The translations under genes were made by a program, and so were the position numbers. Below, piece by piece: positions 1-64,000 of a DNA stretch of 64,000 bases; position 1 is the first letter of the stretch, and each line of letters begins with the position of its first letter. The stretch spans positions 196,674 to 260,673 of the forward strand of contig CAYXYK010000003.1 in NCBI GenBank assembly GCA_964469335.1. The letters are read 5' to 3'. The notes beneath the pieces are model-generated. The model saw nothing but the letters and a program-made list of their open reading frames with translations. It searched no databases and was not told the origin of the DNA. The stretch is from an uncultured Candidatus Saccharibacteria bacterium. GTDB lineage: Bacteria; Patescibacteriota; Minisyncoccia; Phycocordibacterales; UBA6899.

Positions 1-1233
1 GGTTACCTTACCCGCCGCCTCGTCGATGTGTCACAGGACGTGATCATCCTCGAAGAGGACTGTGGCGAGAAGGAAGGCATCCGCCTCACGGTCGAGAACG
101 CATCCGGTATCGAGATCACTCTCGCACGCTCCACCCGCGGTCGCGTCCTCGCAAAGGATGTCCACGGCAAGGACGGCAGCGTCATCTACAAGAAGGGAAC
201 GCTCCTCGGTCGTGACGAAGCTGCCAAGATCCACAAGGAAGGCGCCGTCGAGGCATTCGTCCGCTCTCCGCTCACCTGTAAGACCCTCCGCGGTGTCTGC
301 CAGAAGTGTTACGGTATGGACCTCTCACGCGGTGTCCTCGTCGCGATGGGCGAGACCGTCGGTATCGTCGCCGCACAGGCGATCGGTGAGCCGGGTACCC
401 AGCTCACGATGCGTACCTTCCACGCCGGTGGTGCCGCAGGTGAAGACATCACCATGGGTCTCCCTCGTGTCGAAGACATCTTCGAGCGCCAGACCCCGAA
501 GGCACAGGCAGTCGTCTGTAAGATCGACGGTGTTGTCTCTGACATCAAGCACGGCGAGAAGGATGATCTCATCATCGTTGTCCTCGGCGAAGCAGCAGGC
601 AAGAAGACCGGCGAGGCCAAGGAAGTCGAGCACTCAGTCTCGTTCCGCCGCTCACCGATAGTGAAGGCAGGGGATACGGTCAAGGCCGGAGACCTCCTCA
701 CCAACGGGTACGCCGACATCGACGAACTGTTCAAGTACGGTGGTGTCGACCTCGCACAGCGCTACATCATCTCCGAGATCAACAAGATCTATGAGACCCA
801 GGGTGCATCGATCTCCCGCAAGCACTGTGAAGTGATCGTTCGCCAGATGTTCTCTCGCCGCAAGGTGAAGGTGACTGGTGACACGCGCTTCGCGATCGGC
901 GAGATTGTCGAAGAGGCGGAGCTCGCTATTGAGAACGCTCGTGTCGAGGCACTCGGCAAGGAACCGGCAAAGGGCGACAACCTCGTCCTCGGTATCACCG
1001 AAGTCGCACTCACCAAGGAGTCGTTCCTCTCAGCAGCATCGTTCCAGAACACCTCACGCGTCCTCATCGAGGCAGCAGTCCAGGGTTCGACCGACAGACT
1101 CTACGGTCTCAAGGAGAACGTGATCTTGGGTCGCCTTATCCCTGCAGGAACAGGGTTCCATACGAATCTGGTTCCGGTTGAAGAAGACGACGAATACTCG
1201 AACGAACCCCCACGCGAAATCATCCAGGCTTAG
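1..1233 (+). CDS. rpoC: DNA-directed RNA polymerase subunit beta' (C-terminal part; 5' end lies outside the window)
   Basis: Reading frame is open from nt 1 (GYLTRRLVDVSQDV...). Conserved beta' C-terminal motifs GETVGIVAAQAIGEPGTQLTMRTFHAGG and NVILGRLIPAGTG are present. The ORF track lists only the part from the first internal Met (28..1233). Confidence 0.9.
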   Translation, partial: GYLTRRLVDVSQDVIILEEDCGEKEGIRLTVENASGIEITLARSTRGRVLAKDVHGKDGSVIYKKGTLLGRDEAAKIHKEGAVEAFVRSPLTCKTLRGVCQKCYGMDLSRGVLVAMGETVGIVAAQAIGEPGTQLTMRTFHAGGAAGEDITMGLPRVEDIFERQTPKAQAVVCKIDGVVSDIKHGEKDDLIIVVLGEAAGKKTGEAKEVEHSVSFRRSPIVKAGDTVKAGDLLTNGYADIDELFKYGGVDLAQRYIISEINKIYETQGASISRKHCEVIVRQMFSRRKVKVTGDTRFAIGEIVEEAELAIENARVEALGKEPAKGDNLVLGITEVALTKESFLSAASFQNTSRVLIEAAVQGSTDRLYGLKENVILGRLIPAGTGFHTNLVPVEEDDEYSNEPPREIIQA

Positions 1234-1237
1234 GTAA

Positions 1238-1350
1238 GTTTTATATTGGGCGATATGCTCGTCCTTCCCGCAGCGAATCTCCTCACCGTACGATAAGTAC
1301 GGCTCAGAGATTCGCTTCGGTCCAGGACGTCGCATCTCATCCCAATATAA
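1238..1350. repeat. Nested inverted repeats forming a long stem-loop in the rpoC-dnaG intergenic region
   Basis: gttttatattggg (1238) pairs with cccaatataaaac (1338). Inner pair gcgaatctc/gagattcgc; innermost ccgtacgataagtacgg palindrome. Confidence 0.5.
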
Positions 1351-1723
1351 AACTTCCGAGATACAGTACTTCGCAATTCATCCCAAAATGAATTTCCGCT
1401 AAGGGGTAGGGAATCCCAATCTAAAACTTCCCGAATTCGGAATTTTGTAAATTTGTGCACTGTGCAGAATCGCTTCGCTCTTTCGTTCGCATGAAACTAT
1501 AATGAATACTATAAAGCTACAAAGCTCAGGAACGCCCAACTGTGGCCTTTGTAGTACCTGGTCGAATGTATTCATATTTAACACTACTCTAAATAAAGCT
1601 TTGAAAATTTCGATGTAGCGCGAGGCGGAGCCGAGGAGGTACTCGAGACGTACGGAGGTGTACGTTGAGAGGCCACCGCAGGCGACAACGACGCGAAACG
1701 CGAAATTTGCAAAGCGACTCAGC

Positions 1724-3511
1724 ATGTCAACGCCAGTAGAACAGATAAAGGAAAAGTTGAGCATAGTCGACGTTGTCGGCTCATATATCAAACTCACGAA
1801 AGCGGGTTCGAGCTACAAAGCTATCTGCCCGTTCCACTCCGAGAAATCTCCCTCCTTCAACGTCTCACCATCACGGCAGGCGTTCTACTGCTTCGGCTGC
1901 AACAAGGGAGGGGACATGTTCAACTTCGTCGAGGAGATCGAGGGAGTCGAGTTCTTTGACGCACTCAAGATACTCGCCGCCCGCGCAGGGGTAGAGCTCA
2001 AGCGTGACGAGAAGTCGGAGCAGAGTCGCACCGAGCGTGACCGCCTGCTTACGCTCATGGAAGATGTGACCAAGTTCTATGAGCGTCACCTCCTCACCAA
2101 CCACGAGGTCAAGGATTATCTCGTCGGGCGTGGTCTCACTGAAGAGACCGTCCGCTCATTCCGCATCGGCTATGCGCCAAACGAGTGGCGCCTCGCCTAC
2201 GACCATTTGAAGGGGAAGGGGTACAGCGACTCCGAGATCGAGAAGGCGGGACTCATCAAACCGACTGAAGGCAAGTCTCCGTACGACCGCTTCCGTGGCC
2301 GCGTCATGTTCCCGATCTTCGATCAGAACGGCGCACCGATCGCATTCTCGGGCCGTGTCTTCGGCGAGCAGAAGAATCAGGACGGCACCGACGTCGCCAA
2401 GTACATCAACTCGCCGGAGGGACCTCTCTATGACAAGGGTGCGGTGATGTTCGGCTACGACCGCGCACGGAAGGCGATCCGCGAGATGAATTTCACCATT
2501 CTTGTCGAAGGGCAGATGGACCTCATCATGAGTCACCAGGCCGGCACCCTAAATACCGTCGCGGTCTCTGGCACCGCGCTCACCGAAAGACACCTCAATC
2601 TGTTGAAGCGCCTCTCCGACAATCTCGTGTTCGCATTCGACGCCGACGACGCGGGACTTTCCGCGACCGCCCGCGCATTCCGCCTCGCGATCGGCATCGG
2701 CATGAACGTCCGTGTCGCCGCCATTCCGGACGGCAAAGATCCCGCCGACTATATCAAAGGTCACAAGGACGGGTGGTCGAAGGTTATTGCAGAGTCGACC
2801 CACATCATCGACTTCTATTTGAGCGCGCTCGGCAAGAAGAATCTCGACGCACGCAGCTTCCGCGAAGAAGTGGGGGAGAAGGTACTCCCGCTCCTTCTCG
2901 AGATGCCGTCGAAGATCGAGGAAGCACATTTCATCATCGAGATCGCCAGGAAGCTCGGCGTTCCCGACACCGCGGTGTGGGAAGACGTGAAGCGGCTCGA
3001 ACTTGCTGCCGACAAGGTCGCGCCGATGCGCGAAGTGCCCACCGCCGAACGAAAGTCGAACGACTCGATAAAGAGCCGTCGTCAAGTTGCCGAGGAAGAG
3101 ATTATCGGTATTCTCATATGGCAGGAGGGGCACCCGGAGCCGGCGATAGATGTCATCGTGCATCGCACCGAATATCACGAACGCATTGGGCAGCACGGTC
3201 TCACTCCGCACGAACCGCCCGATGAAGAGAAGGACAAGCTCGCGCTCAAGGCAGAATACAAGTATGAGCATGGCCCCAAGCTCGCGCAGTCCGTCGACGA
3301 ACTCCTCGACACCATCGAAGAAGAGGTCCTCAAGGAGAAGCAGGCAGAGTTGTGGCAGAAGCTCAGCGACGCGGAAGCCCGCATGGCCAAGGATGAAGCG
3401 AAAGAGTACCTCAAAGCCTATCAGTCCATCACTCCGCAGATCATCGCACTGGAAGATCGAAGGATAAAGCGCGGAGATATTAATACTGTCGATGTAAAGA
3501 AACCGAGATGA
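1724..3511 (+). CDS. dnaG: DNA primase DnaG
   Basis: CHC2 zinc finger CPFHSEKSPSFNVSPSRQAFYCFGCNKGGD; Toprim region EGQMDLIMSHQAG and FAFDADDAG. Start set at ATG 1724 (MSTPVEQIKEKLSIVDVV), which is inside ORF-track entry 1658..3511. Confidence 0.85.
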   Translation: MSTPVEQIKEKLSIVDVVGSYIKLTKAGSSYKAICPFHSEKSPSFNVSPSRQAFYCFGCNKGGDMFNFVEEIEGVEFFDALKILAARAGVELKRDEKSEQSRTERDRLLTLMEDVTKFYERHLLTNHEVKDYLVGRGLTEETVRSFRIGYAPNEWRLAYDHLKGKGYSDSEIEKAGLIKPTEGKSPYDRFRGRVMFPIFDQNGAPIAFSGRVFGEQKNQDGTDVAKYINSPEGPLYDKGAVMFGYDRARKAIREMNFTILVEGQMDLIMSHQAGTLNTVAVSGTALTERHLNLLKRLSDNLVFAFDADDAGLSATARAFRLAIGIGMNVRVAAIPDGKDPADYIKGHKDGWSKVIAESTHIIDFYLSALGKKNLDARSFREEVGEKVLPLLLEMPSKIEEAHFIIEIARKLGVPDTAVWEDVKRLELAADKVAPMREVPTAERKSNDSIKSRRQVAEEEIIGILIWQEGHPEPAIDVIVHRTEYHERIGQHGLTPHEPPDEEKDKLALKAEYKYEHGPKLAQSVDELLDTIEEEVLKEKQAELWQKLSDAEARMAKDEAKEYLKAYQSITPQIIALEDRRIKRGDINTVDVKKPR

Positions 3512-3614
3512 TATGACCGAAACCTTGAGAGACAGAAAACATTTTATATGAAAAACCTCATGACAACCTCATTACAAACCCATAGAACTAGCTCGTACGA
3601 CTAACAACAAACCC

Positions 3615-4988
3615 ATGGCAGCAAAAACAAAAAAAGCAGTGAAGAAGGCAGCACCAAAGAAAGCAGCGAAAAAGGCCGCAAAGCCTGCAAAGAAGCCGGT
3701 GGCAAAGAAAGCTACCAAGGTAGTTACAAAGAAGCCTGCAAAGGCCTCTAAAACCCCTAAAAAGGCTGCTAAACCAGAGAAAAAGGCGAAGGCAGGAAAA
3801 CCCACCAAAGCCACAAAGGTCGCTAAAGCGGCTAAACCTGAGAAAGCAAAGAAGCCCGAGAAGCCGATCAAGTTCGCCCCGCCTCCAAAGAAGACCATGA
3901 CCAAGGAGCGCAAAGCACTTGAGCACAAGCTCACCGTTCTTCTCAATAAGGGTCGCGACCGCGGCTTCATCACTTTCGACGAGATCCTGCGCGTCTTCCC
4001 GGAGATCGAGAACAATGTCGACTTCCTCGAAGAGATCTACGAGCGCATGGGCGTGATGGGTATCGACATCCTCGAGTCAGGCGGTCTTCTCGACGCTGAC
4101 CCGGTCGAAGAGCCGGTCAACACCGGCGCGTCACGCAAGTATCTGACGACCAAGTCTTCACCATACGACTCGACCCAGATGTACCTCCGCGAGATCGGTC
4201 AGTATCCACTCCTCGCTGCACGCGACGAGCGCGAACTCGCTCAGCGCATTCAGGCAGGTGACCCGGAGGCAAAGAATCTCTTGGCTCGTGCCAACCTCCG
4301 CCTCGTGGTCTCGGTCGCAAAGAAGTATGTCGGCCGCTCACCTGACCTCACGCTCCTCGACCTCATTCAGGAAGGAAACCTTGGCCTCTTCCGCGCCGTC
4401 GACAAGTTCGACTGGTCAAAGGGCTACAAGTTCTCGACCTATGCGACCTGGTGGATCCGCCAAGCGATCACCCGCGCGCTCGCAGACCAGAGCCGCACCA
4501 TCCGCATCCCGGTCCACATGGTGGAAACGATTGCGAAATACAAGCAGGTGGTCCGCCGCCTCACCCAGGACCTCGGCCGCGAGCCGATGGCCGAGGAAGT
4601 CTCGACCGAAATGGGCATCGACGTCGAGCGCGTCCGCATCATCGAGAACATCGACCAGGATACCGTTTCACTCGAGAAGCCGATCGGCGACGACGAGGAC
4701 AAATCAACGCTTGGAGAGTTCATCGCCGATGACAAGATTCTTTCACCGGATCAGGAGGCATCGCGTAGAATTCTTGCCGACCAGGTAGGGGAGATACTCG
4801 GCGACCTTTCACCAAAAGAACGCAAAATCCTCGAAATGCGTCACGGTCTCCTCGATGGTGTGACTCATACGTTGGAGGAAGTTGGTAAGGAGTTTGGCGT
4901 GACCCGCGAACGTATACGCCAAATCGAAGCCAAGGCGCACGAGAAGATTAGGCAACACGGGAACATCAATAAGCTCAGAAGTTACTAG
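3615..4988 (+). CDS. rpoD: Primary RNA polymerase sigma factor (sigma-70 family) with a Lys/Ala/Pro-rich histone-H1-like N-terminal extension
   Basis: Regions 2-4: [50 protein letters not shown], and C-terminal [24 protein letters not shown]. First ~95 aa are KKAAK/AKKP repeats. Confidence 0.9.
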
Positions 4989-5002
4989 AGCAAAAAATAC
5001 AA

Positions 5003-5040
5003 AAAGACTGCCGAACTCAAAGGCAGTCTTTTTGTATTTC
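5003..5040 (+). terminator. Rho-independent terminator after rpoD
   Basis: agactgcc-gaactcaaa-ggcagtct hairpin followed by ttttgtattt. Confidence 0.6.
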
Positions 5041-5186
5041 GTAACTTCTGAGCTTGTAGAGCAAAGCGTTCAAATTTTGCGACCTCCTAGGTTTTCCCTC
5101 GGAAAGCTCTTCACCGTACCACCTGTACGGCTCCTCGCTTTTCTCAGTCCAAACCGTCGGATCTCATCAAAATTATGAACGCTTGA

Positions 5187-5438
5187 TTATGGGTATAGAG
5201 GATAAACCTCGCCATGATTAGGAGTTGCTGGGTACTGCGGATTGCAACTGCGTACCCAATCCCATTCATGCGCATTCAAGACGGCATCACCCTCGCATCC
5301 CTCATAGGGGCACATTTCATATGCTTCGCCGGACATAACAATCATCCGGTATTTGCCCGCCTCATAAGTTCGTTCACAATGCATACACCAAAGAATAGTG
5401 CCCTCGGGAGACTTCCCGAAAATTTCTTCTCGATCCAT
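5187..5438 (-). CDS. Small Cys-rich hypothetical protein (putative zinc ribbon)
   Basis: 83 aa with CMHC...CPYEGCEG cysteine pairs; no recognised family. Confidence 0.4.
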   Translation of the reverse strand: MDREEIFGKSPEGTILWCMHCERTYEAGKYRMIVMSGEAYEMCPYEGCEGDAVLNAHEWDWVRSCNPQYPATPNHGEVYPLYP

Positions 5439-5734
5439 ATAATTTCAAAACTATTCAATAAAAACGTACAATTTTTGTGGGATATACTCCGGGATTTTTG
5501 CCTCAGTCGAGCCCCTATATTGCCTAGAATGATACGCTTCTTACTGCTCGGGAGCAAATGCACTCTTTTTGTGAGGCAATTTAGCCCCCAGAAGCCTATT
5601 CCAGAGCCTGTTTTTAATGGCTTCCACACTGCATTTTGAGCTGTATGGTACACACCTGTGCGGGTATCGTCGTTCCTAGGCCACCCCAGAATACAAAGGG
5701 CATATCATAGGCCGATTTCTGCTAAAATATACTG

Positions 5735-6445
5735 ATGGATGAAACTTCGAATACCGTGACGAATACGGACAGCGCACCGCCGAGTGCCGAAGAGACCGTA
5801 GTCGAGCCAGTCGCAGCGGAAGTTGTGTCCACCGTCGCGCCTGCCTCAACAGGCGAGCCAGAGGTTGCCGATGTGCCCGTCATACAGGTTGAGGCTCCTG
5901 CGCCCGAAGCATCGCAACCGGAAGCGAGTGGAAACGAAAATACGCTCGATAGTGAGCCTGACCCAGAAACCCCTGCACCTACTCCAACGCCTCAAGTCGT
6001 CGAACGCATCGTCGAAAAATTTGTCGAAAAAGAAGTGGTGAAAGAAGTGCCAGTCGAAAAGATCGTCGAACGCATCGTCGAGAAACCTGTTGAAGTGATC
6101 AAAGAAATTCCCGTCGAGAAAATAGTCTACAAAGAAGCCGAGCCGACGGATGCATCGCTGCGTGCCTATCTCGCGAGCTTCTTAAGGAGAGTTGGGCCGA
6201 AGGGGAGAGCCGCTCAGCACGAGCGTGCTCAAAAGAAGCGCGAAGCTGTACTCAAACTCTTTGACACCCATGAGCATGTCACTCACAAACTCGTCATGGA
6301 GACACTCAAGTTCACTGATCGAGATGCATCCCGCATCCTCGCCACCCTGCGCAGCGAAGGCAAGATAACGCTCCATGAACCCTCAGCTAGCCACCACGGC
6401 GGCAAAGGTACCTTCTATTCGAGATCGACTTCCGCAACGAAGTGA
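5735..6445 (+). CDS. Acidic tandem-repeat protein, hypothetical
   Basis: N-terminal acidic, proline-rich region, then repeated VEKIVERIVEKPVEV-like units, then a basic C-terminal domain. No family recognised. Confidence 0.5.
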   Translation: MDETSNTVTNTDSAPPSAEETVVEPVAAEVVSTVAPASTGEPEVADVPVIQVEAPAPEASQPEASGNENTLDSEPDPETPAPTPTPQVVERIVEKFVEKEVVKEVPVEKIVERIVEKPVEVIKEIPVEKIVYKEAEPTDASLRAYLASFLRRVGPKGRAAQHERAQKKREAVLKLFDTHEHVTHKLVMETLKFTDRDASRILATLRSEGKITLHEPSASHHGGKGTFYSRSTSATK

Positions 6446-6610
6446 GGAAGGCGAGTCGTGACTGGCATCTCCGGTGGGCGATACTTCTACGAAAAAGCTA
6501 AACCTGGTGTTGGGGGTCTTCCCACAACTTGGCTTATACAAAATCGCCGTCGGATACGAAGTAGGGAAACACACCCTCAAAGGGAACCCCACCCCCTAGG
6601 CCACCCCAGA

Positions 6611-6640
6611 GCCCCAGAACGTACTTCTGGGGCGCTTTTG
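6611..6640 (+). terminator. Putative intrinsic terminator
   Basis: ccccagaa-cgtac-ttctgggg hairpin followed by cgcttttg, about 165 nt downstream of the 5735..6445 gene. Confidence 0.45.
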
Positions 6641-6836
6641 CAAATACCGCTCAAGGGCACTCCTCGCTGCCGCCTCGCACTGCATCCCAAATTCCGCGTC
6701 CCACGATAAGTAGGTGAGACACGGTTCTATTGTCTAAGCAATTCGTTTGCTTTAGTTAAATGAAATGCTAGGATAATCCGTATTACAGCCAGTGGCCCCT
6801 ATGTAGCTCTCTGACCGTCCAGATTATTTAGATTTT

Positions 6837-9035
6837 ATGCATCCCGCAAAAAAAATACTAAAATCATTCAAAATTGATGCACGTACAGTCATTAATCTTG
6901 GTCGTGATAGCATAAAAAATCCGACAACTGCGATTTTGGAACTAGTAAAAAATAGTTATGATGCAGACGCGACTATTGTTGAAGTAGTAATTGGAGAAAA
7001 TGATATTCGCATAGCAGACAATGGAGTGGGAATGACTGAGTCGCATCTTGAAAAAAATTGGCTACGTATTGGTTATTCTGAAAAGCGCAAAGAAAAAATA
7101 AGTAAAAAGTTCCGTCGTAAAACTGGGGAAAAAGGTATAGGGCGGCTCTCCACTGATAGGCTGGGCGAGTATCTTTCTCTTCGCACTAAGGCAGAAAATT
7201 CAAGCCCGCTTCAGATGAGCGTAGATTGGGAAAGTTTTAATGTTGAAGGAAAAGAGCTATCACAGATTCCAGTTGAAATCATTGAAATCTCCTCACTCGA
7301 AATCCCCGCATCTAAGAAAGGAGCGGGAACGGAAATCAATATTTCCCGCCTTCGACAAAAATGGAATAAAGCAGATATTGAGCAACTCTACAGTGAACTA
7401 ACTGGGCTCCTTTCGCCATTTGCTGGGACATCTGATTTTCAGATTTTTTTCCACAGTTATTTAGTAGAAGAATTAAATGGACCAGTTAGATCTTCATATT
7501 ACGAAGCAGCTGAGGTAGCAATAAAGGCAAAATTCTCCGGAAAACAAAATAAGATTGAGTATCAAATTATAGATATAAACGCAAGGAAAAAAAGTAAACC
7601 TAAGAAACAACACATAACATGGGATCAACTTTCCCAAAGATTAAATGCATCTGATATCGGCTTCAATCCTGATTTGGTATGCGGCCCAATTTCCCTAGAG
7701 ATTCTTTATTTTGGTAGAACCAAAAGTAATCCTTTGCTGGAAGAAAAGGGATTTACTCTTGCGGGGTTACGTCGTTTTCTTGATAAAAATCAGGGGATTA
7801 AAATATACAGAGACGGCATAAGTGTTAAGCCTTATGGTTACAACAATGAACCAGCTGGAGACTGGTTAGGGCTTGCGCACAGAAAAGAGCGTGACCCCGC
7901 TGGACTCCTGAGACCCTCATATAAGGTATCTTCATATCAGCTTGTTGGAGCTGTCTCAATGAGTAGAGACTTAAACCCACAATTGAGAGATGGAGCTTCT
8001 AGAGAGGGTTTTGTTGAAAATGAAGCCTTTAATGATTTACGTGCTCTTACTTTATCTTGTGTCACCTTGCTTGAAAAATATAGACACGAGAAGGCGGTAA
8101 AAGAAAAAAAGCTCTCGAAGTCTAAAAAAGGCCTATTGGAAGATGTGGAAGGGTATAAAGATGACCTTGAGAGTTTTCAGAAAAAACTTGAAGAATTAAA
8201 GAGTAGGCTAGAGAATGACAAAACAAAAGACAGTAAAGAATCTGTTGCTGAACTAGCAGAGGTTATTCAGCAAACAGAAGCGACAAAAAAAAGGGTTGAA
8301 GAACTTCTCGATAATAATCGAGTTCTGAGCGGTCTTGCCACTGTTGGTATCGCTGCTGCTGTCTTTGGCCACGAAACTCAAACTGCCGTCTCGCTTTTTA
8401 AATCCAGTGTTTCTGCGGCACAATCCTTCCTTACTTTGCGATCTGGTCCGAATACAAAAAAAGCACTGGAGCAGCTGACTGCCTCCTTGACATATGCTAA
8501 ACAAGTCTCTTCTTGGGGTGCTTTTGCTATGGCTCGTGTACGGAAAGATAAAAGAACCCGACAAAAAATAAATATTAAGAATACCATTGAAGCAGTACTC
8601 GATGAGGTTGAGGATGCTTTTGGGGTGATAAAAATTGAAATAATTAGAGAACTAAAAGAGGTCAATGCAAAAGCCTTTGTTATGGACATAGAATCAATTG
8701 TTTTGAACCTTATGACCAATGCATATACTGCGTGTACCCATTCCGCACACTCCCGGAAAGTGAGAGTAGAACTTACTCAAAAGAATGAAGGAGGGGTTGA
8801 GGGCTTTGAAATAGTAGTAGCGGATAGTGGCCCAGGGGTTGATAAAGCAATTTCGGATATGATTTGGGAGCCGCTTTATACCACAAAAAAGGACAAAACA
8901 GGCAGAGAAGATGGGACAGGCTTGGGGCTTACAATAGTCAAGACAACAGTAGAAGAATTAGGCGGAATTCGTGACGTTAACAAGGATCCTAAACTCAAAG
9001 GAGCTCGATTTCGCGTCTGGCTCCCCACTAATTAG
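6837..9035 (+). CDS. Cytoplasmic GHKL ATPase / histidine-kinase-like protein: N-terminal MORC-type HATPase_c_3-like module plus C-terminal HisKA-like and HATPase_c modules
   Basis: N-terminus ILELVKNSYDADATIVEVVIGENDIRIADNGVGMT...GEKGIGRLS (Bergerat-fold N and G1 boxes). Coiled coil around aa 420-500. Candidate H-box FGHETQTAV. C-terminus NLMTNAYTA...VVADSGPGVD...GTGLGLTIVKTTVEELGG (N, G1, G2 boxes). No transmembrane segment. Confidence 0.75.
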   Translation: MHPAKKILKSFKIDARTVINLGRDSIKNPTTAILELVKNSYDADATIVEVVIGENDIRIADNGVGMTESHLEKNWLRIGYSEKRKEKISKKFRRKTGEKGIGRLSTDRLGEYLSLRTKAENSSPLQMSVDWESFNVEGKELSQIPVEIIEISSLEIPASKKGAGTEINISRLRQKWNKADIEQLYSELTGLLSPFAGTSDFQIFFHSYLVEELNGPVRSSYYEAAEVAIKAKFSGKQNKIEYQIIDINARKKSKPKKQHITWDQLSQRLNASDIGFNPDLVCGPISLEILYFGRTKSNPLLEEKGFTLAGLRRFLDKNQGIKIYRDGISVKPYGYNNEPAGDWLGLAHRKERDPAGLLRPSYKVSSYQLVGAVSMSRDLNPQLRDGASREGFVENEAFNDLRALTLSCVTLLEKYRHEKAVKEKKLSKSKKGLLEDVEGYKDDLESFQKKLEELKSRLENDKTKDSKESVAELAEVIQQTEATKKRVEELLDNNRVLSGLATVGIAAAVFGHETQTAVSLFKSSVSAAQSFLTLRSGPNTKKALEQLTASLTYAKQVSSWGAFAMARVRKDKRTRQKINIKNTIEAVLDEVEDAFGVIKIEIIRELKEVNAKAFVMDIESIVLNLMTNAYTACTHSAHSRKVRVELTQKNEGGVEGFEIVVADSGPGVDKAISDMIWEPLYTTKKDKTGREDGTGLGLTIVKTTVEELGGIRDVNKDPKLKGARFRVWLPTN

Positions 9036-9039
9036 TGCT

Positions 9040-9738
9040 ATGGAAAAGATGAAGTTGGCAATAGTTGACGATCGAAAGGAAACAAGGAATGTCGTTGTTG
9101 ATGTTATTGCTAATGCACTCGACAATCTTGAGATGACTGGCAAATGGTCTGTTTTGGGGGTACCACCCCTGTCTACATTAAAGGAGTACCCAGAGTGGAT
9201 AATTAGGGAAAATGTAGGTATTTTAATCGTGGATGAAAGATTGGGAGAAGTTCCAAATGCCTCAGGCAAGATTGCGGATTACAAAGGGAGTGATTTGGTG
9301 GCATTGCTTCGAACACAGTATAAAGAAATGCCTATTTATGGTGTTACTGCGTATCATGCTGACGACTCCCTTCAAGAGCATTTCTCTCTTTTCGACGATG
9401 TTGTTGAAAGAAGTGACTTCGCAGCAAAAACAGTCCAGTATATTGGCAGATTCCTGAGAACATATCAAAATTTTTTTGAAGAAAACGAGAAAGAGCTCAC
9501 TGAGCTTTCAAAGATTTCAAAAAAAATTGCCATTGGTACTGCAAGCAAGTCTGAAAAAAATAGGGCAGAGGCGATACAGAGAAATCTCGAGATACCAGTT
9601 AGTACCATTTCTATTGCAAATAGAAAAGAATGGCTTGACGACTATGAAAAAATATTAAATATATTTACTGAAACGCAAAATAAAGCGAACAAAATTTTGG
9701 ACAAAAATAAAACAAAAATAAAAGATAAGAAAAAATGA
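9040..9738 (+). CDS. Receiver (REC) domain protein with a lysine-rich helical C-terminus
   Basis: KLAIVDDRKE (acidic pocket), ILIVDERLGE (candidate phospho-Asp) and YGVTAYH (conserved Thr). Start set at ATG 9040, 4 nt after the upstream stop; the ORF track gives 8971 as an alternative start. Confidence 0.55.
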   Translation: MEKMKLAIVDDRKETRNVVVDVIANALDNLEMTGKWSVLGVPPLSTLKEYPEWIIRENVGILIVDERLGEVPNASGKIADYKGSDLVALLRTQYKEMPIYGVTAYHADDSLQEHFSLFDDVVERSDFAAKTVQYIGRFLRTYQNFFEENEKELTELSKISKKIAIGTASKSEKNRAEAIQRNLEIPVSTISIANRKEWLDDYEKILNIFTETQNKANKILDKNKTKIKDKKK

Positions 9739-10385
9739 AATGGTCATTAATTCACAAAAAAGCAAACCCAGCACTTGAGAAGCATGGTTATCGCGATCAT
9801 CGAGTGAGGGAATTTTTAAGACAAGAAGGACTTTTGCGTTGTGCATATTGTGCTGTTCATGAGAATGCTGTCGGGGGAGTCCAGGCATTTCATATTGACC
9901 ACTACAAACCCAAGAAAAAGTTTCCTGCTTTAACGAATTCACTCTCCAATCTCTTTTATGTTTGCCCCATCTGCAATCGATTTAAGTCAGATGATTGGCC
10001 TGCAAATCCTCGCCCCACGTTTAGTAATAGCTCATATCCAAATCCGTCGAAGGTAGATTACAGCAAGCTGTTTGACGTTAGTTCTAGTGACTATGTGGTT
10101 AGTGGCCTGTTTGTGGCCTCAAAATATATAGTAGAAAAGCTATACCTTAATCGACCTCAGTTGATTTTGGAGCGGCGCTACTATTACCTAAACCAAAAAT
10201 TTGAATATCTGAGTTCGAATTATTTACCTATAATTAATGGTTTGAGTTCCATTGGAAATAAAGAGGCAATTGAATGTATAGTAAAACTTGCTGAAATCAG
10301 TGGTAAACTCAATGAACTACATTCTGCCTTAAAAACAATACCGTTATATGAAGTAGCAGATGTGACAAAGAGGAAAAAGAAATGA
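9735..10385 (+). CDS. HNH family endonuclease (candidate restriction endonuclease)
   Basis: CAYCAVHE ... HIDHYKPKKK ... YVCPICNRFK: a Cys4 zinc-finger HNH motif. The start overlaps the upstream stop (ATGA). Confidence 0.7.
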   Translation: MKWSLIHKKANPALEKHGYRDHRVREFLRQEGLLRCAYCAVHENAVGGVQAFHIDHYKPKKKFPALTNSLSNLFYVCPICNRFKSDDWPANPRPTFSNSSYPNPSKVDYSKLFDVSSSDYVVSGLFVASKYIVEKLYLNRPQLILERRYYYLNQKFEYLSSNYLPIINGLSSIGNKEAIECIVKLAEISGKLNELHSALKTIPLYEVADVTKRKKK

Positions 10386-12019
10386 ACTTAAAAAAGGAAA
10401 CAGGCTCATATTACACACCACATATCCTATCGGATTTCATGGTTTTTCACCTGTTTTCAGAATATAAATTTCCTAAAAATATAAATATTTTGGAGCCTAG
10501 CGCCGGAGACGGAGTATTCTTTGATTCGCTTTTTAATAATCAAGTTTTTAAAAATAAGTTTAAACTTCCCAAAAAAATAATCATTGATGCTGTTGAAATT
10601 GAAAAGGTAGCGATGCGTCATCTGGAAGTGAAAACGAGAGATTATATTTCAAAATCAAGTGAAATAAACTACACCCAGGAGGATTATTTGAAATACCAGC
10701 ATAAGAATAAAAAGAAGTTTGATTTGGTTTTGGGGAACCCACCTTACATAAAAAGTAGTCTTTTAAATAAAACTCAGATTGAGTTTTGTGAACAAATCCA
10801 TAAAACTGCCGGGCTTGATAATAAGAAAATTAAGAATATATGGACAAGTTTTTTGATTGCTGGCGTAGACTCTCTGAATAAAGACGGGGTACTCTGCTTC
10901 GTACTTCCTGCTGAGTTGTTGCAGGTCATATATGCTAAAGAACTAAGAAACTATCTACGAGATAATTTTCAGAGAATTGAGATTTTTACCTTCAACGAAC
11001 TTATTTTCCCAGATATTGATCAAGATGTTATCGTTCTTATTTGCGCAAAAAAGCAAAACGCGGGTGTTTCTTTCTATCACGTAGAAAAGCTTGATGATCT
11101 AAAAAAGCCAACATATGTTAAGGAAAATGATAACATCCATCGCCAAACTCTAGATAAATGGACTAATTACATTTTATTAGACAATGAACTTAAGTTTTTA
11201 GATTCTCTAAAAACTCGTTTCTCTCCAATCAAAGACTATTGTCGAGCGGAAGTTGGTATTGTTACTGCAGCAAATGATTATTTCATCGTTAATAAAGAAA
11301 CTATTGAGAAATATCACTTGCAAAATGTTGCAAAGCCAATTTTGCAGAAAAGTTCTTTGATGCCAGCAACAATTAACTTTACAAAACTTGACCAGAAGAG
11401 CATTTCTAAAAAAAACAAGCCTTCATACTTTCTTAGATTTGAAGATGTTAATAAAAAAGTATTTTCAAAAGAAATACAAGAGTATCTAAAGATTGGCGAA
11501 GGTCGAAAAATAAACGAACGATATAAATGCAAGCTTCGAAGCAATTGGTACCACGTACCCTCAGTTTGGATTTCTGAAGGGTTCTTTACGAAGCGCTCAA
11601 ATTTATTTCCTAGGATGGCAGTAAATGATGCTAAGTCATACTCTACTGATGCATTTTATAGAATTAAAATGAAGGAACAAAACAATGTTAAAGATCTTGT
11701 ATTTTCATTTTACAATACTTTGACGTTAATTTTTGCTGAGCTAGAGGGACGTTACTATGGTGGGGGAGTGCTCGAGCTAACTCCTAATGAGTATAAGAAT
11801 TTATCTATACCATATTGTAAAAATATAAAGGATTCTACATTTGCAAAGTTAGATAAAATGTTGAGATCTAAGACAGATATAAAAGAAGTTCTAAACTATA
11901 CAGACAAAATAATTTTAAAAGAGAATTACAAAATGTCTGATCAGGAAATTTCCAGGTTGTCTAAGATTTATTCAAAACTTGTTACTCGGAGATTAAAAAA
12001 TAGAAAACTTAGTTTTTAG
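10382..12019 (+). CDS. N6-adenine DNA methyltransferase, gamma class (Eco57I/TaqI-like), candidate Type II modification enzyme
   Basis: Motif I ILEPSAGDGVFF precedes motif IV LVLGNPPYIKS. Long C-terminal region is a likely target-recognition domain. Start overlaps the HNH stop (ATGA). Confidence 0.8.
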   Translation: MNLKKETGSYYTPHILSDFMVFHLFSEYKFPKNINILEPSAGDGVFFDSLFNNQVFKNKFKLPKKIIIDAVEIEKVAMRHLEVKTRDYISKSSEINYTQEDYLKYQHKNKKKFDLVLGNPPYIKSSLLNKTQIEFCEQIHKTAGLDNKKIKNIWTSFLIAGVDSLNKDGVLCFVLPAELLQVIYAKELRNYLRDNFQRIEIFTFNELIFPDIDQDVIVLICAKKQNAGVSFYHVEKLDDLKKPTYVKENDNIHRQTLDKWTNYILLDNELKFLDSLKTRFSPIKDYCRAEVGIVTAANDYFIVNKETIEKYHLQNVAKPILQKSSLMPATINFTKLDQKSISKKNKPSYFLRFEDVNKKVFSKEIQEYLKIGEGRKINERYKCKLRSNWYHVPSVWISEGFFTKRSNLFPRMAVNDAKSYSTDAFYRIKMKEQNNVKDLVFSFYNTLTLIFAELEGRYYGGGVLELTPNEYKNLSIPYCKNIKDSTFAKLDKMLRSKTDIKEVLNYTDKIILKENYKMSDQEISRLSKIYSKLVTRRLKNRKLSF

Positions 12020-12050
12020 TTAGATTCATGATAGATATCAAGTTATCAAA

Positions 12051-12620
12051 ATGAACATTGTTATATTGGGATGGGGCTCTCTATTGTGGGATAAAAATAT
12101 AAATTTTGATGAAACACATAAGGAATGGCTATTCGACGGCCCAAGTTTACCGTTAGAGTTTTCTCGTGTGTCAGAATCGAGAGGAGGAGCGCTAACGCTC
12201 GTAATTGATACTCAAAATGGAACCAAATGCCAAGTTGCGTATTCTTTGAGTATCAGGAAGACACTACGTGATGCCATAAATGACTTGACCAAAAGAGAGG
12301 GAACATCAACAAAACGAATAGGTTTTGTTGATGTGCTGTCTGGTAGTATTTCAGATGACGAGATTTCTCTTGGAATTAAATCTTGGGCGAAGGAACATGA
12401 TATTGAAGCAGTAGTATGGACAAATCTGCAGAGTAATTTTTGGGATAAAGTTGGAGAGAAATTTAGCGTCGAATCTGCGGCCACTTATCTTACTTCACTC
12501 GCAGAAGAGTCAAAAATAGAAGCTCTGAAATATATTAAATCGGCACCAGAATTTGTCCAAACACCACTGAGGAAGGAGTTCGAGATAAGGTTGGCCACAA
12601 ATGAGTTTGGAGAAAAGTGA
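12051..12620 (+). CDS. Hypothetical protein
   Basis: 189-aa ORF in the AT-rich island between the two R-M modules; no family recognised. Confidence 0.45.
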   Translation: MNIVILGWGSLLWDKNINFDETHKEWLFDGPSLPLEFSRVSESRGGALTLVIDTQNGTKCQVAYSLSIRKTLRDAINDLTKREGTSTKRIGFVDVLSGSISDDEISLGIKSWAKEHDIEAVVWTNLQSNFWDKVGEKFSVESAATYLTSLAEESKIEALKYIKSAPEFVQTPLRKEFEIRLATNEFGEK

Positions 12621-12659
12621 TGGGTTTGCAATCCCTAAATAGGGGAGTAGTCTGGAATT

Positions 12660-13067
12660 ATGACTGAGAAAAAAACGGACACATACGAGACGTTAGAATT
12701 CTGGCTAGGTGATGACTGGAAGAAAATTTCTGATGAACACAAGAGGATTTTAGCAGATAAGCTTGATTCACTTACAGATACAAATTTCGAAACGACAAAG
12801 GGTTTGTTTGAAAGAATACGCGACCGTCGTGAGATTCAGGGAGTGCTCATTTTGGGCGTAGTGCTCGGTATCCTAGGAAACTTAGTTGCTAATTATCTTG
12901 ATAGATATTTCCTCCGTTTTGGCTTTGCGTATTCGCTTGTGGTATCAGTAGGTTTTATTGTTGTGTATATTATTTTGAACCGAGCATTTGATAAAGGAAT
13001 CTCATCAATGGTGAGGAGCAATCCAACCCTACGTGCGATGATCGTCGAGAAAACCGAAAAGAAATAA
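12660..13067 (+). CDS. Hypothetical small membrane protein (2 predicted transmembrane helices)
   Basis: Hydrophobic segments VLILGVVLGILGNLVANYL and FAYSLVVSVGFIVVYIIL. Confidence 0.4.
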   Translation: MTEKKTDTYETLEFWLGDDWKKISDEHKRILADKLDSLTDTNFETTKGLFERIRDRREIQGVLILGVVLGILGNLVANYLDRYFLRFGFAYSLVVSVGFIVVYIILNRAFDKGISSMVRSNPTLRAMIVEKTEKK

Positions 13068-13199
13068 CAAAGGAAGTTCGGCACCAATTAATTGCAAAAA
13101 ATTTTTGGTAGATTTGTGCGAATTTCCCTCTAAATTCAACACATTCACTCAATCCCGAACAGACTAGCAACAAAGCCATCTTTGCCGTATTCTTATTGA

Positions 13200-15581
13200 A
13201 TGTCGCAGGAGGCATATTCTCGTGTTGTGATCGACCGAAAACTTCGTGAATCTGGTTGGGATATTGAGGATTCCCGTCAGGTTGTTTTTGAAGACCACGG
13301 AAACGCTGGTAGAGCTGATTATGTACTTAAGGATGGCTCTGGGAGGGCTATTGCACTCATTGAGGCTAAGAAACCAGAGATAGACCCCTACAGTGCAAAG
13401 AAACAGGCTTCTGATTACATAGAACTCCAGTATCCTCATGTGCGGTTTATTTATCTAGCTAACGACAAGCTAATTTACTTCTGGGATTTGGACGGAGGCG
13501 GAGACGCTCAAGTTGTCCCAGCGTTCTACTCCCAAGACGATTTGGTTCGTCGCCAGAGTGTTCGATCTCAAAATCTCGCTAAGAAACTAACAGAAGAGAC
13601 AATTCAAAAAGATTACTTCACCGATGTTGCTGACAGCGCAATCCTCCGTCCATACCAGCTCTCGGCATGGGAAACTATTGCTGATGGATATGATGCTGGG
13701 AAGCGTGCTTTCTTGCTGGAGATGGCTACGGGAACAGGAAAGACAATGCTCGCGTCTCTCATCATTTCTCGTTTCTTGCGCACAAACAACGCACAAAACG
13801 TTCTCTTTCTTGTAGACCGTAAATCACTCGCCATTCAAACCAAGAACACATTCGAGCGACTTCTTCGGGGAGTGTCGGCTGTCGGAACATACTGGGGCTC
13901 AAACAGGAAGAACCTCACGGGGTCAAACGTAGTGGTTGCCACAATTCAGTCTCTCATGCTCCACGGTGCACGTGATTTCTCGTCGGGATACTTCGACCTC
14001 ATCATCCACGACGAAGCACACCGAAGCATCTACTCCCCAGAGGCTCGTTCAGCAGTTGACCACTTCGTGGGAGTAACCAAGATTGGTCTGACTGCTACTC
14101 CTCGTGATTTCTTGAAGAATATTGACCTTGAACAGCTCAATGCAAAAGATCCTCGTAAACTAGAGCGCAGAGTACAGCGTGATACATATTCATATTTTGG
14201 TTGTGAACAAGGGGTGGCAACGTATCGCTACACGATACAAGACGGTGTGAGTGAGAAGTTTCTTGTTCCGCCAAAGTATCACAAGATGAAAACCTCGATT
14301 ACTCAACAGGCATTGTCTGACGAAGGTATAACGACTCTCGCTGACGTTGATCTCGAAGAGGGTGAAAGCATCAAAGTGAAAGACCTTGAAAAGAAGGTGC
14401 ATTTCCCTGAGCGGAATCGTCGCATGATGCAGGAATTTCTTGAACATGCAGTGCGCACACCAGACGGAGAGATCGGAAAGACACTTATCTTTGCGGTATC
14501 GCAAAATCACGCACTCGCACTAGAGAAAATACTGAATGAGCTGAAGCCCGAGTACGGAGGAAAGTTTGCAATGACCATCACTTCGCGAGTGCAGGGGGCT
14601 CATGATATTGCTAAGGATTTCTCGAAAGAGACAAGTAAGCTCCCACGAGTGGGAGTGACGGTAGAAATGCTCGCTACGGGCTTTGATTGCCCTGAGATAC
14701 TCAACATTGTTCTGGCTCGTCCAATATTTGATCCTGTGAGCTACCAGCAGATTAAAGGGCGCGGTACACGTCTGTGCCCAGAGATAAACAAAAAAGAATT
14801 TGTGGTGTTCGACTTCTGTGGTGTCGTTGAATATTTTGACGAGAAGTACGACTGGGAAGCACCAATCGTCCTGCCTCCCGTTGGTGGTGGAAATACAAAT
14901 GAGGGCGGAGCGGAGAGTGGAGGTGGAACAACATGCATAGGAATCGATGGAGAAGGAGGTGAGCCAGAAGAACGCATTTCACAAACACCAGATGTGGTGC
15001 TTTCTCGCGACATCATTACACTTCCTGAAGGTGATACGGTAGATAAAAACATGTATCGCGACGAGTGGACAAAGGCGGTGCAAGATTTCATGAGTAAGAG
15101 AGGCGAGTTGGTCGCATCCGCTCTTGAAGACGAAGATAAGGTAGAGGAGCTCATCGCAGAAATCAACGCCACACTACTCAATCAGCCCAAGCTTTACTTC
15201 AACGAGGAAAATCTCCAAATATCACACCGTATCGTCGCTGGCGTGCGAGAGTTCTTCCTTTCTGCTGTAGGAAAGCAATCGCTCCCAACCCGCGATGAAC
15301 AGCTCACTGGGTTCAAGCAGGCATTGGTCAACAAGTTTGCCCAATCAGATAAGCCAGAAGCCACCTTCAAGAGAGCCGTTATGGGGGAGTTCATTGCAGA
15401 TCAAGCTATTACAAACGACCACTTCCGAAAGTCTGTTATCGAGAAGCCAACACTCGACTTTTTGCGCTGGGACGAGTTTGAGCAAGCTTACTCGGTTACA
15501 GAGTGGCTCAATGTTTTCACAAAAGATGAGCTCACTGAATTGGTTTCGGATATTTCAAATGCACGCATTCTGAAGATTTAA
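13200..15581 (+). CDS. hsdR: Type I-like restriction enzyme R subunit (N-terminal PD-(D/E)xK nuclease plus SF2 DEAH helicase)
   Basis: N-terminal HsdR_N-like segment VVIDRKLRESGWDI...ADYVLKD...IALIEAKK. Helicase motif I LEMATGTGKT, motif II IIHDEAHRS, motif VI QIKGRGTR. At 793 aa it is short for a canonical HsdR. Confidence 0.75.
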   Translation: MSQEAYSRVVIDRKLRESGWDIEDSRQVVFEDHGNAGRADYVLKDGSGRAIALIEAKKPEIDPYSAKKQASDYIELQYPHVRFIYLANDKLIYFWDLDGGGDAQVVPAFYSQDDLVRRQSVRSQNLAKKLTEETIQKDYFTDVADSAILRPYQLSAWETIADGYDAGKRAFLLEMATGTGKTMLASLIISRFLRTNNAQNVLFLVDRKSLAIQTKNTFERLLRGVSAVGTYWGSNRKNLTGSNVVVATIQSLMLHGARDFSSGYFDLIIHDEAHRSIYSPEARSAVDHFVGVTKIGLTATPRDFLKNIDLEQLNAKDPRKLERRVQRDTYSYFGCEQGVATYRYTIQDGVSEKFLVPPKYHKMKTSITQQALSDEGITTLADVDLEEGESIKVKDLEKKVHFPERNRRMMQEFLEHAVRTPDGEIGKTLIFAVSQNHALALEKILNELKPEYGGKFAMTITSRVQGAHDIAKDFSKETSKLPRVGVTVEMLATGFDCPEILNIVLARPIFDPVSYQQIKGRGTRLCPEINKKEFVVFDFCGVVEYFDEKYDWEAPIVLPPVGGGNTNEGGAESGGGTTCIGIDGEGGEPEERISQTPDVVLSRDIITLPEGDTVDKNMYRDEWTKAVQDFMSKRGELVASALEDEDKVEELIAEINATLLNQPKLYFNEENLQISHRIVAGVREFFLSAVGKQSLPTRDEQLTGFKQALVNKFAQSDKPEATFKRAVMGEFIADQAITNDHFRKSVIEKPTLDFLRWDEFEQAYSVTEWLNVFTKDELTELVSDISNARILKI

Positions 15582-15582
15582 T

Positions 15583-17493
15583 ATGGACACCATCTCAACA
15601 TACAAAAGCAGAATAGACGGGCTGATGAATATTCTCTTTGGTGCAGGGGTTTCCAACCCTCAAACCATCATCGAGCAAATTAACTACTTGCTCTTTCTGC
15701 GCGCTCTCTCAGTCAAAGACGACGAGGCAGAGCTTCTTGGTATCGCCGATGAATCAGGCAAGATCTTCACGGGCAAGCTATCGAAGTACAAATGGTCAAA
15801 TCTCCTCGCACTGAACGCCGAGGATCTGTTCAAAATACTTGAGGAGTCTTATGGCGCGATTCAAAAAGAATCTGCGAATGCAACAGTAAAGCTCTTGTTC
15901 CGCAATGCCCATGTAAAGATTTTCGACAAGCCTACGCTCCGCAGGGTGCTTCACGAGATCGAGGAGTTTTCGAAGGAACTCGACACCATTGCCCACGAAG
16001 GCAACAAGGACGTGTTTGGGGATATGTATGAGTTCCTTCTCTCGAAGCTTTCCTCTGCGGGAACGAACGGGCAATTTCGCACCCCACGACACATAATCGA
16101 CTTCATGATCCGAGTACTCGACCCAAAGATTGGCGAGACGATACTTGATCCCGCTTGTGGCACGGCAGGTTTTCTTGTTGCCGCCTACCGCTATATTGCG
16201 GGCGAGTATACGAGCGACAAGATGAAGAAGGCAGGCAGTCCACGTGCAATGGACAAGCTCTCGTCCGAGGAAAAGAATTTTCTCTATAATCACATGTTCA
16301 CGGGCTTCGACAGTGACGAGGACATGATCAAGTTCGGAATGATGAACTTGCATTTGCACGGACTTACGAAATCTCATCTTGTTCGTCAAAATACGCTGAC
16401 TGATACAACTGGGTACAAGGCGAAGTTTGATGTCATTCTCGCCAACCCTCCTTTCAGTGGAAAGCTCGACGAGGAAAGCGTATCGGAAGACATTCGCATG
16501 GGGACAAAAGCGACTGAGCTTCTTTTCTTACGTTTTATGATAGACCACCTATCAAACAGAGGGAAAATGGCGGTGGTAGTGCCAGAAGGTGTGCTCTCAA
16601 GTTCTTCAAGGGCAAACACGAGGGTTCGTGAAATGTTGCTAGAAAATGGTCTATGGTGTGTCGTTTCACTTCCCAAAGGTATTTTTAATCCATATGCAGG
16701 TGTTAAAACCAACATTATATTTCTTGATAAGTTATTTGCCAGTAAGTCGAAAAATATTCTGTTTGTAACACTAGCAAATGATGGCTTTGAGCTTACTGCA
16801 CAGAGACGAGCTACGCAGAAAAATGATTTACCTGAAATATTAGAATTGTTATCAAGATGGAAGATGGACGAAAACACAGAAAGTACTCTCATAAAATCGG
16901 TCGAAAAATCAAAAATTATCGACAATGCCGACCACACTCTCTTGAAAGAGCAGTATGAAATTAACAGTAGGCACACAAAGGCAAAATACCCAATGATAAA
17001 GTTGGGAGAGCTTTGTGAAATTAAGACTGGAAAGAAGGATGTAAATGAAGGAAACCCAGATGGGGAATATCCTTTTTTTACTTGCGCCAAAGAGCCAACT
17101 CGAAGCGATAGTTATTCTTTCGACACAGAAGCCCTGCTTATTGCTGGCAACGGTGATGTTGGTGCTGTAAAGTATTATCTCGGGAAGTTTGAGGCATATC
17201 AAAGAACATATGTTTTGGTGAATTTTGAAAAAAGTGTTTTACCAATGTTCATTTATCACTATCTTGACGCGACGCTTAAACCCATTGTATCTGCACAAAA
17301 ATTAGGTAATACGATGCCATATATAAAAATGGGAATGCTATCAAATTTTGAGATATCTCTTCCGCCCCTAGAAATCCAGCAACAAATTGTCTCTGAAATT
17401 GAGAGTCATCAGCTTGCGGTAGATGAAGCCTACGAAGAAGCCGAAAGACAAAAGAGGAAAATCAAAGAGAGGATCGACAAGATTTGGGAGTAA
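15583..17493 (+). CDS. hsdM: Type I restriction-modification methyltransferase HsdM with a fused C-terminal single target-recognition domain (HsdS-like)
   Basis: N-terminal HsdM_N-like region. SAM motif ILDPACGTAGFL. Catalytic ILANPPFSG. C-terminal ~180 aa resemble an HsdS TRD plus conserved helix (LGELCEIKTGKKD ... LPPLEIQQQIVSEIE). Confidence 0.8.
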   Translation: MDTISTYKSRIDGLMNILFGAGVSNPQTIIEQINYLLFLRALSVKDDEAELLGIADESGKIFTGKLSKYKWSNLLALNAEDLFKILEESYGAIQKESANATVKLLFRNAHVKIFDKPTLRRVLHEIEEFSKELDTIAHEGNKDVFGDMYEFLLSKLSSAGTNGQFRTPRHIIDFMIRVLDPKIGETILDPACGTAGFLVAAYRYIAGEYTSDKMKKAGSPRAMDKLSSEEKNFLYNHMFTGFDSDEDMIKFGMMNLHLHGLTKSHLVRQNTLTDTTGYKAKFDVILANPPFSGKLDEESVSEDIRMGTKATELLFLRFMIDHLSNRGKMAVVVPEGVLSSSSRANTRVREMLLENGLWCVVSLPKGIFNPYAGVKTNIIFLDKLFASKSKNILFVTLANDGFELTAQRRATQKNDLPEILELLSRWKMDENTESTLIKSVEKSKIIDNADHTLLKEQYEINSRHTKAKYPMIKLGELCEIKTGKKDVNEGNPDGEYPFFTCAKEPTRSDSYSFDTEALLIAGNGDVGAVKYYLGKFEAYQRTYVLVNFEKSVLPMFIYHYLDATLKPIVSAQKLGNTMPYIKMGMLSNFEISLPPLEIQQQIVSEIESHQLAVDEAYEEAERQKRKIKERIDKIWE

Positions 17494-17715
17494 ACAGGAA
17501 GTGGGTAGCGGAATAGGAAGAGAAATGGGGGCAGGCATCAATTAATTCGAAAATGCGTTGTCTAATAATGCGGAAAATTTTTTGGTAGCGACCTAGATTT
17601 TTACGACCGTAGGAAGATAAAAATGGAAGTATTCTTTGTGGTGAATATGAAGATGGATCAAACAGGGGATACAACGACTGAGCCCCCGTTTTCCTCCTCT
17701 TTCCTTTTCTTGTCT

Positions 17716-17748
17716 ATACTCTAATTCGCGCGAATGTGCGAATAAGGA
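17716..17748. promoter_or_regulatory. Palindromic element ctaattcgcgcgaatgtgcgaat (copy 1), candidate ArsR-family operator
   Basis: Imperfect inverted repeat taattcgc / gcgaatta about 60 nt upstream of the ArsR-like gene; near-identical copy at 18087-18112. Confidence 0.4.
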
Positions 17749-17807
17749 AACGGCAGAGTGACATTGTGAAGACTGGACGAGAAAATTCCTTGTGTTAGTT
17801 TTCGGGA

Positions 17808-18092
17808 ATGAAGCAAGAAACCAAGGCAGACATCAAGACTCTCGAGAAACAGATGAAGGCGCTCGCCAATGCCCGCCGCCTTGCGATCCTCAGGTATCTC
17901 AAGAAGAATAAGGAAGCTACGGTGGGAGATATTGCCGAGGAGATCAAGCTATCTTTCAAGTCGACATCCAAGCACCTCGCCATTCTCTACGCAGCAGGAG
18001 TCCTCGAGAAAGACCAGCGCAACATCGCGGTTTTCTATCGCCTCACGGTAGCTCCCCACACCATCGCAAAACACATTCTCTCTATGCTCTAA
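17808..18092 (+). CDS. ArsR/SmtB-family transcriptional regulator
   Basis: wHTH RLAILRYLKKNKEATVGDIAEEIKLSFKSTSKHLAILYAAGVL. Confidence 0.7.
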   Translation: MKQETKADIKTLEKQMKALANARRLAILRYLKKNKEATVGDIAEEIKLSFKSTSKHLAILYAAGVLEKDQRNIAVFYRLTVAPHTIAKHILSML

Positions 18093-18115
18093 TTCGCGCG
18101 AATGTGCGAATTAGC
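18085..18115. promoter_or_regulatory. Palindromic element ctaattcgcgcgaatgtgcgaattag (copy 2); may act as operator and/or terminator hairpin
   Basis: Stem ctaattcgc / gcgaattag overlaps the stop of the ArsR-like gene and precedes the 18160 gene. Confidence 0.4.
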
Positions 18116-18159
18116 TCTCGCAAGTTCACAATCCCGTTTCGGCAGGGTACGCTGAGAGT

Positions 18160-18474
18160 ATGAATAAGAATATTGTCGGTATCGCCGTGTTCGCAGTCGG
18201 ATTGCTGCTTATCATTGGGTACTTTGCACTTCAGTTTCAAAAAGTGAATATCACTGCTGCATACATTGCTCCGCCGGGTGCGTGGGAGAGCGGAACATAC
18301 TTCAACGCAGATCATGGAGTCTGCGAGTTCCGATTGGGAACACAGCTCTCTGCATATCATGACTGCACATTCGTGAGTTATGTCATCTACGGAACTCCGA
18401 AGCTCATTGTCATTCCGTATATACTGTTGTTCGCAATGTGGTTTGTGTATCAAAAGAGAAAAAAGAAAACCTAG
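18160..18474 (+). CDS. Small membrane protein, hypothetical
   Basis: 104 aa with two hydrophobic helices, downstream of the ArsR-like gene and the palindrome. Confidence 0.45.
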   Translation: MNKNIVGIAVFAVGLLLIIGYFALQFQKVNITAAYIAPPGAWESGTYFNADHGVCEFRLGTQLSAYHDCTFVSYVIYGTPKLIVIPYILLFAMWFVYQKRKKKT

Positions 18475-18537
18475 TCAGCCACTAGCGAGATCCGCACCGC
18501 TGCAGGATAGTTCGATATTTCTTGGTACAATAAGGGT

Positions 18538-18723
18538 ATGGATAAGAAGAAGCGGAGTTGGATCATGGAGGTATTCATGTCAGGAAGTATGGTCATGGGT
18601 GCTTTTATGAACGTGATGCACAATGTCATTTCTGGACGTGAGACCACCGCAATCACCCGCATGCATGATGAAAAGAAAGCGCACACCGAACACAACAATG
18701 ATGCACCCAAAGCCGAACCCTAA
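18538..18723 (+). CDS. Small hypothetical protein (61 aa)
   Basis: ORF only; weak support. Confidence 0.25.
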   Translation: MDKKKRSWIMEVFMSGSMVMGAFMNVMHNVISGRETTAITRMHDEKKAHTEHNNDAPKAEP

Positions 18724-18756
18724 GCATAGCTCGGACGAATAGCGCTCATCCCCTCA

Positions 18757-18790
18757 CGTAAATCATTCCAACATTCTGCAGAATGTTGGA
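18757..18790. promoter_or_regulatory. 30-nt perfect palindrome cattccaacattctgcagaatgttggaatg, candidate operator
   Basis: Perfect inverted repeat immediately upstream of or overlapping the start of the second ArsR-like gene; second copy at 19160-19200. Confidence 0.45.
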
Positions 18791-19177
18791 ATGTTCGTAA
18801 AGATTGCAAAACTCATTGGCGGGAGTAGTTTTTTGGGTATGCTATACCACAAACCGAAAAAAACAGGGACGAATGTCGGGGTGAGAGTTGGAGTAGAAAG
18901 GGGAAGCGGTCCAAAGACCGTCAAGCAGCTCGAGCGCTACTTCAAGGGAGCAGCGAATCACAACCGCATCGCCATTCTCCTTGTAGTCGCAAAGGAGCCG
19001 GGGATCACTGTTGATCAGCTCACCGAGCGACTCGACGGCAACCTTAAGACTATTTCACAACACACGCATTCACTAGTCCGTGCAGGACTCTTGAATAAAT
19101 CGTACAAGGGACGCATGGTCGCCCACGAACTTTCTCCCTACGGCCGCCGCTTCGTCTCCTTCATCAAATCATTCTAA
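18791..19177 (+). CDS. ArsR/SmtB-family transcriptional regulator (start codon uncertain)
   Basis: KQLERYFKGAANHNRIAILLVVAKEPGITVDQLTERLDGNLKTISQHTHSLVRAGLL. Confidence 0.65.
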   Translation: MFVKIAKLIGGSSFLGMLYHKPKKTGTNVGVRVGVERGSGPKTVKQLERYFKGAANHNRIAILLVVAKEPGITVDQLTERLDGNLKTISQHTHSLVRAGLLNKSYKGRMVAHELSPYGRRFVSFIKSF

Positions 19178-19200
19178 CATTCTGCAGAATGTTGGAATGA
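19160..19200. terminator. Second copy of the 30-nt palindrome with flanking A/T runs (probable bidirectional terminator)
   Basis: aaatcattctaacattctgcagaatgttggaatgatttttt. Confidence 0.45.
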
Positions 19201-19211
19201 TTTTTTGAGAT

Positions 19212-19250
19212 AAAAAATCGCGCCGCACCTTGTGGGTGCGGCGGGGGGGG
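19212..19250 (-). terminator. Conserved terminator hairpin, copy 1 (minus-strand function)
   Basis: aaaaaa-tcgcgccgcaccttgtgggtgcggcgg-gggggg on the plus strand. On the minus strand this reads as C-run, hairpin, U-run, immediately 3' of gene 19251..19592. Confidence 0.6.
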
Positions 19251-19592
19251 TCAGATGCCGGTAAGTCTGGCGAAGACCTCGTCATCGTCGGCATTCAGTT
19301 CGACGATGTCGGGAAAGAGCTTCTTCACGAGCGCGAGTGCAACAGCGGAGTCGCCGTCGACGACCAGAACTTTGCCGCAGTCATCGAACTCGGGGTCATA
19401 CTCGATCGCGAGGGCAGCGTGCAGTTGCTCGAGCACATCCTCTGGGCCGAAGATGTTGCAACTCATCGTGACTCCTTGCGGCATTGGGCCGTCGAGTTCG
19501 ATGATGTAGGGTTGAAAGAGTGAGATCCTTCCGTTCCCGGCTTCTTCTTGCGCCGATGCGATGCTCACTGGTGAGCCGTAGATCAGTTCCAT
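19251..19592 (-). CDS. Hypothetical acidic protein
   Basis: 113-aa ORF followed by the conserved terminator. Confidence 0.5.
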   Translation of the reverse strand: MELIYGSPVSIASAQEEAGNGRISLFQPYIIELDGPMPQGVTMSCNIFGPEDVLEQLHAALAIEYDPEFDDCGKVLVVDGDSAVALALVKKLFPDIVELNADDDEVFARLTGI

Positions 19593-19698
19593 TGGTCACT
19601 CCGTAGTTGTTCTGATTATGATTTTGCATGTGAAATTGAATTTGTCAACCTATCAACAACAACCAGATCCATACTGCTCTCGGGTAAGTTCGTTAATA

Positions 19699-19735
19699 TA
19701 AAAAAACGCGCCGCACCTTGTGGGTGCGGCGGGGC
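19699..19735 (-). terminator. Conserved terminator hairpin, copy 2
   Basis: aaaaaaacgcgccgcaccttgtgggtgcggcggggcg. Confidence 0.6.
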
Positions 19736-19747
19736 GATCTCGGATGC

Positions 19748-20140
19748 CTACGTGATGTCGCGGTTGACGATGTGCGCGATCGCGCGATTGAGGATACCGC
19801 TCGAGTCGAACACGACTTTCCCTCGCGAGCTCGAGGATCCTTGACGGAGCCAGCCGTCGACCATCTCCATGACGATCCCGGTCGAATAGAGCCACTGGCC
19901 AGTTCTTGTGCGAAAGAAGATGATGTACATCTTGCTGTACCCACCGGGAAGCGTCTCGGTGATGAGGAGCTCGGAATTCTCTGGGCGCGCCACGATCCGA
20001 GGGCCGTTGTTCGCATCGTTGATCCACGCGAACCATCCATTGGCGTCGTCGCCTTCGTCCGGAGCACGCACGAATGCGACTGGGCTTTCATACTGTGATT
20101 GGTCGTCTTCGCCGACAATCACGCGATTCGGTTGAGACAT
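19748..20140 (-). CDS. Hypothetical protein
   Basis: Start MSQPNRV chosen at 20140 because AGGAGG lies 4 nt upstream; the ORF-track start at 20197 lacks an RBS. Confidence 0.5.
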   Translation of the reverse strand: MSQPNRVIVGEDDQSQYESPVAFVRAPDEGDDANGWFAWINDANNGPRIVARPENSELLITETLPGGYSKMYIIFFRTRTGQWLYSTGIVMEMVDGWLRQGSSSSRGKVVFDSSGILNRAIAHIVNRDIT

Positions 20141-20216
20141 AGAACCTCCTTGAGAATGTGCTGAATATCGAAAGGAATCTTCCGAAGCTGCCACCAAACT
20201 ACCATAGGAAATAATA

Positions 20217-20558
20217 TTGTCTATGACAAAAAAATTAAGTCAGTTACAACCCGAGCCGAGCGACTGTGGGGGTATTTCCAAAAAGCGATACGGTATTACA
20301 ATAGTGGATGCTATGCCACTTGCACTGAATAAAAATTGTGAGAGTTGCCTGATGCCGTTCGACAAGGACACAGGCGTGCGCGAATCAGAGAGGTACTGCA
20401 GTCTGTGCTATAAGGACGGCAAACTTTGTTATGAGGGAAACGACCTCAAGGAATTCCAGCGCGAGTGCTACACGCAGATGCGGAAGCATGGGACGCACTT
20501 GCTTGCAGCGAAGTTCTTCACCTTCATGATTCGCTTCGCCCCACGCTGGAAGAAGTAG
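20217..20558 (+). CDS. Putative zinc-ribbon domain protein
   Basis: CESCLMPFDKD ... RYCSLCYKDGKLCYEG cysteine pattern. Confidence 0.5.
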   Translation: MSMTKKLSQLQPEPSDCGGISKKRYGITIVDAMPLALNKNCESCLMPFDKDTGVRESERYCSLCYKDGKLCYEGNDLKEFQRECYTQMRKHGTHLLAAKFFTFMIRFAPRWKK

Positions 20559-20564
20559 TCTACA

Positions 20565-20605
20565 TAAAAAATCGCGCCGCACCTTGTGGGTGCGGCGGGG
20601 GTGGG
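20565..20605 (-). terminator. Conserved terminator hairpin, copy 3
   Basis: aaaaaatcgcgccgcaccttgtgggtgcggcgggggtggg. Confidence 0.6.
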
Positions 20606-21040
20606 TCAGTGCCGAGTGGAAAGATCTTCCTTGGCTTCGATCTGGTAGACGGTGCCTCCTGTGTCATCGAGTGCGATACAGCGCGCTGTTCCTTCGGGGT
20701 ACACCTCTTCGAGTCCTGCTCGCAGGGCGGGGTGACGCTCGAGGATGTATTCGCATGCGTCGGAGTTCGCGAGGCCGCGTGCGACCGGCGGAGTGCCAGC
20801 CTCTCGGAGTGACTGCCAATGCTCCTCGGGAACGTTCGGCATCAGCATGTCGACGAGTTCACGCCATTCAGTGTCGACCAAGATACAGACGATGATGAAC
20901 TGGTCGTTCCTCATCCCGTGCACCGAGAGCGCACGAAAGGCAAAGTGTTGCAGGCGGGTCATGGATTGCTCGACCATCTCGTTCCGTTTTATGGCTCCGG
21001 GCGAGAGGTCCATTCCGAGCGGGGTACTTTGTGCAGACAT
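20606..21040 (-). CDS. Hypothetical protein
   Basis: 144 aa; GGAGG 8 nt upstream of ATG 21040. Confidence 0.5.
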   Translation of the reverse strand: MSAQSTPLGMDLSPGAIKRNEMVEQSMTRLQHFAFRALSVHGMRNDQFIIVCILVDTEWRELVDMLMPNVPEEHWQSLREAGTPPVARGLANSDACEYILERHPALRAGLEEVYPEGTARCIALDDTGGTVYQIEAKEDLSTRH

Positions 21041-21261
21041 CTGGGTGCCTCCATGGGTGGATATTCTGACGACAAACTACCTCATATTAAATATTTGTCA
21101 AAATTGCGGAAACGCAAACTATCGCATTCCGCCGAGTGCATCAGTTATGTGATTTGCTGTCTCGATAGTGACCTCTGAGTTTTCAGCTGTGTTGCATTCA
21201 ATTTGAATCTATGTAAAATCAAACTAGTTTGTAATTTTGTCAACTCTGAAGGAGAGCAATA

Positions 21262-21750
21262 ATGAATGCGCTCAAAATGACCGTGATTGCCGCAGTAATC
21301 GCGGAGATAGAGTCCATGCGCTCGACTGCTCGCGAGGGTCGAGAAAACGCGATCGAGGAATCCCGCCACCACAAAGGTGCGATGGAGTCCCGCTACGATA
21401 CGTTCAAGGAAGAAGCTCAATATCTCATGGCAGCGCAAGACGTTCGCCTCGCCGAGTTCGAATCCATCCTCCTGACATTGCGACAGCTGTCTGAACGGCA
21501 TGTCGCTTCTTCGAGTGTCGTAGAGTCACTTTCGCTTGTCGAGCTTGAAGATGACAGCGAGGTGCGCTCCCATTTCCTCATTCTGCCAGTCGGCGGCGGG
21601 TTCAGTGTGGAGGTGAACGGACAAAAAATCACCACCATCAGCCTCAAGACCCCGCTCGCACAGGCAATGATCGGAAAGTCGGTCGACGATGATGTCGAAC
21701 TCGTGGTCGCTGGCAGGTCGAAAAACTACGCGATCGTTTCGGTCGCGTGA
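21262..21750 (+). CDS. GreA/GreB-family protein (transcription elongation factor homolog)
   Basis: C-terminal FKBP-like domain ISLKTPLAQAMIGKSVDDDVELVVAGRSKNYAIVSV resembles the GreA C-terminal domain. Confidence 0.6.
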   Translation: MNALKMTVIAAVIAEIESMRSTAREGRENAIEESRHHKGAMESRYDTFKEEAQYLMAAQDVRLAEFESILLTLRQLSERHVASSSVVESLSLVELEDDSEVRSHFLILPVGGGFSVEVNGQKITTISLKTPLAQAMIGKSVDDDVELVVAGRSKNYAIVSVA

Positions 21751-21766
21751 ACAGAAAGGACTTGAT

Positions 21767-22345
21767 ATGCATAGCAACTTACCGAGGCTCGTCGTACTCG
21801 AAGGGGTGGACGCAGTCGGCAAGACCACCATTGCGCGTATGCTCGAGTCGGAACTCGGCTACACGTATTTCTACACACCCCAAGACCCGTTTGCGGTTGT
21901 CCGTAAGCTGGTCGAAGAGATGCAGGACATCAATACGCGTTTCTTCTACTACCTTACTTCGGTCATCGGGGTGCAGCCACAACTCCGTGCCATGCTTGCC
22001 GCAGGGAAGAGGGTTGCGATTGATCGCTATATCTACTCGACCTTCGCGATGCATCGCGTTCTTGGTGCACAGGTGAAGACTGTCTCCATGAGGTCACTGC
22101 CAATCGCATGGCCTGATGTCGGCGTACTCCTGACTGCGCGTCCGGAAATCCGGATTGCGCGAATGGATGCGCGTGCGAAGCAACCGACGCACGACCTGCG
22201 CATCGAGCGTTTCGTCAAAGAGGCGGAAGAGGCGGTGCTCGTGTATCGCACCTACCGCGACCTGACCCCGATCGACACTAGCGACCTCTCTACAGAGGAA
22301 GTATTCCGAGAGGTGTTTAACCTGCTAAGGAGAGCAAGATGCTGA
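21767..22345 (+). CDS. Thymidylate-kinase-like P-loop nucleotide kinase (non-canonical)
   Basis: P-loop LVVLEGVDAVGKTT; DRY motif AIDRYIYS; LID-like RPEIRIARMDARAK. Lacks the canonical REPGGT segment. Start set at ATG 21767 inside ORF-track entry 21689..22345. Confidence 0.6.
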   Translation: MHSNLPRLVVLEGVDAVGKTTIARMLESELGYTYFYTPQDPFAVVRKLVEEMQDINTRFFYYLTSVIGVQPQLRAMLAAGKRVAIDRYIYSTFAMHRVLGAQVKTVSMRSLPIAWPDVGVLLTARPEIRIARMDARAKQPTHDLRIERFVKEAEEAVLVYRTYRDLTPIDTSDLSTEEVFREVFNLLRRARC

Positions 22346-23295
22346 AGATCTTCCGCCGTCTGGTGGACGAAGGGAACGTCGAGTACTCACGACTGACCAA
22401 TACGCGGCTCAAGCTGCACACTCCGTGCCAGTGGACGTGCCACTTCTGCCACATGGAAGGGAATCACGATTCTCTCTCTATTCGCGACAGTGAGGAACTC
22501 ACTCGTGTGCTTCTTCGCTTTCGCGACGAGATGGGTTTTACCGATGTGCACTACACCGGCGGTGAGCCATCAATCCATCCTCAGATTCTGGAGTACGTGC
22601 GCATTGCGCGCGCACTCGGATTCACCGTGAAGATGACCACCAATGCACAGGTGAAGGTCGAGCGATATCGCGCAATGGTCGATGCCGGACTCTCCGAGTT
22701 CAACGTCAGCATCCACACCATGCGTGGGAGCGCACTCGCCGCACTGATGGCCCCGCCTCGCACGAGGGCTTGGGGAGAACAAGCAATCGGGAAACAGCTC
22801 GCAATGGTTGCGGCGCTCAAATCGATCGCCGCACTCAAGGTCAACACGGTGGCAGGCCCTGATGTCTCCGCGCTGGAAGAGATTGCCGCTTTCGTCCGCC
22901 GAGAAGGGGTCGCTTGGCGTGTCATGGATGAGCTCGACCACCCCGAGGTCTCATTCGCCACAATCAACGAAGTTGCCGCAAAGATGGGGGCAGTTCCTAC
23001 CATGGCACACATCATCCGCGGCAGTTCCAGTTGTGGTATCACCATGACCTGCCCAGATGGGTATTCGTTCAAGGTGAAGATGATTCGCCCTTTCCGACTT
23101 CGTGGGATGTGCGACGGCTGCCCGGTGGACACCGCTGGAGCATGCAAGGAGTATGCTTACGGTCCGCGTCTTGAGGGGAGTCCCGACGGCATCGTCGTTC
23201 GCTCGTGCCTGTACCGCAGTGACACGGGCTTCATCCTGCCTGTCGCTGAGTACTTCGACCATGCATTCGCGCAGTCGCTCCGTTCTGAGTTGTAG
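22339..23295 (+). CDS. Radical SAM enzyme, MoaA/viperin-like fold
   Basis: CQWTCHFC (Cx3Cx2C); GGEPSIHP; TTNAQ; NVSIHT. Extra C-terminal Cys cluster CDGCPVDTAGAC...SC. ATG overlaps the kinase stop (ATGCTGA). Confidence 0.7.
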   Translation: MLKIFRRLVDEGNVEYSRLTNTRLKLHTPCQWTCHFCHMEGNHDSLSIRDSEELTRVLLRFRDEMGFTDVHYTGGEPSIHPQILEYVRIARALGFTVKMTTNAQVKVERYRAMVDAGLSEFNVSIHTMRGSALAALMAPPRTRAWGEQAIGKQLAMVAALKSIAALKVNTVAGPDVSALEEIAAFVRREGVAWRVMDELDHPEVSFATINEVAAKMGAVPTMAHIIRGSSSCGITMTCPDGYSFKVKMIRPFRLRGMCDGCPVDTAGACKEYAYGPRLEGSPDGIVVRSCLYRSDTGFILPVAEYFDHAFAQSLRSEL

Positions 23296-23310
23296 TTCCG
23301 TTCTTTCCCA

Positions 23311-23352
23311 TAGGGAGGTTGCACTTGCAACCTCCCTATCTTTCTATACTAT
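23311..23352 (+). terminator. Intrinsic terminator after the radical SAM gene
   Basis: tagggaggttgcac-ttgcaacctcccta perfect hairpin followed by a T-rich tract. Confidence 0.55.
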
Positions 23353-23376
23353 TGAGGAAAACTAAGCATAAAACTC

Positions 23377-23907
23377 ATGGAAATCGAGATTAGAGCAAAA
23401 CTAAAAACTCCCAAGGCAATCATTGCGCGGCTCAAAAAAGATCGCGCGGTTAAATTTGTCGGCGAAAAAGTTGAACGCGATCTGTATTTCAAGCATGCGA
23501 CAGACCGCAAGCGTCAACTCGTGTTGCGCATCCGCAGAACAAAAAATGGCGACATGCTCACTTTCAAGGCAAAGAGCAGTGGAGATGATACTGCTTGGCC
23601 TGATGTCGATTTACCCCTTGCGGACGCTCCTGCCCTCGAGGGAATCCTTCGTGGGGCGAACTATGAAGAAGTGGTAAGAATTTCCAAAACTCGTTCGACT
23701 TACAAATCAGGACATTTCGAAATCAATATCGACCACATCAAGGAACTAGGCTGGTATATCGAGATAGAAGGAAGGGGTACACAGAAACAGCGTCCGCAAA
23801 TAGAGCGGGCACTTGAGCAGATGTTTCTCAGTTTTGGAATACAGGAGTCAGACATTGTACGGCAAGGCTACGTTCCTCTCGCAATTGCCAAACAAAATAA
23901 ATCCTAG
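23377..23907 (+). CDS. CYTH-domain protein (class IV adenylate cyclase / triphosphate tunnel metalloenzyme family)
   Basis: N-terminal MEIEIRAKL (ExExK-type motif), LVLRIRR, C-terminal YIEIEGRG; 176 aa. Confidence 0.7.
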   Translation: MEIEIRAKLKTPKAIIARLKKDRAVKFVGEKVERDLYFKHATDRKRQLVLRIRRTKNGDMLTFKAKSSGDDTAWPDVDLPLADAPALEGILRGANYEEVVRISKTRSTYKSGHFEINIDHIKELGWYIEIEGRGTQKQRPQIERALEQMFLSFGIQESDIVRQGYVPLAIAKQNKS

Positions 23908-23914
23908 TTCGAAC

Positions 23915-24385
23915 ATGGATAAGATTTATGTCACAGAAAAAGGGCGCTTGTTGCTCGTGGGAAAAAGAGATGAGTTAGTTGCAGAGTTGAGAGCATCACA
24001 GTTTGACAAAGGCAAAGCAGCAGCAGGTGACTCAAATTCTTGGCACGACAATGCCGAGTTTGAAATGCATGCAACAAAAGAGATGATGCTTGCTAAGCAG
24101 GTTTCGGAGATCATGCAGCAACTCGAACATGCGATTCTTGTTGAGTCGCCTGTCTCCGATCATACTCTTTCAATAGGGCATGTAGCAGTGCTTCATTCCG
24201 AAGAAGGAGGTCTTGTTGAATATGTTGTAGCAGGTTTTGGAGAAACAGATCTTCGTGCAACACCAAAACGTCTCAGCTACGATTCGCCTATGCTCCGTGA
24301 ATTTTTTGGTAAATCTATCGATGCCGCAGCACATGTTTTAGTGAAAGGGGAGCCGAAGAAATTTACACTTAAGGAAATCAAATAA
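23915..24385 (+). CDS. GreA/GreB-family protein, Rnk-like (lacks long coiled-coil)
   Basis: GDSNSWHDNAEFEMHATKE resembles the GreA GDLSENAEY segment; C-terminal FKBP-like domain. Start set at ATG 23915. Confidence 0.6.
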   Translation: MDKIYVTEKGRLLLVGKRDELVAELRASQFDKGKAAAGDSNSWHDNAEFEMHATKEMMLAKQVSEIMQQLEHAILVESPVSDHTLSIGHVAVLHSEEGGLVEYVVAGFGETDLRATPKRLSYDSPMLREFFGKSIDAAAHVLVKGEPKKFTLKEIK

Positions 24386-24453
24386 TCCTACTAGAGTTGT
24401 CAGGAACTTTTTCTGAGCAATCCTATACAAAATTTTTTTGGTAAAATAACGTC

Positions 24454-24906
24454 ATGAAAAAATTACATTTTTCCGTTCACGTCAACGCAAGCAAGGAGAA
24501 GGTTTGGGATATCATGCTCAGCGATGCGACCTATCGCGAGTGGACATCGGTATTCAACCCAGGAGGTTCATATTACAAAGGAGACTGGAGCGAGGGGAGC
24601 AAGATGCTATTCCTTGGCCCTGATGATAAGGGTGCAATCGGAGGGATGGTGAGCATGATAGACAAGAACATCCCGAATGAATTCCTGTCGATCAAGCACG
24701 TCGGAGAGCTAAAGGGCGACGTGGAAGACACGACCAGTCCTGAGGTGCTCAAATGGTCCGGAGCATTCGAGAACTACACGTTCAAAGAGGTGGATGGCGG
24801 TACCGAGCTCTCGGTCGACCTCAACGTCGTTGAAGAATTTGAAGACTACATGACCGACACCTGGCCCCCAGCCCTCGAGAAACTCAAAGGAATGTGCGAA
24901 CGATAG
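24454..24906 (+). CDS. SRPBCC / AHSA1-like domain protein
   Basis: Sequence profile typical of the activator-of-Hsp90-ATPase / polyketide-cyclase SRPBCC fold (KVWDIMLSDATYREW...). Confidence 0.55.
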   Translation: MKKLHFSVHVNASKEKVWDIMLSDATYREWTSVFNPGGSYYKGDWSEGSKMLFLGPDDKGAIGGMVSMIDKNIPNEFLSIKHVGELKGDVEDTTSPEVLKWSGAFENYTFKEVDGGTELSVDLNVVEEFEDYMTDTWPPALEKLKGMCER

Positions 24907-25029
24907 GTCTTGGAAATGTGCAAGAGAAAACAGTAGCTACCGCGCCCACTGTCGTGTAGTGCAGTTCACAACCACGTTTTTATAGCGTGCTGAATGAATT
25001 GGGGTAGACGCCGAAGACGAGATCAAAAA

Positions 25030-25056
25030 AACACGCCGATCGGTGTGTTTGTTGTT
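25030..25056. terminator. Putative bidirectional terminator hairpin
   Basis: aaaaaaacacgccgatcggtgtgtttgttgttattttttt. Confidence 0.4.
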
Positions 25057-25336
25057 ATTTTTTTCCAGAGCCGGACGAGAGCCCGGCAATGATCATGAGC
25101 AATAATGCTCCAGTCGCCACTTTTCCTGCTGGGCTCATTCCACGGCGTGGAACGTTCTCCTGCGGGGAGTATTCACCTTCAACCACGGTTTGGTTGAACA
25201 TTCCGTGTTTGACCATCCTTTCTTTCATGCAGAGAGGACAGCGATACAGATCGTAGAGTGGTCGATCAAAAATGTGATCCATTTCGACGAGTTCGTTGAA
25301 AGGTCCGCGACACGAGGGGGTGTTGCAATATTGCAC
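25055..25336 (-). CDS. Small Cys-rich protein with C-terminal transmembrane helix, hypothetical
   Basis: CNTPSC ... CPLC pairs plus a hydrophobic tail. Confidence 0.4.
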   Translation of the reverse strand: MQYCNTPSCRGPFNELVEMDHIFDRPLYDLYRCPLCMKERMVKHGMFNQTVVEGEYSPQENVPRRGMSPAGKVATGALLLMIIAGLSSGSGKK

Positions 25337-25517
25337 GATTTTCTCCTAACATTGGTGAAGGAACATGAGAGGGATTCCCACATTTCCATATTCACACTAC
25401 AACATTCACAGTGTAGGTCAATAGCAGTGCTACTTGATAGGGTAAAAGTTGACCCGTAGCTGGTGATTGAGTAGTGTCTAGGAAGATCATCAACACAAAG
25501 GCCGAAGGGAGGGAAAT

Positions 25518-25760
25518 GTGCCAGTCATATGGAGTTCGGTGAACATTGCGCTCACCCTCACGCCAAGGTGGAAGAAGTATCATCGACTTCTTCCGTGCGA
25601 TGGGGTGAGTCCTGTCACACTCGTCAATCATGGTCGCAAACATCGCTGGTGGGGTTGCGACGGCAAGCCGCGCCTTGTCTGCCAGTTCTGCGGTCTCACC
25701 AAGGAGGAGTTGCGTGACCCGCTCACCATCACGCTCGAAGAAGCCCTGAAAGGGGACTAA
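25518..25760 (+). CDS. Hypothetical small protein
   Basis: 80-aa ORF followed by the hairpin gccccgcatacacgacgtatgtggggc-attt. Confidence 0.3.
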   Translation: MPVIWSSVNIALTLTPRWKKYHRLLPCDGVSPVTLVNHGRKHRWWGCDGKPRLVCQFCGLTKEELRDPLTITLEEALKGD

Positions 25761-25799
25761 GCCCCGCATACACGACGTATGTGGGGCATTTGTTTGTAT

Positions 25800-25850
25800 A
25801 AAAAATCGCGCCGCACCTGGTGGGGTGCGGCGGGTGGGGAGGGGGGGTGC
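25800..25850 (-). terminator. Conserved terminator hairpin, copy 4
   Basis: aaaaaatcgcgccgcacctggtggggtgcggcgggtgggg. Confidence 0.55.
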
Positions 25851-25861
25851 GAGAGAGCAGA

Positions 25862-26209
25862 CTACTTGTCCCGCTTTCGCATGCCGAGACACTTCAGCAT
25901 CTGCACGGCTTCGAATGCGCGGAAGAGCTTGTCCCATTCCCAGTCACTCGGGATCTCGAGCATGATGCCTTCGATCGAGTAGTAACCCCAGTGAGGAAGG
26001 AACTCGATGATGGTGCCCGGCGTCGAGTTGAACTCGAACTTGTAGGGGAAGTACTCGTACCCGCCCTTGCCCGGCTCGCCGCGTAGCCACTCGACCACGC
26101 GGCAGTTCTCGGTCAGCATACGGACGATGCCGAGGTTTCGCTTCCATTCGGCGTGATCACGCAGTCCGGGGCGGGACGGCCAAACGATGGCGGAGAGATC
26201 GGTTTGCAT
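25862..26209 (-). CDS. Hypothetical protein
   Basis: Start MQTDLS at 26209 with AAGGA 6 nt upstream; ORF track extends to 26275. Confidence 0.45.
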   Translation of the reverse strand: MQTDLSAIVWPSRPGLRDHAEWKRNLGIVRMLTENCRVVEWLRGEPGKGGYEYFPYKFEFNSTPGTIIEFLPHWGYYSIEGIMLEIPSDWEWDKLFRAFEAVQMLKCLGMRKRDK

Positions 26210-26478
26210 TGCTGTCCTTTCGTGGAGATATTGCGGAGTGCAACTAGAAAAACAATAGCACGAAATACTTGCCAAGTCAAATGTGAACGATCACCAGTCA
26301 CATCGCGATGGAATAGCCGCATGATACAAAACACAGCCACCAGTCGTGAGACGTGCAGCTGCGTAATGTAGTGACAAAGAAAGTTTTGAGGCTTACTGAA
26401 CCACGTGTGCAGTATACAGGAGGGTGATGAGCTCACGATGAGGCGAGCTGCCGAGAGGCGAACCGGGGGAACCGTTCG

Positions 26479-26922
26479 TTATATGAAATAGAAGACGGCT
26501 GCTGCAGCTTCGAGGCAGGCGAGTGAGCCGCTCGCCATGATCGCCGTTTTCCTCACCATCCACTTCTTCTCAGTGCCGCCGAACATCACTGCTGACGCTT
26601 GAGTCGGAACGACGAATCCGAGCCAAAAGAATCCCGCAAGGCCAAAGATGTTCCACTCTGCAGGGAATCCTGCGACAAGAAGTGCAAAGACGAATGAGGT
26701 GATAAAGGTGAAGAGTACCTGGAGGCCGAGTTGAGTGCCCATGCCTTTCTGAGCCTTCTCCTGCTCTTCCTTTGAAAGCGAGTTGTATCCGTGGATCTCC
26801 CCCCATTGATTGCGGAAGATTCCCATATACCACGCGCCACCGATAATGAACTGCACTGCGGTTGCGACGAAAACTGCAAGATAGTTGATCATCATAATAT
26901 GTGAAATTATACATTTCAGCAT
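26479..26922 (-). CDS. DUF1761-like membrane protein
   Basis: Hydrophobic protein with GGAWYMGIFRNQWG and typical DUF1761-like layout; family assignment is from memory. Confidence 0.45.
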   Translation of the reverse strand: MLKCIISHIMMINYLAVFVATAVQFIIGGAWYMGIFRNQWGEIHGYNSLSKEEQEKAQKGMGTQLGLQVLFTFITSFVFALLVAGFPAEWNIFGLAGFFWLGFVVPTQASAVMFGGTEKKWMVRKTAIMASGSLACLEAAAAVFYFI

Positions 26923-27063
26923 AGCATCGAAAGACTGCGAATGTGAATGGTGCGTCTTCGCTCGGTGGAGAGAGATGGTTCAGGCCAAATGCACTGCCGC
27001 TGCTTCGTCTGAAAAGAGGCGAATGAATTGTGATTCCATTCACGAGAGAGTAATCTGAGTGGT

Positions 27064-27582
27064 ATGGATATACTTTCTCACGGACTTTGGGGCGGAGCGG
27101 CATTCGGAAGGAAGAACAAGAAGGATTTCTGGTGGGCATTCTTTTTCGGGATCGCCCCCGACCTGTTCTCATTCGGTATTTTCACCGCGATGACCGTACT
27201 CGGGTTCGCGTCCGGCCCCGATTGGAGCGGGGGTCCTCCGAGCGAGAGTGCGATACCGACATATGTGCATGACCTCTATCATTTCACGCATAGTTTCATC
27301 ATCTTTGCGCTTGCTTTCGCCACAGTGTGGGTATACCGTCGCAAAGCGTTTTTCCCGATGCTTGCATGGCCGCTCCATATCATCGTCGATATACCGACGC
27401 ACTCCACGAGCTTCTTTCCGACACCGTTCCTGTGGCCATTCTTCGACAACGTACGAGTGGACGGCATCCCGTGGTCGCACCCGATGATTTTCATCCCGAA
27501 TGTCGTTCTGCTCGCCGCTGTCTACCTCTGGTTCTTCGTCGTGCGACCTCGCCTCCCTGCCCGCCGCTCCACCCAGAAGTGA
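27064..27582 (+). CDS. Membrane-bound putative metal-dependent hydrolase (YdjM-like)
   Basis: Multi-pass membrane protein with conserved His residues (SHGLWGG, HIIVDIPTH). Confidence 0.4.
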   Translation: MDILSHGLWGGAAFGRKNKKDFWWAFFFGIAPDLFSFGIFTAMTVLGFASGPDWSGGPPSESAIPTYVHDLYHFTHSFIIFALAFATVWVYRRKAFFPMLAWPLHIIVDIPTHSTSFFPTPFLWPFFDNVRVDGIPWSHPMIFIPNVVLLAAVYLWFFVVRPRLPARRSTQK

Positions 27583-27699
27583 CGTACAAAAAAATTTGGA
27601 TCAAAGGGACAGGGGATCGGGCTCACTGCGCGAAGTTATCTTGCGCTGCTTGCGGTTAATTTGATTCGGTTGAGCAATTTTTTGCTACAATGAACCGAT

Positions 27700-28113
27700 A
27701 TGAAAACCGAATACAATACCATTGCGGCGTACAACAAAGGCCAGATAGGGGAGGACAAGAAGATCTGTGCGACTTTGAAAAAAGAGATCGACGGAGTACT
27801 TCCTTCGGCGACGAGCAAGATTTGGCACGGCGCACCAGTGTGGTTCCTAAATGAGAATCCGGTCGTCGGCTACAGTAAGCGCAAAGCAGGTGTCACGGTA
27901 CTATTCTGGAGCGGACAGTCGTTCACCGAGAAAGGCCTCTCAAAAGAAGGAAGCTTCAAGGCCGCGCAAGTGGTCTATGTGCAGGCAGCGGACATTCGGG
28001 TCACACAACTGCGGAAGTGGCTACGTGAAGCAAAGAGAGTGCAGTGGGACTATAAGAATATCGTAAAGCACAAAGGCAAACTCGTGCGGTTAGGCGGTCG
28101 TGAGAAGAACTAA
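27700..28113 (+). CDS. DUF1801 (YdhG-like) domain protein
   Basis: 137 aa; family call from memory of the DUF1801 profile. Confidence 0.35.
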   Translation: MKTEYNTIAAYNKGQIGEDKKICATLKKEIDGVLPSATSKIWHGAPVWFLNENPVVGYSKRKAGVTVLFWSGQSFTEKGLSKEGSFKAAQVVYVQAADIRVTQLRKWLREAKRVQWDYKNIVKHKGKLVRLGGREKN

Positions 28114-28238
28114 CCATACTGATCGGTTAGCACACCACAGTACGGGCGGCTCAGTCTCTGCTGAACAGGCGCGAGGCGAATATACAGAAAAATCCCCCCG
28201 TATTGCGCGGGGGGCCGGGTCAGAGACCCTTTGGTTCA

Positions 28239-28430
28239 TTAGTCCTTCTTGATGTCGGCATCGATGATGATGCCGGTGAGGGACTTGTGTTCGGACACAG
28301 CCACGTCGTGAGCCTTTGCCTGCTCGAGGGCCTCTTGGGCGTGCTGGGGGGTGTCCCCGGTGCCCTTGTGGCCGTTGTGGTCGTCAGCGATGTTTCCGTG
28401 GATGGAACTCCACGTATTAGTAGTCGCCAT
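28239..28430 (-). CDS. Small hydrophilic stress-protein-like protein, hypothetical
   Basis: Start MATTNTW with AAAGG RBS; followed by the cccccc-g-tattg-cgcgggggg terminator at 28195-28225. Confidence 0.4.
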   Translation of the reverse strand: MATTNTWSSIHGNIADDHNGHKGTGDTPQHAQEALEQAKAHDVAVSEHKSLTGIIIDADIKKD

Positions 28431-28609
28431 GATCTTACCTTTCAAACCTCGTTAGGTGGGGAGCCTGAAACGAGTAACGAGGGAAACCTTGCTTCAGGAG
28501 TCTGACAAAGCATGCGCATCTGTGGCGTTGCTCGTCTCCTGTTTTTGTATTTTCCCCACCTGAGTTAACCCTATCAATTCAAAAAAGGGTGTCAAATGTG
28601 CCAGCCATA

Positions 28610-28650
28610 ATGGAAGCGCCGCACCTTGTGGGGTGCGGCGGCGGGGGGTA
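28610..28650 (-). terminator. Conserved terminator hairpin, copy 5 (weaker U-run)
   Basis: agcgccgcaccttgtggggtgcggcggcgggggg. Confidence 0.45.
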
Positions 28651-28652
28651 GA

Positions 28653-28973
28653 TCAGTCGACGAAGGAGAGCACGCCGGAGCGACGGTGGGTGCTGAAGTA
28701 GATCTTCAGCATGTACGAACGCTTGTACGGACCCTTCACGTTCAGGGCATGTCCGGTGATGTTCCACGACTCGCGCGATCCGTCCTCGGCTTGCACGGAC
28801 AACACGTTGGCCTCGATCACGAACCGGTCAGGGGTGAGAATGGTGAACTGCACCTTTCGCGCAGAGCCGTCGTCGGCCTTCTTGAACAGGGCATCCTGCA
28901 AAGCCTCTTTCGAGGGGCCGGCGACGATCTGGTAATCCTTTCCGTTCGAGAAGATCAGAGGAGTGGAATTCAT
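28653..28973 (-). CDS. Hypothetical protein
   Basis: Start MNSTPLIF at 28973 with AAGGA RBS. Confidence 0.45.
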   Translation of the reverse strand: MNSTPLIFSNGKDYQIVAGPSKEALQDALFKKADDGSARKVQFTILTPDRFVIEANVLSVQAEDGSRESWNITGHALNVKGPYKRSYMLKIYFSTHRRSGVLSFVD

Positions 28974-29371
28974 ACGAATTTCCTTCAAAGAATATTTCCC
29001 TTGATGAGGCGGGAAACGTGCCTCGTTATCGGTTGCCCGACCACCTGTTCATACGAACAGGAATTAGTACTATATGTATTATACATATTTTACATAGTAT
29101 GTCAAATTGTCTCTACGAGAGGCTAATGCTAAAGTTTCCGCATACGACCATGAACCGCCTGATAGTACGAACGGCGCGGAATGATCGGAACGAGTGGTGC
29201 TCATGAACTCCGGCGCCACAGGAGAAGAGGGGTTCTTCCTCAGCCGGTGCGCGTCCCTGACGCGCACCTTTTCATTAGGGGTTTGTGCGATCCCGGTTTG
29301 GACCCGCAACTCCATGCCTCAAAGCATATATAAAACTCTTGCACACAACCCGATCCATGAAGCACTCGGAT

Positions 29372-29412
29372 AGAAATAAATCGCGCCGCACCTTGTGGGG
29401 TGCGGCGGGGCT
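29372..29412 (-). terminator. Conserved terminator hairpin, copy 6
   Basis: aaataaatcgcgccgcaccttgtggggtgcggcggggc. Confidence 0.55.
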
Positions 29413-29419
29413 TTGTTGA

Positions 29420-29788
29420 TCACCAGGGCAATTCTCCAAGCTTGTATTCAATGCATTCGCGAATTGTCCTCGCGCGAAATTGCTCGGGGTCACCTGGTTC
29501 ATCGAATACGCGGATGACGGCTCGGCGCAGGAACTGCTCATCGGACGGGGATTGCGCGAACCATCGCAGTGAGCGAGGAAGTGATCGTATCGAGCGCATA
29601 TCTCCATCGAGACGCTCAAGTGCGAACGAGCGCTTCATTCCGTTTCTTCTGCCGAGCGCAGTGTTCCTGATGAAATCTCCGCTTTCAGTGCAATCCCTCT
29701 GCACTTCCTTGTCGATATCTTGAGCAAGGCCTTGGGCTGAGGTGGTCTCGCAAACCATGAAGAAGAACAGCACCAGCATGATTCTCAT
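29420..29788 (-). CDS. Secreted hypothetical protein (N-terminal signal peptide)
   Basis: MRIMLVLFFFMVCETTSAQG signal-like N-terminus. Confidence 0.45.
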   Translation of the reverse strand: MRIMLVLFFFMVCETTSAQGLAQDIDKEVQRDCTESGDFIRNTALGRRNGMKRSFALERLDGDMRSIRSLPRSLRWFAQSPSDEQFLRRAVIRVFDEPGDPEQFRARTIRECIEYKLGELPW

Positions 29789-29867
29789 GATGTCTCCTTG
29801 TTGTGTTGTGCTTACTTCAGTATGGATGAGTACGGAGTGAAGTCAACGCTCTTGTACACCCACAGGC

Positions 29868-30290
29868 TTACCTCGGGTCGAACTCCACCGTCCATTCGAT
29901 TCCGTACTTGTCGCGGAACATCGCGAAATACGTACCCCATGGGCTGTCACTGATTGGCATCTCGACTTCACCACCCGCCGAAAGTCCGTTGAATATCTTG
30001 TCGGCTTCTTCGCGACTGTCCGTGCTCACGGTGATCTTCGATCTGTTCTCACGCTCGTTCACTTTCCCCATGCTTTCCGGGACATCATTCGCGATCAAGA
30101 GGTTGCTGCCGATCGGGAGTGCGATACGCATCAGTTTATTCGCTTCGTGCTCGGGGATAGGGAATTCCGGACTCGACATCTCTTTGAAGCGGATGACATT
30201 CGTGAACTCACCACCGAAAACCGATCGATAGAATTCGAACGCTTCCTCGGCGTTTCCGTTGAAATTGATATACGGATTGATCGTTGCCAT
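29868..30290 (-). CDS. VOC-family (glyoxalase/PhnB-like) protein
   Basis: INFNGNAEEAFEFYRSVFGG ... PWGTYFAMFRDKYGIEWTV, typical PhnB/3-demethylubiquinone-9 methyltransferase-like VOC fold. Confidence 0.6.
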   Translation of the reverse strand: MATINPYINFNGNAEEAFEFYRSVFGGEFTNVIRFKEMSSPEFPIPEHEANKLMRIALPIGSNLLIANDVPESMGKVNERENRSKITVSTDSREEADKIFNGLSAGGEVEMPISDSPWGTYFAMFRDKYGIEWTVEFDPR

Positions 30291-30365
30291 GATTTTATGC
30301 TTAGCTTATTCCATTCAATATACGCGAGTAGGAGATCGGTCACAACTCAGATCGTCCAAAGTGGA

Positions 30366-30400
30366 TCAAAAAACGCGCCGCACTTGTGGTGCGGCGGGGT
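30366..30400 (-). terminator. Conserved terminator hairpin, copy 7
   Basis: aaaaaacgcgccgcacttgtggtgcggcggggtc. Confidence 0.55.
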
Positions 30401-30419
30401 CGGGAAAGGGATCGGCGCC

Positions 30420-30662
30420 TCAGCCCTTCTTTCCGGGCGGTTTTCTGTCGTCCTTCTTGGGGTCCTTGTTCGGGACGAGCGCGGCCTCGAACACCTTGTT
30501 GTGCCTGATCTGCTCGGCGAGGACTTCGCGCATGACCGCAATGGACTCGCGCTGGTTGGCAGCGATGGCCTGCAGCGACGCGGGGCCTGCCTCGGTGCCC
30601 TTCGTGCTGGCGCAGCCCGCGGAAAGCGTGACGAGGATGAGTCCGATCAAACGTGTCGACAT
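30420..30662 (-). CDS. Small lipoprotein, hypothetical
   Basis: LILVTLSAGCAST lipobox. Confidence 0.45.
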   Translation of the reverse strand: MSTRLIGLILVTLSAGCASTKGTEAGPASLQAIAANQRESIAVMREVLAEQIRHNKVFEAALVPNKDPKKDDRKPPGKKG

Positions 30663-30765
30663 GCTCACAATGTGCTCCTTGGTCGCAATGAAAGTATTGC
30701 ATCTTCAAGACTATGCGTATTTCTTGCGATGTCAAACCCGAATCGAAGCATGTTCTCGGATGCCA

Positions 30766-30805
30766 CAAAAAACGCGCCGCACCTTGTGGGGTGCGGCGGG
30801 GGAGG
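30766..30805 (-). terminator. Conserved terminator hairpin, copy 8
   Basis: aaaaaacgcgccgcaccttgtggggtgcggcgggggagg. Confidence 0.55.
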
Positions 30806-30808
30806 TGG

Positions 30809-31414
30809 TCAGGCAGAACGTTGCGAAGGTGGGACTTTTCCGACGGCGGCGTAGCAGGTTGCTTCGAGCGTCATGTGGCGGACACAGCCGTCGAGTTCGA
30901 TGCTGTAATGGCGGGGAAGCCCCATCCGCTCAGCTTCGTCAGGCCAGCCGATGAAAACGTCGTTGGGATCGAGCTTGCCGGAGTCGATCATGCCGCTTAT
31001 GCGGCCCCATTCGAAGTTGGTGTTGAGTCCGAGCAGCTCACCGGCATTGCGCGGGACCCATATGAGTTTCTTCGCTCTGCCGAACAGTCGCGAGGATTCC
31101 CAGCGGTGGATGTATCCGCGCTCGGTGAAGTCAGTGGCAATCTCCGTTCCGCGCGGCTCCGGCACATAGATGTAGCCAGTGAATTCTGCGGCACGCACGA
31201 GTGAGACCGCCTCACAGCGCCAGTTGAGTTCGAGGGTCTGCCTGCGGGGAGTTGGCCCAACGAGGAAGATCGACCCGAGACGCAGCTGGTCCTCGATCGA
31301 TGGCATCTCGCTGTCGTTGTAGCACTGCACGAAGGGGTCACGCCACATCGCTTCGAGCAGCATGAGTTTGTGCCTGCGTTCGTTCAGGTAGTCGTCGACA
31401 CGCTGATTCATCAC
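30809..31414 (-). CDS. Hypothetical protein (201 aa)
   Basis: ORF with the conserved terminator; no family recognised. Confidence 0.5.
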   Translation of the reverse strand: MMNQRVDDYLNERRHKLMLLEAMWRDPFVQCYNDSEMPSIEDQLRLGSIFLVGPTPRRQTLELNWRCEAVSLVRAAEFTGYIYVPEPRGTEIATDFTERGYIHRWESSRLFGRAKKLIWVPRNAGELLGLNTNFEWGRISGMIDSGKLDPNDVFIGWPDEAERMGLPRHYSIELDGCVRHMTLEATCYAAVGKVPPSQRSA

Positions 31415-31513
31415 GCTCTCCTTGAGTAATGGTCGAGTGAAAGGGCTATTTGCCTCAAAACTACCTCACTCTTCGGTAAAGTCAAACCGAGAAATATCTG
31501 CTAGCATAACATC

Positions 31514-31765
31514 ATGACCGCGAAACAGATCTCACACGGTGTCGTACATAAGGTGCCTCCTGATCTCAAGAAGCAGCTCGTTTCTGCCCCGAGGTCGCTT
31601 GCAGCGTGGGAGGACATCACACCGCTCGCACGCAACGAGTTCATCTGTTGGATCGAGGATGCAAAGAAACCCGAGACGCGCGCGCACCGTATCGTGCGTA
31701 CTTACACCGAGATCGCCGAAGGGAAGCGTCGTCCGTGCTGCTGGGCTGGCTGCCCGCATCGCTGA
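31514..31765 (+). CDS. YdeI/OmpD-associated family protein
   Basis: ITPLARNEFICWIEDAKKPETRAHRI ... CCWAGCPHR. Confidence 0.55.
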   Translation: MTAKQISHGVVHKVPPDLKKQLVSAPRSLAAWEDITPLARNEFICWIEDAKKPETRAHRIVRTYTEIAEGKRRPCCWAGCPHR

Positions 31766-31838
31766 TAGCTTTGAAGTAAAAAATACTGCCCCCTAAGAGG
31801 TGTAGTATTTTCGTTGATAGCCAGGCAAAGTGATTGGG

Positions 31839-33545
31839 TCAGAATTCGTCGTCTGCCTTGTACAGCGACTCGATGGTGCTGCCGTCCTGCTCTTCTTTAT
31901 TCAAAGCAGGATTGCCGTCATAACGAATGGTCGAACCATTCTTTGCGACCGCATTGAGAGAAGTACTTTTCCCGATTTCCGCATACGAACCATTGCGCAG
32001 AGTTATGGTGGCGTTGCCAATCAGGAGATTGCCTGCACGGATATTGCCGATGTTTTCTCCGATCAATACACCTGACGTACTCGTTCCTGAGATGTCGAGC
32101 CATGAGCCGTTCTCGACTTTGACACTGAGCATCTTTGTTGCGACAGAGAACATGCCGTGTGCACCGTTCTTCAGTGTGATTGAAAGAGTTGTGCTCGATG
32201 TCAGCTCAGGTGCTTCTGCACTTGCACCGTCAATGAGGCGGATATCGCTTGGGTGTGATCCTTTGAGGATAACAGTAGGAGATGAGTGGTCGCAGAAAAT
32301 GCACATTGTGCCATGAGTGTCATTTGGCTCAATGACGAGTAGTCCGTCCTCTGACTTCACCGAAACAGTATCAAGGTTTTTCGGATGACCTCTGACAATG
32401 ATCGAAGTTGTGGTTCCTTCTTCGAATACAATTCGTGCACCACTACGCGCTTCGATTGCTGTGAAGGGAGGCGTTTCGATCGAGCGGGTCACATTCTTGT
32501 ATTCTGGGGCAGTTTCAATATAAGAGGCAATTTTCGTACCGTAACTGGCACCCATGATACCCGAAGCAAGTAGAGCCGCGAACCACAGCACAAGCAGACT
32601 CAATAGCACATTGCCTCCCATGTTCATTCGCCGTGAAAGCAGCCTTGTTCCGATCAATAGTATAAACAGAAGTGGTATGAGTAGTGCCGCAAACAATGAG
32701 AATATGAATACGATGAATGCACCGCTTGGAATAAGTGCGTAGACAGGGAAGTCAGTGAAGTTCTCGGGGAAATTGAGCAGTATGTATCCGAGCAGTATGG
32801 AGATGCCGAGGATTGCTACCGCCGAGCCGAACGAGAGAAAGAAACCGATGATGCCACCGATGACGGGCACGATCCTTCTCCCAACGAAACGAACGACCGA
32901 ACGGATGATTTCAAAAGGAAACCGGATCGCGCGACGCAATATCCCGTCCTTATCACTGCGTACTTCTTCCACTCTATCCTTGATACGCTCAGAAATGGTC
33001 TCGAGAGTCACCGGTGTTCCGGTCATCTCGAGATGCTCAGAAGCACTCTTCGCTTCCGGCATAGCGAGCCACAAGATGATGTAGAGTAGAAATCCTATTC
33101 CATTGGTAAAAGCAAGGATGGCGAAGATGATGCGGATCCATACCACGTCCATGTTGAGATAGGCGGCGATTCCTGAGGCAACGCCAGCGACTACTTTGTC
33201 GTCAGGGTTGCGGAATAGTCGTTTTTCGGCTTTTTCTCCCGACTTTGCCTCTCCTTCCTTCGTGGCCTTTGTCTTTTCTTCTTGTGCCCCGGATTGTTCA
33301 AAGTCACTGATACTTCCCATTGATGCGATCATGTTCCCGACTTCTACGCTCGAGATGATAGATTTACCGCATTCGATGAACTGTTCAGCGATCCGTGACT
33401 CAATGTCAGATACGATCTCATCGCATTCTGCCTCTTTGCTGAAGTGCGTCTTGATACCCTTAAGATACCCTTCAAGGGTTTGAAACGCGTCCTCTTCGAT
33501 CCAAAAGAGAGTGCCGGCGATCGAGATTGAGAATGTCTTTTTCAT
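31839..33545 (-). CDS. PspC-domain membrane protein with large C-terminal beta-rich extracellular region
   Basis: PspC motif LFRNPDDKVVAGVASGIAAYLNMDVVWIRIIFAIL. Start MKKTFSIS at 33545 so as not to overlap the PadR gene. Confidence 0.7.
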   Translation of the reverse strand: MKKTFSISIAGTLFWIEEDAFQTLEGYLKGIKTHFSKEAECDEIVSDIESRIAEQFIECGKSIISSVEVGNMIASMGSISDFEQSGAQEEKTKATKEGEAKSGEKAEKRLFRNPDDKVVAGVASGIAAYLNMDVVWIRIIFAILAFTNGIGFLLYIILWLAMPEAKSASEHLEMTGTPVTLETISERIKDRVEEVRSDKDGILRRAIRFPFEIIRSVVRFVGRRIVPVIGGIIGFFLSFGSAVAILGISILLGYILLNFPENFTDFPVYALIPSGAFIVFIFSLFAALLIPLLFILLIGTRLLSRRMNMGGNVLLSLLVLWFAALLASGIMGASYGTKIASYIETAPEYKNVTRSIETPPFTAIEARSGARIVFEEGTTTSIIVRGHPKNLDTVSVKSEDGLLVIEPNDTHGTMCIFCDHSSPTVILKGSHPSDIRLIDGASAEAPELTSSTTLSITLKNGAHGMFSVATKMLSVKVENGSWLDISGTSTSGVLIGENIGNIRAGNLLIGNATITLRNGSYAEIGKSTSLNAVAKNGSTIRYDGNPALNKEEQDGSTIESLYKADDEF

Positions 33546-33567
33546 GTTGGTGATTTTTATAATGTAG

Positions 33568-33909
33568 TTATTTGAGCAATGATTCGACCGACGCGACGAG
33601 TGATTTCCAAGTGTGTTTGAGCTGAGTGAGGCTTGCCTTTCCTTGCGAGGTGAGCGAGTAATATTTTCGGGGTGGACCTGACTTCGACTCTTCCCATGAG
33701 TAGTCAAGCAATCCTTCACTACGGAGACGATTGAGGAGGGGATAGAGTGTTCCTTCGACCACCAAGAGATCGGCCGACTTCAGTTCTTTGAGAATATCTG
33801 AGGCGTAGACCTTGCCGCGGGAGATGATGAGGAGCACGACGAACTCGATCATTCCGCGACGAAGCTCTGACTTCGCGGATTCGATATCGGTTTTATTATT
33901 TACGGGCAT
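33568..33909 (-). CDS. PadR-family transcriptional regulator
   Basis: GMIEFVVLLIIS ... LYPLLNRLRSEGLL ... PRKYYSLT. Confidence 0.7.
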   Translation of the reverse strand: MPVNNKTDIESAKSELRRGMIEFVVLLIISRGKVYASDILKELKSADLLVVEGTLYPLLNRLRSEGLLDYSWEESKSGPPRKYYSLTSQGKASLTQLKHTWKSLVASVESLLK

Positions 33910-34021
33910 GGGAAGAGTGTATCACATGGTACTATGTTTAACAAGGTACCTGAATAGTTCCTGTGGATTGAGTACACGAACACTGTCACAATGCACCCCG
34001 TATTGGCGTTATACTGTGCAT

Positions 34022-34552
34022 ATGACAAAAAACACTTTACTCTACGGACTCATCGCTGTGTTCGTACTCATCGGGGGATTCTTCTCCCTTAATTCCTATA
34101 TTCGCCACGAAGAGCTCACTCCGGGCAACCCTGCTGAAGCGGGAAATACTCCCGAAGCAACGCCCCCGTCGATCTCACAAAAAGTGGTCGCGACGAGTAC
34201 TCAGCCAAATCCGAATCCGCTGTTCGGCACATCGTGGTCTTGGGTCGAGACGATACTCTTGAGTGGCGAGCATGTGAGGGCGCCTGTCGGTGACAAGTTT
34301 GTGCTTACATTTGGAGAAGACGGACACGTTCATAGTTCGACAGACTGCAATCAGATGAACGGCAGCTACGTCATTGATGGAGAAGTACTCAGCTTCGGGC
34401 CGATGATGTCGACAAAGATGTTCTGCGAAGGCTCACAAGAAGGGAATTACAGTGAGGCACTCGCGCTTACGAATTCCTATGCATTCGAGGGAAACGAGCT
34501 CCACCTCAATCTCAACCGTGACTACGGCATGATGGTGTTCGTAAAGAAATAG
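34022..34552 (+). CDS. META/HslJ-like domain protein with N-terminal TM anchor
   Basis: FVLTFGEDGHVHSSTDCNQMNGSYVIDGEVLSFGPMMSTKMFC...NSYAFEGNELHL. Confidence 0.55.
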   Translation: MTKNTLLYGLIAVFVLIGGFFSLNSYIRHEELTPGNPAEAGNTPEATPPSISQKVVATSTQPNPNPLFGTSWSWVETILLSGEHVRAPVGDKFVLTFGEDGHVHSSTDCNQMNGSYVIDGEVLSFGPMMSTKMFCEGSQEGNYSEALALTNSYAFEGNELHLNLNRDYGMMVFVKK

Positions 34553-34555
34553 AAA

Positions 34556-34582
34556 AGCGCCGCACCTTGGGTGCGGACGCTC
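34556..34582 (-). terminator. Conserved terminator hairpin, copy 9 (degenerate)
   Basis: gaaaagcgccgcaccttgggtgcggacgc. Confidence 0.4.
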
Positions 34583-34988
34583 TGTCAGTCTGCGAAAAAG
34601 ATCCACCAGAGGATCACGAGGATATTCCAGTACTCCTCGAGTAATTGGCGGAAGTAACTCCCGAGTGCGATGATCATCGCGCTTCTTTCTGCGCCATCAT
34701 CTGGTCGAAGAACTCGAGTGAGTGTGCAGCAGCTGCGGCCGCCATCGTCACGGCCCGCATCCGCGTTACCTCTCGACTGCCACGCGGTGAATGCTTCCTC
34801 CTCATCATCGTGTTGAACCACGCGAGCTGACCCCTTACTGCCTGGCGTGCTTCATGAACGACAGGGAAATCCGTTGCCTTCATGGATGCTCCTTTCGCTA
34901 CGTTACGTCTATTTTCACAATACGTGAATTCGATGATTTGGGAAGGACTAACGATATCCACCGCACTCAGGGAGTGCGGTGGATATCG

Positions 34989-35477
34989 TTACTTCACTTT
35001 GATCTCGATCTTCTTACGGGTCTCTTCCTTTGCTTTCGGAAGTGTCACTGTAAGGACACCGTCCTTGGCAGTTGCTTCTATCTTCGACTCATCCACCTTT
35101 GTGGGGAGCGAGAACCTCCGCATGAAGCTGCCTGACTCACGTTCATAATGATAGAAGTGCTTCTCCTTGTCCTCCTCTTTATGTTCCTTCTTCACTTCGC
35201 CCGAGATAGAGAGGACTCCATCCGCGACTTCGATAGAGATGTCTTCGGGTTTGAGACCCGGAACATTCGCGGTGACAACGATCGCTTGATCATTGTCAGC
35301 GATGTCGACTTTTGGAAATCCATTCATCGCAGTCCCTAACCGCGTGAATGCTGCACGGTCGAACGGGGACCAGAATGATTCATCGAATAATTGGTTCATC
35401 GCATCGCGAAGCGTAAGGAACCCGCGATCCGATTGAAAGGGGACGAGCCCTTTGTCTGTGTCTTTCATACATTGCAC
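34989..35477 (-). CDS. Hsp20/alpha-crystallin family small heat-shock protein
   Basis: ANVPGLKPEDISIEVADGVLSISGE ... FSLPTKVDESKIEATAKDGVLTVTLPK. Confidence 0.85.
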   Translation of the reverse strand: MQCMKDTDKGLVPFQSDRGFLTLRDAMNQLFDESFWSPFDRAAFTRLGTAMNGFPKVDIADNDQAIVVTANVPGLKPEDISIEVADGVLSISGEVKKEHKEEDKEKHFYHYERESGSFMRRFSLPTKVDESKIEATAKDGVLTVTLPKAKEETRKKIEIKVK

Positions 35478-35574
35478 GTAATTATTGTCTGCTAATGATT
35501 CGACAATGCTATATTACAATACGCCATTTTTATATGTCAACATATGAAAATCCTTTGATCACAAAGGATTTTTT

Positions 35575-35610
35575 GCAAAATAATTGCCGCACCTTGTGGG
35601 GTGCGGCGAG
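35575..35610 (-). terminator. Conserved terminator hairpin, copy 10
   Basis: aataattgccgcaccttgtggggtgcggcgagag. Confidence 0.5.
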
Positions 35611-35613
35611 AGT

Positions 35614-35714
35614 TCAGAACGGGATGTACGAGGCTGCGACGATGAAGCTGACGATCGCCAACTTCTTGCAGTTGAAGTACAGCAGGATCGACCCGATGAC
35701 GATGAATGCGAGCA
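35614..35714 (-). CDS. Small hydrophobic peptide (~33 aa, MLAFIVIGSILLYFNCKKLAIVSFIVAASYIPF), not in the ORF track
   Basis: AGGAGGG then 4 nt then ATG; single TM-like peptide; stop immediately followed by conserved terminator copy 10. Confidence 0.4.
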
Positions 35715-35724
35715 TGATGCCCTC

Positions 35725-35994
35725 CTAGCTGCGCTTGCAGCGCTTGTTCTCGACGTTGACGACACGCTCGCTTTGGCTGCCGAGCTTCCAGCCGCGCTTT
35801 TCGGCGGCGGATTTGACCTTGGCGAGCGCGGCCGGCTCGATGCCTTCCTCGAACACGATCGGTGCGTAGCACTTGTCGATCTTGGTCGCGAAGTCGATCT
35901 GCGCGTTGACGCGAGTGGCGATGCTCCTGTCGGCGGCATTCGTGCCAGTGGTGACGAGCAGGGCGAGTGAGAAGATGGCGATGAACTTGTTCAC
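35725..35994 (-). CDS. Small secreted protein, hypothetical
   Basis: MNKFIAIFSLALLVTTGTNAA signal peptide. Confidence 0.4.
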   Translation of the reverse strand: MNKFIAIFSLALLVTTGTNAADRSIATRVNAQIDFATKIDKCYAPIVFEEGIEPAALAKVKSAAEKRGWKLGSQSERVVNVENKRCKRS

Positions 35995-36111
35995 GGGAAA
36001 CCTTTCGTGGATTGTGGGTGATGACCGATTAGACTACCATAATTATACATATAATCCATTAAAAGTCAAGTCATGCATCTGCTATAATATGGCTATAGAT
36101 AACAACAATAT

Positions 36112-36537
36112 ATGTCATCACCATCAATCACCGTTTCAGCGATCGTGAACGCGCCCATAGAAAAAGTCTGGGAATGCTGGACCAAACCGGAACATATCAA
36201 AGGTTGGTGTTTCGCGTCCCCGGACTGGGAAGTCGGAGAGGTCTCCAATGATGCGCGCACCGGCGGAACATTCAGTACGATCATGCGTGCAAAGGACGGA
36301 AGTGCTGGCTTTAATTTCAACGGTGTTTACGACGAGGTCATCGAGCTCAAAAAACTCGCATATACGATGGAAGGAGGTCGTGTCGTAAGTATCATTTTCG
36401 ATGCAGTCGAAAGCGGAGTGAAGGTTACCGAGACTTTCGAAATGGAGAACGAGAATTCGGAGGAGATGCAGCGAGCTGGCTGGCAATCCATTCTGCACAA
36501 TTTCAAGTCCTACACCGAGCACGCGTCGCATGTATGA
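36112..36537 (+). CDS. SRPBCC / AHSA1-like domain protein
   Basis: VNAPIEKVWECWTKPEHIKGW ... typical SRPBCC profile. Confidence 0.55.
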   Translation: MSSPSITVSAIVNAPIEKVWECWTKPEHIKGWCFASPDWEVGEVSNDARTGGTFSTIMRAKDGSAGFNFNGVYDEVIELKKLAYTMEGGRVVSIIFDAVESGVKVTETFEMENENSEEMQRAGWQSILHNFKSYTEHASHV

Positions 36538-36827
36538 GCGAATACCGCCTCAAAGAGAACGTGTGGCGGTATCAAGGAGAAGCCGGATGGTATTTCATTC
36601 ATCTCCCCAAAAAAGTGTCACGCGAGATTCGCGAGGAGTTCGCCGCTGCAAGACGACGGTGGGGAAGTATTCCGGTGCGGGTCACGCTCGGTAAGAGTAA
36701 TTGGAAAACATCGGTATTCCCCGATAGCAAAAGCGGGTGTTATCTCCTTCCGCTTAAAGCTTCGGTGCGCAAAAAAGAATCTATCGTGGATGGTATGTCA
36801 GTAGCCTGTGTGATCTCAATAGGATGA
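36534..36827 (+). CDS. DUF1905-like protein
   Basis: GEAGWYFIHLPKKVSREI ... RVTLGKSNWKTSVFP. Confidence 0.5.
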   Translation: MSEYRLKENVWRYQGEAGWYFIHLPKKVSREIREEFAAARRRWGSIPVRVTLGKSNWKTSVFPDSKSGCYLLPLKASVRKKESIVDGMSVACVISIG

Positions 36828-36883
36828 TCTTAACTGTAAGAAAATGATACGCCGCGAGTGTTCCTCGCGGCGTATTGCCGTCT

Positions 36884-37204
36884 TCAGGCGGCGGTACTCG
36901 GCCGTTCATTGCTCACTCCTCTGATTGTCGGTTCCTTCGGAAGTTGGTAAGCGACTCCGATCACTTTCTCGCCGTCGTCATCGTGGGTGACGATCCGTTC
37001 GATCGTGCCTTCTCGAGTAAGGTCGATCAGTGTGTTTCGCCATACGATCATCGGTGGAGTGCATCCAAGCAGTGCTGTCGTCTCCGCGAGCAACACACTC
37101 CCTTCGTGTAAACCTCGGCTAAGGACCGCAATGACAGCGGCCTGAACGCTGAGTGGTGTGTCCAAGGTACATACCTCCTTTCCGGCAAAAGGTGCCATCT
37201 TCAT
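36884..37204 (-). CDS. Hypothetical protein
   Basis: ORF only. Confidence 0.35.
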   Translation of the reverse strand: MKMAPFAGKEVCTLDTPLSVQAAVIAVLSRGLHEGSVLLAETTALLGCTPPMIVWRNTLIDLTREGTIERIVTHDDDGEKVIGVAYQLPKEPTIRGVSNERPSTAA

Positions 37205-37293
37205 CGTCTCATGTCTATAACCGGAGTCAAACGAAAAGGTTTCCGCTTCTTCATCCCCCGTTCATTGTGTTATCGTCGATGCGTCCGGCGTGA

Positions 37294-38172
37294 ATGAGTT
37301 TGGGTGAGTATCGCATTGTGCTTTCCGTGATATCCACTACTTCGGGGGCGGGGAGCAGTTATACTGAGATGATGAGTAGACCAATTCGCGAGTATGCGAA
37401 TGACTTTCTGTATTTCGGTCTCAAGCAAGCTCGCGCCTCTTTGTTCGCCGGGCTATTCTTCGCGCTACTGCTCTCATCCCGTTTTCTCAGCAGTCACTTG
37501 GGTCTCTTTCGTTACGACCTACTCTTCATCGGTGCGATGCTCATTCAGGTAGTACTCATCGGCTTTCGGCTCGAGACTCGCGACGAAGCCAAGGTTATTT
37601 TCCTTTTCCATATCATCGGTCTTGTTCTTGAGGTATACAAGACGAGCCCGATGGTCTCGTCGTGGAGTTATCCTGAAGACGGGTATCTCAAGATCATGAA
37701 TGTTCCGCTTTATAGCGGTTTCATGTATGCCGCAGTGGGGAGTTATATCGCACACGCATGGAAGGTGTTCGACTTGAGACTTGTCGGACATCCTTCGTAT
37801 CTCCACAGTGTCATCCTCTGCGGTCTCATCTATCTGAATTTCTTCACCAATCATTTCATTACCGATCTGCGGTATTTCCTGTTCCTCTTGGTGTTCTTGC
37901 TCTACTTCCGCACCATGGTCTATTTCACTCCACGTAACACAGAATACCGCATGCCGCTCATCCTCAGTTTCCTGCTCATCGCTTTCTTCATCTGGGTAGG
38001 AGAGAACATCGGTACATGGAACGGTGCATGGTTGTACCCGAATCAGGCCCATGAATGGCATGTGGTCGGACTACAAAAAGTCACCTCGTGGTTCCTGCTC
38101 GTCATCATTAGTTTCATTATCGTCGCATATCTCAAGCATTTCAAACGCGCCAGAGTGGATGCATACCCATGA
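37294..38172 (+). CDS. Multi-pass membrane protein (possibly DUF817-like)
   Basis: At least 6 hydrophobic helices; family name uncertain. Confidence 0.45.
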   Translation: MSLGEYRIVLSVISTTSGAGSSYTEMMSRPIREYANDFLYFGLKQARASLFAGLFFALLLSSRFLSSHLGLFRYDLLFIGAMLIQVVLIGFRLETRDEAKVIFLFHIIGLVLEVYKTSPMVSSWSYPEDGYLKIMNVPLYSGFMYAAVGSYIAHAWKVFDLRLVGHPSYLHSVILCGLIYLNFFTNHFITDLRYFLFLLVFLLYFRTMVYFTPRNTEYRMPLILSFLLIAFFIWVGENIGTWNGAWLYPNQAHEWHVVGLQKVTSWFLLVIISFIIVAYLKHFKRARVDAYP

Positions 38173-38379
38173 TGACCATGTGTATCGTGGTAGTATATGG
38201 GAATGAACACCCGCGAGGATACCCCTTCACACGAAGCACCGAGTCCGGACATGTCCGACCGCTCTGAAGATGCAACGCCAGAGAGAATCACCGGGAAGCA
38301 GTGGATGGCGATATGCTGCGTCATCTGTCTCTTGTTCGCACTTTTTCTCTTTATGCATGGAGGAGAATTTTGATAGAAT

Positions 38380-38790
38380 ATGACCCATATGGATGAAACA
38401 CAAGAACGTTCGAAAACGAATACGGAGACAGTATTCGCAGCAGGTACGGATCGGGTACACAGTCGTCGTATGTGGCTGAAAGTACTCGGGGTGCTCCTCC
38501 TCGCATTCGCTTCGTATCACATCGGCTGGTTCAGGGCGATGAGTTATTTCGGTGCGACATGGGACACGCCAAGAGGATCACTCGAGAAGAACATCGCGAC
38601 ACCTCAACTCCCGTCCCATCTCCTTATCTGTACTTCGACGCTACCGCGAGAGTGTTATGATTATCGTTGTCCCGTCGGGACGCACCTCGTCGATCCCGAA
38701 CAGTATAGTCTCCCTGATGCGGGAAGCAGGGAAAAGAAATGCTCCGACGATTCGACCGCAGTTGAAGTGCGGATGAGTCAGGGTCAATGA
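38380..38790 (+). CDS. Hypothetical protein with one TM helix
   Basis: ORF only. Confidence 0.35.
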   Translation: MTHMDETQERSKTNTETVFAAGTDRVHSRRMWLKVLGVLLLAFASYHIGWFRAMSYFGATWDTPRGSLEKNIATPQLPSHLLICTSTLPRECYDYRCPVGTHLVDPEQYSLPDAGSREKKCSDDSTAVEVRMSQGQ

Positions 38791-39035
38791 CCTCTTACCT
38801 CGTTCTCCCTGTTCCACTTCATCCGCATATATACTCCGCCTTGCCGGAGTTCTGTGAGCATTTGCTCGAGGCGCTTTGCCTTCGTCTCGTTTCGTACTGC
38901 ACGTGCGATCCAGCCGAGATAGTCGTTACGCTGATAGGGGGGACGGGAAAGATACCGCTCCATCAGCTTCGAGTCCATAAGGGCGGTGCGTATGTCTTTT
39001 GACATCGGGTTCACTTTTCGTTTGAGACTCGGCAT
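38784..39035 (-). CDS. YdeI/OmpD-associated family protein
   Basis: PYQRNDYLGWIARAVRNETKAKRLEQMLTELRQG. Confidence 0.5.
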   Translation of the reverse strand: MPSLKRKVNPMSKDIRTALMDSKLMERYLSRPPYQRNDYLGWIARAVRNETKAKRLEQMLTELRQGGVYMRMKWNRENEVRGH

Positions 39036-39208
39036 ATATATAGATATTGTAACTCAATCTTTTGTCTCCACAACCAATGATTTTGACATTTGTTGCCAAT
39101 TATTTCATAACTCATTCTCCCTATTGCAGAGAAGCCTTTCCGAGAGTATAGTTTTCATATCAGAAGCCTAGCTTCTGATCATTAACAAGTCCTCGATTCG
39201 TCGAGGAC

Positions 39209-40075
39209 TTGTTTCATTTCATGTCTGTGCTCTCGACCCCCAGGGGTCTTTTTTTGTTCCGCGCATCGATAATCCTTGTTACAATGGTGTCGATGAATAA
39301 AACCCTTTCAATTATTGCGGTATTGGCTCCGGTGCTCTTTATCGGCTATCTATTTATGATGAAGGCTCCACAGCAAGCCCCATCTCTTCCTGTCACTCCG
39401 GAGGAGAATGTGCTCATTGTCCATCCGATCATGCATGCGACAATGGTGCTTGATTGGGGCGGTGCCATTATCTATACCGACCCCGTTGGCGCACTCGACC
39501 AATTCAAGAACATGAAACCGGCTGATGTGATCCTTGTTACCGATATCCACGGCGACCATCTCAGTACGAGTACTTTGACTCAGCTGGTCGCGAGTGGGAC
39601 CGTCATCATCGCTCCGATGGCTGTCGCTGAGAAGCTCACACCGATGCTTCGTGCGCAGACGGTCATACTTGCGAACGGTGCCACGACGTCACAAAAGGGC
39701 TTCTTGTTCGAAGCCATTCCGATGTACAATCTTCCGGAAAGTGCAGAGAGTGCACACACGAAGGGAAGAGGGAACGGCTACATCGCTTCGCGAGACGGTA
39801 AGCGGGTCTACGTCGCAGGAGACACCGCTGACATACCGGAGATGCGTGCGCTCAAAGATATCGATACTGCATTCATTCCGATGAATCTCCCGTACACAAT
39901 GACCGTCGAAAGTGCGGCAGAAGGAGTACTTGCGTTCGCGCCACAACATGTCTACCCGTACCACTATCGCGGGAAGGATGGTCTTGCTGATGTTGCAAGG
40001 TTCAAACAGCTTGTACAAGCGGCGAATCCCGCCATCGATGTTGTCCTTGTGGACTGGTATCCTTCAAAACAGTGA
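39209..40075 (+). CDS. MBL-fold metallo-hydrolase with N-terminal signal/anchor (start uncertain)
   Basis: DPVGALDQFKNMKPADVILVTDIHGDHLS ... AGDTAD. Confidence 0.65.
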   Translation: MFHFMSVLSTPRGLFLFRASIILVTMVSMNKTLSIIAVLAPVLFIGYLFMMKAPQQAPSLPVTPEENVLIVHPIMHATMVLDWGGAIIYTDPVGALDQFKNMKPADVILVTDIHGDHLSTSTLTQLVASGTVIIAPMAVAEKLTPMLRAQTVILANGATTSQKGFLFEAIPMYNLPESAESAHTKGRGNGYIASRDGKRVYVAGDTADIPEMRALKDIDTAFIPMNLPYTMTVESAAEGVLAFAPQHVYPYHYRGKDGLADVARFKQLVQAANPAIDVVLVDWYPSKQ

Positions 40076-40114
40076 TCAACAGAATACGTATTATCAATAT
40101 TTATCTAAATCAAT

Positions 40115-40564
40115 ATGGAAGAAACAAAGACAACATCAACCCCTGCCGCAAACCCAGCACCCTCTATGGGGGCAAAGCCAATCGACACACATAGCTACCA
40201 GGGATGGCTGAACAGTGATCGTTTCTGGAAACGCGCACTCGCTGTCTATGGGTATAGTTTCGTCGGATCGCTCATGATCTCGATTCCGATACTTATCGTC
40301 ATATTCCTCATCGTGCTCGTACTTGGGGCAGTCGTCATGGGCACGATGTTCATGGGTGGAAATGCGCGACAAGAGTCTGCGCAGAGTCCCAATATGAAGA
40401 TCAACATCGACTTAGTCTGCGAGCAATCACTTACGTACACTGATTTCACTGACGCGACCTCCGCAGCGAAGTATGTCGATGAATGCAAGCGCGGCGAGCA
40501 TCCGGAAGTGATCCAGCATTTCCGCGATTCATTCGCTCCAGCCGTTGACGGAGCTGCGATATAA
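40115..40564 (+). CDS. Hypothetical membrane protein
   Basis: ORF with a hydrophobic segment. Confidence 0.4.
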   Translation: MEETKTTSTPAANPAPSMGAKPIDTHSYQGWLNSDRFWKRALAVYGYSFVGSLMISIPILIVIFLIVLVLGAVVMGTMFMGGNARQESAQSPNMKINIDLVCEQSLTYTDFTDATSAAKYVDECKRGEHPEVIQHFRDSFAPAVDGAAI

Positions 40565-40578
40565 TCGAAGATTCCCCA

Positions 40579-40791
40579 TTACTGCTTACGTCCCCAATGG
40601 ATGTGTGCCCATATACGCTCGTGGAAATAATAGAGGAGCGTACTATAGCCGTTCACGAACAGGACGATTCCTGCGCTGAGCGCAACGTTTTGTGTGAAAA
40701 AATATGCGACCATCGAGTCGACGCTGATAGAGAGAATACGATAGCTGAGCGCCTTCGCCCCGGAGCGTTTATGCTTCTCTCCTGATGTCAT
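40579..40791 (-). CDS. DUF2061-like small membrane protein
   Basis: RSGAKALSYRILSISVDSMVAYFFT ... YYFHERIW. Confidence 0.5.
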   Translation of the reverse strand: MTSGEKHKRSGAKALSYRILSISVDSMVAYFFTQNVALSAGIVLFVNGYSTLLYYFHERIWAHIHWGRKQ

Positions 40792-40837
40792 CTGTGCAGT
40801 ATATCAGGTAAATTTCCTAAGCGGTCTTCTTTCCGTA

Positions 40838-42145
40838 TTACTCGGAGACTTTGAGCGTGCGCATCGCACTCTTGATGGTAAGACCTTTTACGAACAGGGT
40901 GAACAGGATGCAGCTGACGGTGAGGATAAGGATGAATTCATGGATCGAGATGGGATAGTTCCAACCTTCGATTACGAGACTTTCCGGTACAGAAAGCGCC
41001 ATCAGCACAGCAAGAGCGCCACGCAGCGAGCCCCATGACAAAAGATGTGACCACGATGGGGGGATGTGCTCTTCAAGCTTCAATCTATTGATCAGCCATG
41101 TGACAGGATAGACGGACACCGCTCGTCCCGATGCGACCACGAAGATGGTCAGGAGCACCGGGGCGAACAAGGGGATTGCTTGTGGGATGATTTCGGCTGC
41201 AGCAACACCGATCAGCACGAAGATGAGGGAATTCGCGAGAAATGCGAATGCTTCCCAGATCTTGCGCAGGGATGCATACGTCTCTTCCGGGAGGTATTTT
41301 CGTTCCCATTCCCCGACCATGATTGCGGCGATGATGGTCGCGATGATCGAAGAGAATTTTATCTCCATTCCGCCGATGATGAGGTGGTGCGAGATGATCT
41401 CGCTCAAGATGAAGGTGATGTGGGCGACGACGAGTCCGAGTGAGAGCTGGGACATGCTGTCACCGCGTGAGTACTCCATGAATTTTGTGAATACTTTCGC
41501 CATCAGCCACCCGAACAGCATTCCTCCGACGACCATAGTCGTGAATAGGAACACTCCTTCAAAGAGAGAAGAAAGTCCTTCAAGATGCCCCTTCATCACG
41601 ATCTCCATCACCACAAGGAAGAGTGCGAATGATGTGCCATCATTGAAAAGACTCTCACCTTCGAAGATGAGGGAGAGTCGGTGTGGGGCCTTGTATTCTT
41701 TAAATAGTGCGAGTACTGCGACCGGATCAGTGGCAGAGATGAGCGCCCCAAAGATGAGTGTGACCAAGAATGGAACCCCGAATCCGAACAATGCGAACAT
41801 CCCGTACAGTACGAGCGCGACGAATCCTGCTGAGATCAAAAGGCTAGCGATCGAAAGCAGTCCGATCGACCAGCGGTTCTCGATGAAATCTTTCGCTTTG
41901 ATCTGCATTCCCGACTCGAACAGGAGGAGGGGGAGGAAGACGGCAAGCAGGAGCTCCGGCTGAAGCGTGACTTTCCCGAGGAAAGAGAAATACTGGAAAT
42001 GCGTGAGCGGGTAAATTGCCATTCCTACTAAAGCGAGGAATATCGTATACGGCATGCCGGTCCTACGCGAGAACATGTGCACCAAAATAGCGACGGTCAT
42101 GAGAAAACCCAGGTCGAGCACCACGGAAAATATCGGATTCAGCAT
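40838..42145 (-). CDS. Cation:proton (Na+/H+) antiporter, CPA1 family
   Basis: 12 TM-like helices with the Na_H_Exchanger profile (FLPLLLFESG, ISATDPVAVLALFK). Confidence 0.8.
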   Translation of the reverse strand: MLNPIFSVVLDLGFLMTVAILVHMFSRRTGMPYTIFLALVGMAIYPLTHFQYFSFLGKVTLQPELLLAVFLPLLLFESGMQIKAKDFIENRWSIGLLSIASLLISAGFVALVLYGMFALFGFGVPFLVTLIFGALISATDPVAVLALFKEYKAPHRLSLIFEGESLFNDGTSFALFLVVMEIVMKGHLEGLSSLFEGVFLFTTMVVGGMLFGWLMAKVFTKFMEYSRGDSMSQLSLGLVVAHITFILSEIISHHLIIGGMEIKFSSIIATIIAAIMVGEWERKYLPEETYASLRKIWEAFAFLANSLIFVLIGVAAAEIIPQAIPLFAPVLLTIFVVASGRAVSVYPVTWLINRLKLEEHIPPSWSHLLSWGSLRGALAVLMALSVPESLVIEGWNYPISIHEFILILTVSCILFTLFVKGLTIKSAMRTLKVSE

Positions 42146-42234
42146 AAGGATACAATTGTATGCTTAAATCTTTTTTATACAAGCAAGTTACGCACAGTAA
42201 AAAATGACTCCCTGCAGCGTGCAGGGAGTCCGGG

Positions 42235-42567
42235 TCATTGGTTCGGCACATAGATGCGGATCCCGCCCATCGAAGGGGGAGTCCAATCCTTGAAATAGAC
42301 ATTCTTGATCTCGACCACATCGCCCCGAAAGCGCAGTTTTGCCGCGGTCCCGGTCGCCTTGTCGGTTCCACACATGATGCAGCTACCAGCCTCGATGTCG
42401 ATGAGAAACGGCGCAGAAGCGACGTCTGATAGCGGGAAAGGGTTCCCACCGAAGAAAAGGTCACGTACCCAGACACAGTTCGGGTCATGGTTGGCCATCG
42501 TGACAAGCAGCGGGATGTCCCGCTCCGTTGCAGGGTGGTAGTTTGCGGAAAGTTCCGTCAGGTCCAT
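42235..42567 (-). CDS. Hypothetical protein
   Basis: ORF only. Confidence 0.4.
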   Translation of the reverse strand: MDLTELSANYHPATERDIPLLVTMANHDPNCVWVRDLFFGGNPFPLSDVASAPFLIDIEAGSCIMCGTDKATGTAAKLRFRGDVVEIKNVYFKDWTPPSMGGIRIYVPNQ

Positions 42568-43221
42568 GCATTTCTCCTTTTTGCCGGTCCTCGGAACAAT
42601 CTAACATTACTGCTTGATCAGTCAATTTGTGTCTTGGGGTCGATGCGGTACTATGGTATTCATGACCGCTGAGGAAATAAGCGAAAGTGTACAGTCGCCG
42701 GATTCCGTCAACCATACGGAAGCACAGGTCGAGATAAGTGAAATGGCACATAAACATGCCGAAGTTTTGCATGAGCTCGAAAGTGAAGCGCTCGGGGCCG
42801 CAGTGATCGAGCGACCTGCTCAACAGGCATGGGCGGACGGCTATGACGCGATTACCCGGATGCTCGTTGTTTCGACGTCTTTGCCGGCGGAACATACTGC
42901 TCGATAACCCTTACGAACAATCACCATGATCCTACCGATGATCCAAGATGAATACGCATATCTCCGAGCGATCATATTTGCTTCCGAGCTTGGGAACGAA
43001 CAAAAGGATCTCTGGTATGCACTACTTCCTTCACTCGAGAAGTCTGGAACCCTTGCTGCAGTGCTCACGTTGGTTGCAGAGGCGCCTTCGGCACTTTTTG
43101 AATTGACCGATAATCTGAATAAAAAGGCCGCAGCGATCGCTAGTGGCGACACGACAGCGTTTCATGCGATCGTCGGTCAGGAATTGGAGTATATTGCCAG
43201 GTTTTAAGGCACGGAACTGTC

Positions 43222-43581
43222 ATGCATAAAGTCAATCTGTTTCTGAAGTTCGAAGGACTCATCTTTCTGCTCGTTGCGGTGTGGATCTATGCCTCATTCA
43301 GTATCAGTTGGTGGTACTTCTTCGCACTCATCCTTGTTCCTGATGTTGTCATGCTTGGCTATCTCAAGAACATGAGATTCGGAGCACTGCTCTATAACCT
43401 TGGGCACACATATACGCTACCAGTCCTCCTTTTCCCGGTCGGTCTGCTTTTGAATAACGGCATGATCATCTATGCTGCGGTGATCTGGTTCGCTCATATC
43501 AGTATGGACCGGATGATGGGCTACGGACTAAAGCTCGACAGTCATTTCAAAGATACGCATCTTGGTCGGATCGGAAAATAA
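43222..43581 (+). CDS. DUF4260-like membrane protein
   Basis: Hydrophobic 119 aa with LGYLKNMRFGALLYNLGHTY. Confidence 0.45.
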   Translation: MHKVNLFLKFEGLIFLLVAVWIYASFSISWWYFFALILVPDVVMLGYLKNMRFGALLYNLGHTYTLPVLLFPVGLLLNNGMIIYAAVIWFAHISMDRMMGYGLKLDSHFKDTHLGRIGK

Positions 43582-43636
43582 ATGTCCGTACCGGAAGAGT
43601 GGATAACCCGCTGGTCACTCATGCTAGAATGCGAAC

Positions 43637-44185
43637 ATGCGAATAGCCGTTGTTGGAGCTCAAAATACTGGGAAATCCACCTTCCTCTCGGATCTCCTCC
43701 TTGCGTTCCCTCACTATACGTCACCGAAGGGAACATACCGTGATCTGGTGCTCGAAAAAGGACTCAAGATCAACCAAGAGACAGGAGAAGAGAGCCAGCG
43801 TGCGATCAGAGACTTCCTCTGGGGGCAGATCGAGAACGATCCACATGAGGATGTGTTCTTCGATCGTTCGATCATCGATAACTATATCTATACGGTATTA
43901 GCGCATGAGCGCGGTACGGTGAGCCAGGGATTGGTCGAAGAAACTCATGAGATGATGCTTGCTTCGTTCGATCTCCTAGATCGGCTATTTTTCATTCCCA
44001 CTGCGGTATCGGTTCGACTCACCGACGATGAGCTGCGGGATATCGATACGAAATTCATCGATCTGACGAATCAGCGTTTCATTGCGACACTGCTCGAGGC
44101 GTCGCACATGAGTGATATCGCCATCGATGTCATCGCGGGGACAAGAGAGGAGCGAGTTGCAGCTGCCCGAAAGGTCATCAGCTGA
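43637..44185 (+). CDS. P-loop NTPase (AAA_28/NadR-like ATPase-kinase)
   Basis: RIAVVGAQNTGKSTFL Walker A; DRSIIDNYIY. Confidence 0.55.
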   Translation: MRIAVVGAQNTGKSTFLSDLLLAFPHYTSPKGTYRDLVLEKGLKINQETGEESQRAIRDFLWGQIENDPHEDVFFDRSIIDNYIYTVLAHERGTVSQGLVEETHEMMLASFDLLDRLFFIPTAVSVRLTDDELRDIDTKFIDLTNQRFIATLLEASHMSDIAIDVIAGTREERVAAARKVIS

Positions 44186-44226
44186 ATTGCATACAGGTCG
44201 CATTAATATACACAGATAATAAAGAT

Positions 44227-44448
44227 ATGGATATCGATAATATCAAAGACAAAGTTTCAAAAGCATCGCGTACCGAGGTTGGGAAACAGGTCGTCGATGC
44301 GGTAGAAGGAATCGCAGAAGGGAAAGTACGAGAGATTCGGAAGGTCGCCGCAGAGCATGGACTCGGTGGAGTGTTCGACACGATCGAGAATCTCGCGGAG
44401 AAACAAGTAGGCGTTGACCTCGATGGCGACGGCGATATCGGCAAATGA
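44227..44448 (+). CDS. Hypothetical small protein
   Basis: ORF only. Confidence 0.3.
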   Translation: MDIDNIKDKVSKASRTEVGKQVVDAVEGIAEGKVREIRKVAAEHGLGGVFDTIENLAEKQVGVDLDGDGDIGK

Positions 44449-44708
44449 ATAAATACGAACGCATTCCTGAAAGGGTCATCGACCTCCATGGTCATAGTGT
44501 GCGGAAGTCGGAGGCGCTTCTTGAAGAGATATTGCTCTCCAAAGAAGTTTCGCATCTGCGGATCATCGTCGGGAAGGGGACACATAGCGAAAAAGGAGCG
44601 GTGCTGCGCGAGTTCGTGAAAGAGTTCCTCCATGAAAGAAATATCCGTTTTTCTCAATCCAAGTTAAGAGACGGAGGCGAAGGTGCCCTCGAGGTATTTC
44701 TCTCATGA
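44445..44708 (+). CDS. Smr-domain protein
   Basis: IDLHGHSVRKSEALL ... LRIIVGKGTHS. Confidence 0.6.
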   Translation: MNKYERIPERVIDLHGHSVRKSEALLEEILLSKEVSHLRIIVGKGTHSEKGAVLREFVKEFLHERNIRFSQSKLRDGGEGALEVFLS

Positions 44709-45200
44709 TGCGGCGACATCGATACCTTTCTCGACCTTCTCTTTGATCTCAGTGATGTCGGTCCTTGTCTTCATCCGCTCGAGTTCGACATCTTCTTTGT
44801 CCATGCCGAGTTCTGAATGGAGGTCATGGAGCATGTGGAGGATCTTCGTGATTTCGTGTTCAGCGCGCACGTTGATCTCGAGATCGATGTGTTGGCGTAT
44901 CTCGGCGATCTTTCCCTGACGGTTCTGGCTGATCAGTACGACGATCGGCATGAACACGACGAACAGAGCCGCCATGATGACGAGTAGCTCGAATGGGTAT
45001 GGATCGAATGCGTTCACTCCTGGAAACGTGTTGGTATTGATCGCGACCCAGGAGGAGACGAAGAGGATCATCGCAACGAGGAACCAGACACTTCCGAAGA
45101 GTGACGTGAGGTTCTTTGCTATTTTGTCTGACCAATTCTTTTCGAAATCAAGCTCTGAGCGGAGTAACTCATCAGTGCTGTGCTCGTGTGGTGGGGTCAT
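44703..45200 (-). CDS. DUF1003-like membrane protein
   Basis: SVWFLVAMILFVSSWVAINT ... FDPYPFELL ... LISQNRQ. Confidence 0.55.
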   Translation of the reverse strand: MTPPHEHSTDELLRSELDFEKNWSDKIAKNLTSLFGSVWFLVAMILFVSSWVAINTNTFPGVNAFDPYPFELLVIMAALFVVFMPIVVLISQNRQGKIAEIRQHIDLEINVRAEHEITKILHMLHDLHSELGMDKEDVELERMKTRTDITEIKEKVEKGIDVAAS

Positions 45201-45569
45201 GCATGTGAGTTATATTTTTGGATGACTCAGGAAGAGATAGCGATATATGCGCATCGTCTGATGCGCATATTCGCTCGCTCTCGAGTTTGGTCCTTATTTC
45301 AGGAATGTAGAAGGCCCCACAGTGACTACCCCTTACAATCGCATTCGGAGCACTTCGTCCCTGCTTTGTGCATATGAGAACACTTTGCGCACTTGTTCTC
45401 AGTTTGTTCGGTCTTATCCATATAGTGAAATTATTTTTTGCGTAATTGTTTTCGACCGATGAGATGAGCATACAGGGGAGAGGTGTGTTCTTGGTGAAGA
45501 AGTCATGTGCGGCTGCTGTGCTTGAGCATCCCACAGTATTTCGGGGCATACGGACGACCGGTACAAAAA

Positions 45570-45600
45570 ACCCGAGCGCTTTCGCTCGGGTTTTTTGTGC
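45570..45600. terminator. Bidirectional intrinsic terminator
   Basis: aaaaaacccgagcgctttcgctcgggttttttg. Confidence 0.6.
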
Positions 45601-45606
45601 GTCGTA

Positions 45607-46110
45607 TTATTTGATCGCCTTGAGTGTGATCTCGAAAACAAGTGTCGAGTTCGGAGGGATCGCACCGGGGAACCCCGCCGCACCATATGCAAGTTCAGGG
45701 GCGATGGTAAGTCGTCTCTTTTCTCCGACCTTCATTCCGACGATCCCGAGATCCCAACCACGGATCACTTGGCCTTGCCCAAGTGTGATGGTGAGCGGCT
45801 CTCCTCGAGGGATGCTCGAATCAAAGACTTTTCCGTCAGTGAACATACCGGTATAGTCGACCGAGATCGTTTTCCCGTTCACTGCGATGACGTCTCCCGT
45901 GCCCGGAGTAAGCACTTCTACATCAAGGCCTTGCGTGCCGGACGGCTGGACGGTCACTCCGGAAGGAGAGTCTGTCTTCGACATGGCAGCTGATCCATCA
46001 GGACGAGACGCCATGAACCAATATGCCGCAAGTGCGAATAAAGCGAGAACTCCAACGATAGAAAGTAAGATATTTTTATTCATAGAGCTATCATACTCGG
46101 ACGATAGCAA
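45607..46110 (-). CDS. FKBP-type peptidyl-prolyl cis-trans isomerase (secreted)
   Basis: VDYTGMFTDGKVFDSS ... GQVIRGWDLGIVGMKVGEKRRLTIAPELAYG. Confidence 0.85.
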   Translation of the reverse strand: MLSSEYDSSMNKNILLSIVGVLALFALAAYWFMASRPDGSAAMSKTDSPSGVTVQPSGTQGLDVEVLTPGTGDVIAVNGKTISVDYTGMFTDGKVFDSSIPRGEPLTITLGQGQVIRGWDLGIVGMKVGEKRRLTIAPELAYGAAGFPGAIPPNSTLVFEITLKAIK

Positions 46111-46162
46111 ATCCTCAACTGAGAGCTATGAAAACGCCCGACACGAAGGTCGGGCGGCAGAC

Positions 46163-46483
46163 TTAGAAGGCGGTTTCGCCGTAGCTATTGATAGCCACAT
46201 GATTCGGAAGGAAGCCGGTGCTGCGGAGATTTCTTGAAAGTGCTCTGAAAGTCGGACCTTCGGCCCGCGCGAGTTCGGTTCTGACTCCCTTTTGGTCGAG
46301 TTGGTAGATGACACCCTTCTTACCGCTATTCCCTTTGCGACCTCCACCAACTGCGCCGTTGCTTTTTCGTTGTGTGCTGACGTCGACGATACGGTTGAGG
46401 CATGGCTTTTCATTCCACACAGTGACCCCTTGTTTGAGTGATCGAACTGAGGTGTATCCTACGTTTTTTAAACGGACATGCAA
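46163..46483 (-). CDS. Hypothetical basic protein
   Basis: ORF only. Confidence 0.35.
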   Translation of the reverse strand: MHVRLKNVGYTSVRSLKQGVTVWNEKPCLNRIVDVSTQRKSNGAVGGGRKGNSGKKGVIYQLDQKGVRTELARAEGPTFRALSRNLRSTGFLPNHVAINSYGETAF

Positions 46484-46523
46484 CCATCGCTCTCCCTTAC
46501 GGAAAAACTGCTATAATTTCCCC

Positions 46524-46883
46524 ATGAAGGTGAGTCAATTCGTTGAGTACATCATCGGCGATCAGCTCACACAATTGTCGGGGCTATCAGCACGTTCGAT
46601 GTTCGGCGGCTTTGGTATCTATTTGGAAGGAATGATCGTCGGTATCGTGGTCGGGGATGTACTCTATTTGAAAGTCGATGAGTCGAACCGCGCCGAATAT
46701 GAAGCCATGGGGAGCACGCCATTCACTTATAAAAGGAAGGATGGCAGATCGACATCGATCTCGTATTGGAGTGTCCCCAACGAAGTGGTAGAAGATAGTG
46801 GTCACCTCACTGCACTTGTGCTCTCTTCATATGAGATCAACCTTGCGCGTGAAGTTACGAGAAATAATATAAAGAACATATGA
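46524..46883 (+). CDS. TfoX N-terminal domain protein
   Basis: LSARSMFGGFGIYLEGMIVGIVVGDVLYLKVDE ... ISYWSVP. Confidence 0.5.
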   Translation: MKVSQFVEYIIGDQLTQLSGLSARSMFGGFGIYLEGMIVGIVVGDVLYLKVDESNRAEYEAMGSTPFTYKRKDGRSTSISYWSVPNEVVEDSGHLTALVLSSYEINLAREVTRNNIKNI

Positions 46884-47650
46884 GCGAGAACGTGAGGGCG
46901 ACATATCAGGAGGCGGAAAAGGCGCTACTTTCGCTTCGGAACCCCGAACGAGCCATACTCTGTGCTCGCTATTTCAAGACCGGGAAAGGGGAATATGCCG
47001 AGGGCGATGTGTTTCTTGGGCTCACGGTTCCAGAGGTGCGCACCCTGGTCAAGAAATATTATCGAACAATCAGTCTTCCGGACGTCGGTCGCTTACTGCG
47101 ACATCAGTACCACGAAGCACGACTGCTCGCCCTCCTCGTGCTGGTTGCGAAGTATGAGCATACGGACGATCGAAAAGAACAGAAGGCAATCTTTACGCTC
47201 TATACCAAGCACACCCGTCATATCAATAATTGGGACTTGGTCGATACGAGCGCTCCACAAATAGTCGGTGCGTATCTCTCGAACAACATGGAGCACGAAG
47301 AACGCCTCGCGTTCATCGAGGGCTATTGCCACAGTCGTGACCTATGGAAGAACCGTATCATCGTACTCTCGACCTTCTATCAGATACGAAAGGGAAACGA
47401 GAAAATGACGTACTTCGTCGCGCGTACCTTGTTGCGTCACCCACATGATCTGATCCACAAAGCGCTCGGCTGGATGCTTCGCGAGGTGGGGAAGCGGGAC
47501 CGAAAGGTGCTTTCTGCTTTCCTTGATGAGTATGCACAAGTCATGCCTCGAACCATGCTGCGCTACGCCTTAGAGCATTATCCAAAGCGTGAACGGGAGA
47601 TGTATATGAAGATGAAGCGTATCGGTACCGGGTCGTCACAAATCAAGTAG
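46880..47650 (+). CDS. DNA alkylation repair enzyme (AlkD-like HEAT-repeat glycosylase family)
   Basis: Profile typical of DNA_alkylation family (NNWDLVDTSAPQIVG ... LGWMLREVGKRD). Confidence 0.65.
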   Translation: MSENVRATYQEAEKALLSLRNPERAILCARYFKTGKGEYAEGDVFLGLTVPEVRTLVKKYYRTISLPDVGRLLRHQYHEARLLALLVLVAKYEHTDDRKEQKAIFTLYTKHTRHINNWDLVDTSAPQIVGAYLSNNMEHEERLAFIEGYCHSRDLWKNRIIVLSTFYQIRKGNEKMTYFVARTLLRHPHDLIHKALGWMLREVGKRDRKVLSAFLDEYAQVMPRTMLRYALEHYPKREREMYMKMKRIGTGSSQIK

Positions 47651-47671
47651 GAACATGGTTATACTCCATAT

Positions 47672-48421
47672 ATGAAAATGACTCAGAATGTAGCGATCGT
47701 GCTCCTGCTTCTTATCCTCGCCGCCATAGCCGGAGTAGGTTTTTATTCGCTTTCGAGTGACCGCCGTACCCCTCCCGAATTCGCGTGCACGATGGATGCG
47801 CTCGTGTGCCCCGACGGAGCCGCCGTCGGTCGTACGGGACCGTCCTGTTCGTTCGCGCCCTGCCCGTCAAAAGGTCAGTTGAGTGGACAATATTTGAGCG
47901 ATGCCCAGGGAACACGACTCATCGTTCCAGCAAAGGATGGTGTCGGCGTGGGGGTGACTTACGCTGTCCCGCTCGAAATCGGTAATGTTGTCATCCCTAA
48001 GTCGTTGATCGGCAAGGAAGTCACATTGATCGGGAATTTTGTTGTGGGGAATACGTTCGCCGCCACTGCGCTCGCGTCGACCACTTCGGAAGGAACAGAA
48101 CGTAGCAGTGGAGAGGCAGTCATTGCAGTCGGAGAAAGTAAACTTATCGGTGGTGTGAAGATCACCGTCAACAAGGTCGTATCAGATAGTCGCTGCCCAA
48201 TTGACGTGCAGTGCATCCGTGCCGGTGAGATCACGGTGAATGTCACGCTCCAAAGTGATACCGACAAAGAGACACTCGAATTAGCTTCCAATATGCCACC
48301 GCACGGATTCGATGCATATCAGGTTTCGCTTACGGGAGTAACCCCAGAGAAGCGTTCGAGCACAGCGATCGACACAACTGGGTACCGTCTTACGTTCAAA
48401 GTTGAGAAACTCGGACAGTAA
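47672..48421 (+). CDS. Exported hypothetical protein
   Basis: N-terminal TM/signal VAIVLLLLILAAIAGVG. Confidence 0.5.
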   Translation: MKMTQNVAIVLLLLILAAIAGVGFYSLSSDRRTPPEFACTMDALVCPDGAAVGRTGPSCSFAPCPSKGQLSGQYLSDAQGTRLIVPAKDGVGVGVTYAVPLEIGNVVIPKSLIGKEVTLIGNFVVGNTFAATALASTTSEGTERSSGEAVIAVGESKLIGGVKITVNKVVSDSRCPIDVQCIRAGEITVNVTLQSDTDKETLELASNMPPHGFDAYQVSLTGVTPEKRSSTAIDTTGYRLTFKVEKLGQ

Positions 48422-48460
48422 AAAAGAGTGCCCCCGCAGGTTGCGGGGGCAGGGAGTCAG
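48421..48460 (-). terminator. Intrinsic terminator for the minus-strand gene 48457..48798
   Basis: aaaaaagagtgcccccgcaggttgcgggggca. Confidence 0.55.
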
Positions 48461-48798
48461 GCGAAGCTGACGCGGGTGTCGTGTTCATCGAGGCGACTCG
48501 GACGGTGGCGCACTTCGATCGTGTCGCCTGGAGCGGTCTTCTCGTAGACGGCGAGCGGGACCGTGACGACGTGCTCGCCGCTGATCCCTTCGATGGTCAC
48601 CGACAGCATCGGCGTTTCGACCATTGCGGGTGACATCGAGATGTTCTCGTCGCTACTGAACGGGCGATCGACCGGCATCATGCCGAAGAACTTCTTCACC
48701 ACGGTCGCCACGGCCGGCGTGGTCGGCGGGTCGATCAGGGCGATCAGTGCGTCGACGAACGCTTCGACCACGCCTTGCAAACGCTGGAAAGTGCTCAT
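48457..48798 (-). CDS. Hypothetical protein
   Basis: ORF plus terminator. Confidence 0.4.
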   Translation of the reverse strand: MSTFQRLQGVVEAFVDALIALIDPPTTPAVATVVKKFFGMMPVDRPFSSDENISMSPAMVETPMLSVTIEGISGEHVVTVPLAVYEKTAPGDTIEVRHRPSRLDEHDTRVSFA

Positions 48799-49173
48799 GG
48801 GGGTACCTTTCGGTGTGGGTGGAACTATAAAAATGATAGCATGAATTTGTACCTACGTCAACCATCTGGGAGTTCCGCGAAATTTCGAGACACTTGATAT
48901 TTTCTATAATATATGGTACTGTGCAGCTCATGGGAAAATATCCTCCGGAACTGAAAATAAGTGAGCTTCCGATCACACAGGCGGAATTTTTGAAGTCATA
49001 CAATAAAAATATGCCTTCATCCTTTCCGCGCGCCTCGACTGCACTCCTCAATCGCTTCAAACAAGAGCATGCATCATTGTTCAAGCATGGTGACACATGG
49101 TCACTCGACCAGCACCGTAAAAAACTCATCGAATGGCTTCCGCGAAACGGCGGCATCGTCCAGGCATAACACC

Positions 49174-49398
49174 ATGGAGCAGCCCAACAACCCGCTCCAC
49201 GGTAAAACACTCGAGTCCATAGTCCTCTTCCTCGTAGAGAAGTACGGATGGGAAAAGCTTGGAGATGATCTCAACATGAATTGTTTCAAGAATGAGCCGA
49301 GCGGCAAGTCATGCCTCAAATTCCTAAGGAAGACTCCCTGGGCACGTGAGAAAGTCGAAGGATACTACTTAGAGACGATCAGTCGCGAATATAAATGA
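49174..49398 (+). CDS. DUF2132 (VF530-like) small protein
   Basis: [53 protein letters not shown]. Confidence 0.45.
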
Positions 49399-49434
49399 AA
49401 AAGCACGCCACCCGAAAAGGGTGGCGTTTGCATT

Positions 49435-50061
49435 TCAGCCGGAGCTGATGCGTGGGTCTTCGATGTGGTCTTTGAAATCCTTGAGTGCGCGGTCGACCAC
49501 CGCTTGGATATCCTTCCTCGAGAGATCGCTTGCACGCAGGTCGGCAAGCTCAAGCGAGAGTGCGATCAGGCGATGAAGGTACTCGGTAGCGCGCTTCGCT
49601 TTGAGAAGTGCCGAGCGGTCGAGATTCCTGAGTACGATCTCCCCACGTGCGTTCTGCATCTCCTCGTGAATGAGCGCGATCATCTCCGCAAGTGCCTCGG
49701 TGGTAGTCTCAGTCTGTACAGGTTCTTGTGGCGGGGAAGCAGGTAGCTCTGCTTGAGCGGTCGGAGCGGTCTGGATGTCGAAATAGCTGTAGTCGTGGAG
49801 ATGCTTCCAGCAGCCGAGACGTGGGTGGTACTCAAATCGCACTTCTACCTTGCGGTCGCCTTGGGGGACGAAAAGGATAAGTGTCTCGCTCCTGGTGTCG
49901 ACATTGGCGACTTTCACCCGACTTGCTTTGTCATCTTCATATGTGATCACTCCTTGTTCTGCGCTGGCAGGGATCATCACGACGTCTTTTCCGATGAGAT
50001 AGTCCCGGATTCCGCCCGTGAATGGCGGCCTGATCGAACGGTGTGAATGACGTGCGGGCAT
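49435..50061 (-). CDS. Hypothetical protein
   Basis: 208-aa ORF; terminator aaaaagcacgccacccgaaaagggtggcgttt at 49385-49420. Confidence 0.45.
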   Translation of the reverse strand: MPARHSHRSIRPPFTGGIRDYLIGKDVVMIPASAEQGVITYEDDKASRVKVANVDTRSETLILFVPQGDRKVEVRFEYHPRLGCWKHLHDYSYFDIQTAPTAQAELPASPPQEPVQTETTTEALAEMIALIHEEMQNARGEIVLRNLDRSALLKAKRATEYLHRLIALSLELADLRASDLSRKDIQAVVDRALKDFKDHIEDPRISSG

Positions 50062-50164
50062 CTCTGCCTCCTTTCCAGATTATTAGTACGATCTGTTTTC
50101 GTTTTACCAGAGCAATCCCGCTTGTCAAAAAAAGGATGCCCCGCGAGGTGCGGGGCATGATGCG

Positions 50165-50413
50165 CTAGTGAAGCTCGACGAGCGTTCCGTTCGGAAGCTT
50201 GAGGAGGAGAGACGCGCGCATTTCGTCCAGTTCAACAAGGGCATCGACTATCGAAGTGCCGAGATTTGCGGCTTCGGAGTCGCGATTCCTTGCGCGTGCT
50301 GCACGAAGCTCCCTCACGAGATCGCGGATGATCGAATATCTGCGAATGGCGCCCGCGTCACTGTCATCGTCTTGTTCATCCGGAAGTTCGGGGAAAAGTG
50401 TAGTGGTGGCCAT
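50165..50413 (-). CDS. Hypothetical small acidic protein
   Basis: Start MATTTLFPELPDE; terminator aaaaaaaggatgccccgcgaggtgcggggcat at 50140-50165. Confidence 0.35.
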   Translation of the reverse strand: MATTTLFPELPDEQDDDSDAGAIRRYSIIRDLVRELRAARARNRDSEAANLGTSIVDALVELDEMRASLLLKLPNGTLVELH

Positions 50414-50519
50414 GGCACACTCCTGTGGATTGGGAACGAGACTGTCAGTCAATTTACCAAGACAGTCAGGTTTTGCAATCAGAGAGATCGCATGCTGACG
50501 GCGGAGAAAATCGGACAAA

Positions 50520-50560
50520 GAAAAATCGCCTGCGTTTTTTTTGGCGCAGGCGATTCGGAT
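50520..50560. terminator. Bidirectional intrinsic terminator
   Basis: aaaaatcgcctgcgtttttttttggcgcaggcgattc. Confidence 0.55.
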
Positions 50561-50572
50561 ACTGACGTGCCG

Positions 50573-50998
50573 TCAGCGGGCAGTGAACTTCCACGGCAGG
50601 CCGTTGGTGCGGCATGCCCTGCGGGCTTCTCGTGGCTGGATGGTGCCACCGACCCGCACTTCCTCGAAGAAGTTGCGACACATCCCGGACGGCGGGATGA
50701 TCTCGTACGGGTAGATCGTGAGGGTGATGAAGACGGGCGTGTTGTCCATCCTGGTCTCGATGGAGTAGCGCAGTCCACCCCTGAAGTCGCCGGTCGTGTC
50801 GAACGCCTTCTGGTATTCGGCCTCGACCCGCTTGGACTCGGCCTGTGCGACCCCGGTCTGGTTGTTGAGGCTCCAGCTCGAGACCGCCTCGGTGATCCTC
50901 TGCTGGAGGTGCTTCGTCTCGGCACACCCGGTGGTGAGCCCGATGAGCGCCGCGGCAAGCGTGACGAAGAGAAGGGAAGTGAAAGAGCGTTTCTGCAT
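50573..50998 (-). CDS. Lipoprotein, hypothetical
   Basis: LAAALIGLTTGCAET lipobox. Confidence 0.5.
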   Translation of the reverse strand: MQKRSFTSLLFVTLAAALIGLTTGCAETKHLQQRITEAVSSWSLNNQTGVAQAESKRVEAEYQKAFDTTGDFRGGLRYSIETRMDNTPVFITLTIYPYEIIPPSGMCRNFFEEVRVGGTIQPREARRACRTNGLPWKFTAR

Positions 50999-51077
50999 GG
51001 ACTGCCTCCTTTGTTGGTTGGTCCGTCGCTTTTTCTACCATAGAATCATAAAAACGCAAGTGCTTGGTTCGCGCAGA

Positions 51078-51503
51078 TCACTTTCGTTCAAAATGATCTG
51101 TCTCGTGATAAGTATCGTAATCAGCGGTGAGTTCTTCTCCTGGGAGGATGTCTCTCGTGGCGATGAATGTCTCGCCATGGTCGAGTGTGACCATATTGGG
51201 CTCGGATGAATGATTGAGATAGTAGTTCTTCGTGAGCGCATCGATCCCGTAGTTCGGAACGAAATATATCCCGTCTTGGAGTGCACAAAAATCACGAACC
51301 AAGTCCTTTGCCTCCTTCGGAGCATCAAAGGCATCAAGTTCGGCCTTTGGGATCCTGAGTACGTCACCTTCCGGATCAGCATTCTTGAGTGGGTCGGTAC
51401 CTTTAGGTATGGTGCGGATGGCGATGACTCCGACACCGTGTTTCGTGACTCCGAGGCGAGTATAGACTTGGTTGAGTGCGGAGAGGAATGCTTTTTTGTT
51501 CAT
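51078..51503 (-). CDS. SET-domain protein (putative protein lysine methyltransferase)
   Basis: NYYLNHSSEPNMV (NHSxxPN motif) and PGEELTADYDTY (ELxxDY motif). Start MNKKAFL at 51503. Confidence 0.65.
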   Translation of the reverse strand: MNKKAFLSALNQVYTRLGVTKHGVGVIAIRTIPKGTDPLKNADPEGDVLRIPKAELDAFDAPKEAKDLVRDFCALQDGIYFVPNYGIDALTKNYYLNHSSEPNMVTLDHGETFIATRDILPGEELTADYDTYHETDHFERK

Positions 51504-51732
51504 ACTTTGCAGTATAACTTTTGCTAAAGGGGAATGAACAGTCTTTTTGACAAAACCCCATAGTTGTATTTTGTTTATTTTGGCTCTTGCATAGATATTT
51601 GCCGAGGAGTAGAGTAGACACATCGGAAGCCTAGCTTCTGATAAATAAAAAGACCACAACATTCGTTGCGGTCTTTTTCCATTTCATAACCAGAAGCCAT
51701 ATTAGGCGCAGTGAGTATTGTATAATCTCATA

Positions 51733-52803
51733 ATGCAGAAGTTCGTCCGATCATCCGGATTTATCATATTGTCTTGTGTGAGCATATCGCTCGTTTCGTA
51801 CTTGCTGATCTCGGGTATGGGAACTTCCAAGATTTCTACCCCGCCGCCTTTGAATGTGATGACCATGCGTATCGCCGAGTGCGACCAGGATCCGGACAAG
51901 GACCTGTGTGTCGAGAGCGCTTATGAGTCATATGCGAGAACCGCCGGAGTATCTGCCGCACTATCGTTCGTGCATGAGTCAATACAAGGTGATGCGACGA
52001 TCGGTGGAGGTTGTCACAATGTCATGCATCGTATCGGTCACGTTGCACTAGAGGAATATGGCTCTTTTCGCGAAGCATACGCTCATGGCAATTATAATTG
52101 CGGGAACGGATATTTTCACGGAGTAGTTGAAGAGGCAATGGAGAGTGGCGGCGAGGGTGCATTCACTCCTGAGCGCGTCGCTCATTTTTGCGATATGGTC
52201 GCATCGACGACCGTAAGAGGGAAGGATTATGCGAAGCTCAACTGCGTCCACGGACTTGGACATGCACTGCTCTACCGGAACGAAGGCGATCTCCCCACAA
52301 CGCTACCCGAGTGTCTTTCGCTTGGAAAGGATATCGAACGCGGAGAATGTATCGCTGGAGCTTTCATGGAGAATATGATCGAACGACTACCCGTTAGCGA
52401 TCAAGGTGACCCCGAGAAGAATCCTTTGTTGACCTGCTCTTCCTCCTCCGATGATATCTATCGCTGCTGGGTCGCGCTCGCTGCGTTCGTTATCGCGGCG
52501 CAGCAACATGGTGTGTCCGCAGCGCTACCTTTTTGCGATAAGTTGAGCGAGTCGAAATATCGAGATGCGTGCGGTGAGGGGATCGGCAGGGCGGTCTTTC
52601 TCGGGAATAAGGAGGACCCGAATGTTTCGAGACGATACTGTCTCGCACATACGGACGGTTTTGTTGCCTCATGTGCAAGAGGGGTGAACGCGACAAGCAC
52701 CGCGACGACCTCACCATTCTACTCAGCAGCATTCGGTATGCTTCGCTGGCCTGTCGGGATAGGGACCGATCCGCTGATTGGTAATGTGAGATCGATGGAA
52801 TGA
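51733..52803 (+). CDS. Exported Cys-rich hypothetical protein
   Basis: N-terminal TM anchor; many Cys residues. Confidence 0.5.
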   Translation: MQKFVRSSGFIILSCVSISLVSYLLISGMGTSKISTPPPLNVMTMRIAECDQDPDKDLCVESAYESYARTAGVSAALSFVHESIQGDATIGGGCHNVMHRIGHVALEEYGSFREAYAHGNYNCGNGYFHGVVEEAMESGGEGAFTPERVAHFCDMVASTTVRGKDYAKLNCVHGLGHALLYRNEGDLPTTLPECLSLGKDIERGECIAGAFMENMIERLPVSDQGDPEKNPLLTCSSSSDDIYRCWVALAAFVIAAQQHGVSAALPFCDKLSESKYRDACGEGIGRAVFLGNKEDPNVSRRYCLAHTDGFVASCARGVNATSTATTSPFYSAAFGMLRWPVGIGTDPLIGNVRSME

Positions 52804-52899
52804 AAGTGCCATTTGGGAATAAAAAAGCCGCCGGACAGAGCCGGCGGCGGAGCAAGAGGAAGAAATAGGGGACACAGGAGTATTCGCATGCGCCCCATG

Positions 52900-53403
52900 C
52901 TACGCTGCAGCCTCGAGTTGTTCGAGCTCGAAGACCCCGCTCGGGACGACTGACGCGATCGCGTGCTTGTAGACCATCTGGGTCCTGCCCATGCCATGAA
53001 GAAAGACGGTGAACTTGTCGATGCCGACGATCACTCCGTCGAGCCTGACCCGGCTCGCGAGGTAGATGCCGACTGGCATCTTTCTTTCGCGCAGCGCACG
53101 GAGATATGACTCCTGGAGCGGTTCGCCGTCCTTCGCCGGTTGCTCCTCGGAGGAGTCGTCGAGACTGACCGAGAACCGGAATGAGGGCGGAGGTACGACG
53201 GTCATCGTCGTGCCTTTGTAGGCGAGTTCGACTGGCGGGTCGTCCAGGTCGGTTCGACGGTAGAGAATCACATGCGGATCGAACGACTCGATAACGCATG
53301 GGATACGTGCACCGTCGATACGGTTCATCGTGACGGGAATGCGTTCACGTCGCAAGCGGTTCAGGAACTCGTCCTGCGGGTGCGGAAAGGCTTTCTTGTT
53401 CAT
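52900..53403 (-). CDS. hfq: RNA chaperone Hfq with two tandem Sm/Hfq domains
   Basis: Domain 1 QDEFLNRLRRERIPVTMNRIDGARIPCVIESFDPHVILY. Domain 2 PVGIYLASRVRLDGVIVGIDKFTVFLHGMGRTQMVYKHAIASVVP, which includes the YKHAI Sm2 motif. Confidence 0.7.
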   Translation of the reverse strand: MNKKAFPHPQDEFLNRLRRERIPVTMNRIDGARIPCVIESFDPHVILYRRTDLDDPPVELAYKGTTMTVVPPPSFRFSVSLDDSSEEQPAKDGEPLQESYLRALRERKMPVGIYLASRVRLDGVIVGIDKFTVFLHGMGRTQMVYKHAIASVVPSGVFELEQLEAAA

Positions 53404-53499
53404 TGCAAACTCCTGTGTGTCAAAAGAGCATCAACGAGCAGAATCGCCCGTTCTGAGCAATCTACCACTATTACCCAATCTGTCAATTTTTGCGCAACG

Positions 53500-53530
53500 A
53501 CGAAAAAGCCGGCACATTGTCCGGCTTTTT
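53500..53530. terminator. Bidirectional intrinsic terminator
   Basis: aaaaagccggcacattgtccggctttttttgg. Confidence 0.55.
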
Positions 53531-53541
53531 TTGGTTGAGAC

Positions 53542-53733
53542 TCAGGTCTGGCATTCATCTGGATTCCTGCTGTCGGACCGTAGTGTTTTGCATGGCGGCT
53601 TTCGCTCTTGTTCTGTTTCTCCCATGTGGAGTGCTTTCACTTTTCCTTCACCTCGACAGGTCGGGCATTCATCACCACGCTCGACCTTCGCGCCGTTGCA
53701 TCTTGGACAGACCATTCGTCGTAATATTCGCAT
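53542..53733 (-). CDS. Small zinc-ribbon protein, hypothetical
   Basis: CPRCNGAKVERGDECPTCRGEG. Confidence 0.35.
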   Translation of the reverse strand: MRILRRMVCPRCNGAKVERGDECPTCRGEGKVKALHMGETEQERKPPCKTLRSDSRNPDECQT

Positions 53734-53839
53734 ATGCGTACCCCCATATATATCAATCGATAAAAGAACTGTAAGCAGAAAAGTAGAGTATCTTGCAGTG
53801 TTGTTTGTGTCAATGAAAACGAACCACCATAGCGGTGGT

Positions 53840-54307
53840 TCATAAAGGTTTGCGCATATGTATCAGCGTTTCAGGATACACGCGAATGAAAAGCATGATC
53901 GCATCTCGGAGATTCTTTTCCGTAAGGTTCCGGTCCGCAAGGACGCGAGTGATACGTTCCGCAAACTGTCGCGGGCGTAGCGGGTGCTCATCATACCCGC
54001 GGATTGCGATGATTGCCTGGACATCTGGAAGTTTCAGGAACTCCTCTTCCGTGAGGGGACTCGTCCCCGTCAGATCTTTCTTTTCCGAGATCCTTTGTGG
54101 AAAGAGTTTTTCTTTGAGACCGCTCATTCCTCTTTTTCGCTCCTTTGACGGAACGGATAGTGCCTTGACTCGCTCAAGGTCTCGCTCCTCTCGCTGACGT
54201 TCTTTTTCTGCGAGCAATACTTTGATGAGTTTCCCGACATGGATCTCGATGGGATGTTTCTTTGCGCGTACCGATTTAACGGAGTGCGCTGCAGTGTCGT
54301 GGTGCAT
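53840..54307 (-). CDS. Hypothetical protein
   Basis: ORF only. Confidence 0.4.
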   Translation of the reverse strand: MHHDTAAHSVKSVRAKKHPIEIHVGKLIKVLLAEKERQREERDLERVKALSVPSKERKRGMSGLKEKLFPQRISEKKDLTGTSPLTEEEFLKLPDVQAIIAIRGYDEHPLRPRQFAERITRVLADRNLTEKNLRDAIMLFIRVYPETLIHMRKPL

Positions 54308-54449
54308 GGCGCAGCTCCTTATGAAGAACATGACCGAATATCATTATAAAGTAGCACGGCAGCTAATACGAATCGGTTGTTTAAGGCAACGTGTGAGAGT
54401 GCAGCTCATTCGTTGAATACGCGAGCGGTATAAAAGATATTCTATAAAA

Positions 54450-54480
54450 AAACGCCCGCCAGATGGCGGGCGTTCGACCG
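54450..54480 (-). terminator. Intrinsic terminator for gene 54491..54994
   Basis: aaaaaaacgcccgccagatggcgggcgttcg. Confidence 0.5.
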
Positions 54481-54490
54481 ATGGTCGAGT

Positions 54491-54994
54491 TCAACGCGGA
54501 CGGAAGCTTTCGGGTAGCGGGCGCTTCGGATTGACGAAGTGCCGGTACACACCGACGACTTCACGGGTGAAGGGATCCGTGAGCTGCGATGCACCGTAGC
54601 GTTGCGCGTTCTCGAGCGCATTGCCGACAGTGCCGAAACGTACGTTCGGGTAGGTTGTTCTCCTCTTCATGTGCCGCACGGTTTTGTAGATCGCTTCAGC
54701 AACGAGATTCGGATTGTCTGCGAGGAACTCGCGGTGGCGCCTTTTCTGCACCGACCTACGGTGGATGTAGACCATCGCCGTGATGAGCATCGCTACGACG
54801 AGGATCAGACAGAGCACACTGATCGCCGTCGCGATGGCTGGGTCGGTCACCGTGGTGTTCTTGGTGATCGTTGTCGCGAGCACGTCTACGATCTCGATCA
54901 GTCCGTAGATTACCGCGCCAGCGATGGTCACGAAGACCAACGCAAGAACGAAAAGCAGGTCGCCGTTGACCTTGGGATGTGTTTGCGTGTTCAT
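54491..54994 (-). CDS. Hypothetical membrane protein (2 TM)
   Basis: Hydrophobic segments; no family recognised. Confidence 0.45.
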   Translation of the reverse strand: MNTQTHPKVNGDLLFVLALVFVTIAGAVIYGLIEIVDVLATTITKNTTVTDPAIATAISVLCLILVVAMLITAMVYIHRRSVQKRRHREFLADNPNLVAEAIYKTVRHMKRRTTYPNVRFGTVGNALENAQRYGASQLTDPFTREVVGVYRHFVNPKRPLPESFRPR

Positions 54995-55157
54995 CTGCTA
55001 CTCCGAGGGTGAAGGGGAGACAATTTGAAAAAGTGCACCAGTCCATATTATATACCAAATATAGCATAATGTCAATTTTAACGAGGAACTCGTCGGAATG
55101 AGTTTGTAGCCGAAATGTGTTGCAATCAGGCGATATTTCCGTATACTGTCAAGACTT

Positions 55158-56522
55158 ATGTCGGAAACCATAGTAGCTCAAAAACCCATCATCCACGACG
55201 TCGGCCCGACCGAGGAACTTGTCCGCAGCATGTCGAAGTCGAAGAATGAACCGGAGTGGATGCTCGAACTACGCCTGAAGGCGTTCGAGCTGTGGCGTCG
55301 CAGCCCGATGCCCGCGTGGGGGCCGGATCTCTCGGGACTCGACCTGCCGAACTTGATCTACTACGCCGACCCGAACGTGAAAGAGACAGATAACTGGAAC
55401 GAACTCCCAAAAGAGATCTCTGATACCTTTGAGAAGCTCGGCATCCCACAGGCGGAGCGCGAGTATCTCGGCGGAGTCGGAGCGCAATACGACTCAGGTG
55501 TCGTCTATCACAGCATCCAGAAGAAACTTGCTGATCAGGGCGTGATCTTTGAGAACATGGATGTCGCGTTACAGAAGTATCCCGAGCTGGTGAAAGAACA
55601 TTTCATGACCAAGTGCATTCCGATGACTGATCATAAATTCACTATGCTCCATGGCGCGGTGTGGAGTGGTGGCACGTTCATCTATGTCCCGAAGAATGTG
55701 AAGGTCGCTCTGCCGCTACAGGCGTATTTCCGTATGAGCGTCGCGCGCTCGGCACAGTTCGAGCACACGCTCATCATTGCTGACGAGGGCTCCGAGATCA
55801 CCTACATTGAGGGCTGTTCCGCGCCGCAGTACACCGAATCGTCACTCCATGCCGGTGGTGTGGAGCTGTGGGTCAAGAAAGGAGCGCGAGTGAAATACAT
55901 CAGTGTCGAGAACTGGTCAAAGAACACCTACAATTTGAATACAAAGAAGGCACTCGTGTTCGAGAACGGTCTTGTCGAATGGGTGAATGGCAACATGGGC
56001 TCTCATACCACCATGCTCTATCCGTCATCCGTACTCCTCGAACGTGGAGCTCGTTCAGAGTCCTTGGGCATTGTGATGGCGAGTGAGGGGCAGGTACAGG
56101 ACACCGGATCGAAAGCGATACACCTTGCTCCTGACACTGTCTCGGTCATCCGCTCGAAATCTATCTCCAAGGGAGGGGGAGTATCGAATTATCGTGGGCA
56201 AGTGAAGATCAGCAAGCGCGCGACCAATGCCGAGTCGACGGTGATGTGTGACGCACTTATTCTCGACGACAAATCAGTCTCGAACACCTACCCGTCGATC
56301 AAGAACGAAGGTAGCAAAGTCAGCCTCTCGCACGAGGCACGAGTAGGGAAGATCGGTGACGATGAGATCTTCTACCTCCGTTCACGCGGATACTCCGAAG
56401 CAGATGCGCTTCGACTCATCGTCGGAGGATTCATGGAGCCGATCGTGAAAGCGCTTCCGCTTGAATATGCGGTAGAATTGAATAAGTTAATAGAATTAGA
56501 GATGGAAGGAAGTGTCGGATAA
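55158..56522 (+). CDS. sufB: Fe-S cluster assembly protein SufB
   Basis: SufB/SufD beta-helix profile (NTYNLNTKKALVFENGLVEWVNGNMGS, NYRGQVKISK). Confidence 0.9.
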   Translation: MSETIVAQKPIIHDVGPTEELVRSMSKSKNEPEWMLELRLKAFELWRRSPMPAWGPDLSGLDLPNLIYYADPNVKETDNWNELPKEISDTFEKLGIPQAEREYLGGVGAQYDSGVVYHSIQKKLADQGVIFENMDVALQKYPELVKEHFMTKCIPMTDHKFTMLHGAVWSGGTFIYVPKNVKVALPLQAYFRMSVARSAQFEHTLIIADEGSEITYIEGCSAPQYTESSLHAGGVELWVKKGARVKYISVENWSKNTYNLNTKKALVFENGLVEWVNGNMGSHTTMLYPSSVLLERGARSESLGIVMASEGQVQDTGSKAIHLAPDTVSVIRSKSISKGGGVSNYRGQVKISKRATNAESTVMCDALILDDKSVSNTYPSIKNEGSKVSLSHEARVGKIGDDEIFYLRSRGYSEADALRLIVGGFMEPIVKALPLEYAVELNKLIELEMEGSVG

Positions 56523-57702
56523 CAAGAGTAAAATCGAGGAATTATCGAAACGACTCGTCGAACCCGAGTGGCTTTTTGATTGGCGTAAAGCTGCGTTTGA
56601 AAAAATCACGACACTTCCGCGTGATGAGAAGTATGGCATTGCCATCTCGGCACTCGAACTTAAAGCAGAACCGGAACTTTCGCAGTATCCCGACTACGAA
56701 GTGAATGCGTCGAAAGGACTTGAGTTGTACACCTGGAAGGAAGCGATGGCACAGGAAGAGATCGCTCCTATTCTCGAGAGACTACTCGGAAGCCCGCTAC
56801 TCCCGGCTCCCGTTTCGAAAGAACAGGCGCTCGGGCGCGCATTCTTCCAGTCCGGACTCGTCGTATACGTGCAGCCACATGTCGATGACAAGGGTGAGTA
56901 TCAGAAAGAGACGCTCGATCTCACTACCACGCTTTCCTTGGGTGCCGCATCGGACATCGTCATTGTCATAGCGAAAGAAGGTGCTCAGCTTAGTATGCAG
57001 AGCATTCTCAAAGGCGGTGAAGACTCGAGCATCTTTCTTCGTACCTTCATCACACTTATTGAAGGAGAGGCGAAAGTGAATCTGGTTTCTCGCACAGATA
57101 ATGTGCGGGGTTTTGTCAGTCTTGAACACCGCGCACTTGTCTCCTCATATTCAGCAATCGATATTTACGAGGATCCGAGCTCGTCTTCGCTTTTGCGTTC
57201 CGATATCGAGACACTCCTCCTTGGACAGGAGGCATCATCGACACTCACTCATGTCATGACCGCAGAGCATGCATCGCAATTCGATGTCCACGCACATACG
57301 GTCCATCACGCATCTGACACCACTTCAAATATTTACGCACTTGGAACCGGAGGCGGCACTTCGCGCACCGTCTATCGTGCTGCGGTCAATATCAAGCCTG
57401 GGATCAAGGCTGTAAAAGGCGCCCAAGAGGGAAAGTTCCTTGTCCTCTCTGATACTGCCGAGGTGGATGCTATCCCTATCCTCGATATCGCTTCGAACGA
57501 AGTCGCATCCACTCACAAGCTCTCGGTGAGCCATATCCGAGACACTGATCTGTTCTATGCCAAGTCTCGCGGCCTCTCGGATGACGACGCACGTTCACTT
57601 ATCCTCGAGGGATTCTTCGGATCACTCTTTGAGAAACTCGGGAAGCAGGATTTAATGGAGAAGCTGACAGAGCGGCTGACGCGACTCGTCACCGCGAAAT
57701 AA
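56512..57702 (+). CDS. sufD: Fe-S cluster assembly protein SufD
   Basis: Paralog of SufB immediately downstream with overlapping start. Confidence 0.85.
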   Translation: MSDNKSKIEELSKRLVEPEWLFDWRKAAFEKITTLPRDEKYGIAISALELKAEPELSQYPDYEVNASKGLELYTWKEAMAQEEIAPILERLLGSPLLPAPVSKEQALGRAFFQSGLVVYVQPHVDDKGEYQKETLDLTTTLSLGAASDIVIVIAKEGAQLSMQSILKGGEDSSIFLRTFITLIEGEAKVNLVSRTDNVRGFVSLEHRALVSSYSAIDIYEDPSSSSLLRSDIETLLLGQEASSTLTHVMTAEHASQFDVHAHTVHHASDTTSNIYALGTGGGTSRTVYRAAVNIKPGIKAVKGAQEGKFLVLSDTAEVDAIPILDIASNEVASTHKLSVSHIRDTDLFYAKSRGLSDDDARSLILEGFFGSLFEKLGKQDLMEKLTERLTRLVTAK

Positions 57703-57703
57703 T

Positions 57704-58918
57704 ATGACTTGCAACCCAAACACCCTAAAAAAGGATTTTCCTCAACTGACGGATAGTGCCTATCACTATCTTGATTCTGCTTCGTCGTCGTTGGTGCCGT
57801 CGGCAGTGCTCGATGTCGTGAACGATTTCTACATACACGACAAGGCGAACGTACATCGTGGCGAATATGCCGCTGCAGTCCGCGCGACAGAACGCTACGA
57901 GGCTGCACGCAGAGATGTTGCGGATTTCATCGGCGGACACCCCGACGAAGTGATCTTCTCCGGCGGAGCGACCGAAGCTTCAAACATGCTTATCCGCTCA
58001 CTCGACGAGACTCTTGAGTTCGCGCCAGGGGACGAGATTGTCACCTCGGTGATGGAGCACCATGCGTCGATCCTCCCGCTCCAGCAATTCGCCAAAAGGA
58101 AGCAGTTGGTACTCAAGCATATCCCGATCAATGAGGATCTTACCCTCGACTATAATGAAGCAGCCAAGCTCATCACCGAGAAGACCAAACTTCTCTCAGT
58201 CATGCTTGCTTCGAACGTCATCGGTACCGTCAACGACCTTGCCCGTCTCTCAGATCTCGCACACGCAAAAGGCGCGATCGTTATTTCTGATGCGACTGCA
58301 GCAGTAGGTCATATTCCTGTCGATGTTCGTACGCTCGGTGTCGACATGCTGTTCTTCTCGGGGCACAAACTGCTTGCCCCCACCGGTGTCGGAGTGTTGT
58401 GGATGAAACATGACTTCGCAAAGAAATTGAACCCGAGTGAATTCGGTGGGCACATGCTCGATGAAGCAACGCTGACTTCAGCGACATGGGCAGAGGCCCC
58501 GACGAAGTTCGAGGCAGGAACGAAGGATATCGGCGGAGTGATCGGACTCGGCGAAGCAGTGCGATATGTCAAAAAAATCGGTGTGGAGAGCATCCACGCG
58601 CACACAAGTGTGTTGGTCACCCGTGCGATCGAGAAACTCTCACAGATTGATGGTGTCCATATCTATGTGCAGCGTGATCTGACACATAATGTCGGGATGG
58701 TGAGCTTTACCGCCGACTGGGCGCATCCGCATGACATCGGAGAGATCGTCGCACGAGACAAGACGGCGATCCGCGCCGGGCATCACTGCGCGATGCCGCT
58801 CCATTGTGAGCTCAAGATCAAAGGGACGGCGCGTGCAAGTTTCCATCTTTATAACACCGAAGAAGATGTTGACGCTCTGGTGTCCGCAGTCAAGAAAGCA
58901 TATAAGGTATTCAACTGA
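57704..58918 (+). CDS. sufS: Cysteine desulfurase SufS (class V aminotransferase)
   Basis: FFSGHKLLAPTGVGVLW (PLP Lys) and RAGHHCAMPL (catalytic Cys loop). Confidence 0.9.
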   Translation: MTCNPNTLKKDFPQLTDSAYHYLDSASSSLVPSAVLDVVNDFYIHDKANVHRGEYAAAVRATERYEAARRDVADFIGGHPDEVIFSGGATEASNMLIRSLDETLEFAPGDEIVTSVMEHHASILPLQQFAKRKQLVLKHIPINEDLTLDYNEAAKLITEKTKLLSVMLASNVIGTVNDLARLSDLAHAKGAIVISDATAAVGHIPVDVRTLGVDMLFFSGHKLLAPTGVGVLWMKHDFAKKLNPSEFGGHMLDEATLTSATWAEAPTKFEAGTKDIGGVIGLGEAVRYVKKIGVESIHAHTSVLVTRAIEKLSQIDGVHIYVQRDLTHNVGMVSFTADWAHPHDIGEIVARDKTAIRAGHHCAMPLHCELKIKGTARASFHLYNTEEDVDALVSAVKKAYKVFN

Positions 58919-58919
58919 T

Positions 58920-59285
58920 ATGGATCCACTCTATCAGGAAAACATCCTCGACCATTACAAACACCCGCACAATCGGATGTTCATGGAGGGCGCTGACGTC
59001 GCACAGAAAGGCCACAATGCGAGTTGCGGTGACGATCTTACACTCTATTTGAAATGGAATGGGGAAGAGCTGAGCGGTATCTCATTCGAAGGATTCGGCT
59101 GTGCGATCTCCCAGTCAGGTGCCTCGATGCTTACCGATAAGGTGAAGGGAATGAGCCGTGAAGCTATACGAGCACTCGGAGCAGACGACATGAATGAACT
59201 CTACGGGGTTGAGATCGGACCGCAGCGCGAGAAGTGTGCGATGCTCGCTATGAACACGCTCAAAGAAGCGATTGAAGTAAGATAG
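58920..59285 (+). CDS. sufU: Fe-S cluster scaffold SufU (IscU-like)
   Basis: NASCGDDLTLYL ... FGCAISQSGASMLT ... KCAMLAMNTLKEA. Confidence 0.8.
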   Translation: MDPLYQENILDHYKHPHNRMFMEGADVAQKGHNASCGDDLTLYLKWNGEELSGISFEGFGCAISQSGASMLTDKVKGMSREAIRALGADDMNELYGVEIGPQREKCAMLAMNTLKEAIEVR

Positions 59286-59312
59286 AAAAAACGGCACCCG
59301 AGGGTGCCGCTT
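59285..59312 (-). terminator. Terminator hairpin (minus-strand sense)
   Basis: aaaaaacggcacccgagggtgccg. Confidence 0.45.
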
Positions 59313-59339
59313 CGAACAGGGTTGAGCGCAGGGTACCTT

Positions 59340-59660
59340 TCACCGCACGTACTTGGCGGGCCAAACGGCCACGCCGGGCGTGCTTGCCGCAGCGACAGCG
59401 ATGAGGCAGTGAAGGAATGAAGCGAAGGCCAAGACGATGGCGATCCGCGCTTCGTACCCGGACGCATACACCGAAGGAGAGACGTAGTTGAAGTAGAGGA
59501 TGAACAGCATCACCACGAAGCCGATGATCCCGGAGGCGAGAAGCCAGCGCGGGATGAAGATGGACCCGCCGTCATCACGAACGAATGCGAACTGCAATTG
59601 ATGTCTCCTGTGAATGTGGAAAGAACTGGACGCGGGGGATATAGTATGATACAAAAGCAT
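59340..59660 (-). CDS. Small membrane protein, hypothetical (antisense insertion within the suf locus)
   Basis: 2 TM-like segments; has a downstream terminator; start uncertain. Confidence 0.35.
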   Translation of the reverse strand: MLLYHTISPASSSFHIHRRHQLQFAFVRDDGGSIFIPRWLLASGIIGFVVMLFILYFNYVSPSVYASGYEARIAIVLAFASFLHCLIAVAAASTPGVAVWPAKYVR

Positions 59661-59662
59661 AC

Positions 59663-60391
59663 ATGTCAATTCTCGAATTGAACGACATTTCCGTAGTCGC
59701 TGGCGATAAGACCCTTCTTGAAGGGGTCTCTCTTTCTGTGGAAAGCGGCAAGGTCCACGTATTGATGGGACCGAACGGTTCTGGGAAATCCTCGCTCCTC
59801 AACGCTGTGATGGGCCACCCGAAGTACACGATCACGACCGGCGCGGTAGTCCTCGACGGTGAAGATATTACTTTGCTTGCTCCTGAAAAGAAGGCGAAAG
59901 CGGGACTCTTTCTGTCGCTGCAGCACCTTCCTGAGATCGGAGGAGTCACTCTCACTAACTTCATGTATCGTGCATACAAGGAGACCAAAGGTACGAACAT
60001 GAGTGCGCTCGAATTCTATAAGCTGGGGGAGAAGCAGGCACATGATGCGGGTATCGATGCGAGCTTCCTTAAGAAAAGCGTCAACAGCGGACTCTCAGGC
60101 GGCGAGAAGAAACAGTCAGAGCTCCTCCAACTCTTAGTGCTCGAAGCGAAGATCGCGCTTCTCGATGAGATCGACTCGGGTGTCGACATCGATGCGATGA
60201 AGAAGGTGTACGCGAGTATCAATCTCCTCAAGGAGAAGGGAATCGGGTTCTTGCTCGTCTCTCATCACCCCAATGTGCTGGAGTATGTCACTCCGGACAC
60301 AGTCTCGGTCATGCGTAGTGGGAAACTTGTTGCATCAGGAGGGAAGGAACTTGCAGAACGGATCATGAAAGAAGGATTCGAAAAGATCTAA
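59663..60391 (+). CDS. sufC: Fe-S cluster assembly ATPase SufC
   Basis: Walker A GPNGSGKSSL; ABC signature LSGGEKKQSE; Walker B LLDEIDSG. Confidence 0.9.
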   Translation: MSILELNDISVVAGDKTLLEGVSLSVESGKVHVLMGPNGSGKSSLLNAVMGHPKYTITTGAVVLDGEDITLLAPEKKAKAGLFLSLQHLPEIGGVTLTNFMYRAYKETKGTNMSALEFYKLGEKQAHDAGIDASFLKKSVNSGLSGGEKKQSELLQLLVLEAKIALLDEIDSGVDIDAMKKVYASINLLKEKGIGFLLVSHHPNVLEYVTPDTVSVMRSGKLVASGGKELAERIMKEGFEKI

Positions 60392-60393
60392 AC

Positions 60394-60687
60394 ATGGAAA
60401 CACTCACTAAAGAGCACATCATCGAGTCACTCAAGACGGTCAAGGATCCCGAACTCCATATGGATATCCATACACTCGGGCTGATCTACGGCATCGAAAC
60501 AGGAGAAGACGGTATCGACATTCTCATGACACTGACCACCCCATTCTGTCCTTACGGTGATGAGATAATCCAGAACGTCGAGAAGACGCTCGGGAAGCGA
60601 TTCGGCGTCGAGGTCCGCGTCGACATCACTTTTGAGCCGGAGTGGGAGCCCTCGGAAGAATTGAAGATCGAGTTAGGTCTTCCGTAA
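60394..60687 (+). CDS. sufT: SufT/DUF59 (MIP18 family) Fe-S assembly protein
   Basis: VKDPELHMDIHTLGLIY ... LTTPFCPYGD. Confidence 0.7.
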   Translation: METLTKEHIIESLKTVKDPELHMDIHTLGLIYGIETGEDGIDILMTLTTPFCPYGDEIIQNVEKTLGKRFGVEVRVDITFEPEWEPSEELKIELGLP

Positions 60688-60699
60688 AAATCGAATACG

Positions 60700-60740
60700 C
60701 AAAAGAACACCCGACTGCTTAGCGGTCGGGTGTTCTTTTG
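60700..60740. terminator. Bidirectional intrinsic terminator
   Basis: aaaagaacacccgactgcttagcggtcgggtgttcttttg. Confidence 0.55.
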
Positions 60741-60760
60741 CGTTTGAGCGTCTCGTGTCG

Positions 60761-61570
60761 CTAATTAGTCGGATTCTGCTGTGAAGCTGCAACGAGTCCG
60801 ACGACCGTTTTCACGTTATCGTACGGATATGCTCCGTTGATTGCCATCTGCTTGCCCGTCTTCTTGTTCCAGATCACCGTGTATGGAGTACCTTTCACAC
60901 CGATGGTGACTCCTTCGGTGAAATCGCGCTTCACTCGCTCTTCGAATCTTCCACTTGCGATGCAGGTCGCCATCTTGTCCTGGTCAAGTCCGATCGCGGC
61001 AGCGAGTTTGGGGATCTGGTCCGGGGCGATGGATTCGGTGTCGGGTTCGAAGAATTTGTCTTCCAGTTTCCAGAACGCGGTATTGCCGCCTTGCTCTGCT
61101 GCGCATTCGAGTGCTTCTCCTCCTTTTTGTGCATACGGATGGATCTGATCGAGAGGGAAGTGGCGATAGACATAAGCGAGCTGTCCGTTCTTTCCGTATA
61201 CATCCATGATCTTCAGCATCGTCTCATGGAAACGCTGACAGAAGGGGCACTGTGCATCACTATACTCGACGATGACCACATCGGCATTGGGGTTACCGAG
61301 CACGTGGTCGTCAGGCTTGATCGCAAGGAGTTCCGTCGGAGCCTGCTGTGTGTCGGCACCGACCTGGGTCTTTGCGGGGACCTGATCAGCAACTGCGACG
61401 GTCGTGGTCGGTTTTTCCGTGAAGAGGATCGCACCTGCAATGAGAATACCCGAAAATACGATCGCAAGAGGAATGCTGAGATTATCTTTTTGCTTCGTTT
61501 CTACGGGTGAGAATTGGTCCTCCGTTCGTTCTACTGTTTTTTGCGTTTCGTTTGTGCGCGGTTCTTGCAT
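60761..61570 (-). CDS. DsbA-family thiol:disulfide oxidoreductase with N-terminal TM anchor
   Basis: CPFC active site in YSDAQCPFCQRFHE. Start MQEPRTNE at 61570. Confidence 0.7.
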   Translation of the reverse strand: MQEPRTNETQKTVERTEDQFSPVETKQKDNLSIPLAIVFSGILIAGAILFTEKPTTTVAVADQVPAKTQVGADTQQAPTELLAIKPDDHVLGNPNADVVIVEYSDAQCPFCQRFHETMLKIMDVYGKNGQLAYVYRHFPLDQIHPYAQKGGEALECAAEQGGNTAFWKLEDKFFEPDTESIAPDQIPKLAAAIGLDQDKMATCIASGRFEERVKRDFTEGVTIGVKGTPYTVIWNKKTGKQMAINGAYPYDNVKTVVGLVAASQQNPTN

Positions 61571-61764
61571 GAATATGAATGTTAATGCCGACTGATCAGG
61601 CTGAATAAAGTACAAAAAGTATAACATGACGAAATGTGCAGACAAACAGGAACTGCAAAGTTTCCGGACTGAAATTTGACAGAACGGCTTTTTCTTGGAT
61701 AATGAACCGGTGTTACACGGCACGCACGAATGCGTCGCCGTATTTCATCTCTCGAACTACCGCT

Positions 61765-62397
61765 ATGCAGAACAGAAAACCAAGAAAAGAAGACCAAAAG
61801 AAGCAGAACGCAAAAGACCAAGGCGTTGGCCCTTACCATGCTCGCTTCATGCGCGGCATCAAAGGAAGTGACTCGATCATGGAAACCCCGATGCCCCAAG
61901 TTGCATTCGTTGGACGCTCGAATGTAGGGAAATCCTCGACACTCAATGCACTGCTTGGAGTGAACGGTCTCGCCCGTACGTCCCAAACTCCCGGTAAGAC
62001 CCAGGAGATCAATTTCTTCATGGTAAGTGGAAACATGTTCTTTGTTGACCTCCCTGGATACGGATACGCCAAGATGCCGGAGCAGGAAGCGGAAGACATA
62101 CGCAAACACATTCTTTGGTATCTCACCGGTGGTGAAGCTCATCCAAAATATCTCGTGCTCATAGTTGATTCACGCCATCCGCTCACCGATTACGACAAAG
62201 AACTCATCGGCGCGGCAAAGGCCGAAGGGCACCCACTCTTGATCCTTCTGAATAAGATCGACACTCTCAATCAGAAAGAGCGTTCTCTCATGCTCCGTAC
62301 CTACAAAGAGGAGCTTGGAGACATTCCTCATGTTCCGTTTTCTGCAAAAACGAAAGAAGGAGTTGCCGAGGTACGAGCGCTGCTTTTCGCTAAGTGA
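61765..62397 (+). CDS. engB: Ribosome biogenesis GTP-binding protein EngB/YsxC
   Basis: G1 GRSNVGKSS; TPGKTQ; DLPGYG; NKID. Confidence 0.8.
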   Translation: MQNRKPRKEDQKKQNAKDQGVGPYHARFMRGIKGSDSIMETPMPQVAFVGRSNVGKSSTLNALLGVNGLARTSQTPGKTQEINFFMVSGNMFFVDLPGYGYAKMPEQEAEDIRKHILWYLTGGEAHPKYLVLIVDSRHPLTDYDKELIGAAKAEGHPLLILLNKIDTLNQKERSLMLRTYKEELGDIPHVPFSAKTKEGVAEVRALLFAK

Positions 62398-62532
62398 CCC
62401 TGTCAGTTTTCTGGGGGGCAGCGGGTGCTTTCATCTAAGAGTCACAGAGGCTTGAGTGCAAAGCAAACAAAATGATTCACGAGGGCATTCCATGTGTGGA
62501 TAACAATATAAGAAGAATCATCTATAATAAGA

Positions 62533-62808
62533 GTGATGCACAACGTATCACTCCTTGTTCTGACTTCACCCGGATGTACTCACTGTCAGCACTTCCTTGA
62601 ATTCTGGCAAACCCAGAAAGACGAATGGAGGAATGTGACGATGAGGGAAGTTTCGGTGCTGACCGAGGAGGGACAGTCACTTGCTCGGGAGCATGGGGTG
62701 TTCGCGTCACCAGGGATCATCCTCAATGGAGAACTATTCTCAAGTGGCGGGTATGATGAGCTGGAGTTCTTGGGTGAACTCGAGTCCCACAGCAAGGATC
62801 ACTCGTAG
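62533..62808 (+). CDS. Thioredoxin/glutaredoxin-like protein
   Basis: CTHC (CxxC) active site. Confidence 0.6.
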   Translation: MMHNVSLLVLTSPGCTHCQHFLEFWQTQKDEWRNVTMREVSVLTEEGQSLAREHGVFASPGIILNGELFSSGGYDELEFLGELESHSKDHS

Positions 62809-62819
62809 GTACTTTACAT

Positions 62820-64000
62820 ATGAAACAGCCATTACGACATGAACGTTCGATCACGATATTCTTCACGAGTATCGCTATTCTTGTGCTCATCTTCAGTTCA
62901 TTGTTCGCGTTCCTTTGGGCGATGCTTCAGGGCGGCACTATCCCGAGTGATACCTCATTCTGGTTCATGTTCGCCTTCATTTCCGGGTTGATGACTATCT
63001 TTCTTCCTTGTACGCTCCCTTTAGCGTTCGTCACTGTGCCGCTCGCAAGGGAGAAGTTCATGCTTCGCTCGCTCGGAATGATACTCCTTTTTGCGCTCGG
63101 AGTGTTTGTCGTACTTGGTCTTTATGGTGGGGTACTTGGTGCATTCGGGTCTTTTTGGATGGGGTTGTTCCCGGGAGAGGCACTGCTTTCCATCGTCGCG
63201 TGGGTGTATTTTTTAGGCGGACTTTATGCGTACGCACTCTCGTTGGGGGAGCTTGGGCTATTGCCGCTTCGCATGCCTACATATACAGGAAGGAGTCCTG
63301 ATTTCATCACCAAGAAACGTGGTGCAGGAAGGATGTTCTTTATGGGGCTTTTCCTCGGTAATGTCGGTGTCGGATGCCCGTTTCCCGCTGTACCACTGCT
63401 CCTCATCAGTGCCGTTCTCTCTGGGAGTGCAAGTTATGGTGTCACGTTGTTTCTCATCCATGCGATCGGGCGTATCCTACCTCTTCTCGTGCTTCTCTCG
63501 CTCGCGACAGTAAATGTCGACGGATTGAGTTGGCTCGTTAAGCACAAAGCCCGCTTCGACAGAGCGAGCGGTTGGGTGTTCATCGTGTTCACGGCGTTCT
63601 TGGTGACAGTCGGAACTTACTCGCATCAGTGGTTCTACTCTACGGAGATATACAAGACGATAGGCTCATCGCTAGGGAAGATGATGTCGTCGATGCCCAC
63701 TTCGCTGTCATATGAAGCTGGAGTTTTCGGGGGACTCATTCCTGGTGCAAGCACCGCATTCCTTCTCCTGATCATCATCCCGCTCTGGTGGGGATATTTC
63801 AAAACAAAAAGCCAGACGATCGGCACCCCGCTCCAAAAGATAAAGAGGCTTGAGCATGAGATAGAGCATCTACTTCTCGAGGTTCGTGGCCACGAGGTGG
63901 CACTCCACATCCCTGAGGGTAAGCAGCATGAACGTGTACGTGATCTCGACAGGCATATCGACACACTCCTCTCGAAACGTCAGATCATCGAGGAAGGTGC
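62820..64000 (+). CDS. Cytochrome c biogenesis CcdA/DsbD-family thiol-disulfide transporter (3' end outside window; absent from the ORF track because it has no stop in the window)
   Basis: Manual translation from ATG 62820 is open to the window end. Conserved motifs FLPCTLPLAFVTVPL and GVGCPFPAVPLLL. Multi-pass membrane protein. Confidence 0.6.
   Translation, partial: MKQPLRHERSITIFFTSIAILVLIFSSLFAFLWAMLQGGTIPSDTSFWFMFAFISGLMTIFLPCTLPLAFVTVPLAREKFMLRSLGMILLFALGVFVVLGLYGGVLGAFGSFWMGLFPGEALLSIVAWVYFLGGLYAYALSLGELGLLPLRMPTYTGRSPDFITKKRGAGRMFFMGLFLGNVGVGCPFPAVPLLLISAVLSGSASYGVTLFLIHAIGRILPLLVLLSLATVNVDGLSWLVKHKARFDRASGWVFIVFTAFLVTVGTYSHQWFYSTEIYKTIGSSLGKMMSSMPTSLSYEAGVFGGLIPGASTAFLLLIIIPLWWGYFKTKSQTIGTPLQKIKRLEHEIEHLLLEVRGHEVALHIPEGKQHERVRDLDRHIDTLLSKRQIIEEG

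What the first reader, a model, noticed from the sequence alone, without database searches (positions are those of the whole stretch)
13200..17493. HsdR-like nuclease/helicase followed by an HsdM with a fused single TRD, 1 nt apart in different frames: a split or frameshifted Type ISP-like enzyme?
Seen: the 793-aa R protein has an N-terminal PD-(D/E)xK HsdR_N region and SF2 motifs (GTGKT, DEAH, QxxGRxxR), but it is short for a canonical HsdR. Its TAA stop (15579-15581) is followed by the ATG (15583) of a 636-aa protein with HsdM motifs (DPACGTAGF, NPPF) and a C-terminal half-HsdS-like target-recognition domain. No separate hsdS gene is present. Gene order R then M-S, with a single TRD and a combined length of about 1430 aa, resembles single-chain Type ISP enzymes (Mrr-like nuclease, helicase, MTase, TRD; established for LlaGI/LlaBIII). 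Inference: this is either a naturally split Type ISP-like system, an M-S fusion Type I variant, or a gene inactivated by a +1 frameshift.
Basis: partly seen in the sequence, partly recalled or inferred. Interest (0 to 1): 0.6.

Follow-up and report, generated by a model that had tools for sequence, protein, structure and literature searches.

The report
Type I restriction system, fused methylase-specificity subunit
This is an intact two-gene Type I restriction-modification system (a cutting/motor subunit plus a methylase with its own DNA-reading domain fused on), a layout already known and common in bacteria and E. coli plasmids, not a broken or split single-chain enzyme.

Summary
A 793-aa HsdR-type nuclease/helicase gene (13200-15581) ends in TAA. 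One base later the ATG of a 636-aa HsdM gene begins (15583-17493). That protein carries one HsdS-type target-recognition domain (TRD) and one long C-terminal helix. No other TRD is encoded in the 64 kb.

The headline reading (split or frameshifted Type ISP) is not supported. In 71 of 78 related genome loci an R gene precedes a fused M-S gene as a separate ORF, and all three frame offsets occur. The two closest relatives share the identical 'aagatt TAA t ATG ga' junction despite saturated synonymous divergence (dN/dS 0.02-0.05). None of the 150 best cluster representatives exceeds 1053 aa. Neither protein matches any Type ISP chain in the PDB, while HsdR, HsdM and HsdS chains match strongly.

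The R length is the family norm (about 780-805 aa, Type IB-like). The best structural match of the M-S model is the natural M-S½ 'intact MTase' of Vibrio vulnificus (7EEW). Engineered M-½S fusions restrict with HsdR.

The most likely mechanism is an (M-S½)2 dimer that reads a symmetric bipartite site and recruits R. This is a new member of a known kind and of low interest.

The parts
13200..15581 (+). hsdR: 793-aa restriction/translocase subunit (Type IB-like HsdR)
   Evidence: ORF confirmed. Pfam ResIII 5e-35, HSDR_N and Helicase_C. NCBIfam EcoAI/FtnUII R at 1.6e-76 but below the curated cut-off. PADLOC REase_I at 6.6e-60. PDB 3h1t (V. vulnificus HsdR) at 2.2e-37, and 2.9e-63 with the family profile. 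dN/dS is 0.02-0.03 against the closest relatives.
13200..13619 (+). N-terminal PD-(D/E)xK nuclease domain of R (E4, D40, E55-A-K57, Q69xxxY73)
   Evidence: Motif positions are. All of these residues are invariant in the 25-sequence family alignment A2. They correspond to the Glu26/Asp77/Glu92/Lys94 and QxxxY residues described for HsdR_Vv in PMC2777439.
13632..14879 (+). SF2 motor of R: motif I GTGKT 13731-13745, DEAH 14010-14021, TATP 14091-14102, QxxGRxxR 14748-14771
   Evidence: the motif residues are invariant in A2.
14880..15578 (+). C-terminal region of R (aa 561-793). No Pfam family, but conserved to the last residues across the family. Presumed helical/M-binding region (inference).
   Evidence: No Pfam hit at E<=1. 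Invariant or near-invariant columns F667, L672, F685, L695, P696, Q701, F754, L755, F760 and F773.
15579..15585 (+). Gene junction TAA-T-ATG: R stop, 1-nt spacer, M-S start. Likely translational coupling.
   Evidence: Sequence. The identical 'aagatt TAA t ATG ga' is found in L083 and L084 although dS exceeds 1.5. Other relatives have spacers of -29 to +37 nt in all three frame offsets.
15583..17493 (+). hsdM-S½: 636-aa fusion of HsdM methyltransferase with one HsdS-type TRD and one conserved-region helix
   Evidence: AF2 model with pLDDT 80.8. Top Foldseek match is 7eew_A.
15604..15906 (+). HsdM N-terminal helical domain (aa 8-108)
   Evidence: Pfam HsdM_N 2.4e-06; helices in the model.
16003..16956 (+). 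gamma-class N6-adenine MTase catalytic domain (aa 141-458), with motif I DPACGTAGF 16147-16173 and motif IV NPPF 16444-16455
   Evidence: Pfam N6_Mtase 2.2e-56. Motif positions; motif residues invariant in A1. PADLOC MTase_I 3e-111.
16978..17358 (+). Single target-recognition domain (aa 466-592)
   Evidence: Pfam Methylase_S 1.5e-20. PADLOC Specificity_I 1.2e-25. HsdS chains 1yf2, 5ybb_D and 3okg match. Beta-rich globular domain in the model. The TRD plus helix aligns closely with the first TRD of P0002, a two-TRD protein (75% identity over the whole protein) and with P0003, a one-TRD protein.
17368..17487 (+). C-terminal conserved-region helix (aa 596-635) after the LPPLEIQ motif (17359-17379). 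Presumed dimerisation helix.
   Evidence: Single 40-residue helix H596-635 in the model. One-TRD relatives share a conserved charged helix ending ...IW(S/E). The dimer role is inferred from 7EEW/(M1S1/2)2 and from engineered half-S fusions.

Best explanation
This is a functional two-gene Type I restriction-modification system of a Type IB-like lineage. The specificity function is not a separate HsdS subunit. It is one TRD plus one conserved-region helix fused to the C-terminus of HsdM.

Shown here: both genes are intact, carry every catalytic motif, and are under strong purifying selection. The gene pair, and even the exact TAA-T-ATG junction, are conserved in relatives.

Inferred mechanism:
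1. Two M-S½ chains pair through their C-terminal helices into an (M1S½)2 dimer, equivalent to a classical M2S1 methyltransferase with two identical TRDs.
2. The dimer therefore reads a rotationally symmetric bipartite site and N6-methylates one adenine in each half-site.
3. On unmethylated sites it recruits HsdR. HsdR uses its SF2 motor to reel in flanking DNA and its N-terminal D...ExK nuclease to cut at a distance.
4. The 1-nt TAA-T-ATG junction couples translation of M-S to that of R from one transcript.

The system sits in a low-GC defence island next to rpoD in a Patescibacteria (CPR) genome.
For: - Domains and motifs are present in both proteins and invariant in the family alignments.
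- The nearest solved structures are classical Type I parts: HsdR 3h1t; HsdM 5ybb, 2okc and EcoKI; HsdS 1yf2.
- The AF2 model shows MTase, one TRD and one 40-residue helix.
- The top Foldseek hit is 7eew_A, 'intact MTase from Vibrio vulnificus YJ016 + Ocr'. PMC12429846 describes it as an HsdM-S1/2 fusion in a Type I operon, two copies of which recapitulate M2S1.
- An engineered HsdM-half-HsdS fusion dimerised, methylated and, with HsdR, restricted phage (PMC6158711). An EcoKI M-S fusion was also functional (PMC3510504).
- R followed by fused M-S is a conserved pair: 71 of 78 genome loci across many phyla, and E. coli IncF plasmids.
- dN/dS is 0.02-0.05 for R and the M domain.
- The junction is identical in L083 and L084.
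- 53 of the 120 closest M-S homologues are of one-TRD length, and they share their own conserved terminal helix.
- There is no other TRD in the window.
- The region has GC 0.31-0.49 against about 0.52 in the flanks. rpoD relatives are named Patescibacteria, Lloydbacteria or Pacebacteria.
Against: - No activity, methylation motif or oligomeric state was measured. Dimerisation and a palindromic target are inferred by analogy.
- Similarity to the V. vulnificus M-S½ is distant: 19% identity in the Foldseek alignment with rmsd 23 Å over the whole chain, meaning the domains match but their relative orientation does not.
- R scores below the NCBIfam EcoAI/FtnUII cut-off (258 against 550 bits), so subtype IB membership is not established.
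- The charge asymmetry of the terminal helix (-7/+3) is not a family-wide feature, so it does not support antiparallel pairing.
- No promoter or terminator could be assigned.
- An hsdS elsewhere in the genome cannot be excluded from a 64-kb window.
Confidence: 0.85

Rival explanations
1. Naturally split Type ISP-like enzyme. One R and one M-S½ form a 1:1 'half Type I' unit that recognises an asymmetric half-site as a monomer, translocates in one direction, and cuts when two head-to-head units collide, as LlaGI/LlaBIII do.
For: The domain order nuclease-motor-MTase-single TRD and the combined length of about 1430 aa resemble Type ISP (domain order of LlaGI in PMC4872093). PMC3510504 itself notes that Type ISP amounts to HsdR fused to an M-S fusion with a single TRD. 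Oligomeric state was not tested here.
Against: - Profile searches of the PDB with both families return no chain named as a Type ISP enzyme at E<=1, while HsdR/HsdM/HsdS chains score 1e-23 to 1e-63.
- The nuclease is HSDR_N-type with D40...E55-A-K57 and QxxxY, not Mrr-type PD-QxK (PMC3874165).
- The M part keeps the HsdM N-terminal domain rather than a coupler.
- No R-M-S single-chain relative appears among the listed R or M-S homologues or among the 150 best 50%-cluster representatives, whose maximum length is 1053 aa.
- The same TRD occurs in two-TRD relatives, so it works in a classical paired-TRD context.
- The natural and engineered M-S½ precedents dimerise.
Confidence: 0.07
2. A single ancestral R-M-S gene inactivated or split in this genome by a +1 frameshift or an assembly indel at 15579-15583.
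For: Only the appearance: the stop and the start are 1 nt apart in different frames.
Against: - R's C-terminus and M's N-terminus (Met1 is conserved in at least 90% of sequences) are both conserved family termini.
- The identical TAA-T-ATG junction occurs in two independent metagenomic relatives with dS above 1.5.
- 33 further loci have separate genes with short spacers in all three frame offsets, including offset 0, where a stop codon still separates them.
- No relative is a fused chain.
- dN/dS of 0.02-0.05 on both sides shows that both ORFs are maintained.
Confidence: 0.01
3. A system that is no longer a complete restriction enzyme. For example, M-S½ needs a separate HsdS or a second TRD partner encoded elsewhere, or it acts only as a solitary (epigenetic) methyltransferase while R is silent.
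For: Only 64 kb of the genome was visible. Most relatives (60 of 78 loci) carry two TRDs, so one TRD could be viewed as a loss.
Against: - One-TRD forms make up 53 of the 120 closest homologues and have their own conserved terminal helix.
- There is no TRD2 remnant downstream.
- R is under strong purifying selection with all motifs intact.
- Single-TRD M-S plus R pairs recur in unrelated hosts, including E. coli plasmids.
- Engineered half-S fusions are sufficient for restriction.
Confidence: 0.07

Closest known systems
Vibrio vulnificus YJ016 Type I system: HsdR_Vv (PDB 3H1T) and the 'intact/minimal MTase' M1S1/2 (PDB 7EEW; Seo et al. 2022, as cited in PMC12429846)
   Same: R is a Type IB-like HsdR with an N-terminal D...ExK plus QxxxY nuclease and an SF2 motor. 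3h1t is the best PDB sequence match. The methyltransferase is one chain of about 636-638 aa comprising an M domain, one TRD and one CR helix. 7eew_A is the best fold match. The published assembly is (M1S1/2)2, which mimics M2S1.
   Different: The relationship is distant (M-S phmmer E 3.3e-28; 19% identity in the Foldseek alignment). The window belongs to a separate, very large clade found mostly in Patescibacteria and other uncultured phyla, in which two-TRD fusions predominate. Whether 3H1T and 7EEW come from the same operon was not verified here.
Engineered fusions: S. aureus CC398-1 'M½Sfus' plus HsdR (Bower et al. 2018, PMC6158711) and EcoKI MSFusion (Roberts et al. 2012, PMC3510504)
   Same: The polypeptide design is the same: HsdM fused in frame to a half (or whole) HsdS, working with a separate HsdR. 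The half-S fusion dimerised, methylated and restricted.
   Different: Those are laboratory constructs from Type IA/IC-like systems. Here the fusion is natural, ancient and under selection.
Type IB systems EcoAI/EcoEI
   Same: The R length class (about 800 aa) and the best NCBIfam model (EcoAI/FtnUII R, 1.6e-76) agree. Some R homologues carry the EcoEI_R_C domain PF08463.
   Different: R is below the curated cut-off (258 against 550 bits). The window R shows no EcoEI_R_C hit. Type IB systems have separate HsdM and a long two-TRD HsdS (PMC3510504).
Type ISP enzymes LlaGI/LlaBIII
   Same: The domain order is the same (nuclease, SF2 motor, gamma-MTase, single TRD), and the total size is similar.
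   Different: Type ISP is one polypeptide with an Mrr-type nuclease and a coupler domain, and it recognises an asymmetric site as a monomer. Here there are two polypeptides, an HsdR-type nuclease and an HsdM_N domain, with no detectable sequence similarity to any chain named as Type ISP in the PDB searches.
Half-HsdS systems (EcoDXXI truncations, EcoR124I-NT, NgoAV)
   Same: One TRD plus one helix dimerises to give a symmetric bipartite specificity (PMC3874165; PMC3510504).
   Different: In those systems the half-S is a free subunit. Here it is covalently attached to M.

Membership tests
Type I restriction-modification system (HsdR/HsdM/HsdS) | R subunit with an N-terminal PD-(D/E)xK nuclease fused to an SF2 translocase | tested here: met
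   HSDR_N plus ResIII/Helicase_C. E4, D40, E55xK57, QxxxY, GTGKT, DEAH and QxxGRxxR are present and invariant in A2. 3h1t HsdR matches at 2.9e-63.
Type I restriction-modification system (HsdR/HsdM/HsdS) | gamma-class N6-adenine MTase of HsdM type with the HsdM N-terminal domain | tested here: met
   N6_Mtase 2.2e-56 and HsdM_N 2.4e-06. PADLOC MTase_I 3e-111. HsdM chains 5ybb, 2okc and 2y7c match. The TIGR00497 hsdM score of 66.5 is below its cut-off of 242.75.
Type I restriction-modification system (HsdR/HsdM/HsdS) | HsdS-type TRD followed by a conserved-region helix | tested here: met
   Methylase_S 1.5e-20. HsdS chains 1yf2, 5ybb_D and 3okg match. The model shows the TRD at 470-592 and a helix at 596-635.
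Type I restriction-modification system (HsdR/HsdM/HsdS) | Separate S subunit carrying two TRDs (classical R2M2S1 composition) | tested here: not met
   One TRD, fused to M. There is no other TRD ORF in 64 kb and no remnant downstream. This is a known variant composition.
Type I restriction-modification system (HsdR/HsdM/HsdS) | ATP-dependent translocation and cleavage far from a bipartite site | not testable with these tools
   Needs biochemistry.
Type IB subfamily (EcoAI/EcoEI) | R reaches the curated EcoAI/FtnUII equivalog score; complementation or hybridisation within the family | tested here: not met
   NF046051 scores 258.3 bits against a cut-off of 550. Complementation is not testable. 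It is best described as IB-like.
Natural HsdM-S½ fusion Type I systems (V. vulnificus 7EEW type) | One chain comprising an M domain, a single TRD and a single CR helix, encoded next to an hsdR | tested here: met
   7eew_A is the top fold hit at E 7.9e-27; hsdR lies immediately upstream.
Natural HsdM-S½ fusion Type I systems (V. vulnificus 7EEW type) | (M1S½)2 homodimer recognising a symmetric site | not testable with these tools
   Only a monomer could be modelled. The helix charge pattern was inconclusive.
Type ISP (LlaGI/LlaBIII) | All functions in a single polypeptide | tested here: not met
   There are two ORFs here and in all relatives examined. No relative in the top lists exceeds 1053 aa.
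Type ISP (LlaGI/LlaBIII) | Mrr-family (PD-QxK) nuclease and a coupler domain; homology to LlaGI/LlaBIII | tested here: not met
   The nuclease is D40...E55-A-K57 with an HSDR_N match. No chain named as Type ISP appears at E<=1 in the profile searches of the PDB. Caveat: I did not independently confirm that 4XQK and 5FFJ are in the local copy.
Type ISP (LlaGI/LlaBIII) | Single TRD; asymmetric target; head-to-head site requirement | tested here: inconclusive
   A single TRD is present. Target symmetry and site requirements are not testable here.
Frameshifted pseudogene of a fused R-M-S gene | Relatives encode one ORF across the junction; relaxed selection on one side | tested here: not met
   No fused relatives were found. 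The junction is identical in L083 and L084, and dN/dS is 0.02-0.05 on both sides.

The most novel reading that the evidence does not exclude
The window's system belongs to a very large but poorly described Type I lineage: an IB-like R plus a fused M-S, with at least about 600 matching stretches among species-representative genomes. Most members fuse one M to a full two-TRD S with no second hsdM nearby. That leaves open how the second half-site gets its methyltransferase. The one-TRD members such as this one might then operate not as classical (M-S½)2 dimers but as 'half enzymes', with Type ISP-like one-sided recognition and translocation. That would make them a natural two-subunit intermediate between Type I and Type ISP.
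Probability: 0.08. Interest if true: 0.45.

Novelty: new member of a known kind. Interest (0 to 1): 0.15.

Why it matters
Mostly as a correction. A stop and a start 1 nt apart in different frames is the ordinary, selected, translationally coupled junction of this operon, not damage. A '793-aa R plus M with one TRD' is a complete Type I system of a documented variant composition.

It has modest wider value:
- It is a natural counterpart of the engineered M-½S fusions used to argue how Type I, IIG and ISP enzymes evolved.
- The clade is abundant in Patescibacteria and also sits on E. coli IncF plasmids, under uninformative annotations ('DEAD/DEAH box helicase', 'N-6 DNA methylase'). Annotation pipelines and defence-system finders may therefore undercount it as a Type I system lacking an S gene.

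Tried and rejected
- An exact look-up of the window's own M-S protein in the contig index found nothing. The host was inferred from named rpoD relatives instead.
- The promoter/terminator consensus scan of 12000-18800 gave fewer or no more sites than shuffles and nothing positioned usefully.
- No tRNA or Rfam family marks island borders.
- dN/dS against the first homologous locus (L001) failed because dS was saturated. Closer relatives L083 and L084 were fetched and used instead.
- Idea tested: the terminal helix is a charge dipole that favours antiparallel self-pairing. This is true for the window (-7/+3) but weak on family average, and similar in two-TRD proteins. It was dropped as evidence.
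- Idea tested: the single TRD is a recent truncation. tblastn hits that run past the stop codon proved to be noise containing two stops. One-TRD proteins have their own conserved tail. Rejected.
- Idea tested: a conserved third gene sits between R and M-S in the loci with 600-2100-nt gaps. The inserts are heterogeneous. Rejected.
- The R C-terminal region was scanned for EcoEI_R_C or any Pfam family at E<=1, with no hit.
- Literature searches for 'hsdMS' returned only operon shorthand, not fusions.

Full report
**Observation.** The two ORFs are exactly as described. ORF 13200..15581 (+) encodes 793 aa and ends in TAA at 15579-15581. After the single base T15582, ORF 15583..17493 (+) encodes 636 aa in another frame.

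The first protein has an HsdR N-terminal nuclease region and an SF2 motor. Pfam gives ResIII 5e-35, DEAD, SWI2_SNF2, HSDR_N 2.5e-05 and Helicase_C. PADLOC gives REase_I at 6.6e-60.

The second protein has HsdM_N, an N6_Mtase domain (aa 141-458, 2.2e-56) and one Methylase_S domain (aa 471-608, 1.5e-20). PADLOC gives MTase_I at 3e-111 and Specificity_I at 1.2e-25.

A TRD profile built from the family, and 30 individual S-tails, find no other TRD-like ORF in the 64-kb window.

**Is R 'too short'?** No. The closest 120 homologues of R are almost all 770-808 aa. The best NCBIfam model is the EcoAI/FtnUII Type IB R subunit, 768 positions long, at 1.6e-76 but below its curated cut-off. The best solved relative is the Vibrio vulnificus HsdR fragment 3h1t: 2.2e-37 with the single sequence and 2.9e-63 with the family profile.

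R carries E4, D40, E55-A-K57 and Q69xxxY73. All are invariant in the family alignment. They match the catalytic Glu/Asp/Glu/Lys and QxxxY residues described for HsdR_Vv and EcoAI in PMC2777439. The C-terminal 230 residues have no Pfam family but are conserved to the end of the protein.

**Is the junction a frameshift?** No.
- In 78 related loci from species-representative genomes of many phyla, 71 have an R homologue upstream on the same strand. In 33 of these the spacer is -29 to +37 nt. In the rest a variable extra gene lies between.
- The short junctions use all three relative frames. When the frames coincide, a stop codon still separates the genes.
- The two closest relatives are L083 (R 89.5% identical) and L084 (R 92%, M domain 83%). 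Both have the identical 'aagatt TAA t ATG ga' junction.
- Synonymous divergence from the window is saturated (dS about 1.5-2.8), and dN/dS is 0.02-0.05 for R and for the M domain.
- Met1 and the N-terminus of M-S, and the C-terminus of R, are conserved family termini.

The junction is therefore an ancestral, selected arrangement, most simply read as translational coupling.

**Is it a split Type ISP?** The evidence says no.
- Profile searches of all PDB sequences return HsdR, HsdM and HsdS chains with E-values of 1e-23 to 1e-63. They return no chain named as a Type ISP enzyme even at E<=1.
- The nuclease is HsdR-type, not the Mrr-type PD-QxK of Type ISP. The M part begins with the HsdM N-terminal domain rather than a coupler. 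The Type ISP features are taken from PMC3874165 and PMC4872093.
- No relative is a single R-M-S chain. The listed R homologues are at most 808 aa and the listed M-S homologues at most 862 aa.
- In an exhaustive HMMER search of 1.84 billion cluster representatives, 1447 hits reach E<=1e-30. The best 150 are at most 1053 aa, and nearly all matches start within the first ~30 residues of the target, with no N-terminal R-sized extension.

**What it is.** M-S fusions of this clade come in two length classes. Among the 120 closest homologues, 53 are shorter than 700 aa (one TRD) and 67 are 786 aa or longer (two TRDs). Among 78 genome loci, 9 are M only, 9 have one TRD and 60 have two TRDs.

The window's TRD and helix align closely with the first TRD of P0002, an 830-aa two-TRD protein (75% identity over the whole protein), and with the TRD of the 636-aa P0003 (sequence). 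Its M domain is closest to that of P0004, which carries different TRDs. This is the usual modular TRD shuffling of Type I systems.

One-TRD proteins end in their own conserved, charged helix (...IW[S/E]). It differs from both the central helix and the distal helix of the two-TRD forms. Nothing resembling a second TRD lies downstream of the stop. The single-TRD state is therefore an established form, not a recent truncation.

An AlphaFold2 model (mean pLDDT 80.8) shows the MTase, a globular TRD at 470-592 and a single 40-residue helix at 596-635.

**Comparison with what is known.** The best Foldseek match in the PDB is 7eew_A, 'intact MTase from Vibrio vulnificus YJ016 in complex with Ocr' (E 7.9e-27). 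It is a 638-aa chain whose C-terminal part aligns with the window's TRD and its LPxLExQ motif.

PMC12429846 summarises the primary paper (Seo et al. 2022) as follows: an S1/2 fused to HsdM in the Type I operon of V. vulnificus, two copies of which recapitulate the classical M2S1.

Independently, Bower et al. engineered an HsdM-half-HsdS fusion that dimerised, methylated a symmetric site and restricted phage with HsdR (PMC6158711). Roberts et al. showed that an EcoKI M-S fusion works in vivo (PMC3510504). Morgan et al. noted a natural M2-S fusion (PMC5100572).

The same two-gene layout, with a single TRD, is also present on E. coli IncF conjugative plasmids. There the genes are annotated as 'DEAD/DEAH box helicase family protein' (849 aa, 35% identical to the window R) and 'N-6 DNA methylase' (677 aa, N6_Mtase plus one Methylase_S).

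**Mechanism (inferred).** Two M-S½ chains pair through their terminal helices into (M1S½)2. The dimer binds a rotationally symmetric bipartite site and N6-methylates an adenine in each half; the NPPF motif indicates the gamma class. Unmethylated sites trigger recruitment of R, ATP-driven translocation and distant cleavage.

The steps shown here are the domain content, the motif integrity, the selection and the conserved pairing of the genes. The dimer, the target symmetry and the restriction activity are inferred from the precedents. A test of charge complementarity along the helix was inconclusive.

**Context.** The system lies in a low-GC stretch (about 6.5-18 kb, GC 0.31-0.49 against about 0.52 in the flanks), directly downstream of rpoD. 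The named relatives of that rpoD are Patescibacteria, Lloydbacteria and Pacebacteria. Many close R and M-S homologues are also from Patescibacteria. The island holds a second, uncharacterised four-gene RM-like cluster.

**Verdict.** This is a new member of a known kind, and interest is low (0.15).

The residual novel reading is that one-TRD members act as ISP-like half enzymes within a large, under-described lineage whose two-TRD members pose a stoichiometry puzzle. It is not excluded, but it is unlikely (about 0.08).

Noticed in passing
window 6837-12019 (+): Four tightly packed, overlapping genes form a second RM-like or defence cluster in the same low-GC island. (1) A 732-aa protein has an N-terminal GHKL ATPase resembling the N-terminus of BbrUII/HgiDII-family restriction enzymes and a C-terminal histidine-kinase-type HATPase_c. 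(2) A 255-aa protein has no family. (3) A 216-aa HNH nuclease is PtuB-like. (4) A 545-aa protein is an Eco57I-type gamma N6-adenine MTase (PADLOC MTase_II 8e-152). The combination did not match a named system.
   Followed up: partly
window 12051-12620 and 12660-13067 (+): Two small ORFs lie between the two systems. The 189-aa ORF has only a weak ChaC-like hit (E 0.013). The 135-aa ORF has two hydrophobic, transmembrane-like segments. Neither matches a family, and neither is conserved next to R in relatives.
   Followed up: partly
related loci L003-L082 (e.g. L014 4173-4904, L043 2985-4988, L017 2697-3800): In about half of the related loci a variable gene sits between hsdR and the fused hsdM-S. 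By N-terminal sequence and my own recall (no family scan was run) they look like four-helix-bundle-type proteins, IS200-like transposases, Fic/KilA-like proteins, or an AAA ATPase with an RloB-like partner. They differ between loci, so there is no conserved third component.
   Followed up: partly
related loci L001, L003-L082: 60 of 78 related loci fuse HsdM to a full two-TRD HsdS, and no second hsdM lies within ±5 kb. This leaves one MTase per two TRDs. How the second half-site is methylated in these natural fusions is unclear. PMC3510504 met the same question with the EcoKI fusion.
   Followed up: no
L086 (E. coli IncFIA/IncFIC plasmid NZ_CP116482.1, locus 2388-9936): A homologous R (849 aa) plus one-TRD M-S (677 aa) pair on conjugative E. 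coli plasmids is followed by a 951-aa 'TrlF family AAA-like ATPase'. At least 90 plasmid records cover 80% or more of the query. The annotations give no hint that this is a Type I system.
   Followed up: partly
window 16500-17499: GC drops from about 0.49 (16000-16499) to 0.38-0.39 across the last third of the M-S gene (end of the MTase domain, TRD and helix). This is consistent with the TRD module having a different history from the M domain, as the mosaic similarity to P0002, P0003 and P0004 also suggests.
   Followed up: partly
window 1-64000: No tRNA gene and no Rfam family at gathering threshold was found in the whole 64 kb. The host is inferred to be a Patescibacteria (CPR) bacterium from named rpoD relatives. 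An ArsR-type HTH ORF (17808-18092) and a second HTH ORF (18791-19177) follow the system.
   Followed up: no

Follow-up and report, generated by a model that had tools for sequence, protein, structure and literature searches.

Several described systems combine a radical SAM (rSAM) enzyme with a nucleotide or nucleoside kinase. In the pVip systems, the viperin is accompanied by the viperin-associated kinase VakA, as RSAD2 is by CMPK2 in eukaryotes, and AbmM and AbmG are the corresponding proteins of albomycin. ThmABC of Photorhabdus (4'-thiothymidine) consists of an rSAM enzyme, a nucleoside kinase resembling AbmG and an NTPase that confers self-resistance (PMC12691670). MoaA, the GTP 3',8-cyclase, is a further nucleotide-directed rSAM enzyme, found in the context of MoaC/B/D/E. 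At the level of transcription, Gre-family and DksA-type factors have the secondary channel of RNA polymerase (RNAP) in common; GreA, GreB and the RNAP-bound inhibitor Gfh1 are the described proteins closest to two of the factors considered here, and DksA with ppGpp is a functional counterpart. The CYTH enzymes, such as CyaB, the SaTTM triphosphatase and ThTPase, form the last group with which the present locus has to be compared.

Organization of the cluster

The window, the whole analysed stretch of 64,000 nucleotides from an uncultured CPR-type bacterium, carries five co-oriented genes at 21262-24385. They lie on the + strand and, as the original prediction had it, a GreA-like gene stands upstream of the kinase, whose stop overlaps the rSAM start codon (ATGCTGA).

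21262..21750, +, GreL1, specialised Gre-family factor of 162 aa (PF01272, GreA model alignment, AF2/Foldseek)
21767..22345, +, Tmk-family P-loop nucleotide kinase of 192 aa (PF02223)
22339..23295, +, twitch-type radical SAM enzyme of 318 aa (PF04055; CQWTCHFC, GGEP)
23310..23349, +, intrinsic-terminator-like hairpin with weak T-tail, 13-bp stem, between the rSAM and CYTH genes
23377..23907, +, CYTH / triphosphate-tunnel metalloenzyme of 176 aa (PF01928, TIGR00318)
23915..24385, +, GreL2, second specialised Gre-family factor of 156 aa (GreA/GreB model alignments)

The kinase open reading frame spans 21689-22345, and its real start is the ATG at 21767, 16 nt past the GreL1 stop and preceded by an AAAGGA box. 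Downstream of the rSAM gene, a strong terminator had been predicted; a perfect 13-bp stem with 7 GC pairs does stand at 23310-23339, 15 nt past the stop codon, but its T-tail in the window is weak (CTTTCTAT). Although their sequences are unrelated, 12 of 14 orthologous loci have a canonical hairpin with a T-run at the same position. GreL1, kinase and rSAM thereby form one transcription unit and CYTH with GreL2 a second, and for a CYTH gene that consistently has its own transcription unit, an antidote or processing role fits as well as a step in the proposed order of phosphorylation, rearrangement and trimming. The earlier boundary at 24906 was set too far, since it takes in an SRPBCC/AHSA1 gene (24454-24906) beyond GreL2 that has no match in the 88 module loci. 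Since the five-gene arrangement itself returns in different phyla amid unrelated flanks, it is far from what chance would produce. A restriction-modification (R-M) island lies 3.7 kb upstream of the cluster within the window.

The enzymes

The rSAM enzyme combines CX3CX2C-H-x-E-G, HxTGGEP and TxN motifs with a C-terminal C258xxC261x7C269xE..Y.R...C290 element, whose four cysteines are invariant in 29 orthologues and 99-100% conserved among 155 family members, which bears out the extra C-terminal cluster noted before. Its nearest folds are MoaA, viperin, BlsE and AbmM, all of them nucleotide or nucleoside enzymes, and AbmM is also its best sequence match in the PDB (2e-17). Neither of the two obvious assignments holds. 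The 'viperin-type' label must be dropped, as the enzyme scores 49.6 bits against an NCBIfam cutoff of 180 and viperins lack the auxiliary four-cysteine motif; moreover, pVip systems have no CYTH or Gre-like factors, whereas this rSAM enzyme is obligately linked to one or both. It likewise falls outside MoaA (80 bits against 325), from which it differs in its cysteine spacing (CX2CX7C...C with four cysteines, rather than CX2CX13C), in H71 in place of R71, and in its occurrence in CPR genomes and mobile elements, with no moaC/B/D/E in any flank of the module loci. The triphosphate-binding residues of MoaA are nevertheless kept. The family is uncurated, and a word-index search found 49 clusters of close orthologues.

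The kinase is Tmk-like and non-canonical, as had been proposed: it carries the P-loop GVDAVGKTT and a DRY motif and reaches 44.1 bits with PF02223, but an orthodox dTMP kinase is rejected by TIGR00041 (38.5 bits, cutoff 83.25). Among PADLOC models it matches VakA (1.2e-13) and, in the candidate system PDC-M51, PDC-M51B (2.5e-23; 2.7e-24 for the Acinetobacter and 1e-29 for the Ignavibacteriota homologue); no neighbour matched any PDC-M51A model, and PADLOC 2.0.0 holds no specific models for the rSAM, CYTH or Gre-like proteins.

The CYTH assignment stands, with 62 bits for PF01928 and 85.9 for TIGR00318 (cutoff 57.95); the nearest solved relatives are SaTTM (7ns8, 5.5e-13) and a class IV adenylate cyclase (3n0y). 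Among the CYTH partners of rSAM genes (82 proteins), E2, E4, R51, R53, R106, D119, E129 and E131 never vary, and K64 is conserved in 91%. All acidic and basic tunnel residues are kept; the active site is intact and the catalytic set complete. Other CYTH/TTM proteins differ from this enzyme, whose dedicated subfamily is found almost obligately beside a single rSAM family.

The Gre-like factors

GreL1 scores 30.6 bits with PF01272 (cutoff 26.9) and aligns with GreA models over its full length (E 1e-10). In its AF2 model (pLDDT 92.9), helices at 3-36 and 42-78 flank a loop at 37-41 and are followed by a beta C-domain; Foldseek returns Gfh1, GreA and GreB at probability 1.0, with TM-scores of 0.66-0.69 against RNAP-bound Gfh1, and GreL1 has the Gre/Gfh1 fold, with full coiled coil and C-terminal domain. 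GreL2, previously called 'Rnk-like', proved from its real start at 23915 to be GreA-sized with a full coiled coil; it aligns over its full length with GreA/GreB models (E 2e-9 to 1e-5), while its PF01272 score (18.8 bits) is under the cutoff.

Both factors fall far under the GreA/GreB equivalog cutoffs, and their tips are distinctive. That of GreL1, H37-x-G-A-M-E-S-R-Y-D-T-F-K-E-E-A-Q-Y54, is invariant among 30 sequences and distinct (GAMESRYDTFKEEAQY) from those of GreA, GreB and Gfh1; that of GreL2 reads S-N-S-W-H-D-N-A-E-F (family consensus SSETWHDN) and aligns with D41..E44 of E. coli GreA. D41 and E44 of GreA are matched by D46 and E50 of GreL1 and by the D and E of WHDNAEF in GreL2. Unlike GreA, GreB and Gfh1, these families are rare, always adjoin or are fused to a radical SAM enzyme, and lie on mobile elements. 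Word-index searches of 5.8 billion proteins found 134 clusters of GreL1 and 9 of GreL2, the latter occurring in the window and in L002, L003, L009, L013-15, L018, L080, L081 and L084.

Linkage and genomic context

A CYTH gene stands beside the rSAM gene in 84 of 88 loci. These range from CPR bacteria to Streptomyces, Nocardia and Streptococcus, whose homologues share 26-32% identity, and the linkage is near-obligate across phyla. The linkage of GreL1 to rSAM is obligate: in a metagenome scan seeded with GreL1 and counted only where at least 2.5 kb was available on both sides (n=17), rSAM was present in all 17 loci, the kinase in 14 and CYTH in 13, and the 20 loci without rSAM were all truncated. 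In addition, three independent proteins fuse the rSAM enzyme to a Gre-like factor, two with full GreL1 (P0102, P0127) and one with full GreL2 (P0119), the last having an ADK-like kinase and CYTH as its neighbours. Across CPR classes the module is conserved amid differing flanks, and the predicted kinase-rSAM neighbourhood, with CYTH and Gre-like genes, is conserved in many unrelated genomes, the kinase gene staying beside rSAM across loci. One complete genome, CP064994.1 (L014), also bears the module. CYTH is missing from several Gre-associated loci (L019, L020, L024, L081, L089, L097-L101), and in most lineages the rSAM-CYTH pair occurs without any Gre-like gene.

Kinase-rSAM-GreL1 sets were also found in mobile and conflict contexts, recorded locus by locus rather than as enrichment over background: on a phage contig with small terminase on one side and portal on the other, on an Acinetobacter plasmid adjoining PIN and AAA genes, and in islands by CRISPR-Cas, Eleos and R-M systems. 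In Edwardsiella, prophage genes lie on one side of the set and type III CRISPR-Cas/Card1 on the other; the Aeromonas set lies between LeoABC-type GTPases, Cas2 and HsdR, and the Providencia set belongs to an integrative element that also carries ArdA and an integrase.

Possible functions

The reading that we favour, tentatively and with slightly less than even confidence, is that of a conflict module, spread by horizontal transfer and most likely directed against viruses, which makes a modified nucleotide that acts at RNA polymerase. We infer its chemistry and role as follows. Like CMPK2 and VakA in viperin systems, the kinase would phosphorylate a nucleoside monophosphate, or an analogue of one, up to the di- or triphosphate level. 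The rSAM enzyme, through 5'-deoxyadenosyl radical chemistry and its four-cysteine auxiliary cluster, would alter the sugar or base of that NTP or NDP, and RNA polymerases would misuse the resulting analogue, terminating the chain or stalling. CYTH, from its separate transcription unit, would act on the analogue triphosphate, most likely by hydrolysis that limits self-poisoning or matures the product, in parallel to the action of the NTPase ThmC on 4'-thiothymidine; cyclisation is the alternative. The Gre-like factors would enter the secondary channel of the host RNAP, where their conserved acidic tips most likely allow it to cut out an analogue at the 3' end and resume transcription. Phage single-subunit polymerases would lack this immunity by proofreading. 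Alternatively, the Gre-like factors may present the analogue to RNAP.

Several points tell against a conflict module. The Gre-less Streptococcus version, in which rSAM-CYTH stands with two Rgg regulators, an AlaRS-like protein and two ATP-grasp ligases, resembles a quorum-regulated biosynthetic cluster and suggests that metabolite production may be the primary role of the family. The 14-residue invariant GreL1 tip exceeds the constraint needed for simple Mg2+ coordination, and an enzyme would not usually be fused to the factor that provides immunity against it. Finally, in most CPR loci no neighbour is recognisable as a defence gene, and PADLOC 2.0.0 does not contain the complete system.

The Streptococcus genes also speak for a nucleoside-analogue antibiotic or toxin cluster of ThmABC or albomycin type with built-in self-resistance, which we consider unlikely. 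The kinase and rSAM enzyme would build an analogue exported against competitors or, in CPR episymbionts, against the host cell. Within the producer, CYTH would detoxify the triphosphate, and RNAP would be shielded by the Gre-like factors. ThmABC, an experimentally proven minimal cluster, has the same three-part logic as kinase-rSAM-CYTH, and the AbmM match, the separate transcription of CYTH, and the HAD and PRTase genes near the Streptomyces loci agree with it. Exporter and tailoring genes, however, are not conserved in Gre-associated loci, which are located in defence islands, phage and plasmids, and the kinase resembles the defence-associated VakA and PDC-M51B.

A second messenger is a decidedly improbable alternative, in which rSAM and CYTH, the latter as a cyclase comparable to MoaC after MoaA, would make a modified, possibly cyclic nucleotide read out by Gre-like factors on RNAP, reprogramming or shutting down transcription much as ppGpp does with DksA. 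The shared secondary channel, the likeness of GreL1 to Gfh1, and a tip as invariant as expected of a ligand or active-site contact are consistent with this, as is one fusion gene (L095) beside a Crp/cNMP-binding regulator, a response regulator and NUDIX; such a cNMP-binding neighbour, however, occurs in that locus only. The CYTH enzyme exceeds the class IV adenylate cyclase cutoff, but TIGR00318 is a name rather than a tested function, SaTTM was deposited as a triphosphate tunnel metalloenzyme and not as a cyclase, and several Gre-associated loci have no CYTH gene at all. That the rSAM enzyme is instead a maturase, modifying a residue such as Tyr, Arg or Asp in the invariant tip to give a new secondary-channel effector with kinase and CYTH as accessories, is very improbable indeed, given that rSAM-CYTH pairs stand without a Gre-like gene in most lineages, and given the retained triphosphate-binding residues, top fold matches that are NTP and nucleoside enzymes, and the recruitment of nucleotide kinases from two different families. 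Accidental synteny of housekeeping genes (MoaA for molybdenum cofactor, Tmk, GreA and a general CYTH), suggested by JGI auto-annotation of some homologues as 'cyclic pyranopterin phosphate synthase' or 'GreA/GreB family factor', is already effectively refuted by the wide margins by which all curated equivalog cutoffs are missed, the moa-free flanks, the tiny families, their patchy spread across phyla and mobile elements, and the fusions.

The original prediction is partly supported as a whole: a nucleotide-directed rSAM pathway tied to transcription via Gre-like factors, possibly with a defensive role, is well backed by the linkage, fusions, fold and conserved residues. For a partnership of rSAM, kinase, CYTH and Gre-like proteins no published description or curated family was found, and the module therefore probably marks a novel use of a modified nucleotide, either to attack transcription or to protect it.

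Organization of the gene cluster

The five-gene cluster of the original prediction is real and needs small corrections only, the genes being tightly packed at 21262-24385 of the window, all on the + strand.

Features of the window cluster
21262-21750, + strand: GreL1, a Gre-like factor of 162 aa; PF01272 (GreA/GreB C-terminal domain) above the Pfam cutoff
21767-22345, + strand: Tmk-like P-loop nucleotide kinase; start ATG at 21767, 16 nt past the GreL1 stop
from 22339, + strand: MoaA/viperin-like radical SAM enzyme (rSAM); start overlaps the kinase stop as ATGCTGA
23310-23339: hairpin with a perfect 13-bp stem, 3' of the rSAM stop
23377-23907, + strand: CYTH, a triphosphate-tunnel enzyme above the Pfam and TIGR00318 cutoffs
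23915-24385, + strand: GreL2, a second full-length Gre-like protein, 156 aa
24454-24906: SRPBCC/AHSA1-family gene

The span first proposed, 21262-24906, is sound for the five genes but not at its end, which takes in the unlinked SRPBCC gene. This gene matched in 0 of 88 homologous loci (the 80 best from a scan of GTDB species genomes, which yielded 403 rSAM relatives, plus 8 metagenomic loci) and is rejected as a member of the module, that is, GreL1-kinase-rSAM together with CYTH-GreL2. No second Gre or Tmk gene turned up when the 64-kb window was scanned, and Rfam and tRNA scans of it found nothing.

Family assignment of the radical SAM enzyme

Viperin structures contain one radical SAM [4Fe-4S] site without an auxiliary cluster, and prokaryotic viperins (pVip), which make 3'-deoxy-3',4'-didehydro-NTP and protect against phage, often adjoin a nucleotide kinase. 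The rSAM shares this kinase neighbour, whose stop overlaps its own start, and had been described as viperin-type. That assignment is ruled out by the curated cutoff and by a four-Cys C-terminal motif: the enzyme scores 49.6 bits against a cutoff of 180 with NCBIfam NF038283 (viperin_w_prok), and C258, C261, C269 and C290 are 99-100% conserved among 155 family members. The PADLOC pVip models, at 51.5 and 49.4 bits, match the generic radical SAM core only.

R23, K167 and R194 of the rSAM align (HMM alignment to 1tv7) with the triphosphate/GTP contacts R17, K163 and R192 of MoaA; R23 and R194 are kept in 87-89% of the wider family, much of the remainder being truncated sequences, and K167 is invariant in 29 close orthologues. 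The triphosphate-binding positions are shared with MoaA; model scores, Cys spacing and Moco-gene context are not. Scores with the MoaA models TIGR02668 and TIGR02666 are 80.3 and 67.4 bits (cutoffs 325 and 284), and distant homologues (L040, L037, L020) reach 66-97 bits. The MoaA auxiliary cluster is held by three Cys in a CX2CX13C arrangement; the extra Cys cluster predicted for the rSAM by likeness to it does exist as a conserved motif, but with four Cys, spaced CX2CX7C and with the fourth 21 residues on. Neither moaC nor other Moco genes occur in the flanks of the window cluster, nor do they in the annotated loci, whose flanks span 5-10 kb. The 155 members share the signature CX3CX2C-H-x-E-G, HxTGGEP, TxN, S124, N169, R194, S230, K247 and C258xxC261x7C269xE271xxY274GxR277...C290. 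The rSAM is of the twitch type, its auxiliary motif having four Cys, and the family stays below the cutoff of every NCBIfam model.

One branch of the family is apparently circularly permuted (L097:6019-7017, L099:6022-7017, L101:7010-7996, L128:5995-7068, L142, L159 and L173). Its N-terminus lies at the GGEP-equivalent 'ALEPLLW', the TTNG, K and CxxCx5CxE..Y.R...C motifs are retained, and the C-terminal 'LRL..CNFNCx9C' resembles a displaced SAM-cluster loop with the non-canonical spacing CX3CX9C. Other members carry an N-terminal SorC-type sugar-binding domain (P0061) or C-terminal TPR repeats (P0126), and the rSAM profile also matches larger proteins (900-1300 aa) in which three or four radical SAM domains stand in tandem.

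Kinase and CYTH enzyme

The kinase is predicted to be a non-canonical Tmk-like enzyme, as had been proposed. The P-loop GVDAVGKTT and a DRY motif are present, the sequence lacks the canonical NMP-site motif, and the score is above the family-level cutoff (PF02223, 44.1 bits against 27) and below that of the dTMP-kinase equivalog (TIGR00041, 38.5 against 83.25). It is the sole module protein recognised by PADLOC 2.0.0, as PDC-M51B/VakA-like (VakA, viperin-associated kinase). For the candidate system PDC-M51, only this B model is matched; no A-model match occurs in the window cluster or related loci.

The CYTH assignment likewise stands, at 62 bits with PF01928 (gathering score 23.2) and with the Arg, Lys and Glu residues of the tunnel conserved. 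Across 82 partner CYTH proteins, E2, E4, R51, R53, R106, D119, E129 and E131 do not vary, whilst K64 is kept in 91%; in the N-terminal ExExK-type motif, K is replaced by R in CPR members. The enzyme also exceeds the cutoff of the class IV adenylate cyclase model TIGR00318 (CyaB; 85.9 bits against 57.95), and its closest solved relative by sequence, Saci_0718 (SaTTM), was deposited as a triphosphate tunnel metalloenzyme, not a cyclase.

Gre-like factors

GreL1 is above the PF01272 cutoff (30.6 bits against 26.9) and can be aligned with GreA models from end to end, yet reaches only 41.6 bits there against a cutoff of 167. GreL2 falls below the PF01272 cutoff (18.8 bits), and scores 37.4 bits at the Gre equivalog level; both factors thus miss the GreA/GreB equivalog cutoffs of 139-188. 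Among 5.8 billion proteins searched, 134 clusters of GreL1 and 9 of GreL2 were found, and because they are so few, the two are not housekeeping GreA.

The AF2 model of GreL1 (pLDDT 92.9) has two long helices (3-36 and 42-78), the first of 35 residues, joined by a loop of five residues and followed by a beta-rich C-domain. Its best Foldseek matches are Gfh1, GreA and GreB (probability 1.0), with a TM of 0.66-0.69 to RNAP-bound Gfh1, plus the HelD N-terminal domain. The model is that of a GreA/GreB-family fold, with a coiled coil and a C-terminal globular domain, and such a fold docks into the RNAP secondary channel. Rnk is a short Gre-like protein (~136 aa) whose coiled coil is truncated, and Foldseek gives GreL1 only a weak match to it (3bmb; E 9e-4, 101 columns). 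GreL2 had been labelled GreA/Rnk-like; at 156 aa, and with full-length alignments to GreA/GreB models and to its own homologues, it is not Rnk-like.

The GreL1 tip, H37-x-G-A-M-E-S-R-Y-D-T-F-K-E-E-A-Q-Y54, is invariant or nearly so in 30 homologues from CPR to Edwardsiella that are just 28-54% identical overall. In E. coli GreA, the acidic tip residues D41 and E44 are needed for transcript cleavage; D46 and E50 of GreL1 are plausible counterparts, given a one-residue insertion. GreL2 has a different conserved tip, SSETWHDNxxFE, which aligns more simply with GDLKENAEY, and the E/D of 'SETWHDNAEF' suggest a tip acidic pair, again with a one-residue insertion. Both tips may act within the RNAP channel.

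Conservation, fusions and transcription units

Close rSAM orthologues form 49 clusters at 42-72% identity, in Paceibacterota, Yonathbacteria, Moraniibacteriota, Magasanikbacteria, Uhrbacteria and Saccharibacteria. Their CPR loci keep the order GreL1-kinase-rSAM-CYTH(-GreL2) amid unrelated flanks. CYTH directly adjoins the rSAM in 84 of the 88 loci, including those of Streptomyces, Nocardia, Nocardiopsis and Streptococcus mitis-group homologues of only 26-32% identity. The kinase-rSAM pair, whose conservation had been singled out for checking, is kept as neighbours in CPR, Ignavibacteriota, Acinetobacter, phage and metagenome loci. Reciprocally, when metagenomes were searched with GreL1, the rSAM was present in all 17 loci having at least 2.5 kb on both sides, the kinase in 14 and CYTH in 13; a further 20 GreL1-seeded loci without rSAM were all truncated contigs.

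In addition, three Gre fusions were found among representative rSAM-family proteins, two with a complete GreL1 (P0102 and P0127) and one with a complete GreL2 (P0119). P0102 is followed downstream by a Tmk-like kinase, and P0119 is flanked by CYTH and an overlapping ADK-type kinase. Because the four functions travel together though gene order, strand, kinase family and fusion state vary, their co-occurrence is strong evidence for a single functional system.

The neighbourhood of an rSAM::GreL2 fusion (L095:199-8131) is rich in nucleotide metabolism: besides an ADK-like kinase and CYTH, it holds two regulators (a response regulator and a Crp/cNMP-binding one), NUDIX, ASCH and several further small P-loop kinases. 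At L008:5208-7086, 3-5 kb from the module, a second CYTH adjoins an NTP_transf_2 nucleotidyltransferase, and the other strand there encodes a nucleoside diphosphate kinase.

Of 14 orthologous loci (window 23296-23376; L001, L003, L007-L010, L012-L016, L103 and L110), 12 have in their rSAM-CYTH spacer a GC-rich hairpin with a T-run behind it. The hairpins are conserved in position and unrelated in sequence, and an AT-rich stretch with -10-like boxes follows. In the large metagenomic (permuted) subtype, CYTH lies on the other strand and converges on the rest of the set. Because of these spacer terminators and this convergent orientation, CYTH is consistently predicted to be transcribed apart from GreL1-kinase-rSAM, which would suit an antidote or a processing enzyme better than a stoichiometric step in a pathway.

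Genomic context

In the window, a low-GC restriction-modification (R-M) island (6837-17493) lies 3.7 kb upstream of the module.

Genes of the R-M island
6837-9035: type II REase
9735-10385: PtuB-like HNH
10382-12019: type II MTase
13200-15581: type I HsdR
15583-17493: fused HsdM/HsdS

GC falls to 31-40% at 7-13 kb of the window, against about 52% elsewhere, which suggests that the island was acquired horizontally. In Edwardsiella tarda, the rSAM-GreL1 pair has prophage tail genes on one side and a type III CRISPR-Cas/Card1 locus on the other; this pair has no match in E. coli genomes. The Aeromonas dhakensis pair lies between Cas2, LeoABC-type GTPases and HsdR. Providencia stuartii carries a copy on an integrase/ArdA island, and Acinetobacter plasmid pNDM1_010055 (L101) carries kinase-rSAM-GreL1 with PIN and AAA ATPase genes further upstream. 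The phage contig IMG/VR UViG_3300017593_001448 (L089:694-9727) has kinase-rSAM-GreL1 without CYTH, flanked by a small terminase/exonuclease gene and by one for the portal (PHROG portal, 2.7e-67). From these varied island, plasmid and phage contexts, the module is accessory and mobile, and its versions include canonical and circularly permuted rSAM and phage-borne, plasmid-borne and fused forms. Just upstream of the plasmid set, L101:5640-6221 encodes a small protein that resembles an NrdG-type activase and bears the annotation 4Fe-4S single-cluster domain protein.

Most CPR loci have no recognisable defence neighbours. A PADLOC scan of 141 neighbouring ORFs, run without a background control and not claimed as statistical enrichment, placed clear defence genes in only a few loci: LeoABC in Aeromonas, CRISPR in Edwardsiella, and R-M and MADS in some.

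In the Streptococcus mitis group (L029, L031-L038; for example L037:1421-11119 of Streptococcus sp. KHUD_011), a Gre-less rSAM-CYTH pair follows two Rgg regulators and precedes an AlaRS-like protein and two ATP-grasp ligases, beside a relaxase; from its gene content this version resembles a quorum-regulated cluster for peptidyl-nucleoside biosynthesis, carried by a mobile element. Many Streptomyces CYTH-rSAM copies adjoin a WhiJ-type HTH_31 regulator and an anti-sigma-like HATPase_c_2 gene near MobC (L058:2348-4718, L057:4525-5019), and in others genes for a HAD hydrolase and a phosphoribosyltransferase lie close by; these flanks contain no clear pathway. The clearest conflict context is that of the Gre-associated branch, which includes the window.

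Proposed function

We tentatively favour, at somewhat less than an even chance, a module that couples a nucleotide analogue made by radical SAM chemistry to RNAP through the Gre-like factors. The kinase would provide a phosphorylated nucleotide, the rSAM would alter it by radical chemistry with the assistance of the auxiliary cluster, and CYTH would hydrolyse, or possibly cyclise, the triphosphate of the product. The Gre-like factors would link this product to RNAP, most plausibly by letting host RNAP excise a 3'-terminal analogue, as immunity; alternatively, they may present the analogue to RNAP.

The nearest experimental precedents are pVip with its kinases and thmABC of Photorhabdus. In the latter, a radical SAM enzyme, an AbmG-like kinase and an NTPase yield 4'-thiothymidine, and the NTPase alone gives self-resistance (PMC12691670). 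In architecture the module is analogous, with CYTH in the place of the NTPase.

Among the other explanations, a nucleoside-antibiotic cluster is unlikely, a second messenger read out by the Gre-like factors is distinctly improbable, and still more so is the rSAM as a maturase of the Gre tip. Housekeeping genes (MoaA, Tmk and GreA) can be dismissed, as curated cutoffs are missed, GreL1 and GreL2 are rare and the module is mobile.

A more ambitious form of the RNAP-coupled reading, which we consider rather doubtful, is an unrecognised conflict or regulatory class in which a nucleotide made by the rSAM and a dedicated Gre-family factor act jointly at the RNAP active site. Either the Gre-like factor would be a proofreading immunity, excising the self-made chain terminator from host transcripts, or the invariant tip would bind and present the product, locking RNAP as a radical-chemistry counterpart of ppGpp/DksA.

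Novelty and implications

Full-text searches of PMC and bioRxiv, a scope that leaves out most subscription papers, returned no paper linking radical SAM enzymes with CYTH or Gre factors and nothing relevant on PDC-M51, 8WM2 or viperin together with GreA. The logic of kinase plus radical SAM enzyme has precedents; new are a CYTH partner that is near-obligate, Gre-like partners that are obligate or fused, and a permuted rSAM branch. That Gre coupling is a categorically new mechanism is possible, if on the unlikely side.

The closest characterised enzymes yield Moco precursors, ddhCTP, 4'-thionucleosides and blasticidin intermediates, and the module may be a source of new nucleoside-analogue chemistry. 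The work also defines a large uncurated radical SAM family, with 403 matches in GTDB species genomes and a circularly permuted branch, and the proposal is directly testable with the versions from Edwardsiella tarda, Aeromonas dhakensis, Providencia stuartii, the Acinetobacter plasmid, the Streptococcus mitis group and Streptomyces. If the proposal is true, bacteria including minimal CPR lineages, and some phages, would carry an undescribed nucleotide-analogue system wired to RNAP via specialised Gre factors. The viperin paradigm, in which a kinase and a radical SAM enzyme give an antiviral nucleotide, would gain a dedicated triphosphate-tunnel enzyme and a secondary-channel factor, which could account for a producer's tolerance of the chain terminator it makes, and Gre-family paralogues would gain a role in immunity or chemical warfare.

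Follow-up and report, generated by a model that had tools for sequence, protein, structure and literature searches.

A fused two-domain Hfq from a putative Lloydbacteria-like Parcubacterium, with RNA-binding surfaces apparently divided between unequal Sm domains

The gene described here encodes an Hfq protein in which two Sm domains are joined in one polypeptide. The interpretation that we hold to be probable, with moderate confidence, is that an old internal duplication left two Sm domains fused in a single chain of 167 amino acids, that three such chains assemble into a ring in which the first domain (D1) and the second domain (D2) alternate, and that the RNA-binding surfaces of Hfq are split between these domains, in a Lloydbacteria-like Parcubacterium. 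The coding sequence lies at 52900..53403 on the minus strand of the window, by which is meant the whole 64-kb stretch of DNA analysed; in the list of open reading frames and in the sequence it starts with ATG and comprises 167 amino acids plus a stop.

Hfq is recognised twice in this protein by profile searches. With the Pfam Hfq profile PF17209, which has a gathering cutoff of 27 bits, the whole protein scores 106.1 bits in two stretches, and separate scans of the halves gave 40.0 bits (E 2.9e-10) for N-terminal residues 1-83 and 69.8 bits (E 1.5e-19) for C-terminal residues 84-167. The initial annotation had read two Hfq-like domains in this minus-strand protein, whose sequence is as quoted there, and had proposed a profile search for two Hfq matches; since each half passes PF17209 separately, the possibility it had allowed for, that one domain only would score and the second likeness be spurious, falls away. 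The NCBIfam Hfq models match either half as well. NF001602 gives 113.5 bits for the whole tandem protein (cutoff 95), and TIGR02383, with a cutoff of 61.7 bits, gives 101.2 for the whole protein and 67.0 for D2 alone, which passes, while D1 alone stays below the cutoff at 37.5 bits.

The exact 167-residue protein is encoded in an NCBI contig of 260,761 bp and in several Logan assemblies, and variants that are 99%, 90% and 89% identical are found in further Logan, JGI and ENA assemblies, the open reading frame always being uninterrupted. The same intact tandem hfq frame thus occurs in more than ten independent assemblies from four data sources (NCBI, Logan, JGI and ENA), and therefore neither a frameshift nor an assembly fusion explains it. 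That the two-domain frame is an artefact, whether of frameshift, mis-assembly or chimeric read-through of two adjacent hfq genes, has the general rarity of the architecture in its favour and nothing else, and its probability is negligible: besides the recurrence across assemblies, orthologues only 28-35% identical share the fused architecture and the length, and synonymous changes dominate the whole frame, junction included. On these three grounds the artefact was rejected. The frame at 52900..53403 is a genuine, selected hfq gene, and no second hfq copy was found within the 64-kb window.

Selection on the parts of the protein was assessed by Nei-Gojobori counts against the 90% identical variant. 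D1 has 15 synonymous and 5 non-synonymous changes (dN/dS 0.09) and D2 15 and 2 (dN/dS 0.03). The linker between them, with 5 synonymous and 7 non-synonymous changes (dN/dS 0.37), is the least constrained part of the protein, and the C-terminal tail shows no amino-acid change at all relative to the loci L085 or L087. Given the ratios for D1 and D2, purifying selection maintains both domains, and D1 is not a decaying copy.

The protein is laid out on the minus strand as a divergent Sm domain, D1 (residues 9-72, 53188..53379), a linker (residues 73-95, PSFRFSVSLDDSSEEQPAKDGEP, 53119..53187), a canonical-like Sm domain, D2 (residues 96-155, 52939..53118), and a short tail (GVFELEQLEAAA, 52903..52938). 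D1 is supported by the PF17209 match of 40 bits, a pLDDT of 95-97 and a residue table, D2 by the match of 69.8 bits and the same table, and the tail by the structure model and a charge count. The acidic, proline-rich linker that the initial annotation had described is there, with a net charge of -4, and residues 83-92 within it have pLDDT below 50; the tail is also acidic, with a net charge of -3. Aligned to each other, D1 and D2 are 24-26% identical, and the beta3-beta4 loop of D1 carries one 4-residue insertion relative to D2.

A comparison in E. coli Hfq numbering gives the two domains different inventories of conserved residues. D1 keeps Q8, the rim R16-R17-E18-R19 (RRER), R47, D40, Y55 and K56, and carries the substitutions Y25N, G34C, Q41P, F42H, Q52E and H57G. 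Its Sm2 motif reads YKGTT, with glycine in place of His57, which bears out the divergence that had been noted for this motif and sets it apart from the canonical form. D2 keeps Q8, Y25, G34, D40, F42 and Q52, carries K41 and R31, and has the canonical Sm2 motif with His57, the YKHAI previously pointed out, at residues 145-149. The rim of D2 is weakened: it reads R16-E17-R18-K19, and position 47 is occupied by H. An R stands in place of G29. Against solved Hfq chains D2 is 43-47% identical (E about 1e-13).

In Hfq the proximal pore, which binds U, is made up of Q8, F42, K56 and H57 and the distal A-rich site of Y25, I30 and K31, and annealing requires the rim patch of R16, R17 and R19. D1 and D2 thus retain complementary subsets of these RNA-binding surfaces, the rim in D1 and the pore and distal site in D2. 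The subfunctionalisation of D1 suggested by the initial annotation is upheld in a sharper form: D1 is under constraint at dN/dS 0.09 and has kept R16, R17 and R19 of the rim while losing Y25, G34, F42 and H57, and D2 presents the converse, with a weakened rim. One may also suppose that D1 is a structural spacer which completes the ring after loss of function and leaves all RNA binding to D2. The absence of Y25, F42 and H57 from D1, its YKGTT motif, its score of only 40 bits against 70 for D2 and the free variation of the degenerate positions among orthologues would fit such a role, yet D1 retains the full RRER rim with R47, Q8 and K56 and is strongly constrained by purifying selection, with 15 synonymous changes to 5 non-synonymous ones, and in the orthologue P0010 the rim is likewise found only in the domain that lacks H57. 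We therefore regard a mere spacer as rather unlikely and continue with the division of surfaces between the domains. This division is of limited reach, since in P0008 and P0184 H57 is absent from both domains and the pattern of residue loss is not conserved among orthologues, so that a fixed division of labour does not hold across the family.

The fold was predicted for the monomer with AlphaFold2, for which 20 two-domain Hfq proteins had been aligned. The model has a mean pLDDT of 86.4 and a pTM of 0.82, shows alpha1 followed by beta1 to beta5 in each half, and reaches pLDDT above 90 in both Sm cores, with residues 83-92 disordered. In Foldseek comparisons with Hfq crystal structures single domains (about 66 residues) give target-normalised TM-scores of 0.9-0.96 at an rmsd of about 1 A; in the PDB copy searched with Foldseek there was no tandem Hfq chain, and no solved chain spans more than one domain. 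The orientation of D1 relative to D2 is predicted to be fixed, because two 65-residue domains tumbling independently would not give a pTM as high as 0.82. An artificial head-to-tail concatenation of three copies (501 residues), in which the homologue alignment gives depth to the first copy only, was predicted with six confident Sm domains, a mean pLDDT of 85.4 and a pTM of 0.83; the other four models have pLDDT 76-83, and three of the five lie at 76-78. This is what a closed six-domain ring is expected to give, and with the ring geometry read from the pTM values only, it is supportive of the three-chain model and not decisive.

The trimer of pseudo-dimers proposed in the initial annotation is thus consistent with the monomer pTM, with the pTM of the concatenation and with the reach of the linker, which at 23 residues is long enough to extend to a neighbouring subunit. 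A different assembly can be envisaged in which six chains form a D1 hexamer and a D2 hexamer, as two stacked or tethered rings of 12 Sm domains, or in which some other oligomer is made. Hfq and Sm rings are generally known to stack in crystals, and the flexible linker, with its low pLDDT at residues 83-92, could let the domains separate. The fixed packing of D1 on D2 indicated by the monomer pTM argues against this, as does the folding of the covalent trimer as one rigid six-domain body, and an all-D1 ring is made less likely by the lack of G34 and H57, which in canonical rings contribute to homotypic packing and to the pore. We consider such two-ring or other assemblies distinctly unlikely.

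In the single-ring arrangement that we favour, three chains would close one pseudo-hexameric ring with D1 and D2 alternating. D2 would contribute the proximal-pore residues Q8, K41, F42, K56 and H57 together with the distal Y25, and D1, devoid of Y25, G34, F42 and H57, would contribute an intact arginine rim patch of R16, R17, R19 and R47. With complementary residues retained by alternating domains, the ring would be threefold symmetric: strong rim patches would number three, and the pore would be lined by no more than three His57. Competition with RNA at the basic rim may come from the acidic linker and C-terminal tail, by analogy with the acidic C-terminal tip that autoregulates E. coli Hfq (PMC5606850). 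For this protein we speak of a trimeric ring, a division of labour, RNA-chaperone activity and autoregulation as properties that we infer.

The wider distribution of the architecture was surveyed with HMMER over 1.84 billion cluster representatives. Only the protein's own cluster fell below E 1e-30, and of the best 150 clusters about 25 others gave a match split into two stretches; these represent two-domain Hfq proteins of 124-243 amino acids. Closely related protein clusters number only about five, all of them syntenic beside the suf operon. Among the relatives, P0008, P0016, P0184 and P0010 are 28-35% identical to the protein from the window, and all four are two-domain and syntenic. Because two-domain orthologues this divergent sit in the same neighbourhood, the fused architecture is old within the lineage formed by these four and the window protein. 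In a neighbour-joining tree of single domains, which lacks bootstrap support, the first domains of an alphaproteobacterial-type group cluster together and so do its second domains, D1 and D2 are sisters in P0007, P0022, P0025 and P0032, and a separate small group holds the window protein. These sequence groupings suggest several independent Hfq duplications.

Within the lineage of the window protein, the rim-type domain can be recognised by the loss of G34, by Q52E and by a longer beta3-beta4 loop. It is the leading domain of the window protein and of P0010, and the second one in P0008, P0184 and P0016. The best neighbour-joining tree groups the domains by type with 18% bootstrap, collinear D1 and D2 clades receiving 0.5% or less. 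The linker and tail motifs look collinear. A swap of domain order between sister lineages, which this tree and several characters favour, is possible, and convergence and long-branch effects are possible too. The Hfq protein is in addition the fastest-diverging gene of its block between sub-lineages, yet strongly constrained within each: when the window is compared with the related locus L115, identity is 86-97% for the Suf proteins, 43-58% for the other neighbours and only 30% for Hfq.

The host was judged from the primary sigma factor RpoD (3615-4988), which was compared with its best named relatives. It is 90% identical over 79% of the query to Candidatus Lloydbacteria bacterium RIFCSPLOWO2_01_FULL_5..., 89% identical to a 'Patescibacteria group bacterium' and 75% to 'Candidatus Pacebacteria'; in the NCBI taxonomy Lloydbacteria are placed within the Parcubacteria group of Patescibacteria. 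By these relatives the host is a bacterium of the candidate phyla radiation (CPR) and is judged to be a Candidatus Lloydbacteria-like Parcubacterium. No tRNA genes were found in the 64-kb window.

The tandem hfq belongs to a conserved block that consists of the sufB-D-S-U-C-T operon on one strand, a membrane protein of about 167 amino acids, a protein of about 155 amino acids, a zinc-ribbon open reading frame and hfq itself, and beyond hfq the syntenic loci have a convergent gene for a protein of about 356 amino acids. The putative membrane protein (167 residues, 54491..54994, minus strand) stands between the suf operon and the hfq group, is 43-86% identical among loci and has sub-threshold family matches only. 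The 155-residue protein (53840..54307, minus strand) is called as a gene in related loci at 50-88% identity and gave no Pfam or NCBIfam match.

Directly upstream of hfq, a supposed gap of 440 nt contains a frame for 63 amino acids (53542..53733, minus strand) with two CxxCxGxG zinc knuckles, which was recognised from translations of related loci and is uncalled in most assemblies. All loci of the window's sub-lineage have it, as do L091, L092 and, with a related frame, L115; it is absent at the L093 (P0010) locus. Identity is 54-60% between the window, L091 and L092 and 71-76% in closer loci; the cysteines and glycines are all invariant and the changes are concentrated in the tail. The frame is followed by a terminator hairpin (GCCGG-N8-CCGGC, then TTTTT; 53503..53525, minus strand, from the sequence), which is kept in L091 and L093 with different stem sequences.

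In being a small protein of about 50-60 residues with two CxxCxGxG motifs, the product resembles anti-TRAP (RtpA) and the DnaJ CxxCxGxG knuckle, and these, its best family matches, lie far below their cutoffs: 21.8 bits with DnaJ_CXXCXGXG, for which the gathering score is 32.7, and 21.5 bits (E 1.9e-4) with RtpA, for which the cutoff is 65, the knuckles alone being matched. Anti-TRAP, itself small and zinc-binding, blocks an RNA-binding protein that is ring-shaped, and the likeness is offered as a lead only. A further 20 metagenome loci, 32-60% identical to the zinc-ribbon alignment, were discarded: none has an Hfq gene within 4 kb, so they represent unrelated CxxCxGxG proteins and are uninformative on a pairing of the two genes.

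The hfq gene has signals of its own on the minus strand. A consensus scan (10/12 plus TG) found a sigma-70-type promoter at 53459..53486, with TTGACA, a spacer of 16 nt and the extended -10 TG-n-TAGATT; in the seven orthologous loci aligned the -35 hexamer is invariant and the -10 conserved in all. A Shine-Dalgarno sequence, AGGAG (53410..53414), stands 6 nt before the ATG in the sequence and is conserved in all orthologous loci, and a terminator scan placed a strong intrinsic terminator of 8 G-C pairs followed by TTTTTT at 52827..52848. With its own promoter, leader and terminator, hfq is its own transcription unit.

Conservation across loci further singled out a leader element of 27 nt (GCTCAGAACGGGCGATTCTGCTCGTTG, 53432..53458, minus strand) directly after the -10, which occurs once in the 64-kb window. 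Its identity is 26/27 in L091 and 27/27 in L115, though the Hfq proteins there are about 30% identical. It could fold into a hairpin of 8 bp with a U-rich tract after it, and contains an inverted repeat, CAGAA-N7-TTCTG. The leader had no match in Rfam, whether the gathering threshold was applied or E values up to 1 were allowed, the hairpin seen by RNAalifold came without compensatory changes, and the single-sequence fold had a z-score of only -1.05, with no significant folding energy. An RNA structure is therefore unsupported, and what stands is the strong conservation of the sequence itself. The element probably mediates regulation, and may act either as RNA, for instance as a site of Hfq autoregulation, or as an operator in the DNA.

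One may speculate beyond this on a single-chain heteromeric ring with a true division of labour, made of a rim domain and a pore/distal domain whose order was swapped between lineages, and controlled by the 63-residue protein, the 27-nt leader or both. As a whole this proposal is very doubtful. If it were true, A-B and B-A fusions would build the same alternating ring, hence a swap would be tolerated, and an episymbiont with a minimal genome would possess, in this locus, a compact module of post-transcriptional control.

Among RNA chaperones Hfq is the textbook homo-hexamer, and engineered heteromeric Hfq is difficult to use for the question of ring symmetry. A natural chain that hard-wires two Sm domains would show which RNA surfaces need to be present sixfold and which work when present threefold. 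The protein is small, its sequence is clear and its expression is expected to be easy, so that nature may have provided a convenient experiment on the symmetry of the Hfq ring. The finding also places an Hfq-type regulator in a Parcubacteria (CPR) genome. To our knowledge almost nothing is known of post-transcriptional control in these bacteria, and our literature search for Hfq in Patescibacteria or CPR returned no paper; the tandem hfq is sequence-level evidence for Hfq-type regulation in Parcubacteria. Since both the two-domain architecture and the idea of a trimer had been published before, and several independent two-domain lineages exist, the concept is extended here and not founded. What is new is a CPR lineage of its own, in which the RNA-binding surfaces are markedly split between the domains.

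A duplicated Hfq was reportedly first noted by Sun, Zhulin and Wartell in 2002 (NAR). Two Sm-like domains have been described in ZMO0347 of Zymomonas mobilis and in six other Sphingomonadales (PMC2877685), and the same paper asks whether three two-domain proteins would form a ring. It is fair to say, as the initial annotation did, that mentions of tandem Hfq are sporadic; the novelty is nevertheless lower than was implied, since the architecture and the three-chain idea have been published for this group (PMC2877685) and a dedicated NCBIfam model, NF010691, exists. Like the alphaproteobacterial proteins, the one described here has two fused Sm domains in about 150-180 amino acids with a linker of 15-25 residues, and the three-chain hexamer hypothesis may be applied to both. 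The alphaproteobacterial proteins have YKH(A/S)I in both domains, which are 39-61% identical to each other, whereas the window protein has YKGTT in D1 and a mutual identity of 26%, the most unequal pair among the tandem proteins compared; the host phylum and the gene neighbourhood differ as well.

NF010691 (PRK14091) comprises 176 positions and has a cutoff of 270 bits. P0006, P0014, P0021 and P0013, which are of the alphaproteobacterial type, score 157-241 bits with it in one stretch over both domains, and the window protein reaches 97.7 bits, divided over two separate stretches. In the neighbour-joining analysis, which is weakly supported and based on domains of about 60 residues, D1 and D2 of the window lie outside both clades of the NF010691 family. 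By these comparisons the window protein is a member of the Hfq family and not of the NF010691 tandem family. As its score is so far from the cutoff (97.7 against 270), we place it in a lineage separate from the alphaproteobacterial one and regard it as a variant of the known fused Hfq that is independent and strongly asymmetric.

Canonical single-domain Hfq, as in E. coli, Pseudomonas and Caulobacter, shares the Sm fold with the window protein, and D2 has the canonical Q8, Y25, G34, D40, F42 and Y55-K56-H57-A58-I59. The window protein differs in that each chain carries two domains and lacks a long disordered C-terminal domain, and it seems to spread the three RNA-binding surfaces over two non-identical domains. 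The miaA-hfq-hflX neighbourhood is absent at the window locus and present at that of P0004, the closest single-domain relative. A more distant parallel is provided by the eukaryotic Sm/Lsm hetero-heptamers and the archaeal Sm paralogues, in which diverged, non-equivalent Sm units likewise arose by duplication and subfunctionalisation (PMC3710371). In those systems the units are encoded by separate genes and form seven-member rings, whereas in the protein from the window they are covalently fused and six would be expected in the ring.

Of all the proteins encoded in the conserved block at 52900-60687, the tandem-domain Hfq (52900-53403, minus strand) diverges fastest when the window is compared with three related loci in which a tandem hfq also lies beside the suf operon (L115, L091 and L093). 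Between the window and L115 the Hfq proteins are 30% identical, whereas SufB, SufC, SufD, SufS and SufT are 86-97% identical and the other neighbours 43-58%. Inside the window's own sub-lineage, the dN/dS of Hfq is just 0.03-0.09. The adjacent suf cluster (55158-60687, plus strand), which is ordered sufB-sufD-sufS-sufU (NifU_N), a small opposite-strand ORF, sufC and a FeS_assembly_P (SufT-like) gene, is extremely conserved between sub-lineages that are otherwise quite divergent, SufB being 97-98% identical.

Conservation also extends to the leader of hfq, where a 27-nt element (53432-53458, minus strand), placed after the -10 box and before the Shine-Dalgarno sequence, is identical across sub-lineages at 26-27 of its 27 nucleotides, while the Hfq proteins of the same sub-lineages share only about 30% identity. 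The element could be a hairpin followed by a U-tract, or else an inverted-repeat operator. An Rfam search with the element gave no match, and no covariation was seen within it.

The degenerate rim-type domain (an Sm domain with G34 lost, Q52E and a longer beta3-beta4 loop) is N-terminal in the window protein (whose two domains span 52939-53379) and in P0010 of L093, and C-terminal in P0008 (L091), P0184 (L115) and P0016 (L092). This difference in position could reflect a domain-order swap in the predicted ring protein, or convergence; bootstrap support for the grouping of the domains by type rather than by position is weak (18%).

Two genes downstream of hfq, a protein with a SET domain, which few bacterial proteins carry, is encoded (51078-51662, minus strand; Pfam SET, 39.8 bits), and the related loci keep this gene.

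Elsewhere in the window, the primary sigma factor (3615-4988, plus strand) carries a Lys/Ala-rich, histone-H1-like N-terminal tail, and some of its relatives have a precomputed match to Pfam PF07382. A low-GC island (6837-17493, plus strand; GC 0.33-0.47 versus about 0.52 in the remainder) holds defence-type genes encoding a protein with two HATPase_c domains, an HNH nuclease, an Eco57I-like methyltransferase, a ResIII/SNF2 helicase and a fused HsdM-HsdS methylase, and probably represents a restriction-modification and defence island gained by horizontal transfer.

Immediately upstream of hfq, a 63-aa ORF that lacks annotation (53542-53733, minus strand) encodes two CxxCxGxG zinc knuckles. It is overlooked by most gene callers and is kept at 54-76% identity in every related locus but L093. 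Its only family matches, weak and sub-threshold, are to the DnaJ zinc domain and to anti-TRAP RtpA.
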